This document shows positions 1 to 64,000 of a stretch of DNA of 64,000 bases, piece by piece. The DNA is taken from the NCBI GenBank assembly GCA_963777955.1, contig CAVZSQ010000013.1:512001-576000 (forward strand). Reading direction: 5' to 3'. The notes beneath the pieces were generated by a model. The model saw only the letters and a program-made list of their open reading frames with translations. It was not told the origin of the DNA and made no database searches. Positions within the stretch are counted from its first letter, which is position 1; each line of letters starts with the position of its first letter. Origin of the DNA: Calditrichia bacterium. Its GTDB lineage: Bacteria; Calditrichota; Calditrichia; JAJRVZ01. Position numbers and translations under genes: made by a program.

Positions 1-1162
1 TATCTAACTGTTTTTCTATATCCGCATCGTCGGGGATATCATCAGCTCATCCGCATTTTGAACCACGAGTTCCATGTTGGTGTAACTTTCAACTTCCTGT
101 TTTAATACATTCGCCTGGCGGAACCGGCCAATTACCCTGCTCAGGCGATCGCCATATTGATTAAGCAGGGATTCCCAGGTGGTAGATCCCCCTTTCCACT
201 TGGCCAGAACCATTTTCTTTTGCTGCGGGCTGAAACTTTCTGCCGTGGCCACTTCATTTTTCATCTTATCAGTCAATAACGCCGCCAGTTCTTTGATAGC
301 AACAGTATCGGTCACTGCCCGGTATTTTTCCCTTAACTCGAGCAGATGTTTGTTGGCAATAATAGTACCTGAATCACCCTTGGCCCTGAATAAAGTACGT
401 TTGATCTCGGTAATCCTTTCCTTGGACATATCTGGTTTAAAATCTGGCAGTTCCCGGCGATCATCCAAACGAAAAATAAAGTATCCATACCTGGTCTCCA
501 CCGGAGCGGAGATTTCGCCCACCTTTAAGTTCCAGGCTGCTTCCTGATAGGGTCCCACTCTCTCTCCCCATTTAAAATAATTGGTACCCCCTTTGCTTTC
601 TTTAGCACTCGGTTCATCCGAATATTTTAACACCAGTTCCGTAAAATCGGCTCCGCTTTTAACCTGTTGCGCCACCTGCTCTGCTAATAATTTCGCTTCC
701 TCCTGAGAACGTTCTATGTTCGGATTTGCACCTTTAAAACCGATCAGGATCTGGGTAGTTTTCATTTCTACCCCCTGCCGCTGCAAATATTCATCAATTA
801 CTTTGGTCGGAATAAGTCTGTTCAACGATGACCTTTTCATAATATTCATTGATGATGATGCGTTTACGGTACGTTTCAATAGAATTAACTATTTCTTTAT
901 CATCGTCCAGGTCTGCGTCATACGCTTCCAGCAGTTTCAGTTTGCGTTTAATCATAGTGTTCAGAATGGTTTTCTTACGCTCCAGATCCACATCCTGATA
1001 ATTCGGTTTTTCTCCATGATATCGTATCATTTCTTTCATAAATTGTGATTTGGTTATATCCAAATTCCCGACCGTAGCCACGGTTTCCTCTTTCGTTCCG
1101 CAATAGGCCAGAAACAACGCCAGCAGCACCACCGCTACGAGCACGCTTAGTAATTTCTTCAT
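1..1162 (-). CDS. PpiC/rotamase-type peptidyl-prolyl isomerase lipoprotein (SurA/PrsA-like); frameshifted near 860-880 and near 40, runs off the left window edge
   Basis: ORF 794..1162 has a lipobox (LFLAYC) and 'TVATVGNLDITKSQF'; ORF 16..879 has parvulin motifs (ADFTELVLKYSDEPS, GEISAPVETRYGYFIFRL); another frame continues DIPDDADIEKQLD to base 1. Confidence 0.8.
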
Positions 1163-1216
1163 AAACCATCTCCTTTTTATTCAGTTGGAAAATATACGAA
1201 TTTAGAATTTATACTG

Positions 1217-4200
1217 CTATATTAAATCTTTCAAGATATTTCTGGCAAAGTTAACCTGATCTGCTTTGGTATCACCCGATAACTGCAACTGGATACCCAA
1301 TCCCTGCTTTTGTTTAAGAAATTGTACACGGAGTTTTTTCTGCTGCAGCAAATTCGTTACAATTTTATGAACATAATCCGGGCCATCATTTCCGGGCTCG
1401 TTAAAATTCATAATTAACACATTCTTTTTCCAGATCACCTGAGCTGCATACAGTTCACTGGCTAAGATTTTCATTTGAATCGCCTGGATCAAATTGTCGA
1501 CAGCTGCCGGTACAGGGCCAAATCGATCGGCGAGTTCGGCCGTTATTTTTTCCAGATCGGTACTCGAATGATAATTCACCATTTTGTGGTACAGGGCTAT
1601 ACGTTCCTGCTCGCTGCTGATATAATCAGCCGGGATTACCAGATCAAAATCGACATCCAACTTAGGATCAGAACCGTGATCACCGAAGCCTGACGGGAGT
1701 ATCTCGGTTGTTGACGATTTTATTTTTTTAACCGCACTATCCAGAATGCGGCAATATAAATCGAATCCGACTGCCTGAATATTTCCGCTCTGCTCCTTGC
1801 CCAGAATGTTGCCGATCCCGCGGATTTCCATATCGCGCAGGGCTAATCTGAATCCTGACCCCAGTTCGGTGAAATCCTGAATAGCCTTTAATCTTTTCTG
1901 GGCCAGGGTGGTCAGCCGGGCCACCGGCGGAATTAATAAATAGGCATAGGCCTGCTCGGTAGAGCGGCCTACCCTCCCCCGCAACTGATACAGTTGAGCC
2001 AGGCCAAACTTATCAGCACGGTTAATGATGACCGTGTTGACATTGGGTATATCCAGGCCATTTTCAATAATCATACTGGACACCAGCACATCATATTTTT
2101 TTTTAATGAAATCCAGCATAACTTGTTCCAATTTTTTTTCGGGAAGTTGGCCATGAGCAACCGCGAACCGCGCTTCAGGTACGATCTGTTGCAGAGCAGC
2201 ACGGATCCCTTCAATAGTCTCTACCCGGTTGTGAACAAAATAAACCTGCCCATGCCGCTGCAGTTCCCTTTTTATAGCCCGGTGAATCTGCTGATCATCC
2301 CATTCCAGCAATTCTGTGATGACCGGTAAACGATTACGCGGAGGGGTTTCGATGTGCGATAAATCCCTTGCTCCCATCAATGACAGGTGCAGGGTCCTCG
2401 GTATGGGTGTGGCCGTCATGGTCAGGATGTCCACACTGGCCCTTAATTTTTTCAGGTATTCTTTATGCTTTACTCCAAAACGTTGTTCTTCATCTATGAT
2501 CAGCAGGCCCAGATCCTTAAATATTACATCTGCGGACAGCAGGCGGTGGGTTCCGATTATGATATCGATTTCCCCGGCAGCCAGCCGCGCTATTATCTGT
2601 TTTTGTTCCCTGTCGGAGCGGAAACGCGACAGCATCTCGATGTGGACGGGAAATTCATTCAGCCTGTCTTTAAAAGTCTGAAAATGCTGATAAGCCAGGA
2701 TGGTGGTGGGAACAAGAATTGCTACCTGCTTGCCGTCCATGTTCACTTTAAAGGCGGAACGCAGGGCAACTTCGGTTTTACCGTAACCGACATCACCACA
2801 TAACAAACGGTCCATCGGTGCAGCGGACTCCAGGTCGCGTTTCACATCTGTAATTGCCCGTAACTGATCTTCGGTTTCATCATAAGGAAAGGAGGCTTCC
2901 AGTTCCCTCTGCCAGTGAGTATCGGGGGTATAGGCAAAAGCCGGCATGGTCCGGCGGGCCACCTGCAACTGGATTAGTTCTGCCGCAATTTTTTCAATCG
3001 ATTCCCTGGTACGTATTTTGGTCCGTTCCCATTCTCCGCTGCCTAACTTGGTTAACTGGGGAGCGGCACCTTCTTCACCGGAATATTTCTGCACCCGATT
3101 CAAACGGTCGACACTTACATATAAGATATCCTCATCGGCATATTGAATGCGCAGACACTCCCGCCTGGTCTGGCCTGTTTCCAGCATGATGACTCCGGTA
3201 TACTGGCCGATGCCATAATCAATGTGCACCACATAATCATTAAGATTCAACGAATTTAAACTTCGCAGGTATTCGCCATTTTTAAACCGCCGGTAAGTCC
3301 GCCGGCGCTTAAATCGCCCAAAAATCTCATGGTCGGTCAGTATTTGCAGGCCTCCGGCCGCAGCTCCGGCCGGGAAGATAAATCCGTAATGAAAGGACCC
3401 GGTGCTGACCACAGCCGTCCGTTCCAACTCCTCCTCTTCCAGTATTTCCCTAAAACGTTCCGCCTGGGCGTTAGATTCGCATTGAATATAGACCTGTTGT
3501 TTTTCCAAATAGACCTTCCGCAGATAGGCGAACAAACGGTTAAGTTGCCCGGCAAAAGAAGGGGGTACCATACTGTCAAAGGCGTAAGCGGAAGCCTGCG
3601 CAGGTACCAGCAGATCCAGACGCAAAGTCGGCAGAGCAGACTAACTTTTTTTCCAGTTCTGCCCAGATCAAGTAATGCTGTTGCGGAGGATCGACCTGCT
3701 GTTTCTGTTCTTTCAGACTCCTGATAACGGGATTGAGTTTCAATAAAAAAATCCCGGGCCTGCGCCCTGATCAAATCCAGATCCTCATAGACAACTATGA
3801 TATTTTTTTGCAGGTATTCCAATAAACTGCCACCCGGCCGCTCAAGAATCAAATTGGGAATTACTTCAATCCGGTCAATTTCTGCAATTGATCGTTGCGT
3901 GATCACATTAAAAGTCCTGATGGACTCGATGGTATTGCCAAAAAATTCCAATCTGACGGCATCATCCTGGGTCCAGGGATAAATATCGACAATGCCGCCG
4001 CGAACGCTGAAATGCCCTACGCTTTCTACGAATTCAACCCTTTCATAACCGCCTTGCTGCAACTGCTGGATAAAACCATCAAAATCCACGGCCTGATTTT
4101 TAGATAATAACAGGCAGTGGTCAAGGAACAGCGCAGGTTCCGGAACCTTCTGCAGCATTCCTTTCAATGTGGTGACTACAATCCCGTTTTTTGCCGAGAT

Positions 4201-4533
4201 AATATTTCGCAGGGTTTCCCAGCGCAGGCGTACTAAACTCGGATTGGGTTCATGTTCTTCATAGGGAATGATTTCCGCAGCCGGGAAAAAGGATACCTGC
4301 GTAGCAGTTGCCCCCTTTAGCAGCTCCAGATCATCACGCAGGCATTCGGCACCGTCGGCAGCTGCGGCCAGATATAGTATCGACCGTTCATACTTTTCCA
4401 CCAGGTAAGTTAAAAAAACAGCTGGTAAGGATCCTTTAAGTCCGGATACATGTACATCCGGAGCCTGCGGGTGCAGGCAATTTAAAATCTGCGAACGGAC
4501 TGGCCTGGAGTAGTATTCGTTTGAGATTATCAA
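1217..4533 (-). CDS. mfd: Transcription-repair coupling factor Mfd, split by apparent frameshifts around 3640-3720
   Basis: N-terminal UvrB-like part (FSVRGGIVDIYP) in ORF 3337..4533; RID (VVHIDYGIG), helicase motifs (GDVGYGKTE, DEEQRFG, QLRGRVGR) and TRCF C-terminus in ORF 1217..3625. Confidence 0.95.
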
Positions 4534-4558
4534 TCATCCGTTAAACTATATTGAGAAG

Positions 4559-5419
4559 TTAGGATTTTTCCTGCGCTTGCGGTTGATCGGTAGCCGGATT
4601 GACCTTACTCATCTTATTCAATTCTTCCTGGTAGCGCCCCTGTGGATAAGATTTAACCATCTGTTTATAATACTCCAGAAATATATCGTTACGGCCCAGA
4701 TGGTAATAAGATGCTGCCGTGAGAAATCCAACGGTCTCTTTGTCAAAAAAGTTCCGATCCAGATTTATAATTTTTTCACATAAACTGATAACATTCAAGT
4801 AGTTCCGGTCATTGAATTCCAGGAAGGCCAGACCATAAAAGGCGGAACTCTGTCTTTCGGTTGAACACTGCTGGGCCAGGATCTGCTCAAAATTTTCTCT
4901 GGCTTTACTATAATTTTTCAAATAATAATGAATAAAACCCAGATAAAATAAAACCGCTAGATAATAATCAAAACCGGTTTCTTTAAAATGCGGAACAATA
5001 TCTATAAAATACGGATAGGCCAGGTCATAATTACCCTGGACAAACAGCATTTTACCCAATTCATATTTTACAAACTGCTGTTTATCTGAGTTCGGATCAT
5101 ATTCCAGCGATTGCTGCAGATACTTTTCAGCCAGTGTATTATTTTTAAGACCCAGATATGAATAACCAAGCAGACGGCTTAGATCCTCCCTGGCCAGGTA
5201 AGCGGGATTACATTCAAGTACCTGTGCTGCAGCTTCGACAACTGCCTGAAAATTATGCAGATAATAGTATACCCAACTCAGCTCGGCCCAGATCATCGCC
5301 TGGTTAACAGAATCATCGGTCAGCTTTAGAGCCTGAATGTATTTATCGCGGGAAGTCTCATAATCACCGGCCGTAAGTGCCGCCCGGGCCTGTCGTAGAA
5401 TATCAAAAATATCATTCAT
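4559..5419 (-). CDS. Tetratricopeptide-repeat protein
   Basis: Repeated helical motifs (LGYSYLGL..AEKYLQQSLEYDP; LGFIHYYL..ARENFEQIL). Confidence 0.8.
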   Translation of the reverse strand: MNDIFDILRQARAALTAGDYETSRDKYIQALKLTDDSVNQAMIWAELSWVYYYLHNFQAVVEAAAQVLECNPAYLAREDLSRLLGYSYLGLKNNTLAEKYLQQSLEYDPNSDKQQFVKYELGKMLFVQGNYDLAYPYFIDIVPHFKETGFDYYLAVLFYLGFIHYYLKNYSKARENFEQILAQQCSTERQSSAFYGLAFLEFNDRNYLNVISLCEKIINLDRNFFDKETVGFLTAASYYHLGRNDIFLEYYKQMVKSYPQGRYQEELNKMSKVNPATDQPQAQEKS

Positions 5420-5503
5420 AATAACTGCTCGCTGTTAAGCACCGGCCAGGCCGGAAAATGCCTGTCGGCTGCGCCAATGATCTGCTTTCACTCTCAAAGC
5501 GAC

Positions 5504-5531
5504 TTGACTTTTAATCTAAGAGAATTAAATT
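5504..5531 (+). promoter_or_regulatory. Putative sigma70-type promoter for the lpdA operon
   Basis: TTGACT-N16-TAAATT about 50 nt upstream of the lpdA start, in a divergent intergenic region. Confidence 0.4.
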
Positions 5532-5580
5532 TAACGCATTATTTCTTCAGGTGCTAATCATTCTAATCAGGCAGGGGGGT

Positions 5581-6978
5581 ATGATGGAACAAAGATACGA
5601 TTTAGCAGTGATCGGGTCCGGCCCGGGTGGATACGTGGCCGCAATCCGGGCATCTCAATTAAAATTAAAAACCGTACTGATTGAACAGGATAAATTGGGA
5701 GGGATCTGCTTAAACTGGGGTTGTATCCCCACCAAAGCATTGCTGAAAAGCGCTGAAACTTATTCGCTGCTGCGCCATGCAGATGAATTCGGTATTCATG
5801 CTGAAAAGATCTCTTTTGATTTTACCAAAATTATCGAGCGCAGCCGGAAAGTAGCAGATTTGAATTCAAAAGGGGTTGAATTCCTGATGAAGAAGAACAA
5901 GATCGATGTCGTTTATGGCCGGGCCAGAATATTAAACAGCTCGACCATCGAAGTCAGCCCTGAAGATGGTAAAAAAACATCGCTGTCCTGCAAAAATATT
6001 ATTATCGCCACGGGCGGCCGACCCCGTACGATTCCCGGAATTGATTTCGATGGCCAGACTGTCATCGATTATCGCCGGGCCATGTCTCTGGATAAACAAC
6101 CAAAATCGATGGTTATAATTGGTGCCGGGGCGATCGGAATTGAATTTGCCTATTTTTATAACGAATTGGGAACACAGGTAACCATCCTTGAGATGCTGGA
6201 CTCTATTCTGCCCATCGAGGATAAAGAAATCACCTCTATTCTGGCTAAAAGTTTTAAAAAGAATAATATAGAAATCCACACCTCGGCGAAAGTCGAAAAG
6301 TTAAAGAATACCAGAGAGGGCCTGGAAGTCAATTTTTCCAAAGAAGGTAAACAGGAAATTGTCAAGGCTGAATTAGCCTTGCTGGCAATCGGGATTCAGG
6401 GCAATGTCGAAAATCTCGGACTGGAAGAACAGGACATTAAAATTGAACGTGGATTCATTAAGGTTAATCAGTGGTATGAAACCAGCGTCCCGGGAATATA
6501 TGCAATCGGTGACATCATCGGTCCACCCCTGCTGGCTCATGTTGCCTCGCACGAAGGTATCATCTGCGTGGAAAAAATAGCCGGGGTGCCGACTCAGCCG
6601 CTCAACTATAATAATGTTCCCGGTTGTACATACTGCCAGCCGCAGGTTGCCAGCCTTGGTCTGACCGAAGACAAGGCCAGGGCCATGGGGCATGAGCTGA
6701 ACATCGGCCGCTTTCCTTACAGCGCTTCAGGCAAGGCCAGGGCCATCGGCGAACGGGAAGGTCTGGTAAAACTGATTTTTGATAAAAAATACGGTGAATT
6801 GCTGGGTGCGCATATCATCGGAGCCGATGCCACCGAACTTATTGCTGAACCCGGTCTGGCCAAATCCCTGGAGAGCACAGCCGTCGAATTAAACCGGACT
6901 ATGCATGCACATCCTACTCTGGCCGAGATGATTATGGAAGCAGCTGGTGCCGCTTCAGGGGAAGCCATTCATATCTAA
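5581..6978 (+). CDS. lpdA: Dihydrolipoyl dehydrogenase (E3)
   Basis: GSGPGG FAD motif, GGICLNWGCIP redox disulfide, GAGAIG NAD motif, HPTLAE catalytic motif. Confidence 0.97.
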   Translation: MMEQRYDLAVIGSGPGGYVAAIRASQLKLKTVLIEQDKLGGICLNWGCIPTKALLKSAETYSLLRHADEFGIHAEKISFDFTKIIERSRKVADLNSKGVEFLMKKNKIDVVYGRARILNSSTIEVSPEDGKKTSLSCKNIIIATGGRPRTIPGIDFDGQTVIDYRRAMSLDKQPKSMVIIGAGAIGIEFAYFYNELGTQVTILEMLDSILPIEDKEITSILAKSFKKNNIEIHTSAKVEKLKNTREGLEVNFSKEGKQEIVKAELALLAIGIQGNVENLGLEEQDIKIERGFIKVNQWYETSVPGIYAIGDIIGPPLLAHVASHEGIICVEKIAGVPTQPLNYNNVPGCTYCQPQVASLGLTEDKARAMGHELNIGRFPYSASGKARAIGEREGLVKLIFDKKYGELLGAHIIGADATELIAEPGLAKSLESTAVELNRTMHAHPTLAEMIMEAAGAASGEAIHI

Positions 6979-7007
6979 TCCGGTATCACTTAAAACAAAG
7001 TGTAATT

Positions 7008-7727
7008 TTGAAACAAGTTCAATTAATCCAAACCGGAATTTCAAACTACGACCAGATCTGGAAACTGCAACAACACCTGTTTCAACAGGTGAGCAGGGAA
7101 CACACCGATAATTACCTGATCCTGACCGAACATCATCCGGTCGTAACCATCGGTCAAAAAAGCAATCCTGCGCATCTGCTGGCCGATCAAGCATACCTGC
7201 ATCAGCAGGGCATAGAATTATTTCATATCGACCGGGGTGGTGATATTACCTTTCATGGTCCCGGTCAGTTGGTAGGTTATCCGGTATTAAACCTGCTCGA
7301 CTTCAAACCGGATATTCACTGGTATTTGCGCAATCTGGAAGAAGTCATCATCCGTACCTTAACTGAGTTTGGACTCCCGGCCGGGCGGATCAAAAATTTG
7401 ACCGGTGTCTGGAGCGGAGATAAAAAGATCTGTGCCATCGGTGTCAAAATTACACGCTGGGTAACTATGCATGGTTTTGCCCTGAACGTGTCCACAGACC
7501 TTAATTACTTTAATTATATAATTCCTTGCGGGATCGACGGGAAAGGGGTGACGTCAATTTTCGAACAAATCGGAAATATCACCGAACTAAATGATGTTTC
7601 AAGCAGAGTGTGTGCAAATTTTGCAGAGATTTTCAATGTTTCCTTAATGCCTGTGCAGAGTGCAGAAATCAAATCCCTGATTGAGCAAGCCAATGCGAAT
7701 CAAGAAGAACAAAAATCACCCGCCTAA
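7008..7727 (+). CDS. lipB: Octanoyltransferase LipB
   Basis: EHHPVVTIG, DRGGDITFHGPGQLVGYP, KICAIG, HGFALN, IIPCGI. Confidence 0.95.
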   Translation: MKQVQLIQTGISNYDQIWKLQQHLFQQVSREHTDNYLILTEHHPVVTIGQKSNPAHLLADQAYLHQQGIELFHIDRGGDITFHGPGQLVGYPVLNLLDFKPDIHWYLRNLEEVIIRTLTEFGLPAGRIKNLTGVWSGDKKICAIGVKITRWVTMHGFALNVSTDLNYFNYIIPCGIDGKGVTSIFEQIGNITELNDVSSRVCANFAEIFNVSLMPVQSAEIKSLIEQANANQEEQKSPA

Positions 7728-7743
7728 CTTAAAGGAATCAATT

Positions 7744-7941
7744 ATGGTTCACAAAAAGCAAGCCATGTGCCCATTGTTCCCTGAAAATACCTGTCCGCAG
7801 GGGAAAAAATCCAGTAATGCCTGTAAAGTTCGTATTAACGGTGATTTCGATCCCGTCGCTTATTTCAAAGATCTGCTGGTAATGCATTGTGCCATAAATA
7901 TCAGACAGCGCCAGAAAGAAAACCGGCCAAGAGTACGATAA
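7744..7941 (+). CDS. Small Cys-rich hypothetical protein (65 aa)
   Basis: AAAGGA RBS before ATG 7744; fills the gap between lipB and E1; pattern C-x7-C-x9-C-x20-HC. Confidence 0.6.
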   Translation: MVHKKQAMCPLFPENTCPQGKKSSNACKVRINGDFDPVAYFKDLLVMHCAINIRQRQKENRPRVR

Positions 7942-7953
7942 AGTTCATAACGC

Positions 7954-9990
7954 ATGACTGCCAAAACCAAAAAAACTTCGCGGGATCCCATTTTAAACAA
8001 ACCTGATTTAATCAAACTCTATCACAACATGCTGCGCACCCGTTACCTGGACGACAAGATGTTGACTATGGTGAAACAGGGTAAGAGTTCCATCCATATC
8101 GGGGGTTCCGGGCATGAAGCGATCCAGACCGCCGTAGCCTTTTCATTAAAACCCGCGTCAGATTGGGCATATCCTTATTACCGCGACCTGGCCTTCGTAT
8201 TGCAGTATGGTGTTACTCCGCAGGAAGTGCTGTTGAATTTTTTGGGCCGGGCTGACGATCCCAGTTCCGGGGGACGGCAAATGCCCCACCATTATGGCCA
8301 CAGGTCTCTGCGCATCGTTACTCAATCGAGTCCCACCGGTACACAATTTCTGCAGGCGGTTGGCTGCGCGCTGGGCGCCCGGCGTGAAAATAAGAATGAA
8401 ATAATTTATGTTTCATCCGGGGAAGGTACTACCGCCCAGGGGGATTTTTATGAAGCGTTGAACTGGGCCGCCCGGGATGCTTTACCGGTACTTTTCGTTA
8501 TTCAAAATAATAAATATGCCATTTCTGTACCGGTCGCGACACAAATTGCCGGCGGCTCAATCCACAGTTTAACTTCCGGTTATACCGGCCTGAACCGTTT
8601 CATGGTAGATGGAACTGATTTGCTGGAATCATTGCGGACAGCACAACAGGCTGTCAAAATGGTGCGCGGCGGCCGGGGACCTGCGCTAATCGAGGCCAGT
8701 ACTGTTCGCCTGTTAGCCCACTCCAGTTCCGATGCCGATAAAAAATACCGCAGCGAGCAGGATATCAAAAAAGACCGGTTGTTGGACCCAATCCCTAAAC
8801 TGGAAACATGGCTGCTTAAACAGAAAATGCTCAATGACCGGGAGATTGCAGACATCCGCTTAACGGTAAAAAATGAGATCGACCAGGCAGCCGAAGAAGC
8901 TGAACAGATGCCGCTGCCACAGAAAGAAACTGTCACTCATTTTATCTTTAATCCGGAGCCCCTCAAAAATACAGATAACAATCCCCGTCCCGTTGGCTCT
9001 GCGCAGAACATTGTCCTGGTCGACGCAATTAATCATGCCCTCAAAGAGGAGATGTCCAGAAATGATCGGATGTTTATTTTTGGGCAGGACGTAGCGGATG
9101 GCAAGGGGGGAGTTTTTACCGCCACCAGCGGGCTGTCTACGAAATTCGGACCGCTGCGTTGTTTTAATGCTCCCCTGGCCGAATCCAGTATTGTAGGCGT
9201 GGCTATCGGTATGGCTGTGCGCGGACTCAAACCTGTTATCGAGATTCAATTCGGAGATTACATCTGGACCGCCATGATGCAAATACGCAACGAACTGACC
9301 ACCATTCGCTGGCGTAGTAATAATAGCTGGACCTGCCCGGTGGTGATCCGGGTTCCGGTGGGGGGCTATATTCACGGCGGTTTATGTCACTCGCAGAATA
9401 TCGAAGGCTTTTTCAGTCATATGCCCGGACTTAAAATCGCTTATCCGGCCATGGCTGACGATGCCAAAGGATTACTAAAATACGCGATTCGCAGTGAGGA
9501 TCCGGTATTATTCCTGGAACACAAAGGACTTTACCGGCAAAGTTATGCGGCAGCCCCGGAACCGGCTGAGGATTACCTGCTGCCCTTCGGCCAGGCAAAA
9601 ATCTGTCTGGCAGGAAAGGATGCTACGCTGGTCACCTATGGAGCCCTGGTGCAAAAATCACTCGAAGCAGCCAGGATATTAAAACAGCAAGGACCTGAAA
9701 TTGAAGTAATTGATATCCGCACGATAGTTCCGCTGGATCTGGAAACAATCCGGCTATCCGTAAAAAAAACCAGTAAGGTTTTAGTCGCTCACGAAGACAG
9801 TTTATTTCAGGGTTTTGGAGCGGAAATCGCGGCGCAAATTGCAGAATCTTCCTTTGAACATCTGGATGCACCGGTCAAACGCCTGGCCGGTAAGGATACA
9901 CCCATTGGATTCAGTCCGGTTCTGGAAAATACAATTCTGCCGCAAACAGCAGATATTGTGACTGCCCTGCAAAACTTACTGGCGTATTAG
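7954..9990 (+). CDS. 2-oxoacid dehydrogenase E1, fused alpha+beta (probably branched-chain type)
   Basis: TPP motif GEGTTAQG...NN, HSSSD loop, beta-subunit motifs (PLAESSIVG, EIQFGDY, HSQ). Confidence 0.92.
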   Translation: MTAKTKKTSRDPILNKPDLIKLYHNMLRTRYLDDKMLTMVKQGKSSIHIGGSGHEAIQTAVAFSLKPASDWAYPYYRDLAFVLQYGVTPQEVLLNFLGRADDPSSGGRQMPHHYGHRSLRIVTQSSPTGTQFLQAVGCALGARRENKNEIIYVSSGEGTTAQGDFYEALNWAARDALPVLFVIQNNKYAISVPVATQIAGGSIHSLTSGYTGLNRFMVDGTDLLESLRTAQQAVKMVRGGRGPALIEASTVRLLAHSSSDADKKYRSEQDIKKDRLLDPIPKLETWLLKQKMLNDREIADIRLTVKNEIDQAAEEAEQMPLPQKETVTHFIFNPEPLKNTDNNPRPVGSAQNIVLVDAINHALKEEMSRNDRMFIFGQDVADGKGGVFTATSGLSTKFGPLRCFNAPLAESSIVGVAIGMAVRGLKPVIEIQFGDYIWTAMMQIRNELTTIRWRSNNSWTCPVVIRVPVGGYIHGGLCHSQNIEGFFSHMPGLKIAYPAMADDAKGLLKYAIRSEDPVLFLEHKGLYRQSYAAAPEPAEDYLLPFGQAKICLAGKDATLVTYGALVQKSLEAARILKQQGPEIEVIDIRTIVPLDLETIRLSVKKTSKVLVAHEDSLFQGFGAEIAAQIAESSFEHLDAPVKRLAGKDTPIGFSPVLENTILPQTADIVTALQNLLAY

Positions 9991-10076
9991 GCAATAAATA
10001 TGCCTGTCATCTGACTGATTTGCATATTAGATTATAAACAACTTCAATTTCAGGTAATTAAGGATAAGAGGTCCAC

Positions 10077-11351
10077 ATGAAACACGACATGGTTATGCCC
10101 AAAATGGGAGAGAGTATTACCGAAGGAACCATTGTCAAATGGTTAAAAAAAACAGGTGATATCGTTGCCAAGGATGAGATTATCCTGGAAATAAGTACCG
10201 ATAAAGTCGACTCTGAAATTCCTACTCCGGTTGCCGGAAAAATTGCAGAGATTCTGGCCAAAGAGGGGGAAACTGTTGCTGTAGGAAAAGTGATCGCCCG
10301 GATTGACAGCGAAACTGCTGTGGCTGCGGCGGATAGTCCAAAACCGGTTGCCGCCAAAACTGTTCCCGAATCAGCAAAAGCAGATAAAGTTATTCCAGCA
10401 CCGGTGACAGTTCCTGAAACACCTGTTGAAAAAACACCAGGCAGCCGCTTCTATTCCCCGGTGGTTCTGAATATTGCCCGCAGCGAAGGCCTTCGGCCTG
10501 CGGAACTGGAATCGATCACCGGTACGGGCATCAGCGGAAGGGTGACCAAAAAAGACGTATTGGAATTTATCGAGAAGAAAAAAGTCGTTACCCCTGCGGC
10601 CAGACCGGTTATACCGGTTCAGGCGACAATCGGTGCAGCGCCCGGAACTTTTGTTGATGGGCTTGAGGTCGTGCCAATGGACCACATTCGTAAAAAAATT
10701 GCCGAGCACATGGTATTGACCGTTCATACATCACCGCATGTGGGAATATTTATTGAAGTTGACCTGAGCAATGTGGTTTCCATCCGTGAAAAAAATAAAA
10801 CTGCTTTCCAGCAAAAAGAAGGGATCAGTTTAACCTATATGCCTTTTATCAGCGAAGCCTGCAGCCGGGCCTTAAAAGAATATCCTCTGGTTAATTCCTC
10901 CATCGCAGGGGACAATATCCAGATTAAACATTTTGTCAATCTGGGTATTGCCGTTGCCACCGAACAGGGTTTGATTGTTCCGGTGATCAAACATGCCGAC
11001 AGTTTAAACCTGGTCGGATTTGCCCGGGCCATTCAGGATTTAGCCCTGCGCGCCCGCAGCCGCAAACTCAAACCGGATGAAGTGAGTGGCGGTACCTTTT
11101 CCATATCCAATTTCGGACTCTATGGAACCAGTATTGGTTTCCCGCTGATCAATCAACCGCAGGTCGCAATTCTGGGGGTCGGGATTCTTAAAAAACGGGC
11201 TGTGGTTGTGCATGATGCCATCGCCATCCGGCCGATCATGTACCTTTCTTTAACCTTTGACCACCGCATAGTCGATGGCGAGCTGGGTTCGCTTTTCCTG
11301 AAGCGGGTAGGCGAACACTTAGAGAATTATGATCCGGAGTTAAGATTATAG
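10077..11351 (+). CDS. Dihydrolipoamide acyltransferase (E2)
   Basis: Lipoyl domain EISTDKVDSEIP, E3-binding GTGISGRVTKKD, catalytic DHRIVDG. Confidence 0.95.
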   Translation: MKHDMVMPKMGESITEGTIVKWLKKTGDIVAKDEIILEISTDKVDSEIPTPVAGKIAEILAKEGETVAVGKVIARIDSETAVAAADSPKPVAAKTVPESAKADKVIPAPVTVPETPVEKTPGSRFYSPVVLNIARSEGLRPAELESITGTGISGRVTKKDVLEFIEKKKVVTPAARPVIPVQATIGAAPGTFVDGLEVVPMDHIRKKIAEHMVLTVHTSPHVGIFIEVDLSNVVSIREKNKTAFQQKEGISLTYMPFISEACSRALKEYPLVNSSIAGDNIQIKHFVNLGIAVATEQGLIVPVIKHADSLNLVGFARAIQDLALRARSRKLKPDEVSGGTFSISNFGLYGTSIGFPLINQPQVAILGVGILKKRAVVVHDAIAIRPIMYLSLTFDHRIVDGELGSLFLKRVGEHLENYDPELRL

Positions 11352-11362
11352 AAGATACTTCG

Positions 11363-11412
11363 CCACACACCCCGTCCGGCTATCGCCGGACACCCCTCTC
11401 CAGAGGGGAAAA
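11363..11412 (+). repeat. Left two-hairpin REP-like repeat flanking the DUF559 gene
   Basis: ccacacaccccgtc-cggc-tatc-gccg-ga-cacccctctccagaggggaaaa; inverted copy at 11838..11894. Confidence 0.85.
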
Positions 11413-11415
11413 AAA

Positions 11416-11788
11416 TTAACCACATATTTTTTCATTTATAATAGCAATAATGCTTAGTAGTACATCACTAATCTTCTTTTGTACTTCGTATTCTGTGTAT
11501 CTCAGAATTTTAAAGCCGAGATTTTCAAGTTTCTTCTGACGTTTTTTATCATATTCGACTTTTTCATTATGACTTATACCATCTATCTCGATAATTAATT
11601 TTAATTTTGGACAATAAAAATCGACTATATATTTGTCAATCGGTTTCTGTCGATGAAAATCATATCCCAATAATTGTTTATTCTTCAATCTTTTGCCATA
11701 ACAGGATTTCCGCCAGGGTACTTTTCTTTCTTAAAATTCTGGCTTTTTTTGTCAAGGCTGGATTATAATATATTATTTTCCCCTTCAT
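11416..11788 (-). CDS. DUF559 / Vsr-like endonuclease (one frameshift near 11692)
   Basis: MKGKIIYYNPALTKKARILRKKSTLAEILLWQ joined to LKNKQLLGYDFHRQKPIDKYIVDFYCPKLKLIIEIDGISH; visibly AT-rich relative to its neighbours. Confidence 0.88.
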
Positions 11789-11837
11789 AAATTAGGTCCT
11801 TAAAATTAATTCTTTAGTGATGCAATTAATGTACCAA

Positions 11838-11894
11838 TTTTCCCCTCTTGAGAGGGGTGGCTTCCCGCCAATGGCGGGAAGACGGGGTGTGTGG
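11838..11894 (-). repeat. Right two-hairpin REP-like repeat flanking the DUF559 gene (inverted)
   Basis: Reverse complement is ccacacaccccgtc-ttcccgcc-att-ggcgggaag-c-cacccctctcaagaggggaaaa. Confidence 0.85.
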
Positions 11895-11980
11895 AAATAT
11901 GCAAATATCATTTCCATTCTGATACCCTACCCTGTAAATTCCACACAGGTTATTTATGGAGGACAGCAGTACATCTAATA

Positions 11981-12943
11981 ATGAAACTCGGCAATCTTGA
12001 AATAAACCAGGGCATATTCCTGGCACCGATGGAGAATGTGACCGATTACCCCTTCCGCATGGTCTGTAAAAAACTGGGCGTCGATTTGGTTTATTCTGAA
12101 TTTATCAGTTCAGAAGCTCTGATCCGTGAAGTCCGGAAATCATTCCAGAAAATGACGATCCATCCTGAAGAACATCCCATTGGCATACAGATTTATGGTA
12201 ACCGGGTGGAAGCCATGATCAGGGCAGCTCAGCTGGCCGAGGAAAAAGGTCCAGATTTCATCGATATTAATTTCGGCTGTCCGGTAAAAAAGATTGCTCT
12301 CAAAGGTGCCGGGGCCGGTTTATTAAAAGATATTCCCCTGATGATAAAAATTTGCGCTGAAGTGGTAAAACATGCTGCTCTGCCGGTCACGGCTAAAACC
12401 CGTCTGGGTTGGGATACCGACTCCATTGCGATCGAAGAGATCGCCCGGCAGATGGAGTCGGTGGGTATAACCGCGATCGCCATTCATGCCCGTACCCGGG
12501 CGCAGGGATTTAAAGGCGATGCCGACTGGCAGTGGATCAGAAAAGTGAAAGAGACGGTAGGCATCCCGGTGATCGGTAATGGCGATGTAACGACTCCCCT
12601 GCAGGTTAAACAGATGTTTGAGGAAACCGGTTGTGATGCTGTCATGATCGGGCGCGGTGCCGTGCATAATCCCTGGATCTTCAAACATTCTAAAGAATTC
12701 CTGAGCAGCGGAAAAATTTCAGCCGAGCCCGCTCTGACAGAAAAAATCCAGATTCTAAAGGAACACCTGCGCTACAGTGTCGAATACAAGGGGGAGCCAA
12801 AAGGGGTGATTGAGATGCGCAAACACTATGCCGGTTACCTGCGTGGCTTGCCCAATATTGCCCGGCACCGCATGGAATTGATGCAGTTTACTTTATTGTC
12901 CGAGGTAAACACTAAATTAGAGGAACTGATACGGATGTATTAA
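11981..12943 (+). CDS. dusB: tRNA-dihydrouridine synthase B
   Basis: LAPMENVTD, DINFGCP, TAKTRLG, IHARTR, NGDV, MIGRG. Confidence 0.92.
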   Translation: MKLGNLEINQGIFLAPMENVTDYPFRMVCKKLGVDLVYSEFISSEALIREVRKSFQKMTIHPEEHPIGIQIYGNRVEAMIRAAQLAEEKGPDFIDINFGCPVKKIALKGAGAGLLKDIPLMIKICAEVVKHAALPVTAKTRLGWDTDSIAIEEIARQMESVGITAIAIHARTRAQGFKGDADWQWIRKVKETVGIPVIGNGDVTTPLQVKQMFEETGCDAVMIGRGAVHNPWIFKHSKEFLSSGKISAEPALTEKIQILKEHLRYSVEYKGEPKGVIEMRKHYAGYLRGLPNIARHRMELMQFTLLSEVNTKLEELIRMY

Positions 12944-12948
12944 TAAAT

Positions 12949-13008
12949 TGACCTATCCCCTCACTCCCCTTCCCTTATATATAAGGGAAGGGGATGGGGG
13001 ATGGGTCA
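12949..13008. repeat. Palindromic REP-like element / bidirectional terminator between convergent genes
   Basis: Perfect 30-nt palindrome tccccttcccttatatataagggaagggga (12965..12994) inside outer arms tgacctatcccc / ggggatgggtca. Confidence 0.8.
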
Positions 13009-13010
13009 GG

Positions 13011-14592
13011 TTATTTTATAAAAACCAATTTCTTGGTAAACTGCCCTTCAGCTGTCTCCAGACAGTACAGGTATACTCCCGCAGCCAGTTGCGCAGGTTG
13101 CCAGGTAATTCTATGGATACCGGCATTTTGCCTGGAATTTACCAGGACGGTCATCACCTGTCCTAATAAATTATAGACTGTTAATTTAACCTGGCCGGCT
13201 TTGGCTAATCCATATTCAATCCGGGTACTGGGATTGAAAGGATTAGGATAATTTTGACTCAAGTACATCTTTTGTGGCACAATTTTTTGTTCATCATTTA
13301 CTGCAGAGGCAGGTACTAAATTAAGACGTACCGTATCACCCGGCTGGTGTTGCTGCCAATCTCCTCCGCTGATGACATACCCTTCCGGTAAAGGCGTACC
13401 CCATTCCGGATCAGTATTTATACCTATATAATAATCGCTGCCGGTGCGTACATGTAATTCAAAATAGCCATTACCGGCATCGGACATGGCCCGGGTATAC
13501 CCTACTTCCGTGGTGGCCATCAGTTGATAACTTTGCGAAGGGGGTCCCGACTGCTCAGTGATATACCCATAAATCAGACTATTAGTCTCATAAACCGTAA
13601 TAATCCTCTCCACGCTGTCACCAAAACTGACCGGAAATGAATCGTCGTGTAATTGCGGCGCTAAATAATCCGGGAAAAATATTTCGTCATTTATATCCAG
13701 GTAAAAATAATTGGTCGAGTCCTGGCCCTGCGGAGTGACGGAAACAGGTAAATTGAAATGGCCGTCTACTATCTGATACTCAGCTTCTTCACCGTTAGTA
13801 TTATTCCTCCAATTGATCCAGCTATTAATCATGACCTGCGCTCCTGCCTGATTTTTTATATCTCCATAAATCCATGAGGCGGCTGCAGTATAATAAAAAT
13901 CGATGGAACTGACTCCAGAGGCCGGAACCTGTAACTCATAGGTCGGGGTGGTCCCGATGTAATTGGCAAGATTGGGTTCAAAAAGAACTTCAATCCGCCA
14001 GGTTGAATCGGCTACAGGTAGATTAATAATATAAGACCCCTGGTTGTCCGTTAAACCTGAAAACATACCCAGGTTCCGTCCGGAAGCATTAATCATTGTA
14101 TTTGCATAAAGTGCGTTTGGTGCTGACACTCCCTCGATATGGATATTTCCGCTGATTTGGGCCGCGGGACTGGGCATCGCATTGATAGTAAACCAGGTTG
14201 TGAAGGAGTCTTTGATCCGCATCAACTACCTTCATTACATAATTTTGAGGATGGAAACCGAAAGGTCCAAATTCAATATAAACGATCCCATCCGGGACAG
14301 AACTGGAGTCGGATGGTCCGTCTTGCTCCACCTGCCCATCAGTCAATTCAAATTGCTGCAATAAAAAATCACCATCGTCGAGCGTCTTTGAATTGTCCAA
14401 ATCCAGATACAATTCAGCTAAGGCAGTACTCCCCGGTGTTTCCACATCAAACTCCCAGGCGTACATATCTCCCTGCGTCAGCACATGCGAGGTATCACCA
14501 TTCACCCAGGCATAGATGTAAGTAATTGCCGGAAGATCGCTGACCGGATAAATAAAAAAGAATAAGATAAATAAAAGTAAAAATTTCTTCAT
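13011..14592 (-). CDS. Secreted protein with T9SS-type C-terminal domain (frameshift near 14215)
   Basis: Signal peptide MKKFLLLFILFFF; Ig/carboxypeptidase-regulatory-like repeats; LSQNYPNPFNP...KKLVFIK. Confidence 0.75.
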
Positions 14593-14804
14593 TTGAATCC
14601 CCCTGTGGTAAGTTATTTTAGTCTTATTCTCGGTATATATATGTAATCCTTTAATAGACCGGTATATTTATGCTCATACAAGTATGTTCCAACCAGAGGG
14701 AAATAATTGCAGTTTAGATTTTAGTATTCATTTTTTTAATATACATTTCCGGTGTTACATGTCAGAAGTAAATTTATAATACCAGATTATTTCAGAGAGA
14801 TCTT

Positions 14805-15803
14805 ATGAAGACCATTAAATGGGGTATCATCGGCTGCGGAGATGTTACTGAAGTAAAAAGCGGGCCGGCACTGCAGAAGGTAAAAAATTCCAGATTGCAG
14901 GCGGTAATGCGCCGGAATACCGCCAAAGCTGAAGATTACGCCCGCCGGCACCAGGTTCCCAAATGGTACGATCAGGCCGATGCTCTCATCCATGACCCGG
15001 ATGTGGATATTGTCTATATCGCCACCCCGCCGGATTCCCACCATGACTATACATTGAAAGTTGCTGCCGCAGGTAAACCGGTCTACGTCGAAAAACCGCT
15101 GGCGCGGAACTATACGGAATGCCTGGAAATGATCGAAGCCTGTCAGCAGGCCAAAATACCTCTATTTACCGCCTATTACCGGCGCAGCCTGCCCCTGTTT
15201 TTAAAAATCAAAGAATCGCTGGAGCAGCATAAAATAGGTGAGGTGCGCTTTATCAATATAGTACTCTGCCAACCGCCCTATCAAAAGGATTACGATTCTA
15301 CTCAACTGCCCTGGCGGGTAATTCCCGAAATCGCCGGCGGAGGATACTTTATCGACCTGGCCAGCCATACTCTCGATCTGCTGGATTATTACTTCGGGCC
15401 GGTCACAGAAGTAAACGGACTGGCCAGCAATCAGGCTAGACTTTATCCGGCTGAAGACACCGTCGTGGCGGATTTACGATTCAAATCCGGAATACTGGCC
15501 TCAGCTGTCTGGTGCTTCTGCTCCTCGGTCCGGGAGGATAAGGTTACCATCATGGGTACGGAAGGTGAAATATCCTTCTCGACATTTATGGAACATGATG
15601 CGATCATGGAAAACAGAGACGGACGTACCTCCTGGCCTTTCAACAAACCAGAACATATTCAGCAGCCGCATATCCAGTCTATTGTCGATCAACTCAACGG
15701 TAGCGGCCGCTGCCCCAGCGATGGCCTGAGTGCCGCACGCACCAGTTGGGTGATGGACCAGATACTGGCGGATTGGAGAAAGAAGAACGGGATACTATTG
15801 TAG
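14805..15803 (+). CDS. Gfo/Idh/MocA-family oxidoreductase
   Basis: WGIIGCG, VYIATPP, VYVEKP, GGYFIDLASH. Confidence 0.9.
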   Translation: MKTIKWGIIGCGDVTEVKSGPALQKVKNSRLQAVMRRNTAKAEDYARRHQVPKWYDQADALIHDPDVDIVYIATPPDSHHDYTLKVAAAGKPVYVEKPLARNYTECLEMIEACQQAKIPLFTAYYRRSLPLFLKIKESLEQHKIGEVRFINIVLCQPPYQKDYDSTQLPWRVIPEIAGGGYFIDLASHTLDLLDYYFGPVTEVNGLASNQARLYPAEDTVVADLRFKSGILASAVWCFCSSVREDKVTIMGTEGEISFSTFMEHDAIMENRDGRTSWPFNKPEHIQQPHIQSIVDQLNGSGRCPSDGLSAARTSWVMDQILADWRKKNGILL

Positions 15804-15804
15804 T

Positions 15805-15895
15805 TTTGCGTCCTTGGCGTCGAACTTAGCGTACTTTGCGTTATGCTTTTTCCAACGCAAAGGGCGCAAAGGTCTGCGACGCAGAGGTCGCTAAG
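15805..15895. repeat. Symmetric array of ~9-nt CTTNGCG / CGCNAAG units
   Basis: tttgcgtcc ttggcgtcg..cttagcgta ctttgcgtt ... aacgcaaag ggcgcaaag ..acgcagag gtcgctaag. Confidence 0.7.
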
Positions 15896-16024
15896 AATAC
15901 TCATTAAATAATAGTGATCTTTGTCCATCTGCGGTAAATTAAACAATTGATACTTTTTGTAATATCACTTATTTTTATCCGACCCGTATAATTTCTTTTT
16001 AACCTGGAGTCATATGAGGATAAA

Positions 16025-17999
16025 ATGCCCCAGAATTTAACAGAAAAAATTGTACAGAAATTCGCTTATGGACTGGAGCGGGGTCACCTGGTTCATAGTG
16101 GCGACTATATAATGATCCAGCCGGCGTATGTTATGACTCATGATAACACCGGAGCCGTGATCCCTAAATTTAAATCCAGCGGTGCTACCAGAATGGCAAA
16201 TCCGCGACAGGTGGTACATACTCTCGATCACAACATTCAGGACCGCAGCGAAAAAAACCTGGAAAAATATTCTAAAATTGAATCGTTCTCCCGCTCGATG
16301 GGCGTGGACTTCTACCCGGCCGGACGGGGTATCGGCCACCAGATCATCTGCGAGGAAGGGTATGCCTGGCCAGGCACCTTCGTGGTCGCCTCGGACAGCC
16401 ATTCGAATATGTATGGCGGATTGGGCTGCCTGGGTACACCAATTGTACGCACCGATGCTGCCGCCATCTGGGCTACCGGAAAAACCTGGTGGCAGGTCCC
16501 GCCGGTGGCTAAGGTTGAATTACGCGGCAAACTCAAACCCGGTGTCAGCGGCAAAGACGTAATTATAACCCTGTGCGGTTTTTTTAATCATGATGAAGTG
16601 CTAAACCATGCGATTGAGTTCAGCGGAACCGGTATCGCAGAACTTTCGATCGAACAACGCCTGACCATTGCCAACATGTCCACCGAGTGGGGTGCCCTGG
16701 CGGGTCTATTCCCGATCGATGAAATTACCATTACCTGGTTGCGCCAGCGGGTAAAGTTCATAGAAAAGAGGGGGCTTGCGGGAGTACCCTCGGATACCGA
16801 TGGTCAGGGTGAACACCCCCGTATCAATTCCCAGCGTATTCAGAAACTGAAAAAAAATATACCTGTGGCCGATAGGAATGCTTTTTATGCTAAAAAGTTG
16901 GTATTGGATCTTGCCACTGTCCAGCCTTATGTCTCCGGTCCTAATTCGGTGAAGGTAATGACTTCAATTAAGGAGCTTGACCGGAAGAATATAAAAATCA
17001 ATAAAGCCTATCTGGTTTCCTGCGTTAACAGCCGGGTAGATGACCTTGCCGCAGCGGCTGAAATTGTACGCGGGAAGCAAGTGGCGAGCGGAGTCGAATT
17101 TTATATAGCAGCTGCTTCCAGCGAAGTACAGCAGGAAAGTGAAGCACGTGGCGACTGGCAGGTCCTGCTGAAATCAGGAGCTGATTCCCCTGCCGCCGGG
17201 ATGCGGACCGTGCATAGGTCTGGGTGCAGGTCTTTTGCAGGATGGCGAAGTAGGAATTTCAGCCACGAACCGGAATTTTAAAGGACGCATGGGCTCGCGC
17301 AACGCCGATGCCTATCTGGCTTCACCGGCGGTAGTAGCCGCTTCGGCACTGGCCGGAAAAATAACTTTTCCCGATCAGGGCAAAGCATCGAAAATAAAAG
17401 GCACACTGACTACAACTAAAACCAGAAGTAAAGACAAATCCCCGGTCAAAATTATAGCAGGTTTTCCGGAAACTTTGCAGGGTGAACTATTGTTCTGTTA
17501 CCAGGACAATCTGAATACCGATGGTATTTATCCTGGTAAATATACCTACCTGGATGATTTTACTCCCCGGCAGCAGGCTGAGGTGGTAATGGAAAATTAC
17601 GATCCCGAATTTAAAACCCTGGTCAGAGAGGGGGATCTGCTGGCCGGTGGTTTCAATTTCGGTACAGGCAGTTCGCGGGAACAGGCGGCTACTGCTCTGA
17701 AATACCGCGGCTTGCAACTGGTCATTGCCGGATCTTTTAACGAAACATATAAACGCAATGCCCTGAATAACGGTTTTCTGGTGATTGAAGCGCCGGAATT
17801 AGTCAAAGATCTGAAGAAAAAATTTGGTGACAGAAATCTGACCGTACGCACCGGAATCAAGGCAACCATAAACTTTAGTCTGTCTGAAATCCAGACCGCG
17901 GTTAAAACCTATTCCATCGATCCGGTAGGGATAGCCGCACAGGATTTAATCATCAGTGCAGGACTGGAAAACTGGGTCAAACGTCAACTTTTTTCATGA
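16025..17999 (+). CDS. lysF: Homoaconitase, single-chain fungal Lys4-like (frameshift near 17183)
   Basis: [47 protein letters not shown], and GCGPCIG after frame repair; fused swivel domain ([22 protein letters not shown]). Confidence 0.9.
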
Positions 18000-18008
18000 G
18001 GAGGTATA

Positions 18009-20026
18009 ATGGAGCAGCATCAACAGCAGGAGCAGGGCGCAAAACTTCCGGAAAATGCTTATCGCAAACTAAAACCGGGAGAGGAATACCTTCCCATTGT
18101 ACCAAGTTCCACAATTGTGCCCGAACTAACCCCCTATTCACTGTTATCGGGAATTTTTTATTCTATTCTGTTTTCGATGGCAGCCGCTTATCTGGGTTTG
18201 AAAATCGGCCAGGTGTTCGAAGCAGCCATACCTATCGCCATTCTGGCTGTGGGCGGTTCAGCTTTACTTGGACGGAAAAAGGCCCTGCAGCAGAATGTTA
18301 TTATTCAATCGATCGGTGCTGCCTCCGGTGTGATCGTGGCCGGTGCGATTTTCACCATCCCCGGTCTCTATATTTTAGGACTGAATGCTAGTTTTTTGCA
18401 GATATTCCTGGCCTCATTTCTGGGCGGTTGCCTGGGCATTCTTTTCCTGATCCCTTTCCGTAAATATTTCGTGAAAGACATGCACGGGGAATTTCCTTTC
18501 CCGGAAGCAACCGCCACCACGGAAGTGCTGATCGCCGGAGAATCGGGTGGTCAACAGGCCAGGGTCCTGATTTCTGCAGCAGCGGTGGGTGGAATCTACG
18601 ATTTCTTTATTGCCGGATTCGGCTTCTGGAAAGAAGTTGTCGCTACCACGGCATTTCAATGGGGCCAGGTTCTGGCCGACAAAGCAAAACTCCTGTTTAA
18701 AATTAATATCGGAGCAGCTGTAACCGGTCTGGGTTATATCGTTGGTCTGCGTTATTCCCTGATCATCGCTGCCGGATCATTTTTGTCCTGGTGGGTTTTG
18801 ATACCTCTGGTATATTCGGTCGGTCAATATCTCACAGTTCCTATTCTGCAATCGGTCAAACCCATCGCCGAAATGGGCCCTAATGAAATCTTCAGCGATT
18901 ATGTCCGTCATGTCGGCATTGGTGCCATTGCGGCTGCCGGTATTATCGGTATTCTCAAATCATCCAAAATAATTGCCGGAGCTTTTAAACTGGCCGTGAA
19001 TGAAATAATGGGTAAAACCGGCTCACAGACGACCAAACAGGTTGAAAGAACGCAATTGGATATTAAAATGAAATGGGTCGCTATTTTGCTGATCCTGGTT
19101 TTCATTTCAATCTTTTTCTTTTTCTATTTTGGAGTAGTAGAGCAGAATCTGATGTATTCCATAGTTGGTCTGGTCATCGTTGGTGTTATAGCTTTTCTAT
19201 TCACCACTGTTGCAGCACGTGCTATTGCGATCGTCGGTACCAATCCGGTATCGGGTATGACCCTGATGACCCTGATAATCTCTTCCTTTATCCTGGTCCG
19301 CATCGGATTATCCGGTGATTTCGGTATGCTGGCCGCGTTGATTATCGGCGGAGCAGTCTGTACAGCCCTTTCCATGGCTGGTGGATTTATAACTGATTTG
19401 AAGATTGGATACTGGCTGGGTACCACTCCGCGTACTCAGGAAAGATGGAAATTTCTTGGTACTCTGCTTGCCTCGGCATCTGTCGGACTGGTAATACTGG
19501 TTCTGTACCAGACATACGGTTTTGGTCCAGGCGGATTGGAAGCTCCCCAGGCTTCGGCCATGGCAGCAGTACTTAAACCTTTGATGTCTAACCAACCGGC
19601 ACCGTGGTTTGCTTACCTGGCCGGTATTTTTATAGCCATCATTCTGGAATTACTGAAAATCCCGCCCCTGGCATTTGCCCTGGGTATGTATCTGCCACTG
19701 CATTTGAATACTCCCCTCCTGGTTGGCGGATTAATTGCTCATTTTGTTGAAAAAAGCACCAAAGATCGAAGACTTGTCCATACAAAGAAGAGACCGTGGT
19801 ACCCTGATTGCTTCAGGATTTATCGCCGGTGGTGCAATCATGGGTGTACTTGGCAGCCTTTATCGTATATTTTGGACAGCAATTTTTCGGTGACGGCTGG
19901 ACAATTATGCGGGCCCTCGGAACCGAACACTGGGTGGAATCATCAGGTTCCGAGATCCTGGGATTCGGTATGTATATACTTCTTTGTATTTATATGTACT
20001 GGGATTCGCTGCGGGTGAAGAAATAA
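18009..20026 (+). CDS. OPT-family oligopeptide transporter (C-terminal frameshifts near 19785 and 19852)
   Basis: YLGLKIGQVFEAAIP, FPEATAT, NPVSGM, TDLKIGYWLG, APQA. Confidence 0.9.
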
Positions 20027-20061
20027 GATTCCTCTCCGCCTGACGGCGGATCGGAATGACA
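20027..20061. repeat. REP-like hairpin (..GGAATGACA type) between convergent genes
   Basis: gattcc-tc-tccgcc-tgac-ggcgga-tc-ggaatgaca. Confidence 0.6.
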
Positions 20062-20083
20062 AGTTGTAGGTTATACTTTTCAA

Positions 20084-20995
20084 TTACGCTTTCTGTTTCA
20101 CCATCTGCACCGGATGATAATGAACATGCACCCGCTGCAGCAGATCGATCTCGCGTGATAATATATGCTCGACCTGCGTGGCGATCTGATCACCGCGGGT
20201 TACACTCATTCCCCCGTCAACACCGATAGTAATATTGATAACCAGGTACGGTCCGAAACGATGGGCCTTGATTTCTTCAATCTGCTGGATTGCGGAAATA
20301 CCGCTCAGCAGGCGGACGATTCTCTGTTCTAATTCTTTTCCCGGCACCGTATCCATCAGGTTGGCCGAAGATTCTCGCAGGATTTCAATACCGGTGCGCA
20401 ATATTACCAGAGCCACCAGCGCTCCGGCCAGCGGATCCACCGAGGGATAACCCAACCGCCCTAGAGCGATACCCACCCCGGCAGCTGTAGCGGCAAAAAT
20501 ATCGTTGCGGTGATCATAGGCTAAGGCAAATATTGCAGGATTATTCGTTTGCTGGCCGATCCGGCGGGTAATATATGTCAATGCTATCTTAAGGCAGACA
20601 GTGAAAATCGCGACTAGCAGGGCTCCTAAAGCTGCTCCGCCGTAATTACCCGAGCCCGACCACAAATCGTATACTTTATTGATTGAATCCCAGAAAATCG
20701 TGACACCAGTAGTAAGCACAAAAGCACCTACTACCAGGGCCGCAATGCTCTCCAGCTGCTGATGACCGTAAGGATGTTCATCATCGGCCGGTTTATGCGC
20801 CAAACCGACAAAAATTCGTACAACCACATAGTAGGCCACATCGGAAGTAGAGTTAATACCATCAGCCAGCAGGGCAGGACTATGCCCTATCATTCCCATG
20901 ACGGTTTTAAGCACAGCCAGCAGGATATTGGCAATAAGTCCCAGATTGATAGCAAACAGGCTGCGCGTTTCGCGATGTTCAAATTCCATTTCCAA
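20084..20995 (-). CDS. Cation diffusion facilitator (FieF-like) transporter
   Basis: SPALLADGINSTSD, PADDEHPYGH, DHRND, VHVHYHP. Confidence 0.9.
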   Translation of the reverse strand: MEMEFEHRETRSLFAINLGLIANILLAVLKTVMGMIGHSPALLADGINSTSDVAYYVVVRIFVGLAHKPADDEHPYGHQQLESIAALVVGAFVLTTGVTIFWDSINKVYDLWSGSGNYGGAALGALLVAIFTVCLKIALTYITRRIGQQTNNPAIFALAYDHRNDIFAATAAGVGIALGRLGYPSVDPLAGALVALVILRTGIEILRESSANLMDTVPGKELEQRIVRLLSGISAIQQIEEIKAHRFGPYLVINITIGVDGGMSVTRGDQIATQVEHILSREIDLLQRVHVHYHPVQMVKQKA

Positions 20996-21017
20996 ATCAG
21001 ACTCTATTTATATACTG

Positions 21018-22199
21018 TCAGCGGTTAATCAGATTGATTGACGCATCTAATTTAGGATCGTTCAGCGGGATCAGCGCTTTTTTAAGATAGATATATATAA
21101 ATGCTGAAACAAATATGCCAGCTATCGCCAGAAAAATAATCAGATCGATAGCGGAGAGATAGAATTCGTATACTTTAAAATTGGGCATGACAATCCAGTA
21201 CAGATCAAAAAAATGCATGAGCAGAATCCAGACAGAAATACAGGCCAGAAAAGTCGGACTCCGTTTGGCGGCCCGGGTCATCAAACCTAAAAACGGTATC
21301 AGAAATTGACCGAATACCAGCAGCAGTGAAATATATTTCCAGCTCCCTTCCCAGCGGTGGCGGAAAAAGATCGTCTCCTCCGGTATGTTGGCATACCAGA
21401 TCAGAAAATACTGCGAAAAGGCCATGTAGCCCCAGAAAATGGTAAATGAAAACATCAGTTTGGCCAGGTCATGATAGTGTTCTATCGTAATTACATCCCG
21501 CAGCAGATTTTTCCTGCGCAGAAATAATCCGGTCAGCGTAATAAAGGCCAGGGCCGCCAGAAAACTGCCGGCAAAAATATAGAGTCCGAAAATTGTCGAA
21601 TACCAGTGCGGATCAAGGGACATTAGCCAGTCGAAAGCTGCAAAGGTGATAGTGATGGCAAACAGGATTATCCCCGGCGCACTGACTGTACGGAAAATCC
21701 TGGTCTGGGCGGAAGTATAATTCTGATCCTGTTTTAAGGAGGTCCTGTATAATATTAATGCCAGCACCGTCCAGATAATAAAATACAGTATCGAGCGGAT
21801 GATGAAAAATGGTACATTCAGATAAGCCGATTTGGCTTGCAGCAACTGATCAGCGGCAACTGCTTCGGCATGACTCCAGTGATACAAGTTATGAATTCCG
21901 CCAGCCAGGGGAATAAACAGTACGGCCAGAACCGGCACAGTCATAGCCAGCGATTCAGTAATACGCCGCAGCACGGTACTCCACACGGCATTGCTGACAT
22001 GGTGCAGCAGGGTCAGGAAGAGCGCACCGAGCATGATCGAAACCCAGAAGACATAAGCTACCAGGTATGCAGGATAAAATTCTGTGGGAAAGAAGTAATA
22101 AATAACAATAGTCAACAGCGAGCATAGCAAGGTGATGATTGAAACCGACCAGTAAAATGACCTGCGCTTCTTGGAATAATATGTCCTGATATTTTCCAT
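21018..22199 (-). CDS. actF: Alternative complex III subunit ActF
   Basis: Multi-TM protein with FDWLMSLDPHWYSTIFG and QYFLIWYANIPEE; last act gene of the cluster. Confidence 0.88.
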   Translation of the reverse strand: MENIRTYYSKKRRSFYWSVSIITLLCSLLTIVIYYFFPTEFYPAYLVAYVFWVSIMLGALFLTLLHHVSNAVWSTVLRRITESLAMTVPVLAVLFIPLAGGIHNLYHWSHAEAVAADQLLQAKSAYLNVPFFIIRSILYFIIWTVLALILYRTSLKQDQNYTSAQTRIFRTVSAPGIILFAITITFAAFDWLMSLDPHWYSTIFGLYIFAGSFLAALAFITLTGLFLRRKNLLRDVITIEHYHDLAKLMFSFTIFWGYMAFSQYFLIWYANIPEETIFFRHRWEGSWKYISLLLVFGQFLIPFLGLMTRAAKRSPTFLACISVWILLMHFFDLYWIVMPNFKVYEFYLSAIDLIIFLAIAGIFVSAFIYIYLKKALIPLNDPKLDASINLINR

Positions 22200-22204
22200 A
22201 TCCC

Positions 22205-22813
22205 TCATTGCCTGGTTGAATCCTGCCCTGGCAGAATATCTGTTGCCCCGGCATTCTGATCGCGCTGCAGTTTCCGTACATATGCCACAATCGCCCAGCG
22301 ATCGGCCACGCTGATCTGGTGCCGGTATGACGGCATGTTGCGTATACCGTTGCGGATCACTTCGTAAATATGCCCGTCTTCTACCTCCCGTAAACGCGGT
22401 TGGTGGAATGTCGGCGGTGGTAAAAATCCTTTCTTGATCACAAGGCCCTGGCCGCTGCCTGTTTGATCGTGGCAGGGGGAACAATAGATATTAAAACGCT
22501 CATGTCCCCTGTTTAGTAATTCCGTGCCGACCGGCACTGGTATTTTTTTGACCAGCAGGCTATCAGCAGTCCGGCCATAATAATATTCAACGTTCGCCTG
22601 CAATTGCCCCTGCGCAATCGTCCCGGTCACCGGAGCACGCATTTCGGAGCCATCCGCAAAAAACTGACTGGATTCCTGGGCATCATACCTGGGCTGATCA
22701 TCCATATTTGGATTCAGCTGCAGCGGCGGATCTTCAGACGGCTTGCCGCGGTAACAAGCGATTATCAGCATGGCCAGCAGTAATACGCCGGTTCTGGTAA
22801 AAATAGTATTCAT
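22205..22813 (-). CDS. actE: Alternative complex III monoheme cytochrome c lipoprotein ActE
   Basis: Lipobox LIIAC, MDDQPRY, CSPCH, MPSY...DRWAIVAYV. Confidence 0.88.
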   Translation of the reverse strand: MNTIFTRTGVLLLAMLIIACYRGKPSEDPPLQLNPNMDDQPRYDAQESSQFFADGSEMRAPVTGTIAQGQLQANVEYYYGRTADSLLVKKIPVPVGTELLNRGHERFNIYCSPCHDQTGSGQGLVIKKGFLPPPTFHQPRLREVEDGHIYEVIRNGIRNMPSYRHQISVADRWAIVAYVRKLQRDQNAGATDILPGQDSTRQ

Positions 22814-23364
22814 TCTGCCTGAATGACCTCTATATTTTTCGCGCCGATACTGTTCAGAAAATTTCCGGTTTGCTGCTGATCGAAATTCGGATCAGTGCTG
22901 TCAACCGATATGAAAAAACCATCATTCATCGCTCTTTCCAGATTCCGCGAATGAAATAGTTTATGAAAATATTTAGGTAAGCGATTCAAGGCCAGCATAC
23001 CAAGAACCGCCGTGAAAGCGGAACATAAAACCATGATCGCAAAAGCGACGGGTCCATAAGCCTGATAACTGAAAAACGGTTTTCCCGAGATCACCAGCGG
23101 ATAAGCGACAGTACTGGTCCACCACTCCAGCGTCACACCCGCCGTCAAAGCCACCGCAGCAACGGCGAAAACAATATACCCCAGCGGTGAGCGCCGCAGG
23201 CCCATGGCCTGATCCATGCCATGAATGGGGAAAGGTGAATGGCAATCGAATTTCCGGTATCCCGCTTCCCGCACCTTTGCGGCGGCCGCCAGCAGGGCGG
23301 CTGGATTCTCAAATTCAGCCAGCAGACCGTGAATGACTTCATTTTTATTTTTTAATTCATCCAT
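22810..23364 (-). CDS. actD: Alternative complex III subunit ActD (DUF3341)
   Basis: GLLAEF, SPFPIHG, YPLVISGKP. Confidence 0.88.
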   Translation of the reverse strand: MDELKNKNEVIHGLLAEFENPAALLAAAAKVREAGYRKFDCHSPFPIHGMDQAMGLRRSPLGYIVFAVAAVALTAGVTLEWWTSTVAYPLVISGKPFFSYQAYGPVAFAIMVLCSAFTAVLGMLALNRLPKYFHKLFHSRNLERAMNDGFFISVDSTDPNFDQQQTGNFLNSIGAKNIEVIQAE

Positions 23365-23374
23365 TTGCCAACCC

Positions 23375-24752
23375 TCAGTGATGCTGCTCATGCTGCGCAT
23401 CCGCCTGCGGTAAAACCCCTTTTACTTCCGAAATGGCAATGATCGGTATAAAACGCAGGAAAATCAGGAACAGGGTAAAAAACAATCCGAAGGAACCTAC
23501 AAAAGTACCGATATCAAAAATGGTCGGAGAATAATAAGCCCAGCTGGAAGGCAGAAAGTCCCTGGACAATGTCGAGACGACAATCACGAACCGCTCAAAC
23601 CACATACCGATATTTATAAAGATCGCGATGGTAAACATCAGCGGAATACTGCGCCGTATTTTTTTAAACCAGAACAATTGCGGAATTATTACATTACAAC
23701 TGATCATGGTCCAGTAAGCCCAGGCGTAAGGTCCAAAAGCCCGGTTCATAAAAGCGAACCGCTCATACAGGTTCCCGCTGTACCAGGCAATAAAAAATTC
23801 ACACCCATAGGCATAACCCACCATCATACCGGTCACCATCATAATCTTATTCATTTTTTCCAGGTGATTTATGGTGATATAATTTTCCAGGCCATAAATT
23901 TTCCGGACGATGATGGCCAGGATTGATACCATGGCAAATCCCGAAAATATCGCGCCGGCCACAAAATAGGGCGGAAAGATCGTAGTATGCCAGCCGGGTA
24001 AAATGCTGGTGGCAAAGTCGGTGCTGACCACGCTGTGCACGGACAAGACCAGCGGTGTTGACAAACCCGCCAGTAGCAGATAAGCGATTTCATAATGCTG
24101 CCATTGCCGGTTGCCGCCCTGCCAGCCCAGAGAAAATATTCCCAGTACAATCTTGCGCAGCCTGTTTTTAGCCCGGTCGCGCAGCGCGGCCAGGTCCGGA
24201 ATTAATCCGGTGTACCAGAATAACACGGAAACCGTGAAATAGGTACCGACGGCAAAAATATCCCATAACAGCGGGCTGCGAAAGTTGGGCCACATCAGCA
24301 TTTGATTGGGCAGCGGAGCCATCCAGTAAGCCACCCAGATACGGCCAACATGAATGCCGGGAAAAATCAGGGCACAGATAACCGCGAATAAAGTCATCGC
24401 TTCAGCAAAACGGTTGATCGATGTGCGCCAGCGCTGCCGGAATAAGAAAAGAATTGCCGAGATCAGGGTACCGGCATGACCGATTCCAACCCAGAAAACG
24501 AAATTCACAATCGCCCAACCCCAGCCCACCGGTATACTCACACCCCAGATACCGATACCCTCCCAGACCAGGTATGCGATCAATACAAACATCATGACCA
24601 TCAAACTGCTGGATATGGTTATCGCCACGTACCACAACCTGGGAGTCCTGGCTTCAGTGATTGTACTGACCTTTTCAGTTACATCCGCAAAAGACGGATT
24701 CCCCTCGATCAGTATCTCTTTCTGCAATTCTAATGTTTCAGTGATTAGTCAT
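23375..24752 (-). CDS. actC: Alternative complex III NrfD-family subunit ActC (probable start 24752, with a one-base insertion at about 24743)
   Basis: [50 protein letters not shown]. Confidence 0.92.
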
Positions 24753-24810
24753 ATTTACTCAAAATTACAGTGACTTATTCTATGGAATCCTATATCTTAT
24801 ATCAACTCTC

Positions 24811-24881
24811 TATTCGACCCCTCCGGGTGCACTTATACAGGGAGATCTGTCTGGTTATAACATTTGATGCCTGCGGCATCA
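24811..24881. repeat. REP doublet-like element in the actB-actC gap
   Basis: tcgacccctccgggtgc ... tataacatt-tgatgcc-tgc-ggcatca; also (cttagtgc)x2 at 24928..24943. Confidence 0.5.
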
Positions 24882-24961
24882 TTACGCCATAACCGCTTGA
24901 TTCTTAAATTATTCTCTTTAATCTCATCTTAGTGCCTTAGTGCCTTTTTAGCCTTTATGCC

Positions 24962-27956
24962 TTACTTCCCTTTGTCTAAATCCGGATTAATATTCCTTAC
25001 TTTCGCCAGATACGACGTCCGCGGTTGAATATTCAGTTCAGCTAACAATTCATAATTACGTTCAGATTTTTTCATCTTATTTACCTGGCTCTCAGGATCA
25101 TTGATATTGCCAAAATAGATGGCCCGGGTCGGACAGGCTTGTTGACAGGCAGATTGCACCTCGCCATCCTGCAAGGTTCTGTTCTCCATTTTAGCCTTGA
25201 GTTTACTTTCATTCAGTCGCTGCAAACAGTATGTACATTTTTCCATAACACCGCGGGAACGTACTGTTACATCCGGATTCTGCATCATCTGTATGATCTC
25301 CGGGTAATCTTTGGTGTAATTAAAGAAATTAAAACGGCGGACTTTATAAGGACAGTTATTGGAACAGTATCGTGTACCGATGCAGCGGTTATAGACCATC
25401 AGATTCAATCCTTCACTGTCATGGACAGTAGCGGCTACCGGACAGACCTGCTCGCAGGGGGCGTTTTCGCAATGCTGGCAGGCCATCGGCTGATAAACCA
25501 GTTGGGGAGCTTCGACCTCTCCGCTGAAATAACGATCCAGACGCAACCAGTGCATCTCCCGGCCGTTATGCACCTGTTGTTTACCGACTATGGGGATATT
25601 GTTTTCACTCTGACAGGCTATGGTACAGGCATTGCAGCCGATACAGCGGTTCAGATCAATGACCATACCCCATTGATACCCTTTGTCATAAGAGTGCTCT
25701 TCCCATAATGAAATCAGCGGAGGGTGTTCCACCATTTCCCCGGCAAACTGCGGGTGCCGGCGGTATTCTTCCAGAGAAGCCTCGCGGATGATCGGTCTTC
25801 CTTCCATCGATCCATGGTGCTGGGTATTGGCCAGTTTATAAGTGTCAGTGGTCCTGCGCAGCCGGGCATTCGTGTCGAAATAAAGCGCATTACTGCTGCG
25901 CAAGGTGTAAGCGTTGAATCCGGTCTGATTGCCGATCCTGCCGGCTGCAGTGCGACCAAAGCCTAAATCCAGAGCAATTGAAAAATCCACAGTACCGGGG
26001 ACAATCCATACCGGGAACGGTTGTTCCTTTCCTTTATTTTCAATGACAATCAGATCTTCATTTTTAATTCCCAACCGGCGGGCAGTATTTTCACTCATCA
26101 GTGCAGCATTATCCCAGGCCAGTTTGGTTACCGGATCAGGCAATTCCTGCAACCAGCCGTTATTGGCAAAGCGGCCGTCAAAGACCGAATACGAAGGCTG
26201 AAACAGGATCTCCAGGTGCTCGGCATCTAATTTGTGATTCAGCAAAGGATAATCAATCGCCAGTTTTTTAAGGCCGTTCAGATCGAGTTTGGGATTGATC
26301 AACGGATATTCGCTGTTTTCCAGATAGCCCTGGTGAAGTATTCTGCGCCACTCCTGCTCAAACTCAGAGGTTTTCAATAATCCTCGCCAGGTTTCACGGA
26401 CCAGGTCATAGCCACTGATCTGTTTAGCCCCTGTGATCACAGCCAGCATCTCGATTACGCCGAAACTTTTATATAACGGTTCGATCAATGGCTGCACAAT
26501 ACTGGCGGTACCGGCAGAGGAACGGGCATCCGACCATGATTCCAGGAAATGGCTTAGCGGAAGATGCCATTCCGTCAGGCGCGATGTTTCATCATAATAA
26601 TAACTGAGATGAACGGAGTGTTTAGCTTTTCCCAGAGCCGAACTGAAATCAAGATCGGCCGGTGCATTATAAACCGGATTTCCATCCAGAATTATCAGGG
26701 TGTCGATTTTATTCTGATTCAGTCCGGTCACCAGGTTATTCAGCTGGTCCTGTTCCGCCAGAATAACATCCATGCGGCTGGCGATAAAATACTGTATGAC
26801 CGATATTACCCAGAGCAGCATTAATCAGATTCACCAGAGCATGAACCAGGGGATTTTGTTGCCTGCCGGCGATAATAACACTGCGTCCGGTATTCCGGAT
26901 TAAGTCTTTGGCTAGCCACATCCAGCCAGTGCGGATCAAATTCCACTTCAGCTGCTGCTGCGCCGCCGCAGGTATTTCGCCAGCAGGTATTTTTATACCA
27001 GCATTACGTAAGGTCTGAATCAAAGCCAGCAGGAAGTCTGGTATCCGGCAGCGGGCTAATTTTTGGCGGTGATCGGCCATGGCTCCGGTGAGAGTGAACA
27101 GCGGTTCGACCACATATAACCGGTTCATCCCCTGTTCAGGAGATTTAAGTTCCCGTCCGCTGACAAACTGCCGGGCCGCCAGGATACTTTCATTTTCCAA
27201 ACCGAGAAAATCAGCATCTACAGCCAGTATCACCCGGGCCTGGTTAAAATCATATTCAGGGATCAGTACGGATCCATTAAGCGCCCGGATACCATGATAG
27301 ATATTTTCATCAGATACCGGTTCATAACAATACCAGCCGGCCTGGGGAAATTTTTTATGGAATATTTCTTTCAGACGATTCAGGGTCGGGGCTGCAAATG
27401 ATCCGGATAATACGGCCAGACCATTACCCTTATTACCGGCGAAATCTGCAGCGAGTTTTTGCCAGAACAGCACAAAATCATCCGGGCTTTTCTCCAGCCC
27501 CTGCTGCAGAACCGTCTGGGAACGGTCAGGATCGTACAACTCCAGGATGGCGGATTGTATGAATGCATTTGTACCGCCGCGGTTGGCCGGATGGCCGGGA
27601 TTCCCTTCAATTTTAGTTGGGCGTCCCTCATGACTCTCCACGATCAAGCCATAAGCGCCGGTGCGGAAAGGCATGGTTGTGGCATAATATTGCGGAATAC
27701 CCGGGATGATATCTTCAGGGGCCTTTACATAAGGTACGATTTTTTCCACCGGGCGCCGGCAGGAGGTCAAACCGGCCAGGGCCAGCGAGGCGCCCATCAG
27801 AGTCAGAAAATTCCGGCGGTTCATCTGTGCCGGCAGATCGGTAGTTCCTTCCGGAAATTCACGGTGCAGGAATTCAGTAAATTCCCGCTTACCGGCCAGT
27901 TGGTCCAGGCTGCGCCAGTATTCTTTTCCACTTATATTCAATTTCTTGTCGTTCAT
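24962..27956 (-). CDS. actB: Alternative complex III subunit ActB (Tat-exported molybdopterin-like domain fused to a 4Fe-4S domain); frameshifts around 26770-26960
   Basis: YWRSL, NRRNFL Tat motif, EGRPTKIEGN, CIGCNAC, CQHCENAPC, CIGTRYC, CTYC. Confidence 0.92.
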
Positions 27957-28600
27957 CGGTGACATCCTGAGCATTCTACCGGCGGGACAATATTCTTTCC
28001 CTGCTTCACCTTGCGGGCAAATTCAAGTTGATCGGCCGCAGGGGTCCATTTCATGCTGGTAATATCAGTTACTGCCCGTAAATGCATATCGGGATTACGG
28101 TGACAGTTTAAGCACCAGCCCATACTTAGCGGCTCCACCTGCATTATTTCTTCCATTTCAGTTACTGTACCGTGACAACTCTGGCAGCCTATACCGGCAT
28201 GCAGATGAATACTATGATTAAAGAAAACATAATCCGGCAGTTTATGTACCCGTATCCATTCGATTGGTTTGCCGCTGCTCCAACTCTCCCGTACAGCAGT
28301 CAGTTTTTCGCTGTCCGTTTTGATCAGGGTATGGCAGTTCATGCAGGTCTGGGTGGGAGGAATATTGGCCTTGGCCGATACTTCGACAAAATTATGGCAA
28401 TACCGGCAATCCATACCAAGGTCGCCGGCATGCAGTTTATGACTGTAAGGAACAGGCTGTTTGGGGCGATAACCCACATCGGTATATTTGGGTGAGCCAA
28501 AGTACCAGAAGAATCCCACCACTGCCAGAAGGGTACCGGTAATAATAAAGATTAATATAATCGGTAATTTATTGGTCCATTGCGGAAAAATCTGAGCCAA
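27953..28600 (-). CDS. actA: Alternative complex III pentaheme cytochrome c ActA
   Basis: Five CxxCH motifs (CRYCH, CMNCH, CQSCH, CLNCH, CSGCH) after an N-terminal TM helix. Confidence 0.93.
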   Translation of the reverse strand: MAQIFPQWTNKLPIILIFIITGTLLAVVGFFWYFGSPKYTDVGYRPKQPVPYSHKLHAGDLGMDCRYCHNFVEVSAKANIPPTQTCMNCHTLIKTDSEKLTAVRESWSSGKPIEWIRVHKLPDYVFFNHSIHLHAGIGCQSCHGTVTEMEEIMQVEPLSMGWCLNCHRNPDMHLRAVTDITSMKWTPAADQLEFARKVKQGKNIVPPVECSGCHR

Positions 28601-28851
28601 GAGTATATTCCTCTTAACTAATGGATCACTGTTTTCTGATCTGAGTAAATGATACTACTTTATTCAATAAACATTTATTCCTGGCGGTTTAAAATAAATA
28701 TTTTAAACATATTCATCAATAGAGAATTTAAATACACTATTTATCTTTATTAAAATCAATTTGTTTATGGGAAGTAATAATAAATCGATTAAACTTACCT
28801 GATTTTGGGCATAGCAGTTTTGCAGGGTCGAGATGGATTATATTAATTCAA

Positions 28852-28895
28852 TCCCCTCCCTAATCTGGTTAGGGAGGGGACACAGGGGTGGGTCA
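28852..28895. repeat. Palindromic REP-like element just after a T9SS-CTD gene
   Basis: tcccctccctaa-tctgg-ttagggagggga-cacaggggtgggtca; stop codon at 28897. Confidence 0.75.
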
Positions 28896-28896
28896 G

Positions 28897-31387
28897 TTAC
28901 CGCAATAGCACCAACTTGCGCGATCGAGTGAATCCCTGGTCGGTAGTTAACTGGTACAAGTATACTCCGCTGGCAAAATTGGTCGCATCCCATTCTACCT
29001 TGTATGTTCCCGCCGGTTGTTTTTGCCGAAACCAGCGTGGCTACCTTTTGGCCGAGGATATTATATATTCCCAGTTCCACATATACTGGTAACTGGTAAT
29101 TGGTAACTGATAATTGTCTTCGGATTGAAGGGATTGGGGTAGTTCTGGCCAAGGGCAAATTGAGTGGGTACACTGTTGAAATTCTCAGCAATTCCGAGAG
29201 CAATTTTTGTGAAATCAAAAGAATCAGTCCAATAAGGATATTCATTACTATAAACAATTAAATCAAAGTGAATAGGATTTTTTATTGTACTGTCCGGATT
29301 ATAACCTTCCACAAAAATAAATGAATAATAGTTGTTGCTGGTATCAATTTCCCCGGCAACAAGGTCAGGAAATGTCAGATTGTTATTTAATATTTTTTCA
29401 ACTCTTGGATCGGTTGACTTGATATTTACATACAGATTTTCAGCTGCAGCATTAGTACCTTCATTTTTAAGTACCAGGTTTATAAATTGTTCTCTGTATT
29501 GTTCGTCGTAGAAATAATCAATAAACGGAGTATCGCCTAAACTGACGGGGCCGATAGAGGTAAATTTATTATCATCATGAAAATCCATCGTCGTTCCACG
29601 ACTTTCATTATCAATACTGAGAAAAATATTAAGCATGGCTTCGGTGGCAAATGGATTGAAAGTATCCTCCATAGATTCCGTCTCCAATCTCCTGATCGTT
29701 GTGAATCCCGTCATCATATAGTTCCACTGTGGAGAGAACCTCAGCACTGTCCGGGATCTGCAGATGGGAATAAACCTTTATATTTTCTCCCTGGGGATTG
29801 ATAATCTCCGTAGTGATAAACGGAGAGATCTGGTTTGGATTGATATATAAGCCGTCCCCATGGAATATCATATCTGATGGCCGGGGTTGGGCCATATGGG
29901 ACGATTCGTAAGCCCCCATATCTACATAGGGATCGATACTGTGCGGACGTGCATTTCCATCGAAATCATCATCCGGGGAATAATAGGTAACACCATTCAA
30001 TTCAATGGATGACTCGGCCTGTACCGATGCCCGGACTGGTGGCTGCTAAATGGTACAGGGTATCTGAAAAATCCGGATCAATATTCCAGACACTTTTATC
30101 AATATCCGCCCATCGATTTCCCTGCACGACCGAATTATACATCTCAACACCACCATACTTATTCCCCTCCACCCAGGAGAACCATGTGGGTTCATTACCC
30201 AAAAATATTTCTCCCCAGGCAGCATTGTCAGGATGATCATTCCATAAAATATTGTTCAGCAGAAAAGGTTTATCATTCATGATATAAAAAGCAGAACCGT
30301 CCGCAGGCCGAATTGTTAACAAAGGTATTATTAATGAAAGATGGTTTAGGAGTATAGTGTCCTGCGGAGCCAGACGGCCAGGCTCCGGACATCCGCCTTC
30401 CGGACAGTAAACCCGCCAGACCGCTATGGCTCCGCCCAGGTGATCGGAATGATTCCCCTCAAAAATATTATTATAAATAAAGGGACCCGGATCATTATCT
30501 ACCGCCCCGTCGGCGTTCGTTCTTCAAGTGACAATATACATGGCACCGCCGAAACTACTCGTGGCACAGGGCTTTATTGCCGCTGATTATATTGTTACGG
30601 ATAATCTGAGTACCACTGGTTGGCAGCACAAAATTCATAGCAATGCCACCACCCATTGCCTTCCATTCATCCGTATTTTGAATGATGTTATTACTGATAA
30701 TATTATTCTCGATGATATAACTGACTGTTGTTCACATAAAAATTGACTATGGCAATACCACCACCGCCCGTCATTTCACTTTCGACATAGTTATCCGCAA
30801 TTAAATTATTCCGTATAATAATCGAGAGATTTTCAGCTGTTAACGGATTAACAGCGATGCCGCCACCACTTGCTCCAGCAGTATAACTATCCGGAACCTT
30901 CGCCTGATTGATGACATTATTGATTATCCGGTTATCATGTATCATAATATTGGAAGCAGAAGCAGCCATACCGCCGCCAGCACGTGCAAATTCATTTCCA
31001 GAGGCCACCTTCATACCATATCCTCCGGTGATCGTCAATCCGCATATGACCGTTGTATCTTGACTAAAACTCACCATAATAACACTGGCCAGGTCGGTGT
31101 TAACCGGCTGGCTTCCATTTATGACCGTTTTGGAAATATGGCTGGTGTCGCCCGTCGATCAAAAAATGGCTGCCCAGGGTGATGGATTTTGAAGTGATCT
31201 GCAGATTCTCATAATAGGTACCTTCGGCCACCAGCACGGTGTCGCCATTAACCGCGACATCAATTGCCCCCTGAATGGTGGGGTAATCACCGGGAACGTG
31301 TATAATTTGGGAAGGAAGTAAATCTGGCGTTATACCAGTAATAATTAAAGTTGCCACGAATACGAAAATCAGTAAACGACTTTTCAT
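28897..31387 (-). pseudogene. Secreted parallel beta-helix protein with T9SS-type CTD, fragmented by many frameshifts (pseudogene or poorly polished sequence)
   Basis: Signal peptide and IHVPGDYPTIQGAI..GTYYENL; GGGI repeats; DFDGNAR...DMGAYE; ELYDDGIHNDQEIGDGIYG; LGQNYPNPFNP; at least seven ORF fragments. Confidence 0.7.
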
Positions 31388-31461
31388 GACTATTCTCCTT
31401 TTATTGATAGTTTGATTTAAAAGATTTCAGGAAAATAGTATGAAATAATTCAGGCGGTGTC

Positions 31462-31498
31462 TAACACCCATTGCGCATTCTTTAACACTCAGATTGCA
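31462..31498 (-). promoter_or_regulatory. Putative AraC-type direct-repeat operator upstream of the beta-helix gene
   Basis: TAACAC..TGC direct repeats at 31462 and 31483 (21-bp period); TACTAT on the minus strand at 31435..31440. Confidence 0.45.
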
Positions 31499-31513
31499 TG
31501 GCGAGGGGTAAAA

Positions 31514-31546
31514 TTACACGAAGTTCCACGAAGGATTCACGAAGAA
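31514..31546. repeat. CACGAAG-unit repeat
   Basis: ttacacgaag ttccacgaag gattcacgaag. Confidence 0.7.
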
Positions 31547-31575
31547 AATAACTGAAAAGTAATGAAGCAAAATAT

Positions 31576-34500
31576 CTAGTGGATGTTATTTAGATACTCC
31601 GAAGGGAGTTGACCAAACTGTATTTTAAAACTGCGGGAAAAATAGGATAGATTATTGAATCCGCATTCAAAAGCAATCTGCGAAACTGTCCCGGTTTTTT
31701 GATCCAGTAACTGCCTGGCTCGCAACAGGCGATGGGCACGGATAAACAGGCTGGGGGTCAGGCCGGTTATACTTTCCAGTTTACGCACCAGTTGCGAATG
31801 ACTGAAACCAACTTCACGGACAAACTGTTCAATACTGTATTCCGCATCGGCCAGATGCCGGTCGATAATGCAATTGATTTTGGCCAGAAACGATTGATCG
31901 GCAGAGGCTACACCTGCCTTTTTCAGGTTCCAGTTTCAGCGTCTGCAAATAATGATTACGTAATTTCTCCCGCTGATCTATCAAATTCTTTATCCGCACC
32001 TGTAACTCCCTGGCCATCAAAGGGCTTGGTCAGATAATCATCGGCACCGGTTTCCAGTCCGCCGATTTTGTCTTCGCTGGTGGCCCTGGCCGTCAACAGA
32101 ATAACCGGAATATGACTGGTACGTTCATCAGTTTTCAATTTCTTGCACAATTCGAATCCATCCATCTCCGGCATCATAACATCGCTGATAATCAGGTCGG
32201 GTATTTGCGCAATAGCTGTCTGCAAACCCTCTTTACCATTGACCGATTCACTGATCCGGTAGATGGACTCCAGATACCCGCGGATGTAGTAACGGACATC
32301 CCGGTTGTCTTCTACCACCAGGATACGCGGTGCTTTTTTCCTACTTTTTGATTTTCGTTTTTGCTCTGAATCCGTTTCAATATCCAATTCAGAAATTATC
32401 AGTTCAGTATCCGGCTTCATCGTTTCGGTAAAATTCTGCGGGCTCAGGTGATCTTTACCCATTGGTAACCAGACCGTAATGATGGTTCCATGTTCAACCG
32501 TGCTTTCAACAGTTATTTCACCGTGATGCAATTCGACCAGTTCTTTGGTCAGGGCCAGACCGATTCCACTCCCTTCATGTCCGCGTATCTCCGAATCATC
32601 GACCTGGTAGAAACGGTCAAATATCCGCCCGATTTTATCGGGCGGAATAACCGGTCCGGTGTTGGTGACGGTGATAATGACCGATGGATGTGCATTGGCC
32701 GTAGAGACGCGATAAATCGCGTTTCTACGGGTATCCCCACCATCATTATACGTTACCCCCACCCCCACCCGTCCCCCCTGCGGCGTGAATTTGAATGCAT
32801 TGGATAACAGGTTATACATGATTTTTTCAATTTTATCCCGATCCACATACAGGGATAGCGATTCGCATTCTGCCATAAAACTGAGATCGATCTTTTTAAT
32901 TTTAGCCAGCGACTCAAACGATTGCACATACCCCCTGAGCAGGGGAATGATATTTTCCTCTTTGACCTGTAAGGTCATACCCCCCGATTCCAATCGCGAT
33001 AAATCGAGTAGTTGATTGATCAATCTGTATAACCGGTCAGCATTGCGTTGCATCATGTTCAGATCGGCTTTTAGGTCACGGTTTTGCAGTTTGGGTAACC
33101 ATTTTTTGATCGGACCAAGAATAAGCGTTAGTGGAGTACGGAATTCATGGGAGATATTGGCAAAAAACCGCGATTTCATCCGGTCGATTTCACGCAGATT
33201 TTCAGCATGATTCTGTTCCAGCTCAAGTTCGATGTTTTAATCTTTGCCGTTTGAGATCATACTGCCGTAGCGCATAAAGAATACCGAATCCGATCAGCAG
33301 GTAAACAGAATAAGCCCACCAGGTACGCCACCAGGGTGGGAGTATGATTACTTTAATTGATGTTCCTACTTCATTCCAGAGTCCATGATTATTGGATCCC
33401 TTGACTCGGAATACATACCTCCCCGGATTGAGATTGGTAAAACTGGCCGTGCGCTCGTTGCCGATATGGATCCATTCATCATGAAATCCTTCCATTTTAT
33501 ATGCATATTGATTTTTATTTGGATTAGTAAAATTAAGTGCGGCAAATTTAAAAGAAAATGCATTCTGTTGATAGGTCAGGGTTATGGTTTCGAGATATTG
33601 AATGGCCGTATCCAGTTTAACACTTTCGTGAAATATTTTAAAATCAGTTAAACGAATGGGAGGGATATGCGGATTATCTTTTATCCGGTCAGGGTAGATG
33701 CCAATCGATCCACCGCTACCGCAAAAAAACAACTGACCATCGACCGCCTTGACTGTATTCTGCCGTGCACCTCCAAAACTGGTAAAGGGCAAGCCATCCC
33801 CCTGGCCGTAATTCCTGCATATCCCGTTTTTGATATTTAACATGCCGATGCCTTTGGTTGTGGCCATCCAGATATTTCCGTTATCATCCTCCAATACTGA
33901 TAAGATATAATTATCCGGTAAACCGTCCTTTTCATAAAAATGGGAGAAGGTTTTAGTGGTTAAATCCAGGCGGTTGAGGCCATTATCGGTAGCAATCCAC
34001 AGGGCGTTGGTATCGTATACCTGTGGACGGATGAAGTCGTTTGCACTATTGCTACTTATACTTGCAGAATCATGGGGATCATGGAAATAGTGTTCTGTGG
34101 CGATCAATTGCTGCTGCTTAACCGACAATGAGTAAACTCCATTTAGCAGTGTGCCGATCCACAAATTCCCTATATAATCTTCGTAGAGGGTATGGAGTTC
34201 TGCTGCCTGGATATTTTTCAATCCAAAACCAAAAGTAATAAAACGACCGCTTTTAGTATCATATAATTGTAGAGCCGCGTTTTGTAAACCAATCCAAATA
34301 TTTCCCTCATGGTCTGTTATCATACATCTGATGTAATTGGATTTTAAACCATAAGGATTGTCCGGGTTGCTACGGATATTTTCAAAGATACCTGACAGCG
34401 GATTATAACAATCCAGACCGTTATCATTGGTACCGATCCATAGATTACCTGTGGCATCTTCACAGATGCCGTTGATCCAGTTCGAGTCTGGGACCTTTCT

Positions 34501-35755
34501 TTGATCCGGGTTGATGTGGATAATGGGTATAAACTCCGGAAACAGGATCATATTTTTCCAGACCGGAAAAATTATGTCCGAACCAGATATTCCCTTTTTT
34601 ATCGATATACAGGCATTCGACTCCCGAATCATGCATCCCTTCAGTTTTATCTCGAATAGGTCCATAATAGATGAAAGGATTTTGCTGACGGTCCAATTTA
34701 CAGATCTGCATATCGAAGGGTGAAATCCAGATATTGCCCAGCTGGTCCTCGTAGATAGAATTTATCATACTGTTCCAGAAATTCAGGAAACGTCTGAATT
34801 TTGGTTTTTTATTTGAGTTCAATTCCGCGAGAGGTATCGAAGTAATGCTATTATCCCCTGTTCCAATCCATAATACATCCTGCTGATCGATCTCCAGGCA
34901 ACTGATTATATTCGAGCAAAGGCTGGCCGGATCTTCAGGATCGTTTTTAAAATGTAAAAATGTTTCGTTCCACTTATCAAAGCGGTTTAAGCCGCCGCCG
35001 TTTTGCACCAGGGCATGGCCGGTAGCTATCCATAGATAACCCGAATCGTCTTCACAGATGGAGCTGATTGTATTATAGCTAATACTTGCTGGATTTTTTG
35101 GATCGTATTGAAACACACGACTTGTTCCGCTAAACGGATCAAATCGTATCAAGCCGTTCCACAACGTACCAATCCACAGGGTATTTTTGCTATCCATAAA
35201 TAAAGCAGTTATACCATTATTGAAAATTTCGAGTTGGGGATTGGAGTCCCGATTATAATGCTTGAATTTTGGATTACCGCTACTATCCCATGACATATAA
35301 ATAAGGCCATTTTCGACAGTACCCAACCAGAGGGAACTATCCTCATTCAAGATAATTTGCGTAACCGTATTGCTGCCTATATCATCTGGTTTCAGCGGAT
35401 CATCCAGATAGCGGGTAAAGGTTTCTGTTCGTTGATCAAAGTAATTGAGTCCGCCGCCGCGAGTGCCGATCCACAGATTTCCTTTGATATCCTCCTTGAT
35501 GACAAATACCCAGTTTGCCGACAACGAAGTAGAATCGAACGGTTCCGGGTGGTAATGTTTTAGTTCATACCCATCATATCGGTATAAACCCACCTGGCCG
35601 CCGATCCAGATGAAACCGCGCGAATCGTGTAAAACACACATGGGTATGCCAATAGGCAGATAGTCGAATTGCGGTTCAACCGATTGACAGATCAACAAAG
35701 AATAATAGAGCGATACCAAGGCGATAAATTTGTGAAATACTTTTAATCGATACAT
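31576..35755 (-). CDS. Hybrid two-component sensor (beta-propeller, Y_Y_Y, TM, HisKA, HATPase, REC, AraC), split by about four frameshifts
   Basis: GNLWIGT propeller repeats, LPPWWRTWWAY, FANISHEFRTPL, NLLSNAFKFT, GSGIGL, ISDVMMP, GFNNLSYFSRSFK. Confidence 0.9.
32699..32730. repeat. GTAG-type REP palindrome inserted in-frame in the HATPase domain
   Basis: ccgtagagacgcgat-aa-atcgcgtttctacgg. Confidence 0.75.
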
Positions 35756-35908
35756 AGTGAAATATCAGTATTATGAGGAAAGATAGCATTAAAAAGTATT
35801 GATATTAACAGATCAAGTCAATACTAAAAAAGCATTCACTATAACTTGATATGATTCCTAAGAATGGATCTTTGAGATAAAAACTATATTATGTATTTAA
35901 CTTTCTGC

Positions 35909-36667
35909 CTACCAACCTAATTTTTGTCGTAAAATTTTTCCCGAGGACCGGCTGATGATCAACTCGGTATTTTTTTTGTCCTTCATTTTTGTTTTATAGC
36001 CGCCGGCAAACCAGGCTTCGATCATGGTAATGTAATTCAAATTGGCCAGTGTTGAACGGTGGATACGGAAAAATTTGTCCGGATTTAAACGGGCCTGCAA
36101 TTCATCCAGGGTATAATTGACCAGAAATTTAGCATCGTACAGATAGGCAAATACCAGACGATCTTCACTGGCCAGATAGATAATATCGTCATCAGATAAA
36201 ATATAAATCTTATCTCCGATCCTGGAAGGGATGCGGGTCAGATATTCTTTGGCGGTGTTATAGTTGGCCAGCAGGTTTTTTATGGCAGCCAGGGCCGGTG
36301 CTCCGCTGCCCTGCCCGATTTTTTCTTTGACACGTTGAAAAGCCGAATTCAGGCGGTCCTGGGCAAACGGTTTGAGCAGGTAATCAACCGCCTGCAGTTC
36401 AAAGGCCTGTACCGCATACTGGTTATAAGCAGTGGTGAAAATAATCAACGGATGATGTGAAATAATACGCAGCAGATCCAGACCTGATACATCGGGTAAT
36501 TGAATATCAAGAAAAACCAGATCGGGTTTTTGAGAATCGATCAGCGCTGCAGCTTCACGGCCGCTGCGGGCTTGCCCGATCAACTGTATCTCCGGCAGAT
36601 CCTGCAGCATCGCAGTCAACCTTTCCAGGGCCGGGAGTTCATCTTCAACTATGATAGTGGTGATCAT
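35909..36667 (-). CDS. LytTR-family response regulator
   Basis: IVEDE, VFLDIQL, FTTAY, DYLLKP, FFRIHRS, ISRS. Confidence 0.92.
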   Translation of the reverse strand: MITTIIVEDELPALERLTAMLQDLPEIQLIGQARSGREAAALIDSQKPDLVFLDIQLPDVSGLDLLRIISHHPLIIFTTAYNQYAVQAFELQAVDYLLKPFAQDRLNSAFQRVKEKIGQGSGAPALAAIKNLLANYNTAKEYLTRIPSRIGDKIYILSDDDIIYLASEDRLVFAYLYDAKFLVNYTLDELQARLNPDKFFRIHRSTLANLNYITMIEAWFAGGYKTKMKDKKNTELIISRSSGKILRQKLGW

Positions 36668-37776
36668 GGCAGATCCCTGGGAATAGTAAAACAAACTTTG
36701 GTACCTGCTGAAACTTCGGAACTGATATCCATTTTGCCGCGATTTTTATATAACAATTGCAGACGTTCAGCGATATTGCCCAGGGCCTGCCTGCTTTTGC
36801 CCGCCTGATTAACCAGGCCGGGCCTCATCCCGGCTCCATTATCTTTTATCTCTATCACGATATTCTGATCATCCTCCTGTATAGCCACATTTATCGTTAA
36901 ATTTTTTCGATCGGCAGGCCAGCCGTGACGGATCGAATTTTCCAGGATCGGTTGGATCAGGAATACAGGCACTTTTTGTTTAAGGCTGCGCAGATTTTGC
37001 TGCCAGTGCAGTTGCAGCAGATCACCATACCGTGCTTTTAATAATTCCGCATATTCCCGGGCAAAAGCAATTTCCTGTCCTAATTCGGTTGTCTCTTTTC
37101 CGGAATTTTCAAAGATATAGCGAAAAAGATCACTCAACTTCAATACCAGATTTTCTGCCTGTTGCGGATCACTTTTAATTGCAGCGGCAATGGTGTTCAG
37201 TGTGTTGAACAGAAAATGCGGCTCCATCTGAGCCTGCAGAGCAGTCAGTTGAGCTTTTTGCGCAATACGGGTCTGTTTATCTCCCTGCCATTTTATTTCA
37301 ATATAACTTCCAAGTAAACCGCCCAGGCCGAATAAAAACATCAGCGCAAAAAACGGAATTATTATGGTACGGAATTCATCGGTACGGATTACGGTTGAGA
37401 TATCCGGCCGCATGGGCTCGGCCAGAAATGCAAAAAGTCCATTCCAGAGTTTGTCAGTTACCATGGGTTCCACTGCACTGAACGGAGTTAAAACGAAGTA
37501 TTGAAAAAGCAGACCGATCAGGTATACGAAACAGGCCAGAATTGTATAGATAAAGGCTTTTAAAATCCACTGCTGTCCGGCAGTAAATACCGACAGTTTT
37601 GCCAGCAGTAATTTGTGCAGCAGCCACAGGGTGAGTGCAAAAGTAATGACATTAAAATATCCCATCAGCAAAGCCTGGCTGACGTGAGTTTTACTGACCA
37701 GATAAATTAATGATAAAAGGGCACCGCCGCTAACGACGGCGCCCAGTTTTAATAATGTTTTTCTGCTGATTAACAT
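36664..37776 (-). CDS. LytS/YehU-type sensor histidine kinase
   Basis: N-terminal TM helices, LQAQMEPHFLFNTLN, QPILENSIRHG, DNGAG. Confidence 0.9.
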   Translation of the reverse strand: MLISRKTLLKLGAVVSGGALLSLIYLVSKTHVSQALLMGYFNVITFALTLWLLHKLLLAKLSVFTAGQQWILKAFIYTILACFVYLIGLLFQYFVLTPFSAVEPMVTDKLWNGLFAFLAEPMRPDISTVIRTDEFRTIIIPFFALMFLFGLGGLLGSYIEIKWQGDKQTRIAQKAQLTALQAQMEPHFLFNTLNTIAAAIKSDPQQAENLVLKLSDLFRYIFENSGKETTELGQEIAFAREYAELLKARYGDLLQLHWQQNLRSLKQKVPVFLIQPILENSIRHGWPADRKNLTINVAIQEDDQNIVIEIKDNGAGMRPGLVNQAGKSRQALGNIAERLQLLYKNRGKMDISSEVSAGTKVCFTIPRDLP

Positions 37777-38891
37777 CAGGTTGTTGATGCTGCCGGTTTA
37801 ATTTCATGCCAAATATAGCCAATTAAACTGCCCATTCCAAAACAGACCGCGGCCAATTCCAGCAACCAGCCTATAAGCGGAATTTTATCCAGCAATAGCA
37901 CACATAGAATTCCTACTAACAAAGACCAGAACAGGGGTGATACACCGTTCTTTTTTATTTGACGCATGATCCAGTTACCAAGGAATATAGCAGTAAAAAT
38001 ATAAGAGAGATAAATAAGGATCATATAAACTGCTGCCAGGATTACCCCCAATGGTATGGTCAGTATTAAAATAAGTAAAATTGCTGCCACCACCGGCGTT
38101 ACTACCAGAAACAGAAATCCAAGACCCAGATGTTTCCAGATGCCGGTCTGACTGTAGGTCAGATAATCCTTGCTGAAACCCTTGCAGAACGATATCAACA
38201 GGATCCCGACTACCAGGAAGGATAGCAGCAACCAGTAGAAATAGACCCTTTGATAGAAATGTTTATAAGTTTTAATCGTGACTTTTAAATCTGCAGGAGC
38301 AAACCTGGTGCTTTTTTCATCAAGTGCTTTGGGCAGGGTGAGATTCGTACCCCCGGCAGCTGCATATAATGAATCAAAGCGTACCCAGCCTGCTTCCAGG
38401 CAAACGCTCCCGCCAACCTTTCCATTCAGGTAGGCGTCCCCGGCACCGCCATCGATATTTCCATCAATGGTAGCGCCATTCAGATATAATTCACCCGTAC
38501 CCACATGCAGGTTACCATGAATATGAGCATTTTCAGTCAGACGCAGTTCTCCGCAATAGGCAAACAGATCGCCTTTGATTTCACTATCCACATAGATAGT
38601 CTGGGCAAAACCGACGGCATTATCTCCGACAGCTTCTTTAATGCTGAGTTCCCGGCAGGCAGCAAAAACGTCATCAGCGATGGGTGCCTCGATATTCGCT
38701 CGTTCACAGGCGATATAAATATCACCCAGGGCCGGTCCAAATATGTCCACAGTCCGGGCTGCTGCAAACAGATCATGATAAAGTGTATCCGCTTCTGTAA
38801 CATGGATCTCTCCGGCACCAGTGCAATTCGCCGCCATACCGAATCCGGTCAGAATTAAAGTGAAAATAACTAAGAACATTAACCTTTTCAT
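37776..38891 (-). CDS. Membrane protein with an N-terminal bactofilin-like beta-helical domain and a C-terminal multi-TM domain
   Basis: Signal peptide, repeated I.G.I.GD(L/V) units, then about five to six hydrophobic helices. Confidence 0.7.
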   Translation of the reverse strand: MKRLMFLVIFTLILTGFGMAANCTGAGEIHVTEADTLYHDLFAAARTVDIFGPALGDIYIACERANIEAPIADDVFAACRELSIKEAVGDNAVGFAQTIYVDSEIKGDLFAYCGELRLTENAHIHGNLHVGTGELYLNGATIDGNIDGGAGDAYLNGKVGGSVCLEAGWVRFDSLYAAAGGTNLTLPKALDEKSTRFAPADLKVTIKTYKHFYQRVYFYWLLLSFLVVGILLISFCKGFSKDYLTYSQTGIWKHLGLGFLFLVVTPVVAAILLILILTIPLGVILAAVYMILIYLSYIFTAIFLGNWIMRQIKKNGVSPLFWSLLVGILCVLLLDKIPLIGWLLELAAVCFGMGSLIGYIWHEIKPAASTT

Positions 38892-38983
38892 TTTTTCTCC
38901 TTTTTACTTATAAAAACCGTGATAAATATACCTATACCTTAAACAGAACCAATAAAGATCGTACCAGCAGTCGTTTACAGTGA

Positions 38984-39011
38984 CGAGTTGTAGAAAAAAG
39001 GTCTTGAGTGG
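38984..39011 (-). promoter_or_regulatory. Putative LytTR direct-repeat site
   Basis: Minus strand reads CCACTCA...CAACTCG with a 21-bp period, upstream of the 38891 operon. Confidence 0.35.
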
Positions 39012-39108
39012 ATTGAAAATGATGAAAGTCATAAGGTTTATAATATTCAGCTTGATATATAAATAAATTTTGAACAAGTTAATTTTATCCTATAAAAGGA
39101 GGCCTGCT

Positions 39109-41039
39109 ATGCGACGAAGTTTTATGATCATGATCTCCATTTTAATCTCATTCTTTTTATTAACAGTCACTAGAAACTAAATGCGCAGGTCCTGGAACAG
39201 GACTCGCTGGCCCTGGTGGCGCTCTACAACGGCACAAACGGTGACGGCTGGACCAACAGTACCAACTGGTTTAGCGGGAATGTCTCTACCTGGTACGGAA
39301 TAGTAGTTGCCGATAACCGGGTAACACAAATAAACCTGGGGAATAATAATTTGACAGGTACACTACCGGCAGAAATCGGTAATCTGACTCAGCTGCTGTT
39401 TCTGAGAGTCGGCAACAATGCATTAAGTGGTCCCATACCATCGCAAATCGGCAATTGCGTAAATCTCATTCTAATTCAAATTTACAATAATCAATTCAGT
39501 GGTTCGATACCTCCTGAAATTGGTAATTTAACTAATGTTAGTACACTGCAATTGAGCAACAATCAATTGAGCGGTGCCATCCCGGTCGAAATCGGTAATC
39601 TTATTAATTTACAACATCTGGAATTATTCGGTAATCCCCTCACCGGCACCATTCCCGTGGAAATCGGTAATCTCACTATTTTGCAGTGGTTGGAACTTTA
39701 TAATACGTCCATCAGCGGTAGCATACCCGCTGAAATCGGAAATCTTACTAACTTAAGGTATTTAAATCTGGGTCAGAATGATTTAAGTGGGGCGCTGCCG
39801 GCAGAAATTGGTAATATGGTCTCTTTAGAATCACTGCATTTGTCAAACAATGAGTTTAGCGGTTCGCTCCCGCCGGAAATCGGTAATCTGGATAGTCTGT
39901 ACATGTTCGCCCTTTCGCATAACAATTTTAGTGGAGAAATTCCCGGCGAAATTGGTGACATGGCTAAACTCAGATATATCTATTTCGAACAAAATCAGTT
40001 TGAAGGTGCAATTCCTGCGGGAATTTCCAATCTTACCGGACTGGAACAATTGAGTATCCGTTATAATCAAATGAGCGGTGAGATCCCTGCTGAAATATAC
40101 AGCATGACGAAATTAACCGATTTATCCCTGTCATATAATCAATTCACCGGATCCATTCCTGAAGATATCGGTAATCTTACTGCTTTGACTGGTCTTTTTC
40201 TCGACGGAAACCACTTATCGGGTACTATACCGGCGGGTATCGGAGCACTTACTGAGCTGAGATGGATTTATCTTCAAGAAAACCAATTCTCAGATTCCAT
40301 CCCTGCCGACCTGGCTAATCTATCAAAATTACAGGAATTGAGAATTCATGATAACTTTTTTTCCGGATTGCCCGATTTAAGTTCACTGACTGCTCTGTAT
40401 GCGTTCACCATCGAAAATAACGGCTTCACTTTTGAAGATATTGAAAGCAATGTCGGTATTTCCGGTTTTACGTATGCTCCACAGGACAGTGTGGGAAAAC
40501 AAATTGATTCTACACTGTCACTGGGAGGATACTTACAAATGTATGTTACTGTCGGCGGTACGGCAAACCAATACCAGTGGATGAAACACGAAGTGGATAT
40601 TACAGGGGCGACGGATAGTGTATTTATCATATCTTCTGCACAGTTAACGGATTCCGGTTCATATATATGTAAAATCACCAACACGATCGCCACAGGCTTA
40701 ACATTGTACAGCAGACCGGTCAATGTTTCGGTAATCGATCCTTCAGCAATAACAGAAATGTTGCCGACTCTTCCCACTGCATACGATTTATACCAGAATT
40801 ATCCGAATCCGTTTAATTCAAGCACCAATATCCAATTCTCAATTCCCAATTCTGAATTTGTAACTTTGGAAGTTTACAACTTACTTGGCCAGCAAGTGGC
40901 TATACTAATGAATGAGAAGTGTGAGGCGGATTATTATACAATACTATTTGATGCTACCCGTTTGACCAGTGGTGTTTATTTCTGCACCATCCGGGCCGGT
41001 CAATTCCAAGCCGTCAAAAAAATGCTATTGGTAAAATAG
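39109..41039 (+). CDS. Secreted LRR (about 16 plant-type 24-aa repeats) + Ig-like + T9SS CTD protein; frameshift in the signal peptide near 39172
   Basis: AAAGGAGG RBS; LxxLxLxxNxLSGxIPxEIGN repeats; YQWMK...DSGSYICKI; LYQNYPNPFN. Confidence 0.88.
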
Positions 41040-41117
41040 TATCATCACTATTTGAAATACTAATGATTACTGAACAATCCAAATTATTTGCACGGTTTTA
41101 ATCTTACGGGGGTCGAC

Positions 41118-42473
41118 GTGAAAAACAGTTATATCACTGCAATTTCCATATTTTTATTATCTTTATTTACAATACCAAAAACTATTAATGCCCAGGAACG
41201 TGAACAGGACTCGCTGGCACTTGTTGCAATTTATAACAGTATGGGTGGTGAAAACTGGAATGACCGCACCAACTGGTTGACTGCAGAACCTATTAATAAC
41301 TGGTATGGTATCAACGTTTCCAATAACCGTGTGGTGCAAATATATCTGGGGAGCAATAATCTGATCGGGAACCTGCCGGAAGAAATAGGTAATCTAACCA
41401 AATTAGAAAATTTGGTTCTTTATGGTAATCATATTGAAAATCCATTGCCCGTATCGTTAAAAAATTTAACTTCCCTGTGGGAAGTTGTTCTGAACGGCAA
41501 TGAACTGACAGGAACCTTTCCACTAGATTTGTGCGATATGACTACTCTGACACACATTAATTTACAGCACAACCAACTGTCCGGCTCTATTCCTGCAGAG
41601 ATTGGTAAATTAACCAATCTAATAGATTTGCATCTGAGTTATAACCAATTTGACGGGAATCTCCCGGTGGAATTGGGAAGTCTAACAAAATTAGACGGAT
41701 TGTTCCTCAGTGGAAACCAGTTATCCGGTGCTATACCGGCTGAATTTGTAAATCTAACCGGGTTGATGAATTTAGTTTTAGATAATAATAATTTTGACCA
41801 GTTACCGGACCTAAGTTCTCTGGCCAATCTTAGTGATCTTAATGTCGAATTCAATCGCTTCACATTCGCGGATATTGAACCTAATATCGGAATCCCAAAT
41901 TTTACCTACTCACCGCAGGACAGCATCGGGGCAAGTAAAGATACGACTATCGCTGTTGGAAGCCAGATTGAATTATCGATTACTGTCGGCGGTACTGCCA
42001 ACCAGTACCAGTGGATGAAAGATGGAGTTGATATTCCGGAAGCCGTTGCCAGTACCTATACAATTTCATCTGCCCAGGCAGCGGACGCCGGCTCTTATGT
42101 TTGTAAGATCAGCAATACGCTTGTCACCGAACTGGTTCTATACAGCAGACCGATCGATGTAACCGTGGAAGAATCCAGTGCGCTGGCTGGTTTTTCACCG
42201 CAAATTCCTGTGGATTATCAATTATTTCAGAATTATCCCAATCCATTTAATCCAAGCACCAATATCCAATTCTCAATTCCCAAATCTGAATTCGTTAGGC
42301 TGGCAATTTATAACTTGCTTGGCCAACAAGTGGCTATACTAATGAATGAAATGTGTGAGGCGGGTTATCATATAATACTATTTGATGCGGCGCAATTAAC
42401 CAGCGGTGTATATTTCTGCACAATACGTGCGGATCGGTATACGGCAGTAAAAAAGATGCTGCTGGTTAAATAG
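41118..42473 (+). CDS. Secreted LRR (about 8 repeats) + Ig-like + T9SS CTD protein, paralog of the upstream gene
   Basis: GTG start, EQDSLALVAIYN cap, 24-aa LRRs, YQWMKDG...DAGSYVCKI, LFQNYPNPFNP. Confidence 0.88.
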   Translation: MKNSYITAISIFLLSLFTIPKTINAQEREQDSLALVAIYNSMGGENWNDRTNWLTAEPINNWYGINVSNNRVVQIYLGSNNLIGNLPEEIGNLTKLENLVLYGNHIENPLPVSLKNLTSLWEVVLNGNELTGTFPLDLCDMTTLTHINLQHNQLSGSIPAEIGKLTNLIDLHLSYNQFDGNLPVELGSLTKLDGLFLSGNQLSGAIPAEFVNLTGLMNLVLDNNNFDQLPDLSSLANLSDLNVEFNRFTFADIEPNIGIPNFTYSPQDSIGASKDTTIAVGSQIELSITVGGTANQYQWMKDGVDIPEAVASTYTISSAQAADAGSYVCKISNTLVTELVLYSRPIDVTVEESSALAGFSPQIPVDYQLFQNYPNPFNPSTNIQFSIPKSEFVRLAIYNLLGQQVAILMNEMCEAGYHIILFDAAQLTSGVYFCTIRADRYTAVKKMLLVK

Positions 42474-42483
42474 TTTTAATCTC

Positions 42484-42524
42484 CGTGGGACTTCGTGACA
42501 TATTTTGTTACACGAAGTCCCACG
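42484..42524. terminator. 14-bp hairpin of CACGAAG units between convergent genes
   Basis: cgtgggacttcgtg-N13-cacgaagtcccacg. Confidence 0.7.
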
Positions 42525-42564
42525 AAGATCCGCGGTGAAAAGACATGAAGAGATACTGGATAGT

Positions 42565-43698
42565 TCAAAACATTACATCATGTGACGTTATCTTTTTAGC
42601 CAGGATGCATCTTTTTTCATAAGCCTCCCGGGCGATACGAATATCTTCCAGATAGATGGGTAACTCATCAAGATATAAGGCCTGCGGTCCGTCGACCAGT
42701 GCTTTTTTAGGAAACGGATGAAAATCGACCAGGACCATATTAGCGCCGGCAATAATGCCTTGCGCCGTGGCATGAAATATTTCCATCAGACCATCCGGGG
42801 CTTTATCCCGTGAACCGACCGAATGAGAAGGATCGATACACACCGGCATGCGGGTCAGGCGCTTGACCACCGGAACATGCACAAAATCCACGAAGTTTCT
42901 ATGCGGATCGCCCAGAGAAGTTTTAATCCCCCGCAGGCAAAAAATAACGTTTGCATTCCCTGCACTGGCTAAATACTCTGCAGCATTCAGCGATTCACTC
43001 AGGGTGATGCCAAATCCGCGTTTCAATAATACCGGGAACTCCTTCTGCCGACCGATTGTTTTTAACAGTTCAAAGTTTTGAATATTGCGGGTCCCGATCT
43101 GTAAAATAACACCCGTCGGACGCCCTGTTTGTTCCAGGCAATTCTTTATTTCATCCATGTGCTTTTCATGCGTCACTTCCATGGCAATCACTTTTATGCC
43201 ATATTTCCCGGCCAGTTCGAAACACATAAGGCAGGCAACTTTCTACCATGTCCCTGAAACGAATACGGATTGGTCCTGGGTTTGTAAGCACCCATGCGGG
43301 TACAGTATCTGCCCGTTTTCGCGCAGCGCTTTCATCATCAGTTCTGTATGTTCTCTTGAATCTACAGCGCACAGACCGGCAAAAACATGGAGGTTCTCCT
43401 GGCTGAAATGGACCCCGTTATAATCAAATCCGACGGCCCGGTTTTTGTCTTTGTGCCGGCCGATAATCCGGTATGCTTCGGAGATCCTGATCACCCGTTC
43501 GACGGTGGGCAGGGCTGCTATCTGTTCCCGGTCGATTTTGGATGTATCGCCGATCAGGTAGATCTCGGTCAGTTTCTGCTGTTTTCCTGAAATGATATGT
43601 TTCTTAATCTGAACATCCGGCAGAGCGTTCAATATTTTCCAGGTTTCAATAAATTCCTTTGATTTCTCATCCGTGTTGGGGTGAAGAATTACCAGCAT
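42565..43698 (-). CDS. DAHP synthase type I-beta with N-terminal regulatory domain (three apparent insertions at 43220-43310)
   Basis: FAGLCAVD, MGAYKPRTNPYSFQG (after frame repair), LQIGTRN, LLKRG, DPSHSVG, DGPQAL. Confidence 0.85.
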
Positions 43699-43831
43699 GC
43701 GACGATCCTCTTCTGCTATTGTTGTATTTTCGTATTGATTATATCTTTGATTTTATCTACACAATATTAATAATAAAATGTACTTTACGAAATAATTAAT
43801 ATACCCTTATCAGAATTCATATAAGAAAATA

Positions 43832-43934
43832 TTACACGAAGTCCTACGGCGAAGCAGCACGAAGGTACACGAAGATTAATTCAAGATAAACCTCGCCGAA
43901 GGTCTTCATTATTTCTTCGTGGATCTTCGTGTAA
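43832..43934. repeat. MITE-like element of CACGAAG units with terminal inverted repeats
   Basis: ttacacgaag ... cacgaag gtacacgaag ... cttcgtg gat cttcgtgtaa. Confidence 0.7.
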
Positions 43935-43993
43935 GAATTTATTTTTCGAAGTATGGCCGACTGGCACCTGTTTTATTTTGATGTTATGGCATA

Positions 43994-44446
43994 TTACTTG
44001 ATAACTTTTTCAAAACACAGACTGTTTTCTTTACCGGCGTATTGTCCAAAGTTTGGAATGCGGGTGTATCCATTCTTTTCATAAAGTCTGATTGCTTCCG
44101 GCTGTCGTTTTCCGGTTTCCAGGATACATTTTTCGCAGGACAATTCAGCCGCCCATTTTTCTAAATCAGTTAAAACTCCGGTTGCTATTCCTTTGCCTCT
44201 GTATTCCGGCAATGTGTACATTCTTTTAATTTCAGCAATATTCGGTGCATATTGTTTTATTGCCCCGCAGCTGACCGGTTTATCATTGTCATAGGCGACA
44301 ATGACAAATTTAATTTTATCGATTTTGTTGAATTGCGCATAAAAGGCATGTTCATCCCCGTCTCTTTCGGCCAACTCGGCATCAAGGTGTTTTACCAGCT
44401 CAATAAAATCACTGTTTTCAGAATTTGTTCGTACTATTCTAAGCAT
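43994..44446 (-). CDS. GNAT-family N-acetyltransferase
   Basis: EIKRMYTLPEYRGKGIA, LETG, AIRLYEKNGY. Confidence 0.9.
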   Translation of the reverse strand: MLRIVRTNSENSDFIELVKHLDAELAERDGDEHAFYAQFNKIDKIKFVIVAYDNDKPVSCGAIKQYAPNIAEIKRMYTLPEYRGKGIATGVLTDLEKWAAELSCEKCILETGKRQPEAIRLYEKNGYTRIPNFGQYAGKENSLCFEKVIK

Positions 44447-44544
44447 CTAAAGTTTGTTTAGCAGTAACGGTGTCATTATCAAATAGAAAATAATCGTATT
44501 CCTGATTTCCTCACACCTGATATATTATCTCGTGGAATCACTCT

Positions 44545-45786
44545 CTACGGCTCTGTGGATGGGAGGATATATTCACTTATAATATTTTTTATAGGTACCT
44601 TTTCGGCAGTATAGTAATTCCCTGCCGTCGAAACCACAACCAGGTTCCCGGCGGGGTAAACTATGATCCACTGGCCGCCCCAGCCCGCCGCCAGGTATGC
44701 CGGAAATTCGGTACCGTTAACGCTATCCCACTGCCACCACTGGTACCCGTATCCGTCGGCCCATGTATATTCATTTGAATATTGATTTGGATCTATAAAT
44801 TTTTGCGTAGACACATTTACCCATTCCTGCGAAATGATCCGCTCACCGTTCCATACACCTCTGTTTAGAAAAAGAGTGCCGAATTTAGCCATATCCCTGG
44901 GCCGCAGCATCAAATCTCCCGAAGCAAAAACGACATTATTGCTAAGATGCTGCCATTCAAAATCCACGATTCCGAGTTTACTGAACAAATAGGTATCAGA
45001 AAACTCATCCAGAGTTAAGTCGCTTGCTAGATGAACGATTTCTCCCAATACATTCGTATTGCAATTGTCATAATCGAAAACGGTACCGGGAGTTTCGGAT
45101 AATGGCTGCTTAAGGATATAGCGCAGCGGATCATTTGTCGTGAACAGTTGATATATATCATTGCGGGGATCGGAATAGGGAAATGTTTCGTCATCCCACT
45201 CGATTCCGGAGGTCATGGTGAGTAGATGTTTTATGGTAAGTTCCCGCTTCTCCTCAGCCCCGGCAAGAAGATCGGAGTATTCCGGGAAAAAATCGAACAC
45301 TTTTTCTTCTACTGAATCGACGAAACCTTTATCGATGGCGATACCGACCAGCGCCGATACTATGCTCTTCGTCGCCGAACAGAGTGTATGTGTATCATCC
45401 CTGTTGAATCCCATTTCTCCGGTGTACTCTGCCAGGCAAAATTTTTGACCTTCGAAATATTCCTCGAAAACCAGTTTCCCATCCTTCACAACAAGAAGAC
45501 TGTGTATGTTATGATCCTTGATGTAGTTTAAGCTGTTCAGCAATCTCTCTAAATATGTATAATCCATTCCTACTGCAGACAGGGATGCCGTTTCCCACCC
45601 ATCACCGGTTTGCCCCGGAACGACATAATGATATTCTCCGGCAATAGGATTAAAAGGGAGCTGGCCCTTCTGGCAAGAAAGTAGACCGCAACAGAAATGG
45701 ATGTAAAAAATCAGTAAAAGAAAGTTACCGGGTGTAGGCCAGATTCTGGCTTCCTGCCGATCATTCCCTGCGTAGGCATTCTTCAT
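44545..45786 (-). CDS. Serine hydrolase, beta-lactamase class C-like / NylB family, probable lipoprotein
   Basis: SATK (SxxK), YDN (YxN), HLLTMTSG, LRPRDMAKFG. Confidence 0.85.
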   Translation of the reverse strand: MKNAYAGNDRQEARIWPTPGNFLLLIFYIHFCCGLLSCQKGQLPFNPIAGEYHYVVPGQTGDGWETASLSAVGMDYTYLERLLNSLNYIKDHNIHSLLVVKDGKLVFEEYFEGQKFCLAEYTGEMGFNRDDTHTLCSATKSIVSALVGIAIDKGFVDSVEEKVFDFFPEYSDLLAGAEEKRELTIKHLLTMTSGIEWDDETFPYSDPRNDIYQLFTTNDPLRYILKQPLSETPGTVFDYDNCNTNVLGEIVHLASDLTLDEFSDTYLFSKLGIVDFEWQHLSNNVVFASGDLMLRPRDMAKFGTLFLNRGVWNGERIISQEWVNVSTQKFIDPNQYSNEYTWADGYGYQWWQWDSVNGTEFPAYLAAGWGGQWIIVYPAGNLVVVSTAGNYYTAEKVPIKNIISEYILPSTEP

Positions 45787-45833
45787 TAGAAAACTCCCCT
45801 ATGTGATAATAAAACCTGTATCCGTTCAAAAAT

Positions 45834-47516
45834 TTATTTCTGCCCTGTTTCGCCCTTGACCAGCATGCGCCGTAATACCTTGCCGACCATCGTCTTGGGC
45901 AGCGAATCGCGGAACTCGACATGTTTCGGAACCTTGTACCCGGTCAGCCGCTCCCGGCAGTAGGCGCGCAGATTCTCAACGGTAACCTGATACCCCTCGC
46001 GTACCACGACCCACGCCTTGACCACCTCGCCCTGGTACTCGTCTTTCACTCCGGCTACGCTCACTTCAGCCACTGCCGGGTGTGTCGCGATCACCTCTTC
46101 CACCTCGCGCGGCCAGACCTGGAAGCCGGCCGGCTTGATCAGATCTTTCTTGCGGTCGACGATGAACAGGTATCCATCCTCATCCATGTAGCCCAGGTCA
46201 CCGGTATATACCCAGCCATCGCGAATCATATCCGCTGTTTCATCCGGATGTCCCCAGAAACCCACCATGATTTGCGGTGCACTGATACACACCTCGCCGA
46301 TCTTTCCCGGCGGGAGGATTTGCTCCCCCGTATCCAGGTCAACGATCCGCACGTCCACATCCGGAACGGGGATGCCGATCGAACCTTCTTTGTAGGTGCC
46401 GTGAACCGGGCAGACGACTGCCGCCAGCATAGTTTCGGTCATCCCGTACGCGTCAAGCAGCAACCCGCCGGTCAGTGCTTCGAACCGGCGCTTGGTCTCG
46501 GCCAGCAGCGGCGCCGCCCCGGCATAGCATACTTTCATCGACTTGAAGTCCACCTGACCGGCTTTTACCTTCGGGTGGTTGAGCAAGGCAATGAACAGCG
46601 TCGGCACACCATGCAATACGGCGGGGCGGACTTTAATAATCGTATCGATCAGGTCATCGATGTCGCGCGGGTTGGGAATGACAGCCATGGGCCAGCGTGC
46701 CACAAGTGACGTGTTCAGCGCCATGTTGCCGTATACGTGGAACATGGGCATCACCAGGGTGATGATATCGTCCCAGTCAGCCAGCGCCGTTCGCCCGTAA
46801 GCATGGAGCTGCATCGCCGACATTAACAGCCCGTGGTGCGTGCCGAGTGCTGCCTTGGGTGTACCGGTGGTGCCGCCGCTGAACAGGAGAATCGCCGGAT
46901 CGTCAAGCGCCAGGGCAACGGCCGGACGGGTTGCATCGGCATGCTGGCGCATCAGGTCGCGCCACCACAGGTCGCCCGCTTGCAGCCGAATACGGTGGCC
47001 TTCCTTCTTTTCCTTGGCCAGGGTAAACAGCAAACGCAGGTGCACCGGCAGGTACTCTTTGATGTTTGTCGCGATCACGCGGCGGAGCTGCGTGTGCGCC
47101 TGCAGCGACTTGACCTTATCATAAAAAAGCGTCAGAACGACGACCGTCTCTGCGCCGACCTCGTTGAGCGCAAGCTCCAGTTCGCGTGGTGTGTACAATG
47201 AGTTGATGGGTACGGCAATAGCGCCTGCTTTCCACACGCCTAATTGTGCGATAATGCTCTGCGGTGAGTTCGGCAGCAGCAGCGCCACGCGGTCGCCCTT
47301 CTTGACACCCTGCGCCACGAGCGCGGCACCGAACTCGTTAGTCAACTGTTCCAGGCGCGCGTACGACATTCGTGCTCCTTTGAAGATCAGCGCGGTGTGA
47401 TCCGGTCTTTGGCGCACGGTATCACTCAGCACGTCCAGTAAAGTGCACTCAGGGTATGGTCGCAGCGTATGCGGCAGACCCGCTTCATAATGCTTCAGCC
47501 AGGATTTCTCGCCCAT
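45834..47516 (-). CDS. Long-chain fatty acid-CoA ligase (AMP-binding)
   Basis: FSGGTTGTPK, YGMTE, TGDLG, DRKKD, LPKTMVGK; visibly GC-rich relative to the window. Confidence 0.92.
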   Translation of the reverse strand: MGEKSWLKHYEAGLPHTLRPYPECTLLDVLSDTVRQRPDHTALIFKGARMSYARLEQLTNEFGAALVAQGVKKGDRVALLLPNSPQSIIAQLGVWKAGAIAVPINSLYTPRELELALNEVGAETVVVLTLFYDKVKSLQAHTQLRRVIATNIKEYLPVHLRLLFTLAKEKKEGHRIRLQAGDLWWRDLMRQHADATRPAVALALDDPAILLFSGGTTGTPKAALGTHHGLLMSAMQLHAYGRTALADWDDIITLVMPMFHVYGNMALNTSLVARWPMAVIPNPRDIDDLIDTIIKVRPAVLHGVPTLFIALLNHPKVKAGQVDFKSMKVCYAGAAPLLAETKRRFEALTGGLLLDAYGMTETMLAAVVCPVHGTYKEGSIGIPVPDVDVRIVDLDTGEQILPPGKIGEVCISAPQIMVGFWGHPDETADMIRDGWVYTGDLGYMDEDGYLFIVDRKKDLIKPAGFQVWPREVEEVIATHPAVAEVSVAGVKDEYQGEVVKAWVVVREGYQVTVENLRAYCRERLTGYKVPKHVEFRDSLPKTMVGKVLRRMLVKGETGQK

Positions 47517-47639
47517 TTTAGTCCTTCCTGTTTCTTCCCTGTAAAACTTCGTGCAGGAATATTTCCTGCGAATATCAGCGGAGAATCACGATAATATAAA
47601 CTTATCTAAATAAAAAATCACCAAAAAGAGGTTTAATGC

Positions 47640-47708
47640 TGGCGGGGTGGATGGCGTCCCACAGAACGCTGCTGATCGTCAAATTCGTCCCGAAACAGTA
47701 AAGACGGC
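47640..47708 (-). repeat. tRNA-3'-end-like / att-like repeat, copy 1
   Basis: Minus strand ends GCCAT-CCACCCC-G-CCA; about 65 nt similar to copy 2. Confidence 0.65.
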
Positions 47709-47723
47709 ACCAGTCTTTAATCT

Positions 47724-48851
47724 TTAATTTTTTTCCAATCCTGTCAGTACAACATCAATCACCATCATCTCCGAATCCCCTGTAGTCCTGACCGGGGGCC
47801 CCCATAGTTGAATACCACTGGTGACAAATACATGGGTTTTATTTATTTTTTTATACCCCCAGCTCAATTCGTAAATCTTGTCCGCAATATAGTTAAAAGG
47901 AAATAATTGCCCGTTATGTGTATGACCGGATACAAGGATATCAGCACCGCTAGCGCTGATATTCTGCAAATCCGTAGGTCGATGGTCGAGTATTATTACC
48001 GGAAGCTTGTCCGGTAGATTACCCACCAGATCACTAACAGGTTTTCTTTTGTAAAAATGCTGATCATTTCTGCCCAGCAGTGCAAAAGCATGGTTTATAA
48101 TAATGGTTGTATCGGTTAAGACCGTAATGTGGGCATTTTTAAAGAAATCTGTTCTTTCCCCCCCATGATAAAATTCATGATTACCTAATGAAGCATAAAC
48201 ACCATATTTAGTCTGAATTTGACTGAATTGCCGTTCGAATTCTGCCACCTGTTCATCCTGGCGGTCCCCTTCCAGGATATCACCAGGTAATAACAGGATA
48301 TCCGCATTTAATGAATTTACCTTTTTAACAAAATCCGGCATTAAATGATCAGAAGTCAGTTCACGCAGATGAAAATCGGAGGCGAGCAAAATCCTTAAGT
48401 GCTGCAATGCTGATGAACGCCGCGGTATTTCGATCTGGTACCTGTTTACTTTTATATCCGCGTACTTGAACATTCCAAACACAACTACCATTGCAGGGAT
48501 AATCAACAGGATAAAAAATGTTACAATTTTCATTCTTGGAGTTTGTAATTTTTCGGGTGCAATAATTTTTAACATTCTATTGACCACAAGTAATAGATCG
48601 CGACCTAAAACACTCAGGAACAGATATAACAAGAAAGGTAATAGCAGATAACCTGAAAGGATTAAAGAGTTTCCTAATCCTGATACCCTGGAGTGAGCAA
48701 GTGTCTCAGTCAGTGGAAACAAGAATATTAATAACCAGAAGCCTATGGTGAAGATTATTTTGCTATGTTTATGATTAAAAAGGTTAAGAATTCGGATATA
48801 TACATATATACCGGGTAATAGATAGATAGCGAAAACGATTGTAATAAACAT
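47724..48851 (-). CDS. Membrane-anchored metallophosphoesterase (YkuE-like)
   Basis: SDFH, GDI, GNHE, DHRP, GHTHNGQ; four N-terminal TM helices. Confidence 0.9.
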   Translation of the reverse strand: MFITIVFAIYLLPGIYVYIRILNLFNHKHSKIIFTIGFWLLIFLFPLTETLAHSRVSGLGNSLILSGYLLLPFLLYLFLSVLGRDLLLVVNRMLKIIAPEKLQTPRMKIVTFFILLIIPAMVVVFGMFKYADIKVNRYQIEIPRRSSALQHLRILLASDFHLRELTSDHLMPDFVKKVNSLNADILLLPGDILEGDRQDEQVAEFERQFSQIQTKYGVYASLGNHEFYHGGERTDFFKNAHITVLTDTTIIINHAFALLGRNDQHFYKRKPVSDLVGNLPDKLPVIILDHRPTDLQNISASGADILVSGHTHNGQLFPFNYIADKIYELSWGYKKINKTHVFVTSGIQLWGPPVRTTGDSEMMVIDVVLTGLEKN

Positions 48852-48950
48852 ATCCCCCCACGAATTTTTAATCGCAAGTAAAATGATTTTTAAATCTAAT
48901 GATTAAGATTTTTTTATGCAATCACTGAAGTAAGGTGAGATTTAATTTTA

Positions 48951-49016
48951 GCGGGGTGGATGGGGGTCCAACAGAGCCCTGATAACCATCACTGGCCTGA
49001 AAACAGAAAGACCGGC
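48951..49016 (-). repeat. tRNA-3'-end-like / att-like repeat, copy 2
   Basis: gcggggtggatgggggtccaacagagccctgataaccatc...aaacagaaagaccggc. Confidence 0.65.
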
Positions 49017-49033
49017 GACGATGACTTGCTATC

Positions 49034-49106
49034 TGACCCTCCCCATTCATCCCCTCCCTTTTAGCACTTCTTCGTGCTAAAAGGGAGGGGACAGAGGGGT
49101 GGGTTA
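49034..49106. repeat. Palindromic REP-like element just after a T9SS-CTD gene
   Basis: tcccctcccttttagcac-ttcttc-gtgctaaaagggagggga with outer arms tgaccctcccc / ggggtgggtta. Confidence 0.8.
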
Positions 49107-49107
49107 T

Positions 49108-51372
49108 TCATCTCAACAAAATAAGTTTCTTCGTTTCTGCATGACTCCCTGCTTGTAACCGGTACAGATATACCCCGCTGGCTAAACCCGCTGCATTCCA
49201 ATCGACTTCATGCCTTCCAGCAATTAGATTTTCATTTAATAACGAAGCCACCTGCTGTCCCAACTGGTTATAAATCCGCAGGGTAACATAATTGGAATTT
49301 GGAATTTGGAATTTGATAGTGGTGCTTGGATTGAACGGATTTGGAAAATTCTGTTCCATACCAAAGTCCTGCGGCGGAATTGCTGAATCCGCAGGTTTTA
49401 TCGCAGTGTCGATGGTATCCCCTTCGGCGCTGAAATAAAACTTTAACAGCTGGAACAACTTGCCGGCTTCGCTGCCGGTGAATTTCAAATAGACATCGTG
49501 CCGTCCGGAAGCGGGTTTTACCTCTGCAGAAAAGGTTTGAAATGTTGTCAAGCCGCCGGTATTGCCGATGGAACACTCGGCAATTTTATCGCCGGTCTCC
49601 AGTGAATCGAGCCACACTTCGACATTGCCGCCGGTGGTGGCGCTGGAGGCGATGATCTTCAGCGAATCCGGTATCTTGTCATATTCCTCATTACCTCCAA
49701 ATTCAACGCCGGCATACATCGCCCAATCATTCACGTGGATGTTATCCAGTACATATCCCTGGCGGGTATAGGTCCTGGAGTTGCCGTTCTGGTTGGCATA
49801 ACCTTCACCGGCAATCGGCGAATAAGCATCGCGGTAGATATAAAGGTCGAAATCAGCCGGACTGCCCTTGACGTATAACCCCTGCCTGTTACCGGTAAAG
49901 GCATTATATTCCGACTGCTGAACATCCATGGTGGAAACATTTATGGATTTTCCGACTCGGGTCCAGTAACGGCCGTCGGCGCTGAAATAACCGGTCAGAA
50001 CATGGTTGGATCGCAATAGTTTTAACCAGACAATATTACCGCTGGTGTTTTCGGCCTCGTAATACGTTTTATCAAAACTGAAACAAATGACTTTTGTACC
50101 ACCGGTGTTCAGTGAACTATAAAGTTTGGCATAGAGAGTTTGTAAACCGGTCATGATACGCAGCCCGGCTTCATCGCTGGTTGCTTTAGGATCAAAATCG
50201 AGTCTGGTAATAAGAGCATAGTTATGTTCGGCATCACTTTTGATGATGGTGTTATGCTGGTTTTTGGGCGATAATCTTATCCAGCCGGGACGGTCGGTCA
50301 GCGAGTATGGACTGAGCGGAGAATAGCCTAACAACCTCCATTCGGGATTTAATTTATCCGAACTGAAAAAGTCCGATTTGGGCACCATCCAGGGGATGCC
50401 GCTGCTGGGCAATTGGGGCGCCTGCCTCGGTTCATTGATCGGAAAATCGGCAACCGGTTTACCGGTGGTGTCATAGCGCACCTGGCTCACCAGGCCCTGG
50501 CGACCCAGACCTTGCCATTCACTGATTCCATATGATTGATAAATCACCCACCAGGTACTGTCGTCGGCCATGACAGCAGGTGAACAGTGATTGGGCAAAC
50601 TGTACAGGGAGGTAGCTTTTTTGGGATCCTCTTCATTGAAGAAATTACCGAGGTATTCCCAGGCGAAGTCTGTCTGCGTAAGTGTTGCGCTTCTCATTAC
50701 CCGCTGTGTGGCATAGATGTGAATGGCGAAACTATAATAATAATAACCTTTGTGTTTCCACATCACCGGACCTTCGGCCCAGCTGTAGGGATAGTCAGGC
50801 GCCGGATTGATCCAGCATAAATTATAAATTGCGCCGGCGGGCTGCCCGTTACTGCCCAATTGCAGGATCCAGTTATTGGATTGGCCGTTTTTGACCAGCA
50901 GATACCAACTTCCGTCGTCATCGATAAAAATGGAGTTATCCATGCCGAGTCCCGGCACACTTTGCGGACAGGTCATCGCCACCGGCGAACTCCAGGGACC
51001 TGCAGGACTGTCTGCCGTTACGAAATACATGGTTCCGGCATGGCCGAAGAAATGCCAGTATTTGTTATCATAAAAAACCAGATGGCCTCCCCAGCACCCC
51101 GAGGTCGGGGTGGTTCCAAACAGTGACCAGCTATTACTCACCGGCTGGGAAACCGCTTCCCAGTGAATAAGATCGGTCGAATGGTAAATAATCGGCGTAG
51201 TGGCGAATGATGAACCGGTGGTGTAATAGTCATTTCCGAATTTGGATAAGGTACAATCCGGATGATCGCCCGGAATGACCGGATTCATATAAGTCGTAAA
51301 CGACGGCGATTGTCCGTACCCATAACTCCATATGAATAGACAAAAACAAAATAGTATATATAATCTTTTCAT
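49108..51372 (-). CDS. Secreted GH43 glycoside hydrolase + beta-sandwich + CBM6-like + T9SS CTD
   Basis: NPVIPGDHPDC, GMDNSIFIDDDG, WAEGP, GRHDVYLKF, MEQNFPNPFNP. Confidence 0.85.
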   Translation of the reverse strand: MKRLYILFCFCLFIWSYGYGQSPSFTTYMNPVIPGDHPDCTLSKFGNDYYTTGSSFATTPIIYHSTDLIHWEAVSQPVSNSWSLFGTTPTSGCWGGHLVFYDNKYWHFFGHAGTMYFVTADSPAGPWSSPVAMTCPQSVPGLGMDNSIFIDDDGSWYLLVKNGQSNNWILQLGSNGQPAGAIYNLCWINPAPDYPYSWAEGPVMWKHKGYYYYSFAIHIYATQRVMRSATLTQTDFAWEYLGNFFNEEDPKKATSLYSLPNHCSPAVMADDSTWWVIYQSYGISEWQGLGRQGLVSQVRYDTTGKPVADFPINEPRQAPQLPSSGIPWMVPKSDFFSSDKLNPEWRLLGYSPLSPYSLTDRPGWIRLSPKNQHNTIIKSDAEHNYALITRLDFDPKATSDEAGLRIMTGLQTLYAKLYSSLNTGGTKVICFSFDKTYYEAENTSGNIVWLKLLRSNHVLTGYFSADGRYWTRVGKSINVSTMDVQQSEYNAFTGNRQGLYVKGSPADFDLYIYRDAYSPIAGEGYANQNGNSRTYTRQGYVLDNIHVNDWAMYAGVEFGGNEEYDKIPDSLKIIASSATTGGNVEVWLDSLETGDKIAECSIGNTGGLTTFQTFSAEVKPASGRHDVYLKFTGSEAGKLFQLLKFYFSAEGDTIDTAIKPADSAIPPQDFGMEQNFPNPFNPSTTIKFQIPNSNYVTLRIYNQLGQQVASLLNENLIAGRHEVDWNAAGLASGVYLYRLQAGSHAETKKLILLR

Positions 51373-51424
51373 AAATTTTCCTCCTGGAGGATTTTCTACT
51401 CAACTATGTGTTCAAAATATAATA

Positions 51425-53286
51425 CTATTTTATTAAAATAAATTTTTTTGTATCTGCAAAATTACTTGTGCGCAGCCGATAGAAATAAATGCCGCTACTC
51501 AAACCTGATCCATTCCATTCCACCTGATGCATACCTTCATTTAAATATTCGTCAAGTACGACGGCCTCTTTTTGTCCGCGCAGATTATATATTTCCAGGG
51601 TGACAAAATTGGAATTTGGAATTTGGAATTTTATCATGGTGCTTGGATTGAATGGATTCGGATAATTTTGTCCCAGGAAAAAGTCGCGGGGCATTTGGTT
51701 TAAAGAATGGTCATCATCAGGACCCATTCCGGTGGGCGTACCGGCGAATATTCTGAACCAGTCGAAATCGACATATCCTCCGGTGGCTATGGTTGCATAA
51801 TTAAACAGACAAAATTTATTCCCGGTAAAAATTGAAAGATTGAATTGCATTGAAAGGTCATTGCCAATCTTGATGAACGATTTATTATCAAGACTATAGG
51901 CGAACGAAACCCTGCTTGTGCCATAATTAGCCTGTGCCCGTAAATATAGTGTTAAAGAATCAACCAAAGCAGAATCAATTGCGGTGCCGTTGTTAATCAT
52001 TACGACATACCTGACATCCCCCATTTTTTTGATACCGATATATGCATATGGATTCTGAAACACCGCCAGCCCCGCCACATCGCCATTTTGCATATTAGCG
52101 GTATTAATTTGAATTGTAGCAGTTGTCGGCAAAGTTCTAGTGTAGTAAGCAAAAATTCTTTGGGTAAGGGTATTGCGGGCATCACGCAAATTAGATACGA
52201 TTTTGGCGGTTTTCAGCCTCAAGTGTCCCGGATTCTCCGTCAGCGACCATTTGGTTGAATCCGGATTATGGTTCCAACCCCATTGCAGGCCTAACCTGGT
52301 ACTATCAAATTCATCAGAAGTGGGTAATACAGTAATCGGATACTCGTTTACCCACGTTTGGCTTGGTATGCGTGATAACACCTTTTCCGTCGACGCCAAC
52401 CATCGGCCAATCATCCTGCCAGGTAACCGGCTGTAAGGAGGGAAACCGTCCAAACGCTCCGCCATCCTGAAAAATGATCGACCACCATTCACCCGTTTGA
52501 GTTTCTATCAGCGCTCCCTGGTGCAAGCCCGTGCCCAGATATCGAATCGTCCCTGATAACGATCATTTCATCATAGGGGCCGTATATATTATCTGAACGC
52601 AGGGCCACCTGAAATCCGTCCCGGCCTCCGTAAGTGCAATATAAATAGTAGTAACCATTAATTTTATATACATGGCTGCCTTCAAGACCGGCCCGGATAT
52701 CCCCGGTGAAAACTAAAACATCGCTGCCTTTAGCAGTAAAATTTGTATCTAATTCAGTAATAGAGATGTTGCCGTATCCGTGGGCGACATAGATCCTGCC
52801 GTCATCGTCAAAAAACAAGCCAGGATCATAAAATCCCCTGGGCAATTTTCTTATTTTCCAGGGTCCTTCGGGTTTTGTTGCCGTGCATATAAATCCACCT
52901 TCGTCGAGTGTAATGAATAATAAATAATACTTGCCATTTTTGTATTTTAAACTGGTGGCCCACTGCCCGTGAGAGTACCTGTTACAACCGTCAAGATTGT
53001 AGCAGGGACTAAAATCCATCCGCTGTACGGCGTTACAGCAATATTCCCAGTTTACCAGGTCGTACGATTTTAGTATGGTAACTCCCGGGAAAATGAACAT
53101 GGTTGTTGAAACCATGTAATAGGTAGAATCCACCCGGATTACATCAGGATCGGGAAAATCAGAATAAATTACCGGATTGGTATACGTTCCGTCCCCATTA
53201 TCGCTTTGAGTTTTCTGCGCAGAAAGAGGGCACGAAAAGTAAAATATAAAATTAATACAAAAAAAAACAAAGATATATCTTTTCAC
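51425..53286 (-). CDS. Secreted GH43 beta-xylosidase-like enzyme + T9SS CTD (frameshift near 52530)
   Basis: NPVIYSDFPDPDVIR, YDPGLFFDDDG, LEGSH, HQGAL, LQWGWNHNP, LGQNYPNPFNP. Confidence 0.87.
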
Positions 53287-53403
53287 ATTGCTGCCCTGCT
53301 TTATGTGTATTAGTAACCGTTTTTTCTCGTTAGTGCGGGTGGCGGGTGAATCTACAGTGCACCTGACTCTTAACGGGCAGGCATGATTGTCAGTACGCTG
53401 CAT

Positions 53404-54436
53404 TTATTTTAATAACATCATCTTCCTGGTCAGGATTCCGTTATCGGTGACCATCCTGTAAATATATACTCCCGTACTCAGGTTAGTACCGTTAAACTGA
53501 ACACTGTGCCGGCCTGCTGACATATAATCATTTAGAAGCGTGATTATTTCGCGCCCATATAAATCGAAAACTTTGAGATTGACTTTGGACTTATTGGATA
53601 ATTCAAAAACAATATTCGTTGTTGGATTGAATGGATTGGGATAATTTTGCCTTAAGCGATATTTCCCCGGCAGAGTAGTTGTTTCTTGCTCAACATCAGT
53701 ACCGCTGCCTTCGTTAAATAGAAAAAGAACTTCGTCTGCAGTCAGAACCCGGTTGTAGATACTACATTTGGGTATCTCACCAGTCCAGGCGGCATCGCCA
53801 GTATACCCGCCCTTGCCCAGATAAGCAGAGTCCACGCTGACGAGGGAAATGTTATTATTAGCAGCCAGAGTATTAGTGTCAACCGGCGCACCGTCAATGT
53901 ACAGGGTTATATTAACCGGATCAATGGTGCATGCCATATGATGAAGTTCCCCGTCATCCAGTTCGGGACCGTCCACACCTGTTTCGGCGTTCCAGGGACT
54001 GCTTGAATAATCACCGCAGGCAATGGCGGCGCGGCATTTATTATCACCTCTGGCCGGGCTGAAAAAGATGCAATCAACACCTAAGCCATTATTGGTTTTA
54101 CCAAAATAAACCAGCATATGATAATTGGGATTACCGCTGGCAAAGGGCATGAACCAGGCTGAAATGGTAACTTCGTCATATGTATTTATTGAAATTGTCG
54201 CGGCAGGCAATTCCAGGTAGGAACCGACGGCTGCCAACAGCAGCGATCCATCGACGATCTCGGCACTCCCCTTTAACGTACCATTGGCACCGCCGATGTA
54301 ATCATTGGCGCTACCGTCATCGAACGTCCAGGAATGAGTCAGGTTTTCGAGTGCCCGGATCAACCTGAGCGTTTAAATTGGTAATTAGGACCAGAACGGA
54401 AACAAAGAACAAAAAATAATGTAATTTTTTATACAT
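53404..54436 (-). CDS. Secreted LamG/ConA-like jelly-roll protein + T9SS CTD (frameshift near 54350)
   Basis: Signal peptide from ATG 54436; HSWTFDDG, LHHMAC, IYNRVLT, LRQNYPNPFNP. Confidence 0.8.
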
Positions 54437-54557
54437 ATTTCTTCTCCTTAAAATAATTTGTTTAATTATAAAATTTATCAAGCAAATATAGATAGTAGCA
54501 AGATCAAGTGGTAGCCATTTAATGCTAATAATTCACCAAATAGCGCAGGGAGTAATC

Positions 54558-55698
54558 TCAATGCGGTTTATGAAGTTTACGGAATTCGCGCAGGCCGATT
54601 CCCTTTTGTTTCTTGAAAAATCTTGAAATATGTTCGACATCCGTGAAATTAAAAAGGGCTGTTATTTGTGAAATGGGCAGGTTGGTTTCAATCAGCATTT
54701 TTGATATCAATTCGACGCGCACCAGCTGAATTTCATTATAGATGGATCTGTGAACAGTCCTTTGAAATCTTTTCTCCAGCGTTCGCCTGCTGATTCTCGT
54801 CGTACCAACTATATCTTTCACCAGAATTTTATTTCTGGCATTGTTCTTGATGTATTTAATTGCCGACGCAACTTCGCTGTCATCTACGGCCAGGATGTCG
54901 GAAGACTGTCTCTGAACAATATGGCTCGGCCTGACCATTATCTGTTTTCCCGCAATCTTTTTTTTCATGATTAAGCGATCCAATAATTTCGCAGCCTCAA
55001 AACCGGCCGACTCGACATTCAAGGCGATGCTGGTCAGGGGCGGATCTTCCAATTCACAAATCATCGGATCGTTATCGACACCCAGCACGGCAACTTCTTC
55101 CGGAACTTTGAGATTGATTAATTTGCATACCTCCAGCACGTGTTGCCCGCGATCGTCGTTGCAGGCAAATATGCCGACAGGTTTTGGCAAATCTTTAATC
55201 CAGGTGCACATCTGTTGCTGTTCATTCTCCCAATCCTGACGCCGTTTATTCTCGGCCGACACATAATTGTGGGTTTTCAAACCGGCTTTAAGATTAAATT
55301 TTTTAAAATAATTTTTGCGCTCTTCCGACCAATCATATTGATCGAAACCGCAGAAGGCCAGGTGTTTAAACCCTTTTTCGATAAAATGATCGCTGGCCAT
55401 TCTGGCAATTACTGTAGAATCTGTTTTAATTATCGGCAAATCTTTGGGGTATGAGGAATTATGAATAACCAATATGGTGGGAACTTTTAGCCGCAGTAAT
55501 TCCTTGCTGATCAGGGAATCGCGCATGATAATTCCGTCTGGTTTCCAGCTGGTCAAATGAGGAATTGATGATTTCAGATCAATAAGCTTCTTTGAAAAAA
55601 GTCCATGGCCCGTAAAGTTTCGAGTACCGGGCAATACCGATAATTAATTGCCTGCCAAAGGCGCGTGAAGTTTCTAAAAGCAAAACAATTTTTTTCAT
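54558..55698 (-). CDS. XylR-type regulator (periplasmic-binding fold + AraC), frameshift near 55585
   Basis: MKKIVLLLETSRAFGRQLIIGIARY, GIFACND, VAVLGVDND, SRRTLEKRF, SRFFKK. Confidence 0.87.
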
Positions 55699-55935
55699 AT
55701 CTATTTTCTGCGGAGAAAGAATATTTGACAGCTATTAAAACCTGTCCCTATGAATTATCACTGCAGCATTAATTCAGCCTTTCGCACATTCTGCCATTGA
55801 AAAGTAGATGTCTTCCTTTATGCTCTGATTCAATCCGATCTTTAACCTGCCCCCCTACGAGGATCCAATTTAATATATTGGAAGTCATCAAGAAAGGGAA
55901 GATATGAGTAAACAGAAGTACAATCTTGAAAAGAC

Positions 55936-55956
55936 AAAAAAACTCCTTCAAAGGAG
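55936..55956 (-). terminator. Rho-independent terminator just downstream of tRNA-like copy 3
   Basis: Minus strand CTCCT-TTGA-AGGAG-TTTTTTT. Confidence 0.6.
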
Positions 55957-55967
55957 GTCTTCGACCT

Positions 55968-55992
55968 GCGGGGTGGATGGGGTCCCACTGGG
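55968..55992 (-). repeat. tRNA-3'-end-like / att-like repeat, copy 3
   Basis: gcggggtggatggggtcccactggg; minus strand CCCAT-CCACCCC-G-C. Confidence 0.65.
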
Positions 55993-55993
55993 A

Positions 55994-56018
55994 AATTCAA
56001 TTATTATTTAATTGAATT
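55994..56018. promoter_or_regulatory. 10-bp inverted repeat upstream of the RND operon (possible operator)
   Basis: aattcaatta-ttatt-taattgaatt. Confidence 0.35.
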
Positions 56019-56111
56019 GTATTCAATACTCCAATTAAATTGTGGCATAACAAATATTAAAGGTTGTTATTCCTGCCTTATAATAAAGTATGAAATGGAG
56101 AGGATCAGAAA

Positions 56112-57164
56112 ATGCTTAAAAAGCGATGGATCATTTTAGGGATTATGATTCTGCTAGTACTTGTTATTTATCTTGTATTCACTCTTGTACCAAAGAATAA
56201 AGTTGTACTACAGGCCATAACGACGGATATTCCGGTTGCCATAACCACGGTACAAAAGCAAAAATTGACCGACAACATTTCATTGATTGGGACCATTAAT
56301 GCCAGCAACGATGTTAATGTGATTTCCGAAACACAGGGTACGGTCAGAACTGTATATGTAAAGGTCAGCCAGTACGTTAGCAGCGGGACTATTCTGGCCC
56401 AGGTGGATGATGAGATCCCCCGCTCTAATTTGGCGGCTGCCGAGATCAATTATCAGAAAGCCATACGTGATTATGAACGAAGTGAGGCTCTGTACCAGGA
56501 AAATTCGATCAGTCCGGCTCAGCTGGATGCGGCCCGTCTGGGAATGAAATCTGCCGAAAATCAAAGAGATATAGCCCGTCGTCAATTAGCCAACACCCAG
56601 ATCAAATCCCCGATCCAGGGCACAGTTAACTCCCGCTTTATCAATGTCGGTACCATGGTGCAACCGGGTATGACCGTGACTAATATCGTCGATATCTCAA
56701 TGCTCAAAGTAAGTGTCAATGTGACCGAACAGGAAGCCTTCAAATTGAAACCGGGAGATACTGTCGAAGTGAACACCGATGTGTACCCGGAACATAAATT
56801 CATCGGACGGGTGGATAATATAGCCGCGAAAGCGGATGCGGCTCATACATACCCGCTTGAGATTATCGTCCCGAATGACAACAAGTATCCCCTGAAAGCC
56901 GGGATGTTTGCCCGGGTAACCTTTATCTCCATGACTCGGGATGAAGTACTGACTATCCCCAGGATCGCTCTGATCGGCAGTATCCGTAATGCCCAGGTTT
57001 ACCGGATTAATAAAGGAATGGCTAATTTATATTCTTTGGTCATCGGTCGGCAATCAAGTGAATATCTGGAAGTGCTCAGCGGAATAAGTCAAAGTGATAC
57101 GATTGTTATCAGCGGACAGAATAATCTGGTGGATGGATCCAAAGTAATAATTATTGGTAAATGA
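56112..57164 (+). CDS. RND efflux periplasmic adaptor (MFP)
   Basis: N-terminal TM helix, ISETQGTV, IKSPIQG, LKAGMFARV. Confidence 0.92.
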   Translation: MLKKRWIILGIMILLVLVIYLVFTLVPKNKVVLQAITTDIPVAITTVQKQKLTDNISLIGTINASNDVNVISETQGTVRTVYVKVSQYVSSGTILAQVDDEIPRSNLAAAEINYQKAIRDYERSEALYQENSISPAQLDAARLGMKSAENQRDIARRQLANTQIKSPIQGTVNSRFINVGTMVQPGMTVTNIVDISMLKVSVNVTEQEAFKLKPGDTVEVNTDVYPEHKFIGRVDNIAAKADAAHTYPLEIIVPNDNKYPLKAGMFARVTFISMTRDEVLTIPRIALIGSIRNAQVYRINKGMANLYSLVIGRQSSEYLEVLSGISQSDTIVISGQNNLVDGSKVIIIGK

Positions 57165-57235
57165 GTAAATACTCATTTTTATCGGACTGACCAGCGAATA
57201 AAATTCGATAAACTCATTAAAAGGACACCTCTGAC

Positions 57236-60200
57236 ATGACCATTACCGAAGTTGCTATTAAACGACCTTCTCTGATAATCGTGATCTTTCTGGCCTTAGG
57301 GATACTGGGTTTATTCGGGTATAACCAGTTACGATACGAATTATTACCCAGATTCAATATTCCCTTCATCAGTATCCAGACCATTTACCCCGGAGCCTCA
57401 CCAACTGAGGTAGAAAGCAGCATTACCAAACCGCTTGAAGATGCTGTTTCCAATCTGGAAAAAATTGAAAACATCTTTGCCACCTCTTACGAAGGTTTGT
57501 CCCTGTTGAACATCCAGTTTGGTCGTACCGCCGATATCGATCAATCCATCCAGGATGTACAACGCAAAATAAACAGTGTGATGGTAAACCTGCCCCGTGA
57601 TGTGCGCCCGCCGGTGATTCAAAAATTTTCATTTGAAGAATTACCGGTGCTACGGCTGGCTGTTAGCAGCGATATGCCCTCCCGCGAATTTTACCAACTG
57701 TTGAAAAACCAGATCCAGCCTTTATTTGCCAAAATTCCAGGGGTGGGACAGGTTTCCCTGATTGGCGGTGATATCCGGGAAATCAGGATTAATCTGGATG
57801 CCCAGAAAATACGCGCCTATAATCTTTCTATTCCCCAGATCACCCAGATTGTCCGTGCCTCCAACCTTGATTTTCCAACCGGTGCCATCAAAGGATCTGA
57901 ATCACAATCGATTGTACGCATTTCCGGCAAGTTTACTTCCATCAATGAGCTGCGCAACCTGATCATCATGCGTTCCGAACAGGGTGGAGTTGTACAATTG
58001 GGTGATGTGGCTGAAATTGAAGATGGCTTGCAGGATTTTACCTCGTTTAGCCGCATCAACGGTAAAAATGCTGTCGGGATCAATATTGTCAAGCAATCTG
58101 ATGCCAACACGGTGGAAGTCAGCCAAAGGGTCCGGGCCACTATCCAACAAGCAGAGACCCAGTACCAGAATATAAACCTGAAATTCGATATCGCACAGGA
58201 CGCATCAACCTTCACCATTGAAGCTGCCAATGCGGTAAAACATGATCTCCTGATGGCCATATTACTGGTTTCAGCCGTGATGTTCTTGTTTCTGCATAGT
58301 GTCCGTAATTCGATCATCATCCTGATCTCCATTCCGGCATCCCTGGTTACGTCCATCCTGGCCATGTGGGCTTTCGATTTTTCGCTGAATCTAATGACCC
58401 TGCTCGCCCTTTCCCTGGTAATCGGGATCCTGGTGGATGACTCCATTGTGGTTCTTGAAAATATTTATCACCATCTGGAGAAAGGGGAAGATCGTGCCGC
58501 CGCCGCCTTACGCGGTCGGAATGAGATCGGTTTTGCCGCCCTTTCTATAACTCTGGTTGACGTTGTGGTCTTTGTACCGCTTTCGGTCATCGTTGGACTG
58601 GTAGGCGATATCATGCGGGAATTCTCTATCGTCGTGGTGGCGTCTACGCTGATGAGTTTGTTTGTATCCTTTACGCTTACACCGATGCTGGCTTCCCGGT
58701 TTTCCAAATTGGAACAGGCTTCGGGGGCCTCAGCACAAACGCTATCAGGTCAGCTGGGCTATTGGTTTGAAAAGGGATTCCGCTGGATAACCGATCACTT
58801 TCTAGGAGTATTGAACTACAGTTTAACCAATGCAGGAAAGGTGCTGATAGTGACGGCGGTTATTTTCATTATCACACTGTTGTTGCCGTTTTTCGGCCTG
58901 ATTGGAATGGAATTTATGAAAGAGTCGGATCAGGGATTGTTCATTGTCCGGCTGGAATTGCCCCCCGGGGCTACTCTGGAAAATACTAACCGGGTGACCA
59001 TGCAGGTAGAGAAAATGATCGCGGCTATTCCCGAAGTAAAAAAGATTTTGACCAGTGTTGGGGCGGTATCGTTTGGAGCATCAGCTCCTAATAAAGCCGA
59101 ATTGATGGTAACCCTGTCCGACCGCAATCTGCGCCAGCGTTCGACTACCGATCTGACCAATGAAATTAAACTGAAGACAAAACAGATTCCCGGAACCAAA
59201 GTGTATGTCGACCAGGTTTCTATAACCGGGATGGCCGGTGGTGCACCGATCCAGATCTGGGTTTCCAGCAGTAATCCGGATTCCCTGCTGACCACAGCCA
59301 ATCTGGTAGCCGATGCCCTGCGTAGAACTCCCACGGTGAACGAAGTTACCATCTCGATGGAAATGGGCAATCCGGAAACCCGCATTGAAGTGGACCGGCA
59401 AAAGATGGCCACATTTGGATTGACCGTTTTCGATGTCGGAACAACTTTACGGGTAGCTCTGACCGGTGATGATGAATCCAAATACACGGAAGGTTCTTAC
59501 GAATATCCGATCCGCCTTGTCCTGGACCGTTTTAACCGCTCTAATCCCAATGATATTGCCAGATTACCATTCATGAACTCAATGGGACAGCAAATTGAGT
59601 TACAGCAATTCGCCCAGATTGTACAATCCAGCGGTCCGACCAAAGTCGAACGCAAGAACCGTAATTCATCATTAAACATTTCAGCGTATATTGATAATAG
59701 CATCCCACTGGGCAATGTGGTTCAGGCTTATCAGAATATCCTGGGAGACAACAAAGCACTGGGCACCAGCATCGAATTCGAAGGAGCTGAAAAAGACCGG
59801 GCAGAGAGTTTTAATCAGTTAGGTATTGCCCTGCTGGCCGCAATTTTATTCGTTTATTTTATCATGGTAGGTTTATACGATTCTTTTGTCTACCCTTTTG
59901 TTGTGATCTTCTCGATTCCACTGGCCTTAATCGGAGCATTGCTGGCACTGGCCCTCAGCGGAAATGCCCTGAGTATTTTTTCGATTCTCGGTATTATCAT
60001 GATGGTGGGACTGGTGGCTAAAAATGCAATTCTGCTGGTGGATCGGACCAATGATAACCGGGAGCGCGGGTTGACTGTTCACGAAGCATTGATCGAAGCT
60101 GGACAGATGCGTATTCGGCCTATATTCATGACCACCTTATCGATGGTGTTTGGCATGTTACCTATTGCCCTGGCCAGGGGAGCCGGTTCAGAATGGAAAA

Positions 60201-60385
60201 ATGGCCTGGCCTGGGCCTTAATCGGAGGTTTGACCAGTTCGATGTTTCTTACCCTGGTCATTGTGCCGATCGTCTATATCCAAATCAATAAACTACGTAC
60301 CAATATACCACTATTGTTTAGACATCCCTTTGCGATCCAGCGTTACAACAGGATGAAAGCACTGGCTGAGGGCAAAAAACAATAA
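57236..60385 (+). CDS. RND efflux permease (AcrB/HAE1-like)
   Basis: YPGASPTEVE, GILVDDSIVVLEN, KNAILLVD, RIRPIFMT. Confidence 0.95.
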   Translation: MTITEVAIKRPSLIIVIFLALGILGLFGYNQLRYELLPRFNIPFISIQTIYPGASPTEVESSITKPLEDAVSNLEKIENIFATSYEGLSLLNIQFGRTADIDQSIQDVQRKINSVMVNLPRDVRPPVIQKFSFEELPVLRLAVSSDMPSREFYQLLKNQIQPLFAKIPGVGQVSLIGGDIREIRINLDAQKIRAYNLSIPQITQIVRASNLDFPTGAIKGSESQSIVRISGKFTSINELRNLIIMRSEQGGVVQLGDVAEIEDGLQDFTSFSRINGKNAVGINIVKQSDANTVEVSQRVRATIQQAETQYQNINLKFDIAQDASTFTIEAANAVKHDLLMAILLVSAVMFLFLHSVRNSIIILISIPASLVTSILAMWAFDFSLNLMTLLALSLVIGILVDDSIVVLENIYHHLEKGEDRAAAALRGRNEIGFAALSITLVDVVVFVPLSVIVGLVGDIMREFSIVVVASTLMSLFVSFTLTPMLASRFSKLEQASGASAQTLSGQLGYWFEKGFRWITDHFLGVLNYSLTNAGKVLIVTAVIFIITLLLPFFGLIGMEFMKESDQGLFIVRLELPPGATLENTNRVTMQVEKMIAAIPEVKKILTSVGAVSFGASAPNKAELMVTLSDRNLRQRSTTDLTNEIKLKTKQIPGTKVYVDQVSITGMAGGAPIQIWVSSSNPDSLLTTANLVADALRRTPTVNEVTISMEMGNPETRIEVDRQKMATFGLTVFDVGTTLRVALTGDDESKYTEGSYEYPIRLVLDRFNRSNPNDIARLPFMNSMGQQIELQQFAQIVQSSGPTKVERKNRNSSLNISAYIDNSIPLGNVVQAYQNILGDNKALGTSIEFEGAEKDRAESFNQLGIALLAAILFVYFIMVGLYDSFVYPFVVIFSIPLALIGALLALALSGNALSIFSILGIIMMVGLVAKNAILLVDRTNDNRERGLTVHEALIEAGQMRIRPIFMTTLSMVFGMLPIALARGAGSEWKNGLAWALIGGLTSSMFLTLVIVPIVYIQINKLRTNIPLLFRHPFAIQRYNRMKALAEGKKQ

Positions 60386-60397
60386 AGAGGTAACAAA

Positions 60398-62846
60398 ATG
60401 AACAAGAGTTTTGTTGTTATTTCCTCGTTAATTATTTTGTTATTAAATATTTCCTTCTCCAAAGCTCAAAATTCATCAGCGGGCCTGGGTTTGCGCATCG
60501 GTGTAATTTTCGATGGCCCCTGGGATAAAAACCAGGAACTCTTTGAACTGATCAAGAAAGAAGTTACTGAAGTTGCCATCGGCAATTATAAAATCATATT
60601 TCCTGCAGACAAATGTCTGACGGGTGACTGGAGCGTGAACGGCGTCCGAAAACTAAATGAGCAATTATTAACTGATCCCCAGGTGGACCTGATCATTGGT
60701 TTCGGAGTTTTTTCTTCCCAGGATCTGGCCCGGCGTGGATCCCTCCCCAAACCGGTCATCGCCCCGATCGTGATCAATCCTGAAAAACAGTATATTCCCA
60801 TTCAGGGAGGTACCAGCGGTATCCATAATTTGAATTACCTGGTTTACCCCCAGACCTTTATCCGCGATTTTTCCCTTTTCAGGGAAATGGTTCCCTTTAA
60901 AAAACTGGTTTTCCTGACCAGCAAACGTTTCCATGACGGCGTTCCCCCTACCCGCCCGGATGATGAAGAAATAAGCAAGACACTTGGATCCGCTTTTATT
61001 ACCATCCGGTTTGACGATTTTGCCGAACAAGCACTGGCAGCCCTTCCGGCAGATGCCGATGCCGTTTACCTGGATGTTATCCCCTTGTCCAGGAGTGAAT
61101 TTGAAAAATTGGTGCGCGGACTGATTAAACGACGATTGACCAGTTTTTCGTCCATAGGAGAAACAGAAGTACGTGCCGGCATCATGTTTGCCGCCAACCC
61201 GGATATTTTCCCGCGTATGATCCGGCGTATTGCCTTGAATATTCAACGCATCATGATGGGAGAAGATCCTGGTTCACTGGCAGTGAACTTTCCAGCCGGG
61301 AAAAAATTGTACATTAATGTAACCACCGCTAATTCCATCGGTATCTTTCCCAAATGGACCACCCTGCTGGAGGCAGAATTAATCGATCCGGTTACACCCG
61401 AACCTTCGGCGCTTTCATTTACCTTAGCCAGTGCCATGCAGCGGATCAGTACAGAAAACCTGGATGTTCAATCTAAAATGAAGGAATTGAACACACAACA
61501 GAAGAACATAGCTCTGGCCCGTTCTATCCTGTTGCCCCAGATTAATCTGAACGCCACGGGAGTCCAGATCGACCAGGATCGGGCGGCTGCCGCATACATG
61601 CCGGAGCGAAGTGCTGCGGCAGAAATCAGTTTGAATCAAGTTCTATTTTCAGAATCCGCTTTGGCAAATCTTAGTATTCAGTCTTCTCTGTATCGGGCTA
61701 AGGAAGATGAATTTGAAGTCAACCGCCTGAACAATATCGTGGACGGTGCGACGATTTATCTGAATTACCTGCGGGTGAAGAAAATATACTTAACCTTGCT
61801 TGATAATCTGAGAGTAACCCGCTCCAATCTTGAACTGGCTCAAATCCGGCAGAGTACCGGGGTCGCCGGAGCGGAGGAGCCCTTGCGCTGGGAAATAGAG
61901 ATTGCCCGGATGCGACAGGATGTTATGGCATTGCATTCGCAGATGAATCAAACCGGTTTGGTCCTGAATCAAATACTGAATCTGCTGCTCATTCAGCCAT
62001 TGAATCCTGCTGACCTGGCCATCGATGATGCCACCTTGTTCATTTCCGACAAAAAACTGCAAAGTTACCTGGAGGATCCATTAAGTCTGGCCATCCTTAC
62101 TGAGTACATGGTCAAAGAAGGCCTGGACCGGGCCCACGAATTGCATCAACTGGACGCGGTTATTCAGGCTCAGCAGCGCGCACTCACCTCCTCCCGTAAC
62201 GCCTTTTTTCTGCCGACCATCGGTGCATTCGTACGCTATACTAATAACTTTTATAAATCATCGCAGCCTCAGCCTTTTCAGGCTGAGTGAAATCCCGGCA
62301 CCTCCGGCCGGCCTGGATCCTGATGTTCCCCTGTACCTGGGCCGGTTATTTTCAGCAGTTACACCGGCTCTGCCGGATCGTCATGATTGGACGGTTGGAA
62401 TTCAATTTTCGTTCAATTTATTTAGTGGTTTATCCAAACTGGCCAATGAACAAAAAACCAGGGAACAATTAAAGCAATATCAGTTACAACGCCAGGCCAC
62501 AACCGACAGGGTGGCCTTGAGGATCCGCTCGGAAATGCAGAATGCAAAATCGACCTACTTTGCCATTCAGCAAACCCGCCTGCGACTGGAAGCAGCACGA
62601 AAAACAATCGATCTGGTGACGGATGCTTATTCCCGCGGTGCTGTCTCCATATTGAATCTACTGGATGCCCAGAACGCCCAATTATATGCGAATCAATTAA
62701 CCATCCATGCGTATTATGATTTTATGATCACCTACTTTCAATTACAACGGGCTCTGGGACAATTTGATCTGCTCATGACTCCGGAAAAACGGGATGAGTT
62801 TCTACAGAAATTAATCCAGTTCATGGAAACCACCCGTAAACCTTGA
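60398..62846 (+). CDS. TolC-family outer membrane factor with an N-terminal substrate-binding-protein-like domain (frameshift near 62277)
   Basis: About 330-aa N-terminal domain (IGVIFDG, DPQVDLIIGFG, LYINVTTANSIG) followed by OEP repeats (ARSILLPQINL, FFLPTIG, YSRGAVSILNLLDAQ). Confidence 0.85.
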
Positions 62847-62866
62847 TGCCAGACTGCCAGGCAACT

Positions 62867-63832
62867 TTACAGTGCTGGCACTAAAGGTTTCTGCCAGAAT
62901 AAGTACTCATCGTTAATGTAAATGATCTTCTTCCCTTTTTTGGTCATTTGAGGTTCTTGCAGAAGTTCTTCGCGATACCCGTCGGGAATCAATTCGAAAT
63001 AGACCCTGTCCGGCTTTGATTGTTGGTCGAACATACTGTTCTGCGGGCATCGAATCTTGAAGATGAAATCCGACAGGAACCAGGTATAGTCCGATCCATC
63101 AATGAAGTTTTGTAAATTATCCCATGCTTTCGTTAAGCCACTTTGGCCGGTATTTACAACATTCTTCACCACCAAAGGATCGCTTGCTATTAAACGGCTT
63201 CGAATTTCCGCTGCTCCCAGAATGTTTCCATTTTCATCCGTCATATAGACGCCAAAATCCGGATCCATGAGAATCCATTTCCCCAGAATGCGCGAGTAGA
63301 CCGATGTGATGAAATGGCTTTCATCCTCCTCGTTTGAATGGGGCAGAAGGTGTGTCTGGCGGGAATAGAATCCCATGGCCAGGAAAACCTCGTTTAAGAT
63401 GATTGTCTTCATGTAGCAATTGATCGTTTTGTGCTCAACTTGCGCCAAACGAATCAAATTAAAGGCGTTTAACTCTTTCGGGATTTCAGGTTCATTCGCA
63501 TGCCCGGTCAATTGAAACACCCAACCCGTCAGTTTAATGATCTGATCGGTTTCTGAACCCTCAGCGGCGACCGTATCCAGATCGTATGTGTCGCGCAGTT
63601 TTCTGAGATTGCTATCCGTTGGAGCAGCGTATTGGAAATTCACATCGACGGGATATCCCGGGTGTTTTGCCGAGAAGGTTGAGTGCTTTCTCAAGAGGTC
63701 TGTCCATTCCATTCCCAGGGTCACATTTTGACTGCGATTGTGAGCTAAAGGAATGATATAGACGGCAGACACTATCACTACGGCCACAATCCCGGTTGCA
63801 CTGAATAATGTTTTAATACTTTTGGTTTTCAT
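62867..63832 (-). CDS. Transglutaminase-like protein
   Basis: Cys-His-Asp triad spacing: INCYMK, ESHFIT, WILMDPD; N-terminal TM/signal. Confidence 0.75.
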   Translation of the reverse strand: MKTKSIKTLFSATGIVAVVIVSAVYIIPLAHNRSQNVTLGMEWTDLLRKHSTFSAKHPGYPVDVNFQYAAPTDSNLRKLRDTYDLDTVAAEGSETDQIIKLTGWVFQLTGHANEPEIPKELNAFNLIRLAQVEHKTINCYMKTIILNEVFLAMGFYSRQTHLLPHSNEEDESHFITSVYSRILGKWILMDPDFGVYMTDENGNILGAAEIRSRLIASDPLVVKNVVNTGQSGLTKAWDNLQNFIDGSDYTWFLSDFIFKIRCPQNSMFDQQSKPDRVYFELIPDGYREELLQEPQMTKKGKKIIYINDEYLFWQKPLVPAL

Positions 63833-64000
63833 TTTTTACTTTTCTCTTTAGTGATCGATGATTGGTTATTCTTCACTACGTCCCGATAGTTGATCAGGAG
63901 TAATGCACTATCTGGATACCTGGTCTTGATTTAATTTAGCCGTTTCATATTTCCAGAAATAATTCATCCCCTCCACCATTGGTGGATAGTTGATCAACTT

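Follow-up and report, generated by a model that had tools for sequence, protein, structure and literature searches.

Repeats resembling tRNA 3′ ends in a Calditrichia bacterium as probable attachment-site junctions of a tRNA-Asp-targeting serine recombinase family

Introduction

Three short repeats, each resembling the 3′ end of a tRNA, lie between gene modules in a 64,000-nucleotide stretch of DNA from an uncultured Calditrichia bacterium (hereafter the window). The question raised by this locus is where these repeats come from and whether they mark the joints of mobile DNA. A preliminary description had read them as att scars of repeated integration at one tRNA locus, made of displaced 3′ fragments of the host tRNA and separating small, integrase-free metabolic cassettes. 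We compared this genome (G000) with a relative of the same genus (G001) and with other Calditrichota genomes, G055 among them. Our analysis indicates that the repeats are putative element-side (attP) arms of a family of large serine recombinases (LSRs) that targets tRNA-Asp, as judged from sequence comparison.

Results

Repeats and gene modules in the window

A scan of the window placed the exact 13-mer at 47642, 48951 and 55968, on one strand and always between genes, as first described; 0.003 exact matches were expected under a dinucleotide model, for a motif picked post hoc. No extra copy appeared in the window with up to two mismatches, at which 25 of 100 shuffled sequences gave three matches, so the weight rests on the exact matches and on a longer arm. 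This similarity of about 65 nt, already noted between copies 1 and 2, is present in both. Copy 1 (47642..47711, minus strand) consists of a putatively attP-derived arm of about 50 nt and a tRNA-Asp-like core whose CCGC end lies at 47642, according to the sequence, the repeat model and LSR tails. Arm and core were also identified in copy 2 (48951..49016, minus strand) by the repeat model and comparison with G001. Copy 3 (55968..55988, minus strand) has the core and only the first 7 nt or so of the arm by sequence and repeat model, retaining about 21 nt in all (nhmmer model positions 1–21, E 0.014), and where the remainder of its arm would stand there is the AT-rich promoter region of an efflux operon. 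The likeness to a tRNA end with G followed by CCA holds for copy 1, while copies 2 and 3 lack the CCA.

After copy 3 we found the hairpin and T-run that had been reported there (55956-55943, minus strand), part of a terminator-like feature (55935..55967, minus strand) whose family also follows tRNA-Asp and other copies. The right flank of junction 1 (47600..47641, minus strand) holds a decayed hairpin with T-run and the start of an acyl-CoA ligase module, as seen from the sequence and the G001 flank. A G/C-rich intergenic hairpin (49031..49109, no strand assigned) stands between a GH43 stop codon and the arm of copy 2. Similar hairpins stand before other repeat copies, and this is probably a separate REP-like repeat.

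Pfam searches agreed with the first description of what the repeats bracket. Between copies 1 and 2 lies a metallophosphoesterase alone (47724..48851, minus strand), a one-gene module of 1309 nt with a GC content of 37.8% against about 45% in its surroundings. Between copies 2 and 3 lies a xylan-type module of 7017 nt (49108..55699, minus strand) with a XylR-type regulator, a LamG protein with T9SS tail, a split GH43 and a GH43-CBM6 protein with T9SS tail; all three secreted proteins here end in a T9SS-type sorting tail. This assembly has a frameshift in xylR and divides the second GH43 over two ORFs, whereas in G001 xylR is a single open frame and the GH43 is open as far as the contig end. 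Pfam and the G001 comparison identified an AMP-binding acyl-CoA ligase (45834..47516, minus strand) and, more distally, a beta-lactamase-family hydrolase and a GNAT gene (43994..45786, minus strand). Beyond copy 3, an RND efflux operon (56112..62846, plus strand; Pfam) forms the distal end of the next segment, which runs for 28 kb until the next repeat copy (G000:C13:595931).

Repeat arms are clear at both ends of the metallophosphoesterase module and eroded for the other modules. No recombinase family was found by Pfam scan among 24 ORFs of the window and 99 of the array, and the modules scanned are thus integrase-free, as proposed. The word metabolic suits part of the cargo, which consists mostly of secreted T9SS-tailed proteins, Ser/Thr kinase-TPR proteins, sensors and toxin-antitoxin-like pairs. 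A promoter scan gave results at chance level only.

The host tRNA-Asp and the repeat array

None of the 41 tRNAs found in G000 ends in CCACCCCG. The tRNA-Asp had been predicted to start with GGGGTGG; it starts with GGTCCGG and ends in TCTCGTCCGGACCGC, and the same start was found in all six Calditrichota genomes listed and in 3/3 of another listing. The repeat thus matches the terminus of none of the tRNAs found in the host, and is not a host 3′ end moved elsewhere; arm and tRNA-like 14 nt alike derive from the attP of the element. Repeated integration at a tRNA, the other half of the early reading, is upheld, and its choice of Asp was right, for the sole tRNA-Asp of G000 (G000:C3:240637-240712) heads the same junction family.

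The family of about 65 nt has eight full and three partial copies in G000 and 14 copies in G001, and the arm of about 50 nt is conserved over 23 aligned copies. A sequence-model search of 86 genomes of the phylum matched only G000, G001 and three weak singles (E 0.003-0.005). The G000 copies cluster on four contigs, in few neighbouring loci and in one sense rather than scattered over the genome; the C3 copies follow the tRNA-Asp at 3–8 kb downstream and in the same sense as that tRNA. Our junction catalogue showed that the right-hand flank families are interchangeable, following either the tRNA-Asp 3′ end or the repeat, and every time after CCGC; one such junction contains both the end of C3 and the start of C4. 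A short, identically truncated flank is common to copies with unrelated cargo in both G000 and G001, which suggests that LSR-free ends were themselves propagated. C27 begins with another decayed junction, and the end of C13 is not joined to C4. Contig order, as indicated by sense, the sign of GC skew and the tRNA-Asp neighbourhood of one family member only, would link the window contig with the tRNA contig across an assembly gap; in that order the same-sense stack from tRNA-Asp would span at least about 70 kb.

A stack of 13 scars belonging to tRNA-Glu runs parallel to that of tRNA-Asp, and LSRs reading into tRNA-Glu are present in the phylum. One enzyme for both stacks was considered and rejected, as their LSRs were not alignable by BLASTP. 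Also rejected was a right-flank peptide, 'ITIYNDR', whose segment turned out to be an inverted tRNA-Glu scar; its five-row profile had two matches among 1.84 billion proteins, in short repeated stretches only. Nothing came from a weak search in which longer proteins were compared with a 52-aa junction peptide, and the short core pattern was too unspecific in G001 and G055. Viral contigs gave no arm match, two chance matches in coding DNA and no LSR of the clade, and the plasmid search gave a single chance match. Four public sequencing runs cover 42500-62400 thinly, and in them no joint at a repeat, circle or empty-site joint was seen.

Serine recombinase tails and the repeat arm

In G055 (L089), the reading frame of a 537-aa LSR runs into a tRNA-Asp whose 3′ end is the same, and the last LSR codons carry the tRNA-Asp terminator hairpin. 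A tRNA-Asp antisense peptide ends 21 of the 25 best listed proteins for this LSR (itself included). P0155 and P0159 share 78 identical residues and then part, one continuing with RDSNSQLPA, encoded by the tRNA, and the other with QGAKRTLLKVIATY. Back-translated, QGAKRTLLKVIATY comes within 6 nt of the repeat (median 9 of 33 over the 23 copies), the repeat in this frame reads RGGWGSHRTLMIVTF, and none of 5000 control peptides matched the repeat as well. Similarly, P0009/P0124 and P0123 switch tails right after the core-encoding residues, with a best distance from the repeat of 4 and a median of 7 of 27 nt (null 0 and 1 of 3000). The arm thus coincides with LSR attP-type tails, one of which is encoded by the plus strand of copy 1.

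The arm itself varies like coding sequence. Its variation peaks at third codon positions of the frame that encodes the tail (0.75 vs 0.30 bits; column-permutation p 0.003, over 23 related copies). In this frame its distinct changes comprise 16 synonymous vs 32 non-synonymous ones, while each of the five remaining frames has 2-11 synonymous ones. Similarity of the right flanks to the 3′ end of the G055 LSR gene was significant in two of four flanks only. Both the phylum and the LSR clade have cases of an LSR gene whose 3′ end overlaps the att site; in G000 only tail codons remain. At the DNA level we saw no intact element that combines an LSR with precisely this arm at the far end, and the link between arm and LSR rests on protein tails. 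Our searches did not locate the far end of the G055 element. Phages had distant LSRs only (27% among the ten matches listed), and a literature search found no paper on this LSR clade.

A recombinase had been expected to the right of the window. PF07508 and PF00239 each had no match in G000 (91.8% complete), PF07508 had none in G001 (92% complete), and no LSR was found in either genome.

Comparison with the relative G001

As anticipated for true module borders, gene neighbours in G001 change at or beside all three window repeats. At copy 1, the G001 sequence shows no relation on the side of the arm and is near-identical starting with the core; the near-identical right flank of junction 1 stands after a decayed copy in G001 (L017). 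The acyl-CoA ligase region matches G001 at 88% over 1810 nt and ends at 47652, inside the core. At copy 2, the right flank follows a true tRNA-Asp 3′ end in G001, with an extra segment of about 130 nt between two CCGC sites. The breakpoints between the two genomes thus fall within the core at copies 1 and 2, and the crossover lies within the terminal CCGC. The intact tRNA-Asp of G001 has element-type 3′ bases, which means that at least one crossover took place to the left of the mismatch between element and host.

At the position of copy 3, xylR in G001 is preceded by a tRNA-Asp 3′-half remnant and an esterase-like gene, and here by the efflux operon. G001 also has a repeat copy about 700 nt before the beta-lactamase-family hydrolase that is absent here. 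Not all module borders are clean: the G001 metallophosphoesterase has no arm after the gene, with homology ending about 10 nt outside the arm; the ligase, with a repeat at both sides in G001, has one at one side only here and lacks the distal arm; and copy 3 is truncated. Shared modules are 83-90% identical, about the same as shared chromosomal DNA. With one relative compared, the cassette content behind the tRNA varies.

Discussion

We consider it probable that the repeats are attR/attI-type junctions left by an LSR family that inserted DNA at the last bases of tRNA-Asp, and that the modules are now LSR-free islets. In a complete element the LSR gene would point at the tRNA, its last codons spanning the attachment site. 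Beside the tRNA, the LSR protein would end with the tRNA read backwards; in a circle, or behind an earlier element, its tail would be encoded by the attP arm, that is, by the repeat. With the crossover in the terminal CCGC, to the right of the element/host difference, the host tRNA would keep its own acceptor stem and the distal scar would bear the tRNA-like copy of the element. New insertions would push older modules outward from the tRNA, giving a same-sense stack. Modules without an LSR would then resemble cis-mobilisable elements (CIMEs), excised, re-inserted or carried along whenever an LSR of the family visits and otherwise eroded by deletion. We infer this order of events, and mobility at the present day, from the patterns above; mobilisation in trans, as originally suggested, is plausible.

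It is also conceivable that full LSR elements lost their gene in place, the two genomes differing through deletion, homologous recombination or transformation only, with no site-specific action on LSR-free modules. Eroded or missing arms (copy 3 included), module identity near the chromosomal level and an LSR in neither genome would all suit such decay, and the third-position variation of the arm is in keeping with an origin from many different coding donors. Yet two of the breakpoints lie precisely within the core, one short flank, truncated identically, recurs in several modules whose cargo is unrelated, and tblastn with nine LSRs of the clade found no decayed LSR pieces beyond the tRNA overlap. 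We regard this explanation as unlikely.

Much less probable is a tyrosine recombinase, either an integron integrase or a mismatch-tolerant phage-type integrase, for which the repeats would be attC-like or overlap sites. Integrons are same-sense arrays of small modules without a recombinase of their own, and the present array is like them in this respect. A full integron integrase occurs in G001 and a fragment in G000, and the hybrid tRNA of G001 would fit a mismatch-tolerant overlap, a mechanism known from Bacteroides IntDOT/NBU1. However, the 23 copies have no consensus fold of the attC type (0 predicted pairs), the arm is tied to serine recombinase tails, and the integrase loci lack the repeat, including that of the fragment on C20. 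Unlike an integron, moreover, the array is headed by tRNA-Asp, and its modules include promoters, with genes running both ways.

A host tRNA ending in CCACCCCG but missing from an incomplete assembly is hardly credible: the core would suit the GGGGYGG-type tRNA-Asp of other hosts, as implied by LSR tails RGGRDSN, but every Calditrichota tRNA-Asp listed starts with GGTCCGG, true displaced halves of the host tRNA-Asp are present separately in the stack, and the in-frame agreement with attP-type LSR tails extends over both arm and core. The idea of a cis-regulatory RNA, a small RNA or a REP/MITE-type repeat, suggested by the intergenic position, often between stop codon and terminator, is largely refuted by the zero predicted pairs, the unrelated adjoining genes, the few neighbouring loci in one sense and Rfam, which over the window and four array loci found only tRNA-Asp at gathering score, its weak hairpin matches missing the repeats.

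The general process by which such gene stacks are built is known, and this is not a new system. As far as they are described in PMC3146451, the ssrA islands of Dehalococcoides follow an RNA gene in tandem on its downstream side, the target-like repeats between them adjoin an element-side motif that is conserved, and 15 of the islands lack an integration module. Their DsiB is a CcrB-like serine recombinase of about 540 aa whose gene overlaps attL at its 3′ end and whose stop codon depends on sequence beyond the att site. Judged by that account, our array is alike in the several att junctions of one sense that follow a single RNA gene downstream (given the putative link of C13 to C3/C4 across the gap), in a conserved element-side motif, the arm of about 50 nt, beside the target-like repeat, and in the overlap of the att site with the 3′ end of an LSR gene, here in the phylum and clade but not in G000. 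It differs in its target, the extreme 3′ end of tRNA-Asp and not the tmRNA T-loop; in its repeat, a mismatched element-borne version and not a direct copy of the host gene; in an integration module found in neither G000 nor G001; and in modules of 1.3-10 kb, save one segment of 28 kb.

CIMEs, as outlined in the review PMC5704250, have lost integration and transfer genes and kept their att sites, and tandem accretion pushes older elements outward. Our modules may likewise have kept att sites after losing integration genes, and newer insertions would displace older ones; the tandem cases covered there are tyrosine-integrase elements beside ICEs/IMEs, unlike a recombinase-free stack with an LSR as its putative enzyme. 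Additive flexible genomic islands and tycheposons, in the accounts of PMC7771536, PMC10872708, PMC5217437 and bioRxiv 10.1101/2020.12.28.424599, also stack cassettes behind a tRNA, with partial tRNA repeats and, as here, content that varies between relatives. Tycheposon integrases are tyrosine recombinases in 910 of 937 cases, the repeats in those accounts are exact pieces of the host tRNA, and a conserved coding arm is not described in them.

A bolder and rather doubtful possibility is a serine-recombinase counterpart of the integron, with minimal recombinase-free cassettes behind tRNA-Asp and tRNA-Glu moved by visiting LSRs. Crossover in the last three to four tRNA bases would open any tRNA-Asp allele across phyla, and activity would be switched by the C-terminal tail that the att site provides: a tRNA tail when integrated first, an attP tail when circular or in tandem. 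PMC3146451 includes the speculation that such integrases are fully active only with a circle-encoded tail. Since natural examples of the same LSR bear either tail, and since variation in the attP tail resembles that of coding sequence, that idea becomes directly testable.

The element/host mismatch pins the crossover to CCGC and so provides matched attB, attP and enzyme candidates for this LSR clade, which is seemingly blind to the tRNA-Asp allele and thus of interest for integrase tools. Such stacks would probably escape standard island finders that depend on an integrase or on exact repetition of the tRNA. In this little-studied phylum, the two stacks carry tens of kilobases of genes for secreted enzymes and signalling.

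Distribution of the repeats

The repeats form a real tRNA-Asp-anchored stack of attachment junctions of a large serine recombinase (LSR). Within the window, 0.003 exact matches are expected for the 13-mer, a motif picked post hoc; it is present at 47642, 48951 and 55968, on a single strand and always intergenic as first described. The bracketed genes, a metallophosphoesterase between copies 1 and 2 and a GH43/LamG/XylR unit between copies 2 and 3, also agree with the preliminary description. The reported similarity of about 65 nt held for copies 1 and 2, which have an arm (the element-side part) beside the tRNA-Asp-like core, but copy 3 retains only about 21 nt.

The exact 13-mer occurs five times in the 4.24 Mb genome. 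Our sequence-model search of 86 phylum genomes matched eight copies here and 14 in a same-genus relative (G001, labelled Calditrichota), with just three weak single matches in the other 84. The total here rises to 11 with copy 3, which is truncated, a copy interrupted where contig C4 ends and a decayed junction close to the C27 start. They are located at the end of C3, on C4, in the final 52 kb of C13 (the window's contig, of which the window covers 512001-576000) and on C27, in one sense per contig. An exact-pattern search matched nine metagenome contigs, three of which are the same locus. One of the nine, L038, is a GC-rich contig from a different host with four same-sense copies in a stretch of 8.2 kb (1875-10036), spaced 2.3-3.2 kb apart.

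A hairpin element is inserted in the core region of copies at L003:8040-8135 (on C4) and L031:1380-1460. Genes at window positions 33223-35755, 42565-43698, 51425-53403 and 54558-55699 are broken by single frameshifts, which are probably assembly indels; xylR is a single open frame in G001.

The tRNA-Asp anchor

The anticipated tRNA ending in CCACCCCG is absent from the 41 tRNAs predicted by ARAGORN. A tRNA-Asp does exist, but it starts with GGTCCGG, not the expected GGGGTGG, and ends in TCTCGTCCGGACCGC. This sole tRNA-Asp lies at C3:240637-240712 and is followed after 3.0 kb by the first repeat, which has the sense of the tRNA. Since C3 terminates within a repeat and C4 opens with a flank found after repeats elsewhere, the two contigs can be joined. 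C4 terminates within an arm; because no contig in the assembly continues it, its link to C13 can only be inferred, and the sign of the GC skew is consistent with that link. In the family member G002, the neighbours of tRNA-Asp include orthologues of genes at 17-27 kb of the window and of its GNAT gene (79%), in a relative orientation opposite to that found here.

Pseudo-copies and 3′ halves of tRNA-Asp lie around the tRNA-Asp gene within L004:8234-8900 (C3:240233-240900), and also in G002 and G004; short palindromes interrupt their D, anticodon and T loops. Tandem units of a tRNA 3′ half plus a small gene follow tRNA-Asp in several Calditrichota (L025, L046, L050, L051 and L004:11860-12100), and we take this gene to resemble a GIY-YIG nuclease. 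ARAGORN found no tmRNA, tRNA-Cys, Gly(GCC), Ser(GCT), Ser(TGA) or Lys(CTT) in the genome. C22 opens and C15 closes with very GC-rich bases of possibly foreign origin.

Junctions compared with the relative

We catalogued every tRNA-Asp end and every repeat, each with its following sequence. Identical flank families follow both, in each case directly after CCGC, and exchange takes place at CCGC. At copy 2, the order in G001 is repeat, terminator, true 3′ half of tRNA-Asp and finally the flank found directly behind copy 2 in our genome; this difference of about 130 nt sits between two CCGC sites. At copy 1 the arm side is unrelated between the two genomes and near-identity starts at the core. Where our genome has copy 3 and an efflux operon before xylR, G001 carries an esterase-like gene and a remnant of tRNA-Asp. 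The G001 ligase has one repeat copy on each side, followed by another module, and the hydrolase that lies downstream of the ligase in our genome is accompanied by a separate copy in G001.

In G001 the metallophosphoesterase lacks a following arm, and homology ends about 10 nt beyond the arm, which counts against clean cassette borders. The crossover rule has one exception in G001: the single full-length tRNA-Asp seen there (L024:1466-1541) is intact and has an element-type acceptor end with two acceptor-stem mismatches. Serine recombinases require a match in a two-base core only, so element and host are free to differ to the left of it.

Recombinases and the origin of the arm

No PF07508 or PF00239 match was found in our genome, and no PF07508 match in G001 (both about 92% complete). 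When nine clade LSRs were used as tblastn queries, only tRNA overlap and matches with E 0.019 or worse were returned. Four tyrosine recombinases were found: XerD, an XerC-like protein, an integrase at tRNA-Phe and an integron integrase fragment. The last lies at L074:2594-3139 (C20) and is full length in G001 (L083).

LSRs are present in 7 of the 86 phylum genomes, and four of the eight loci are at a tRNA. In G055, another Calditrichota genome, the LSR gene runs into tRNA-Asp, whose terminator is contained in the last LSR codons. A tRNA-Asp antisense peptide is at the C-terminus in 21 of the best 25 matches listed for this LSR (query included), and 18 of 20 have a lysine pair at the expected place of the terminator T-run. 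At the junction the tails read RSG, RGG, RGR, RDG, RDR or RSQ, which implies that the hosts differ in their acceptor stems.

In the attachment site of this LSR family, the arm forms the attP side. Translated in the LSR frame, the repeat reads RGGWGSHRTLMIVTF. The clade proteins P0155 and P0159 share 78 identical residues, after which one continues with QGAKRTLLKVIATY and the other with RDSNSQLPA. The QGAKRTLLKVIATY tail comes within 6 of 33 nt of the best of 23 aligned copies (median 9), and 0 of 5000 control peptides matched the copies as well. A second pair, P0009/P0124 versus P0123, gave a best of 4 and a median of 7 of 27 nt in another frame (null: 0 and 1 of 3000). The other 68 listed cluster members showed no further clear attP-type tail. 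Variation between copies, which are non-independent, reaches its maximum at third codon positions in the LSR frame (0.75 vs 0.30 bits, p 0.003). Four of the 23 copies, including copy 1, are one G short and out of frame; in some of them this may be assembly error, because three of them are in C13, where frameshifts are frequent. Two of four tests found the right flank significantly similar to the end of the G055 LSR.

A second stack at tRNA-Glu

The genome also has a tRNA-Glu(TTC) stack of 13 scars on C6:45138-52768, C25 and C17:277746-299104 (L075-L079), each an arm of about 35 nt plus a tRNA-Glu 3′ end. Blocks of 4.0, 2.0 and 1.2 kb recur at 88-92% on C25 and in the terminal part of C17, which means either that modules were duplicated or that the bin mixes two strains. 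Inverted scars of this type lie within the left flank that tRNA-Asp modules share, at C3:244309-244362 and C27:6059-6219 and 9657-9721, and in G001 (L016, L021, L031). One G001 Asp-stack gene has its closest match here (72%) in the Glu stack.

Mechanism and known systems

Integron identity of the stack was rejected on integrase and repeat-fold evidence. The stack would grow by repeated insertion at the tRNA-Asp end, with tandem junctions restoring attP; modules would have lost the LSR gene and be mobile only during the visit of an LSR. Copies with unrelated cargo have one common short flank, identically truncated and including the inverted tRNA-Glu scar, which favours module movement after LSR loss, while many eroded ends speak against it. 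No circle was seen in public contigs over the region, whose thin cover is uninformative on circles. That the cassettes are still live without a recombinase of their own, served by an LSR that is allele-blind and tail-switched, seems rather unlikely to us.

PMC3146451 describes Dehalococcoides ssrA islands as tandem, with a conserved motif beside the repeat and an LSR gene overlapping attL; 15 of them have no integration module. The tRNA-Asp stack operates like these islands but stands outside the ssrA family, with a different target and without an integration module. It is also consistent with CIME (cis-mobilisable element) accretion (PMC5704250) and with additive flexible islands. Among open-access titles we found no relevant paper that deals with islands in Calditrichota or with serine integrases acting at tRNA-Asp. 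The general kind of system is already known, and the tRNA-Asp stack is a variant of that kind.
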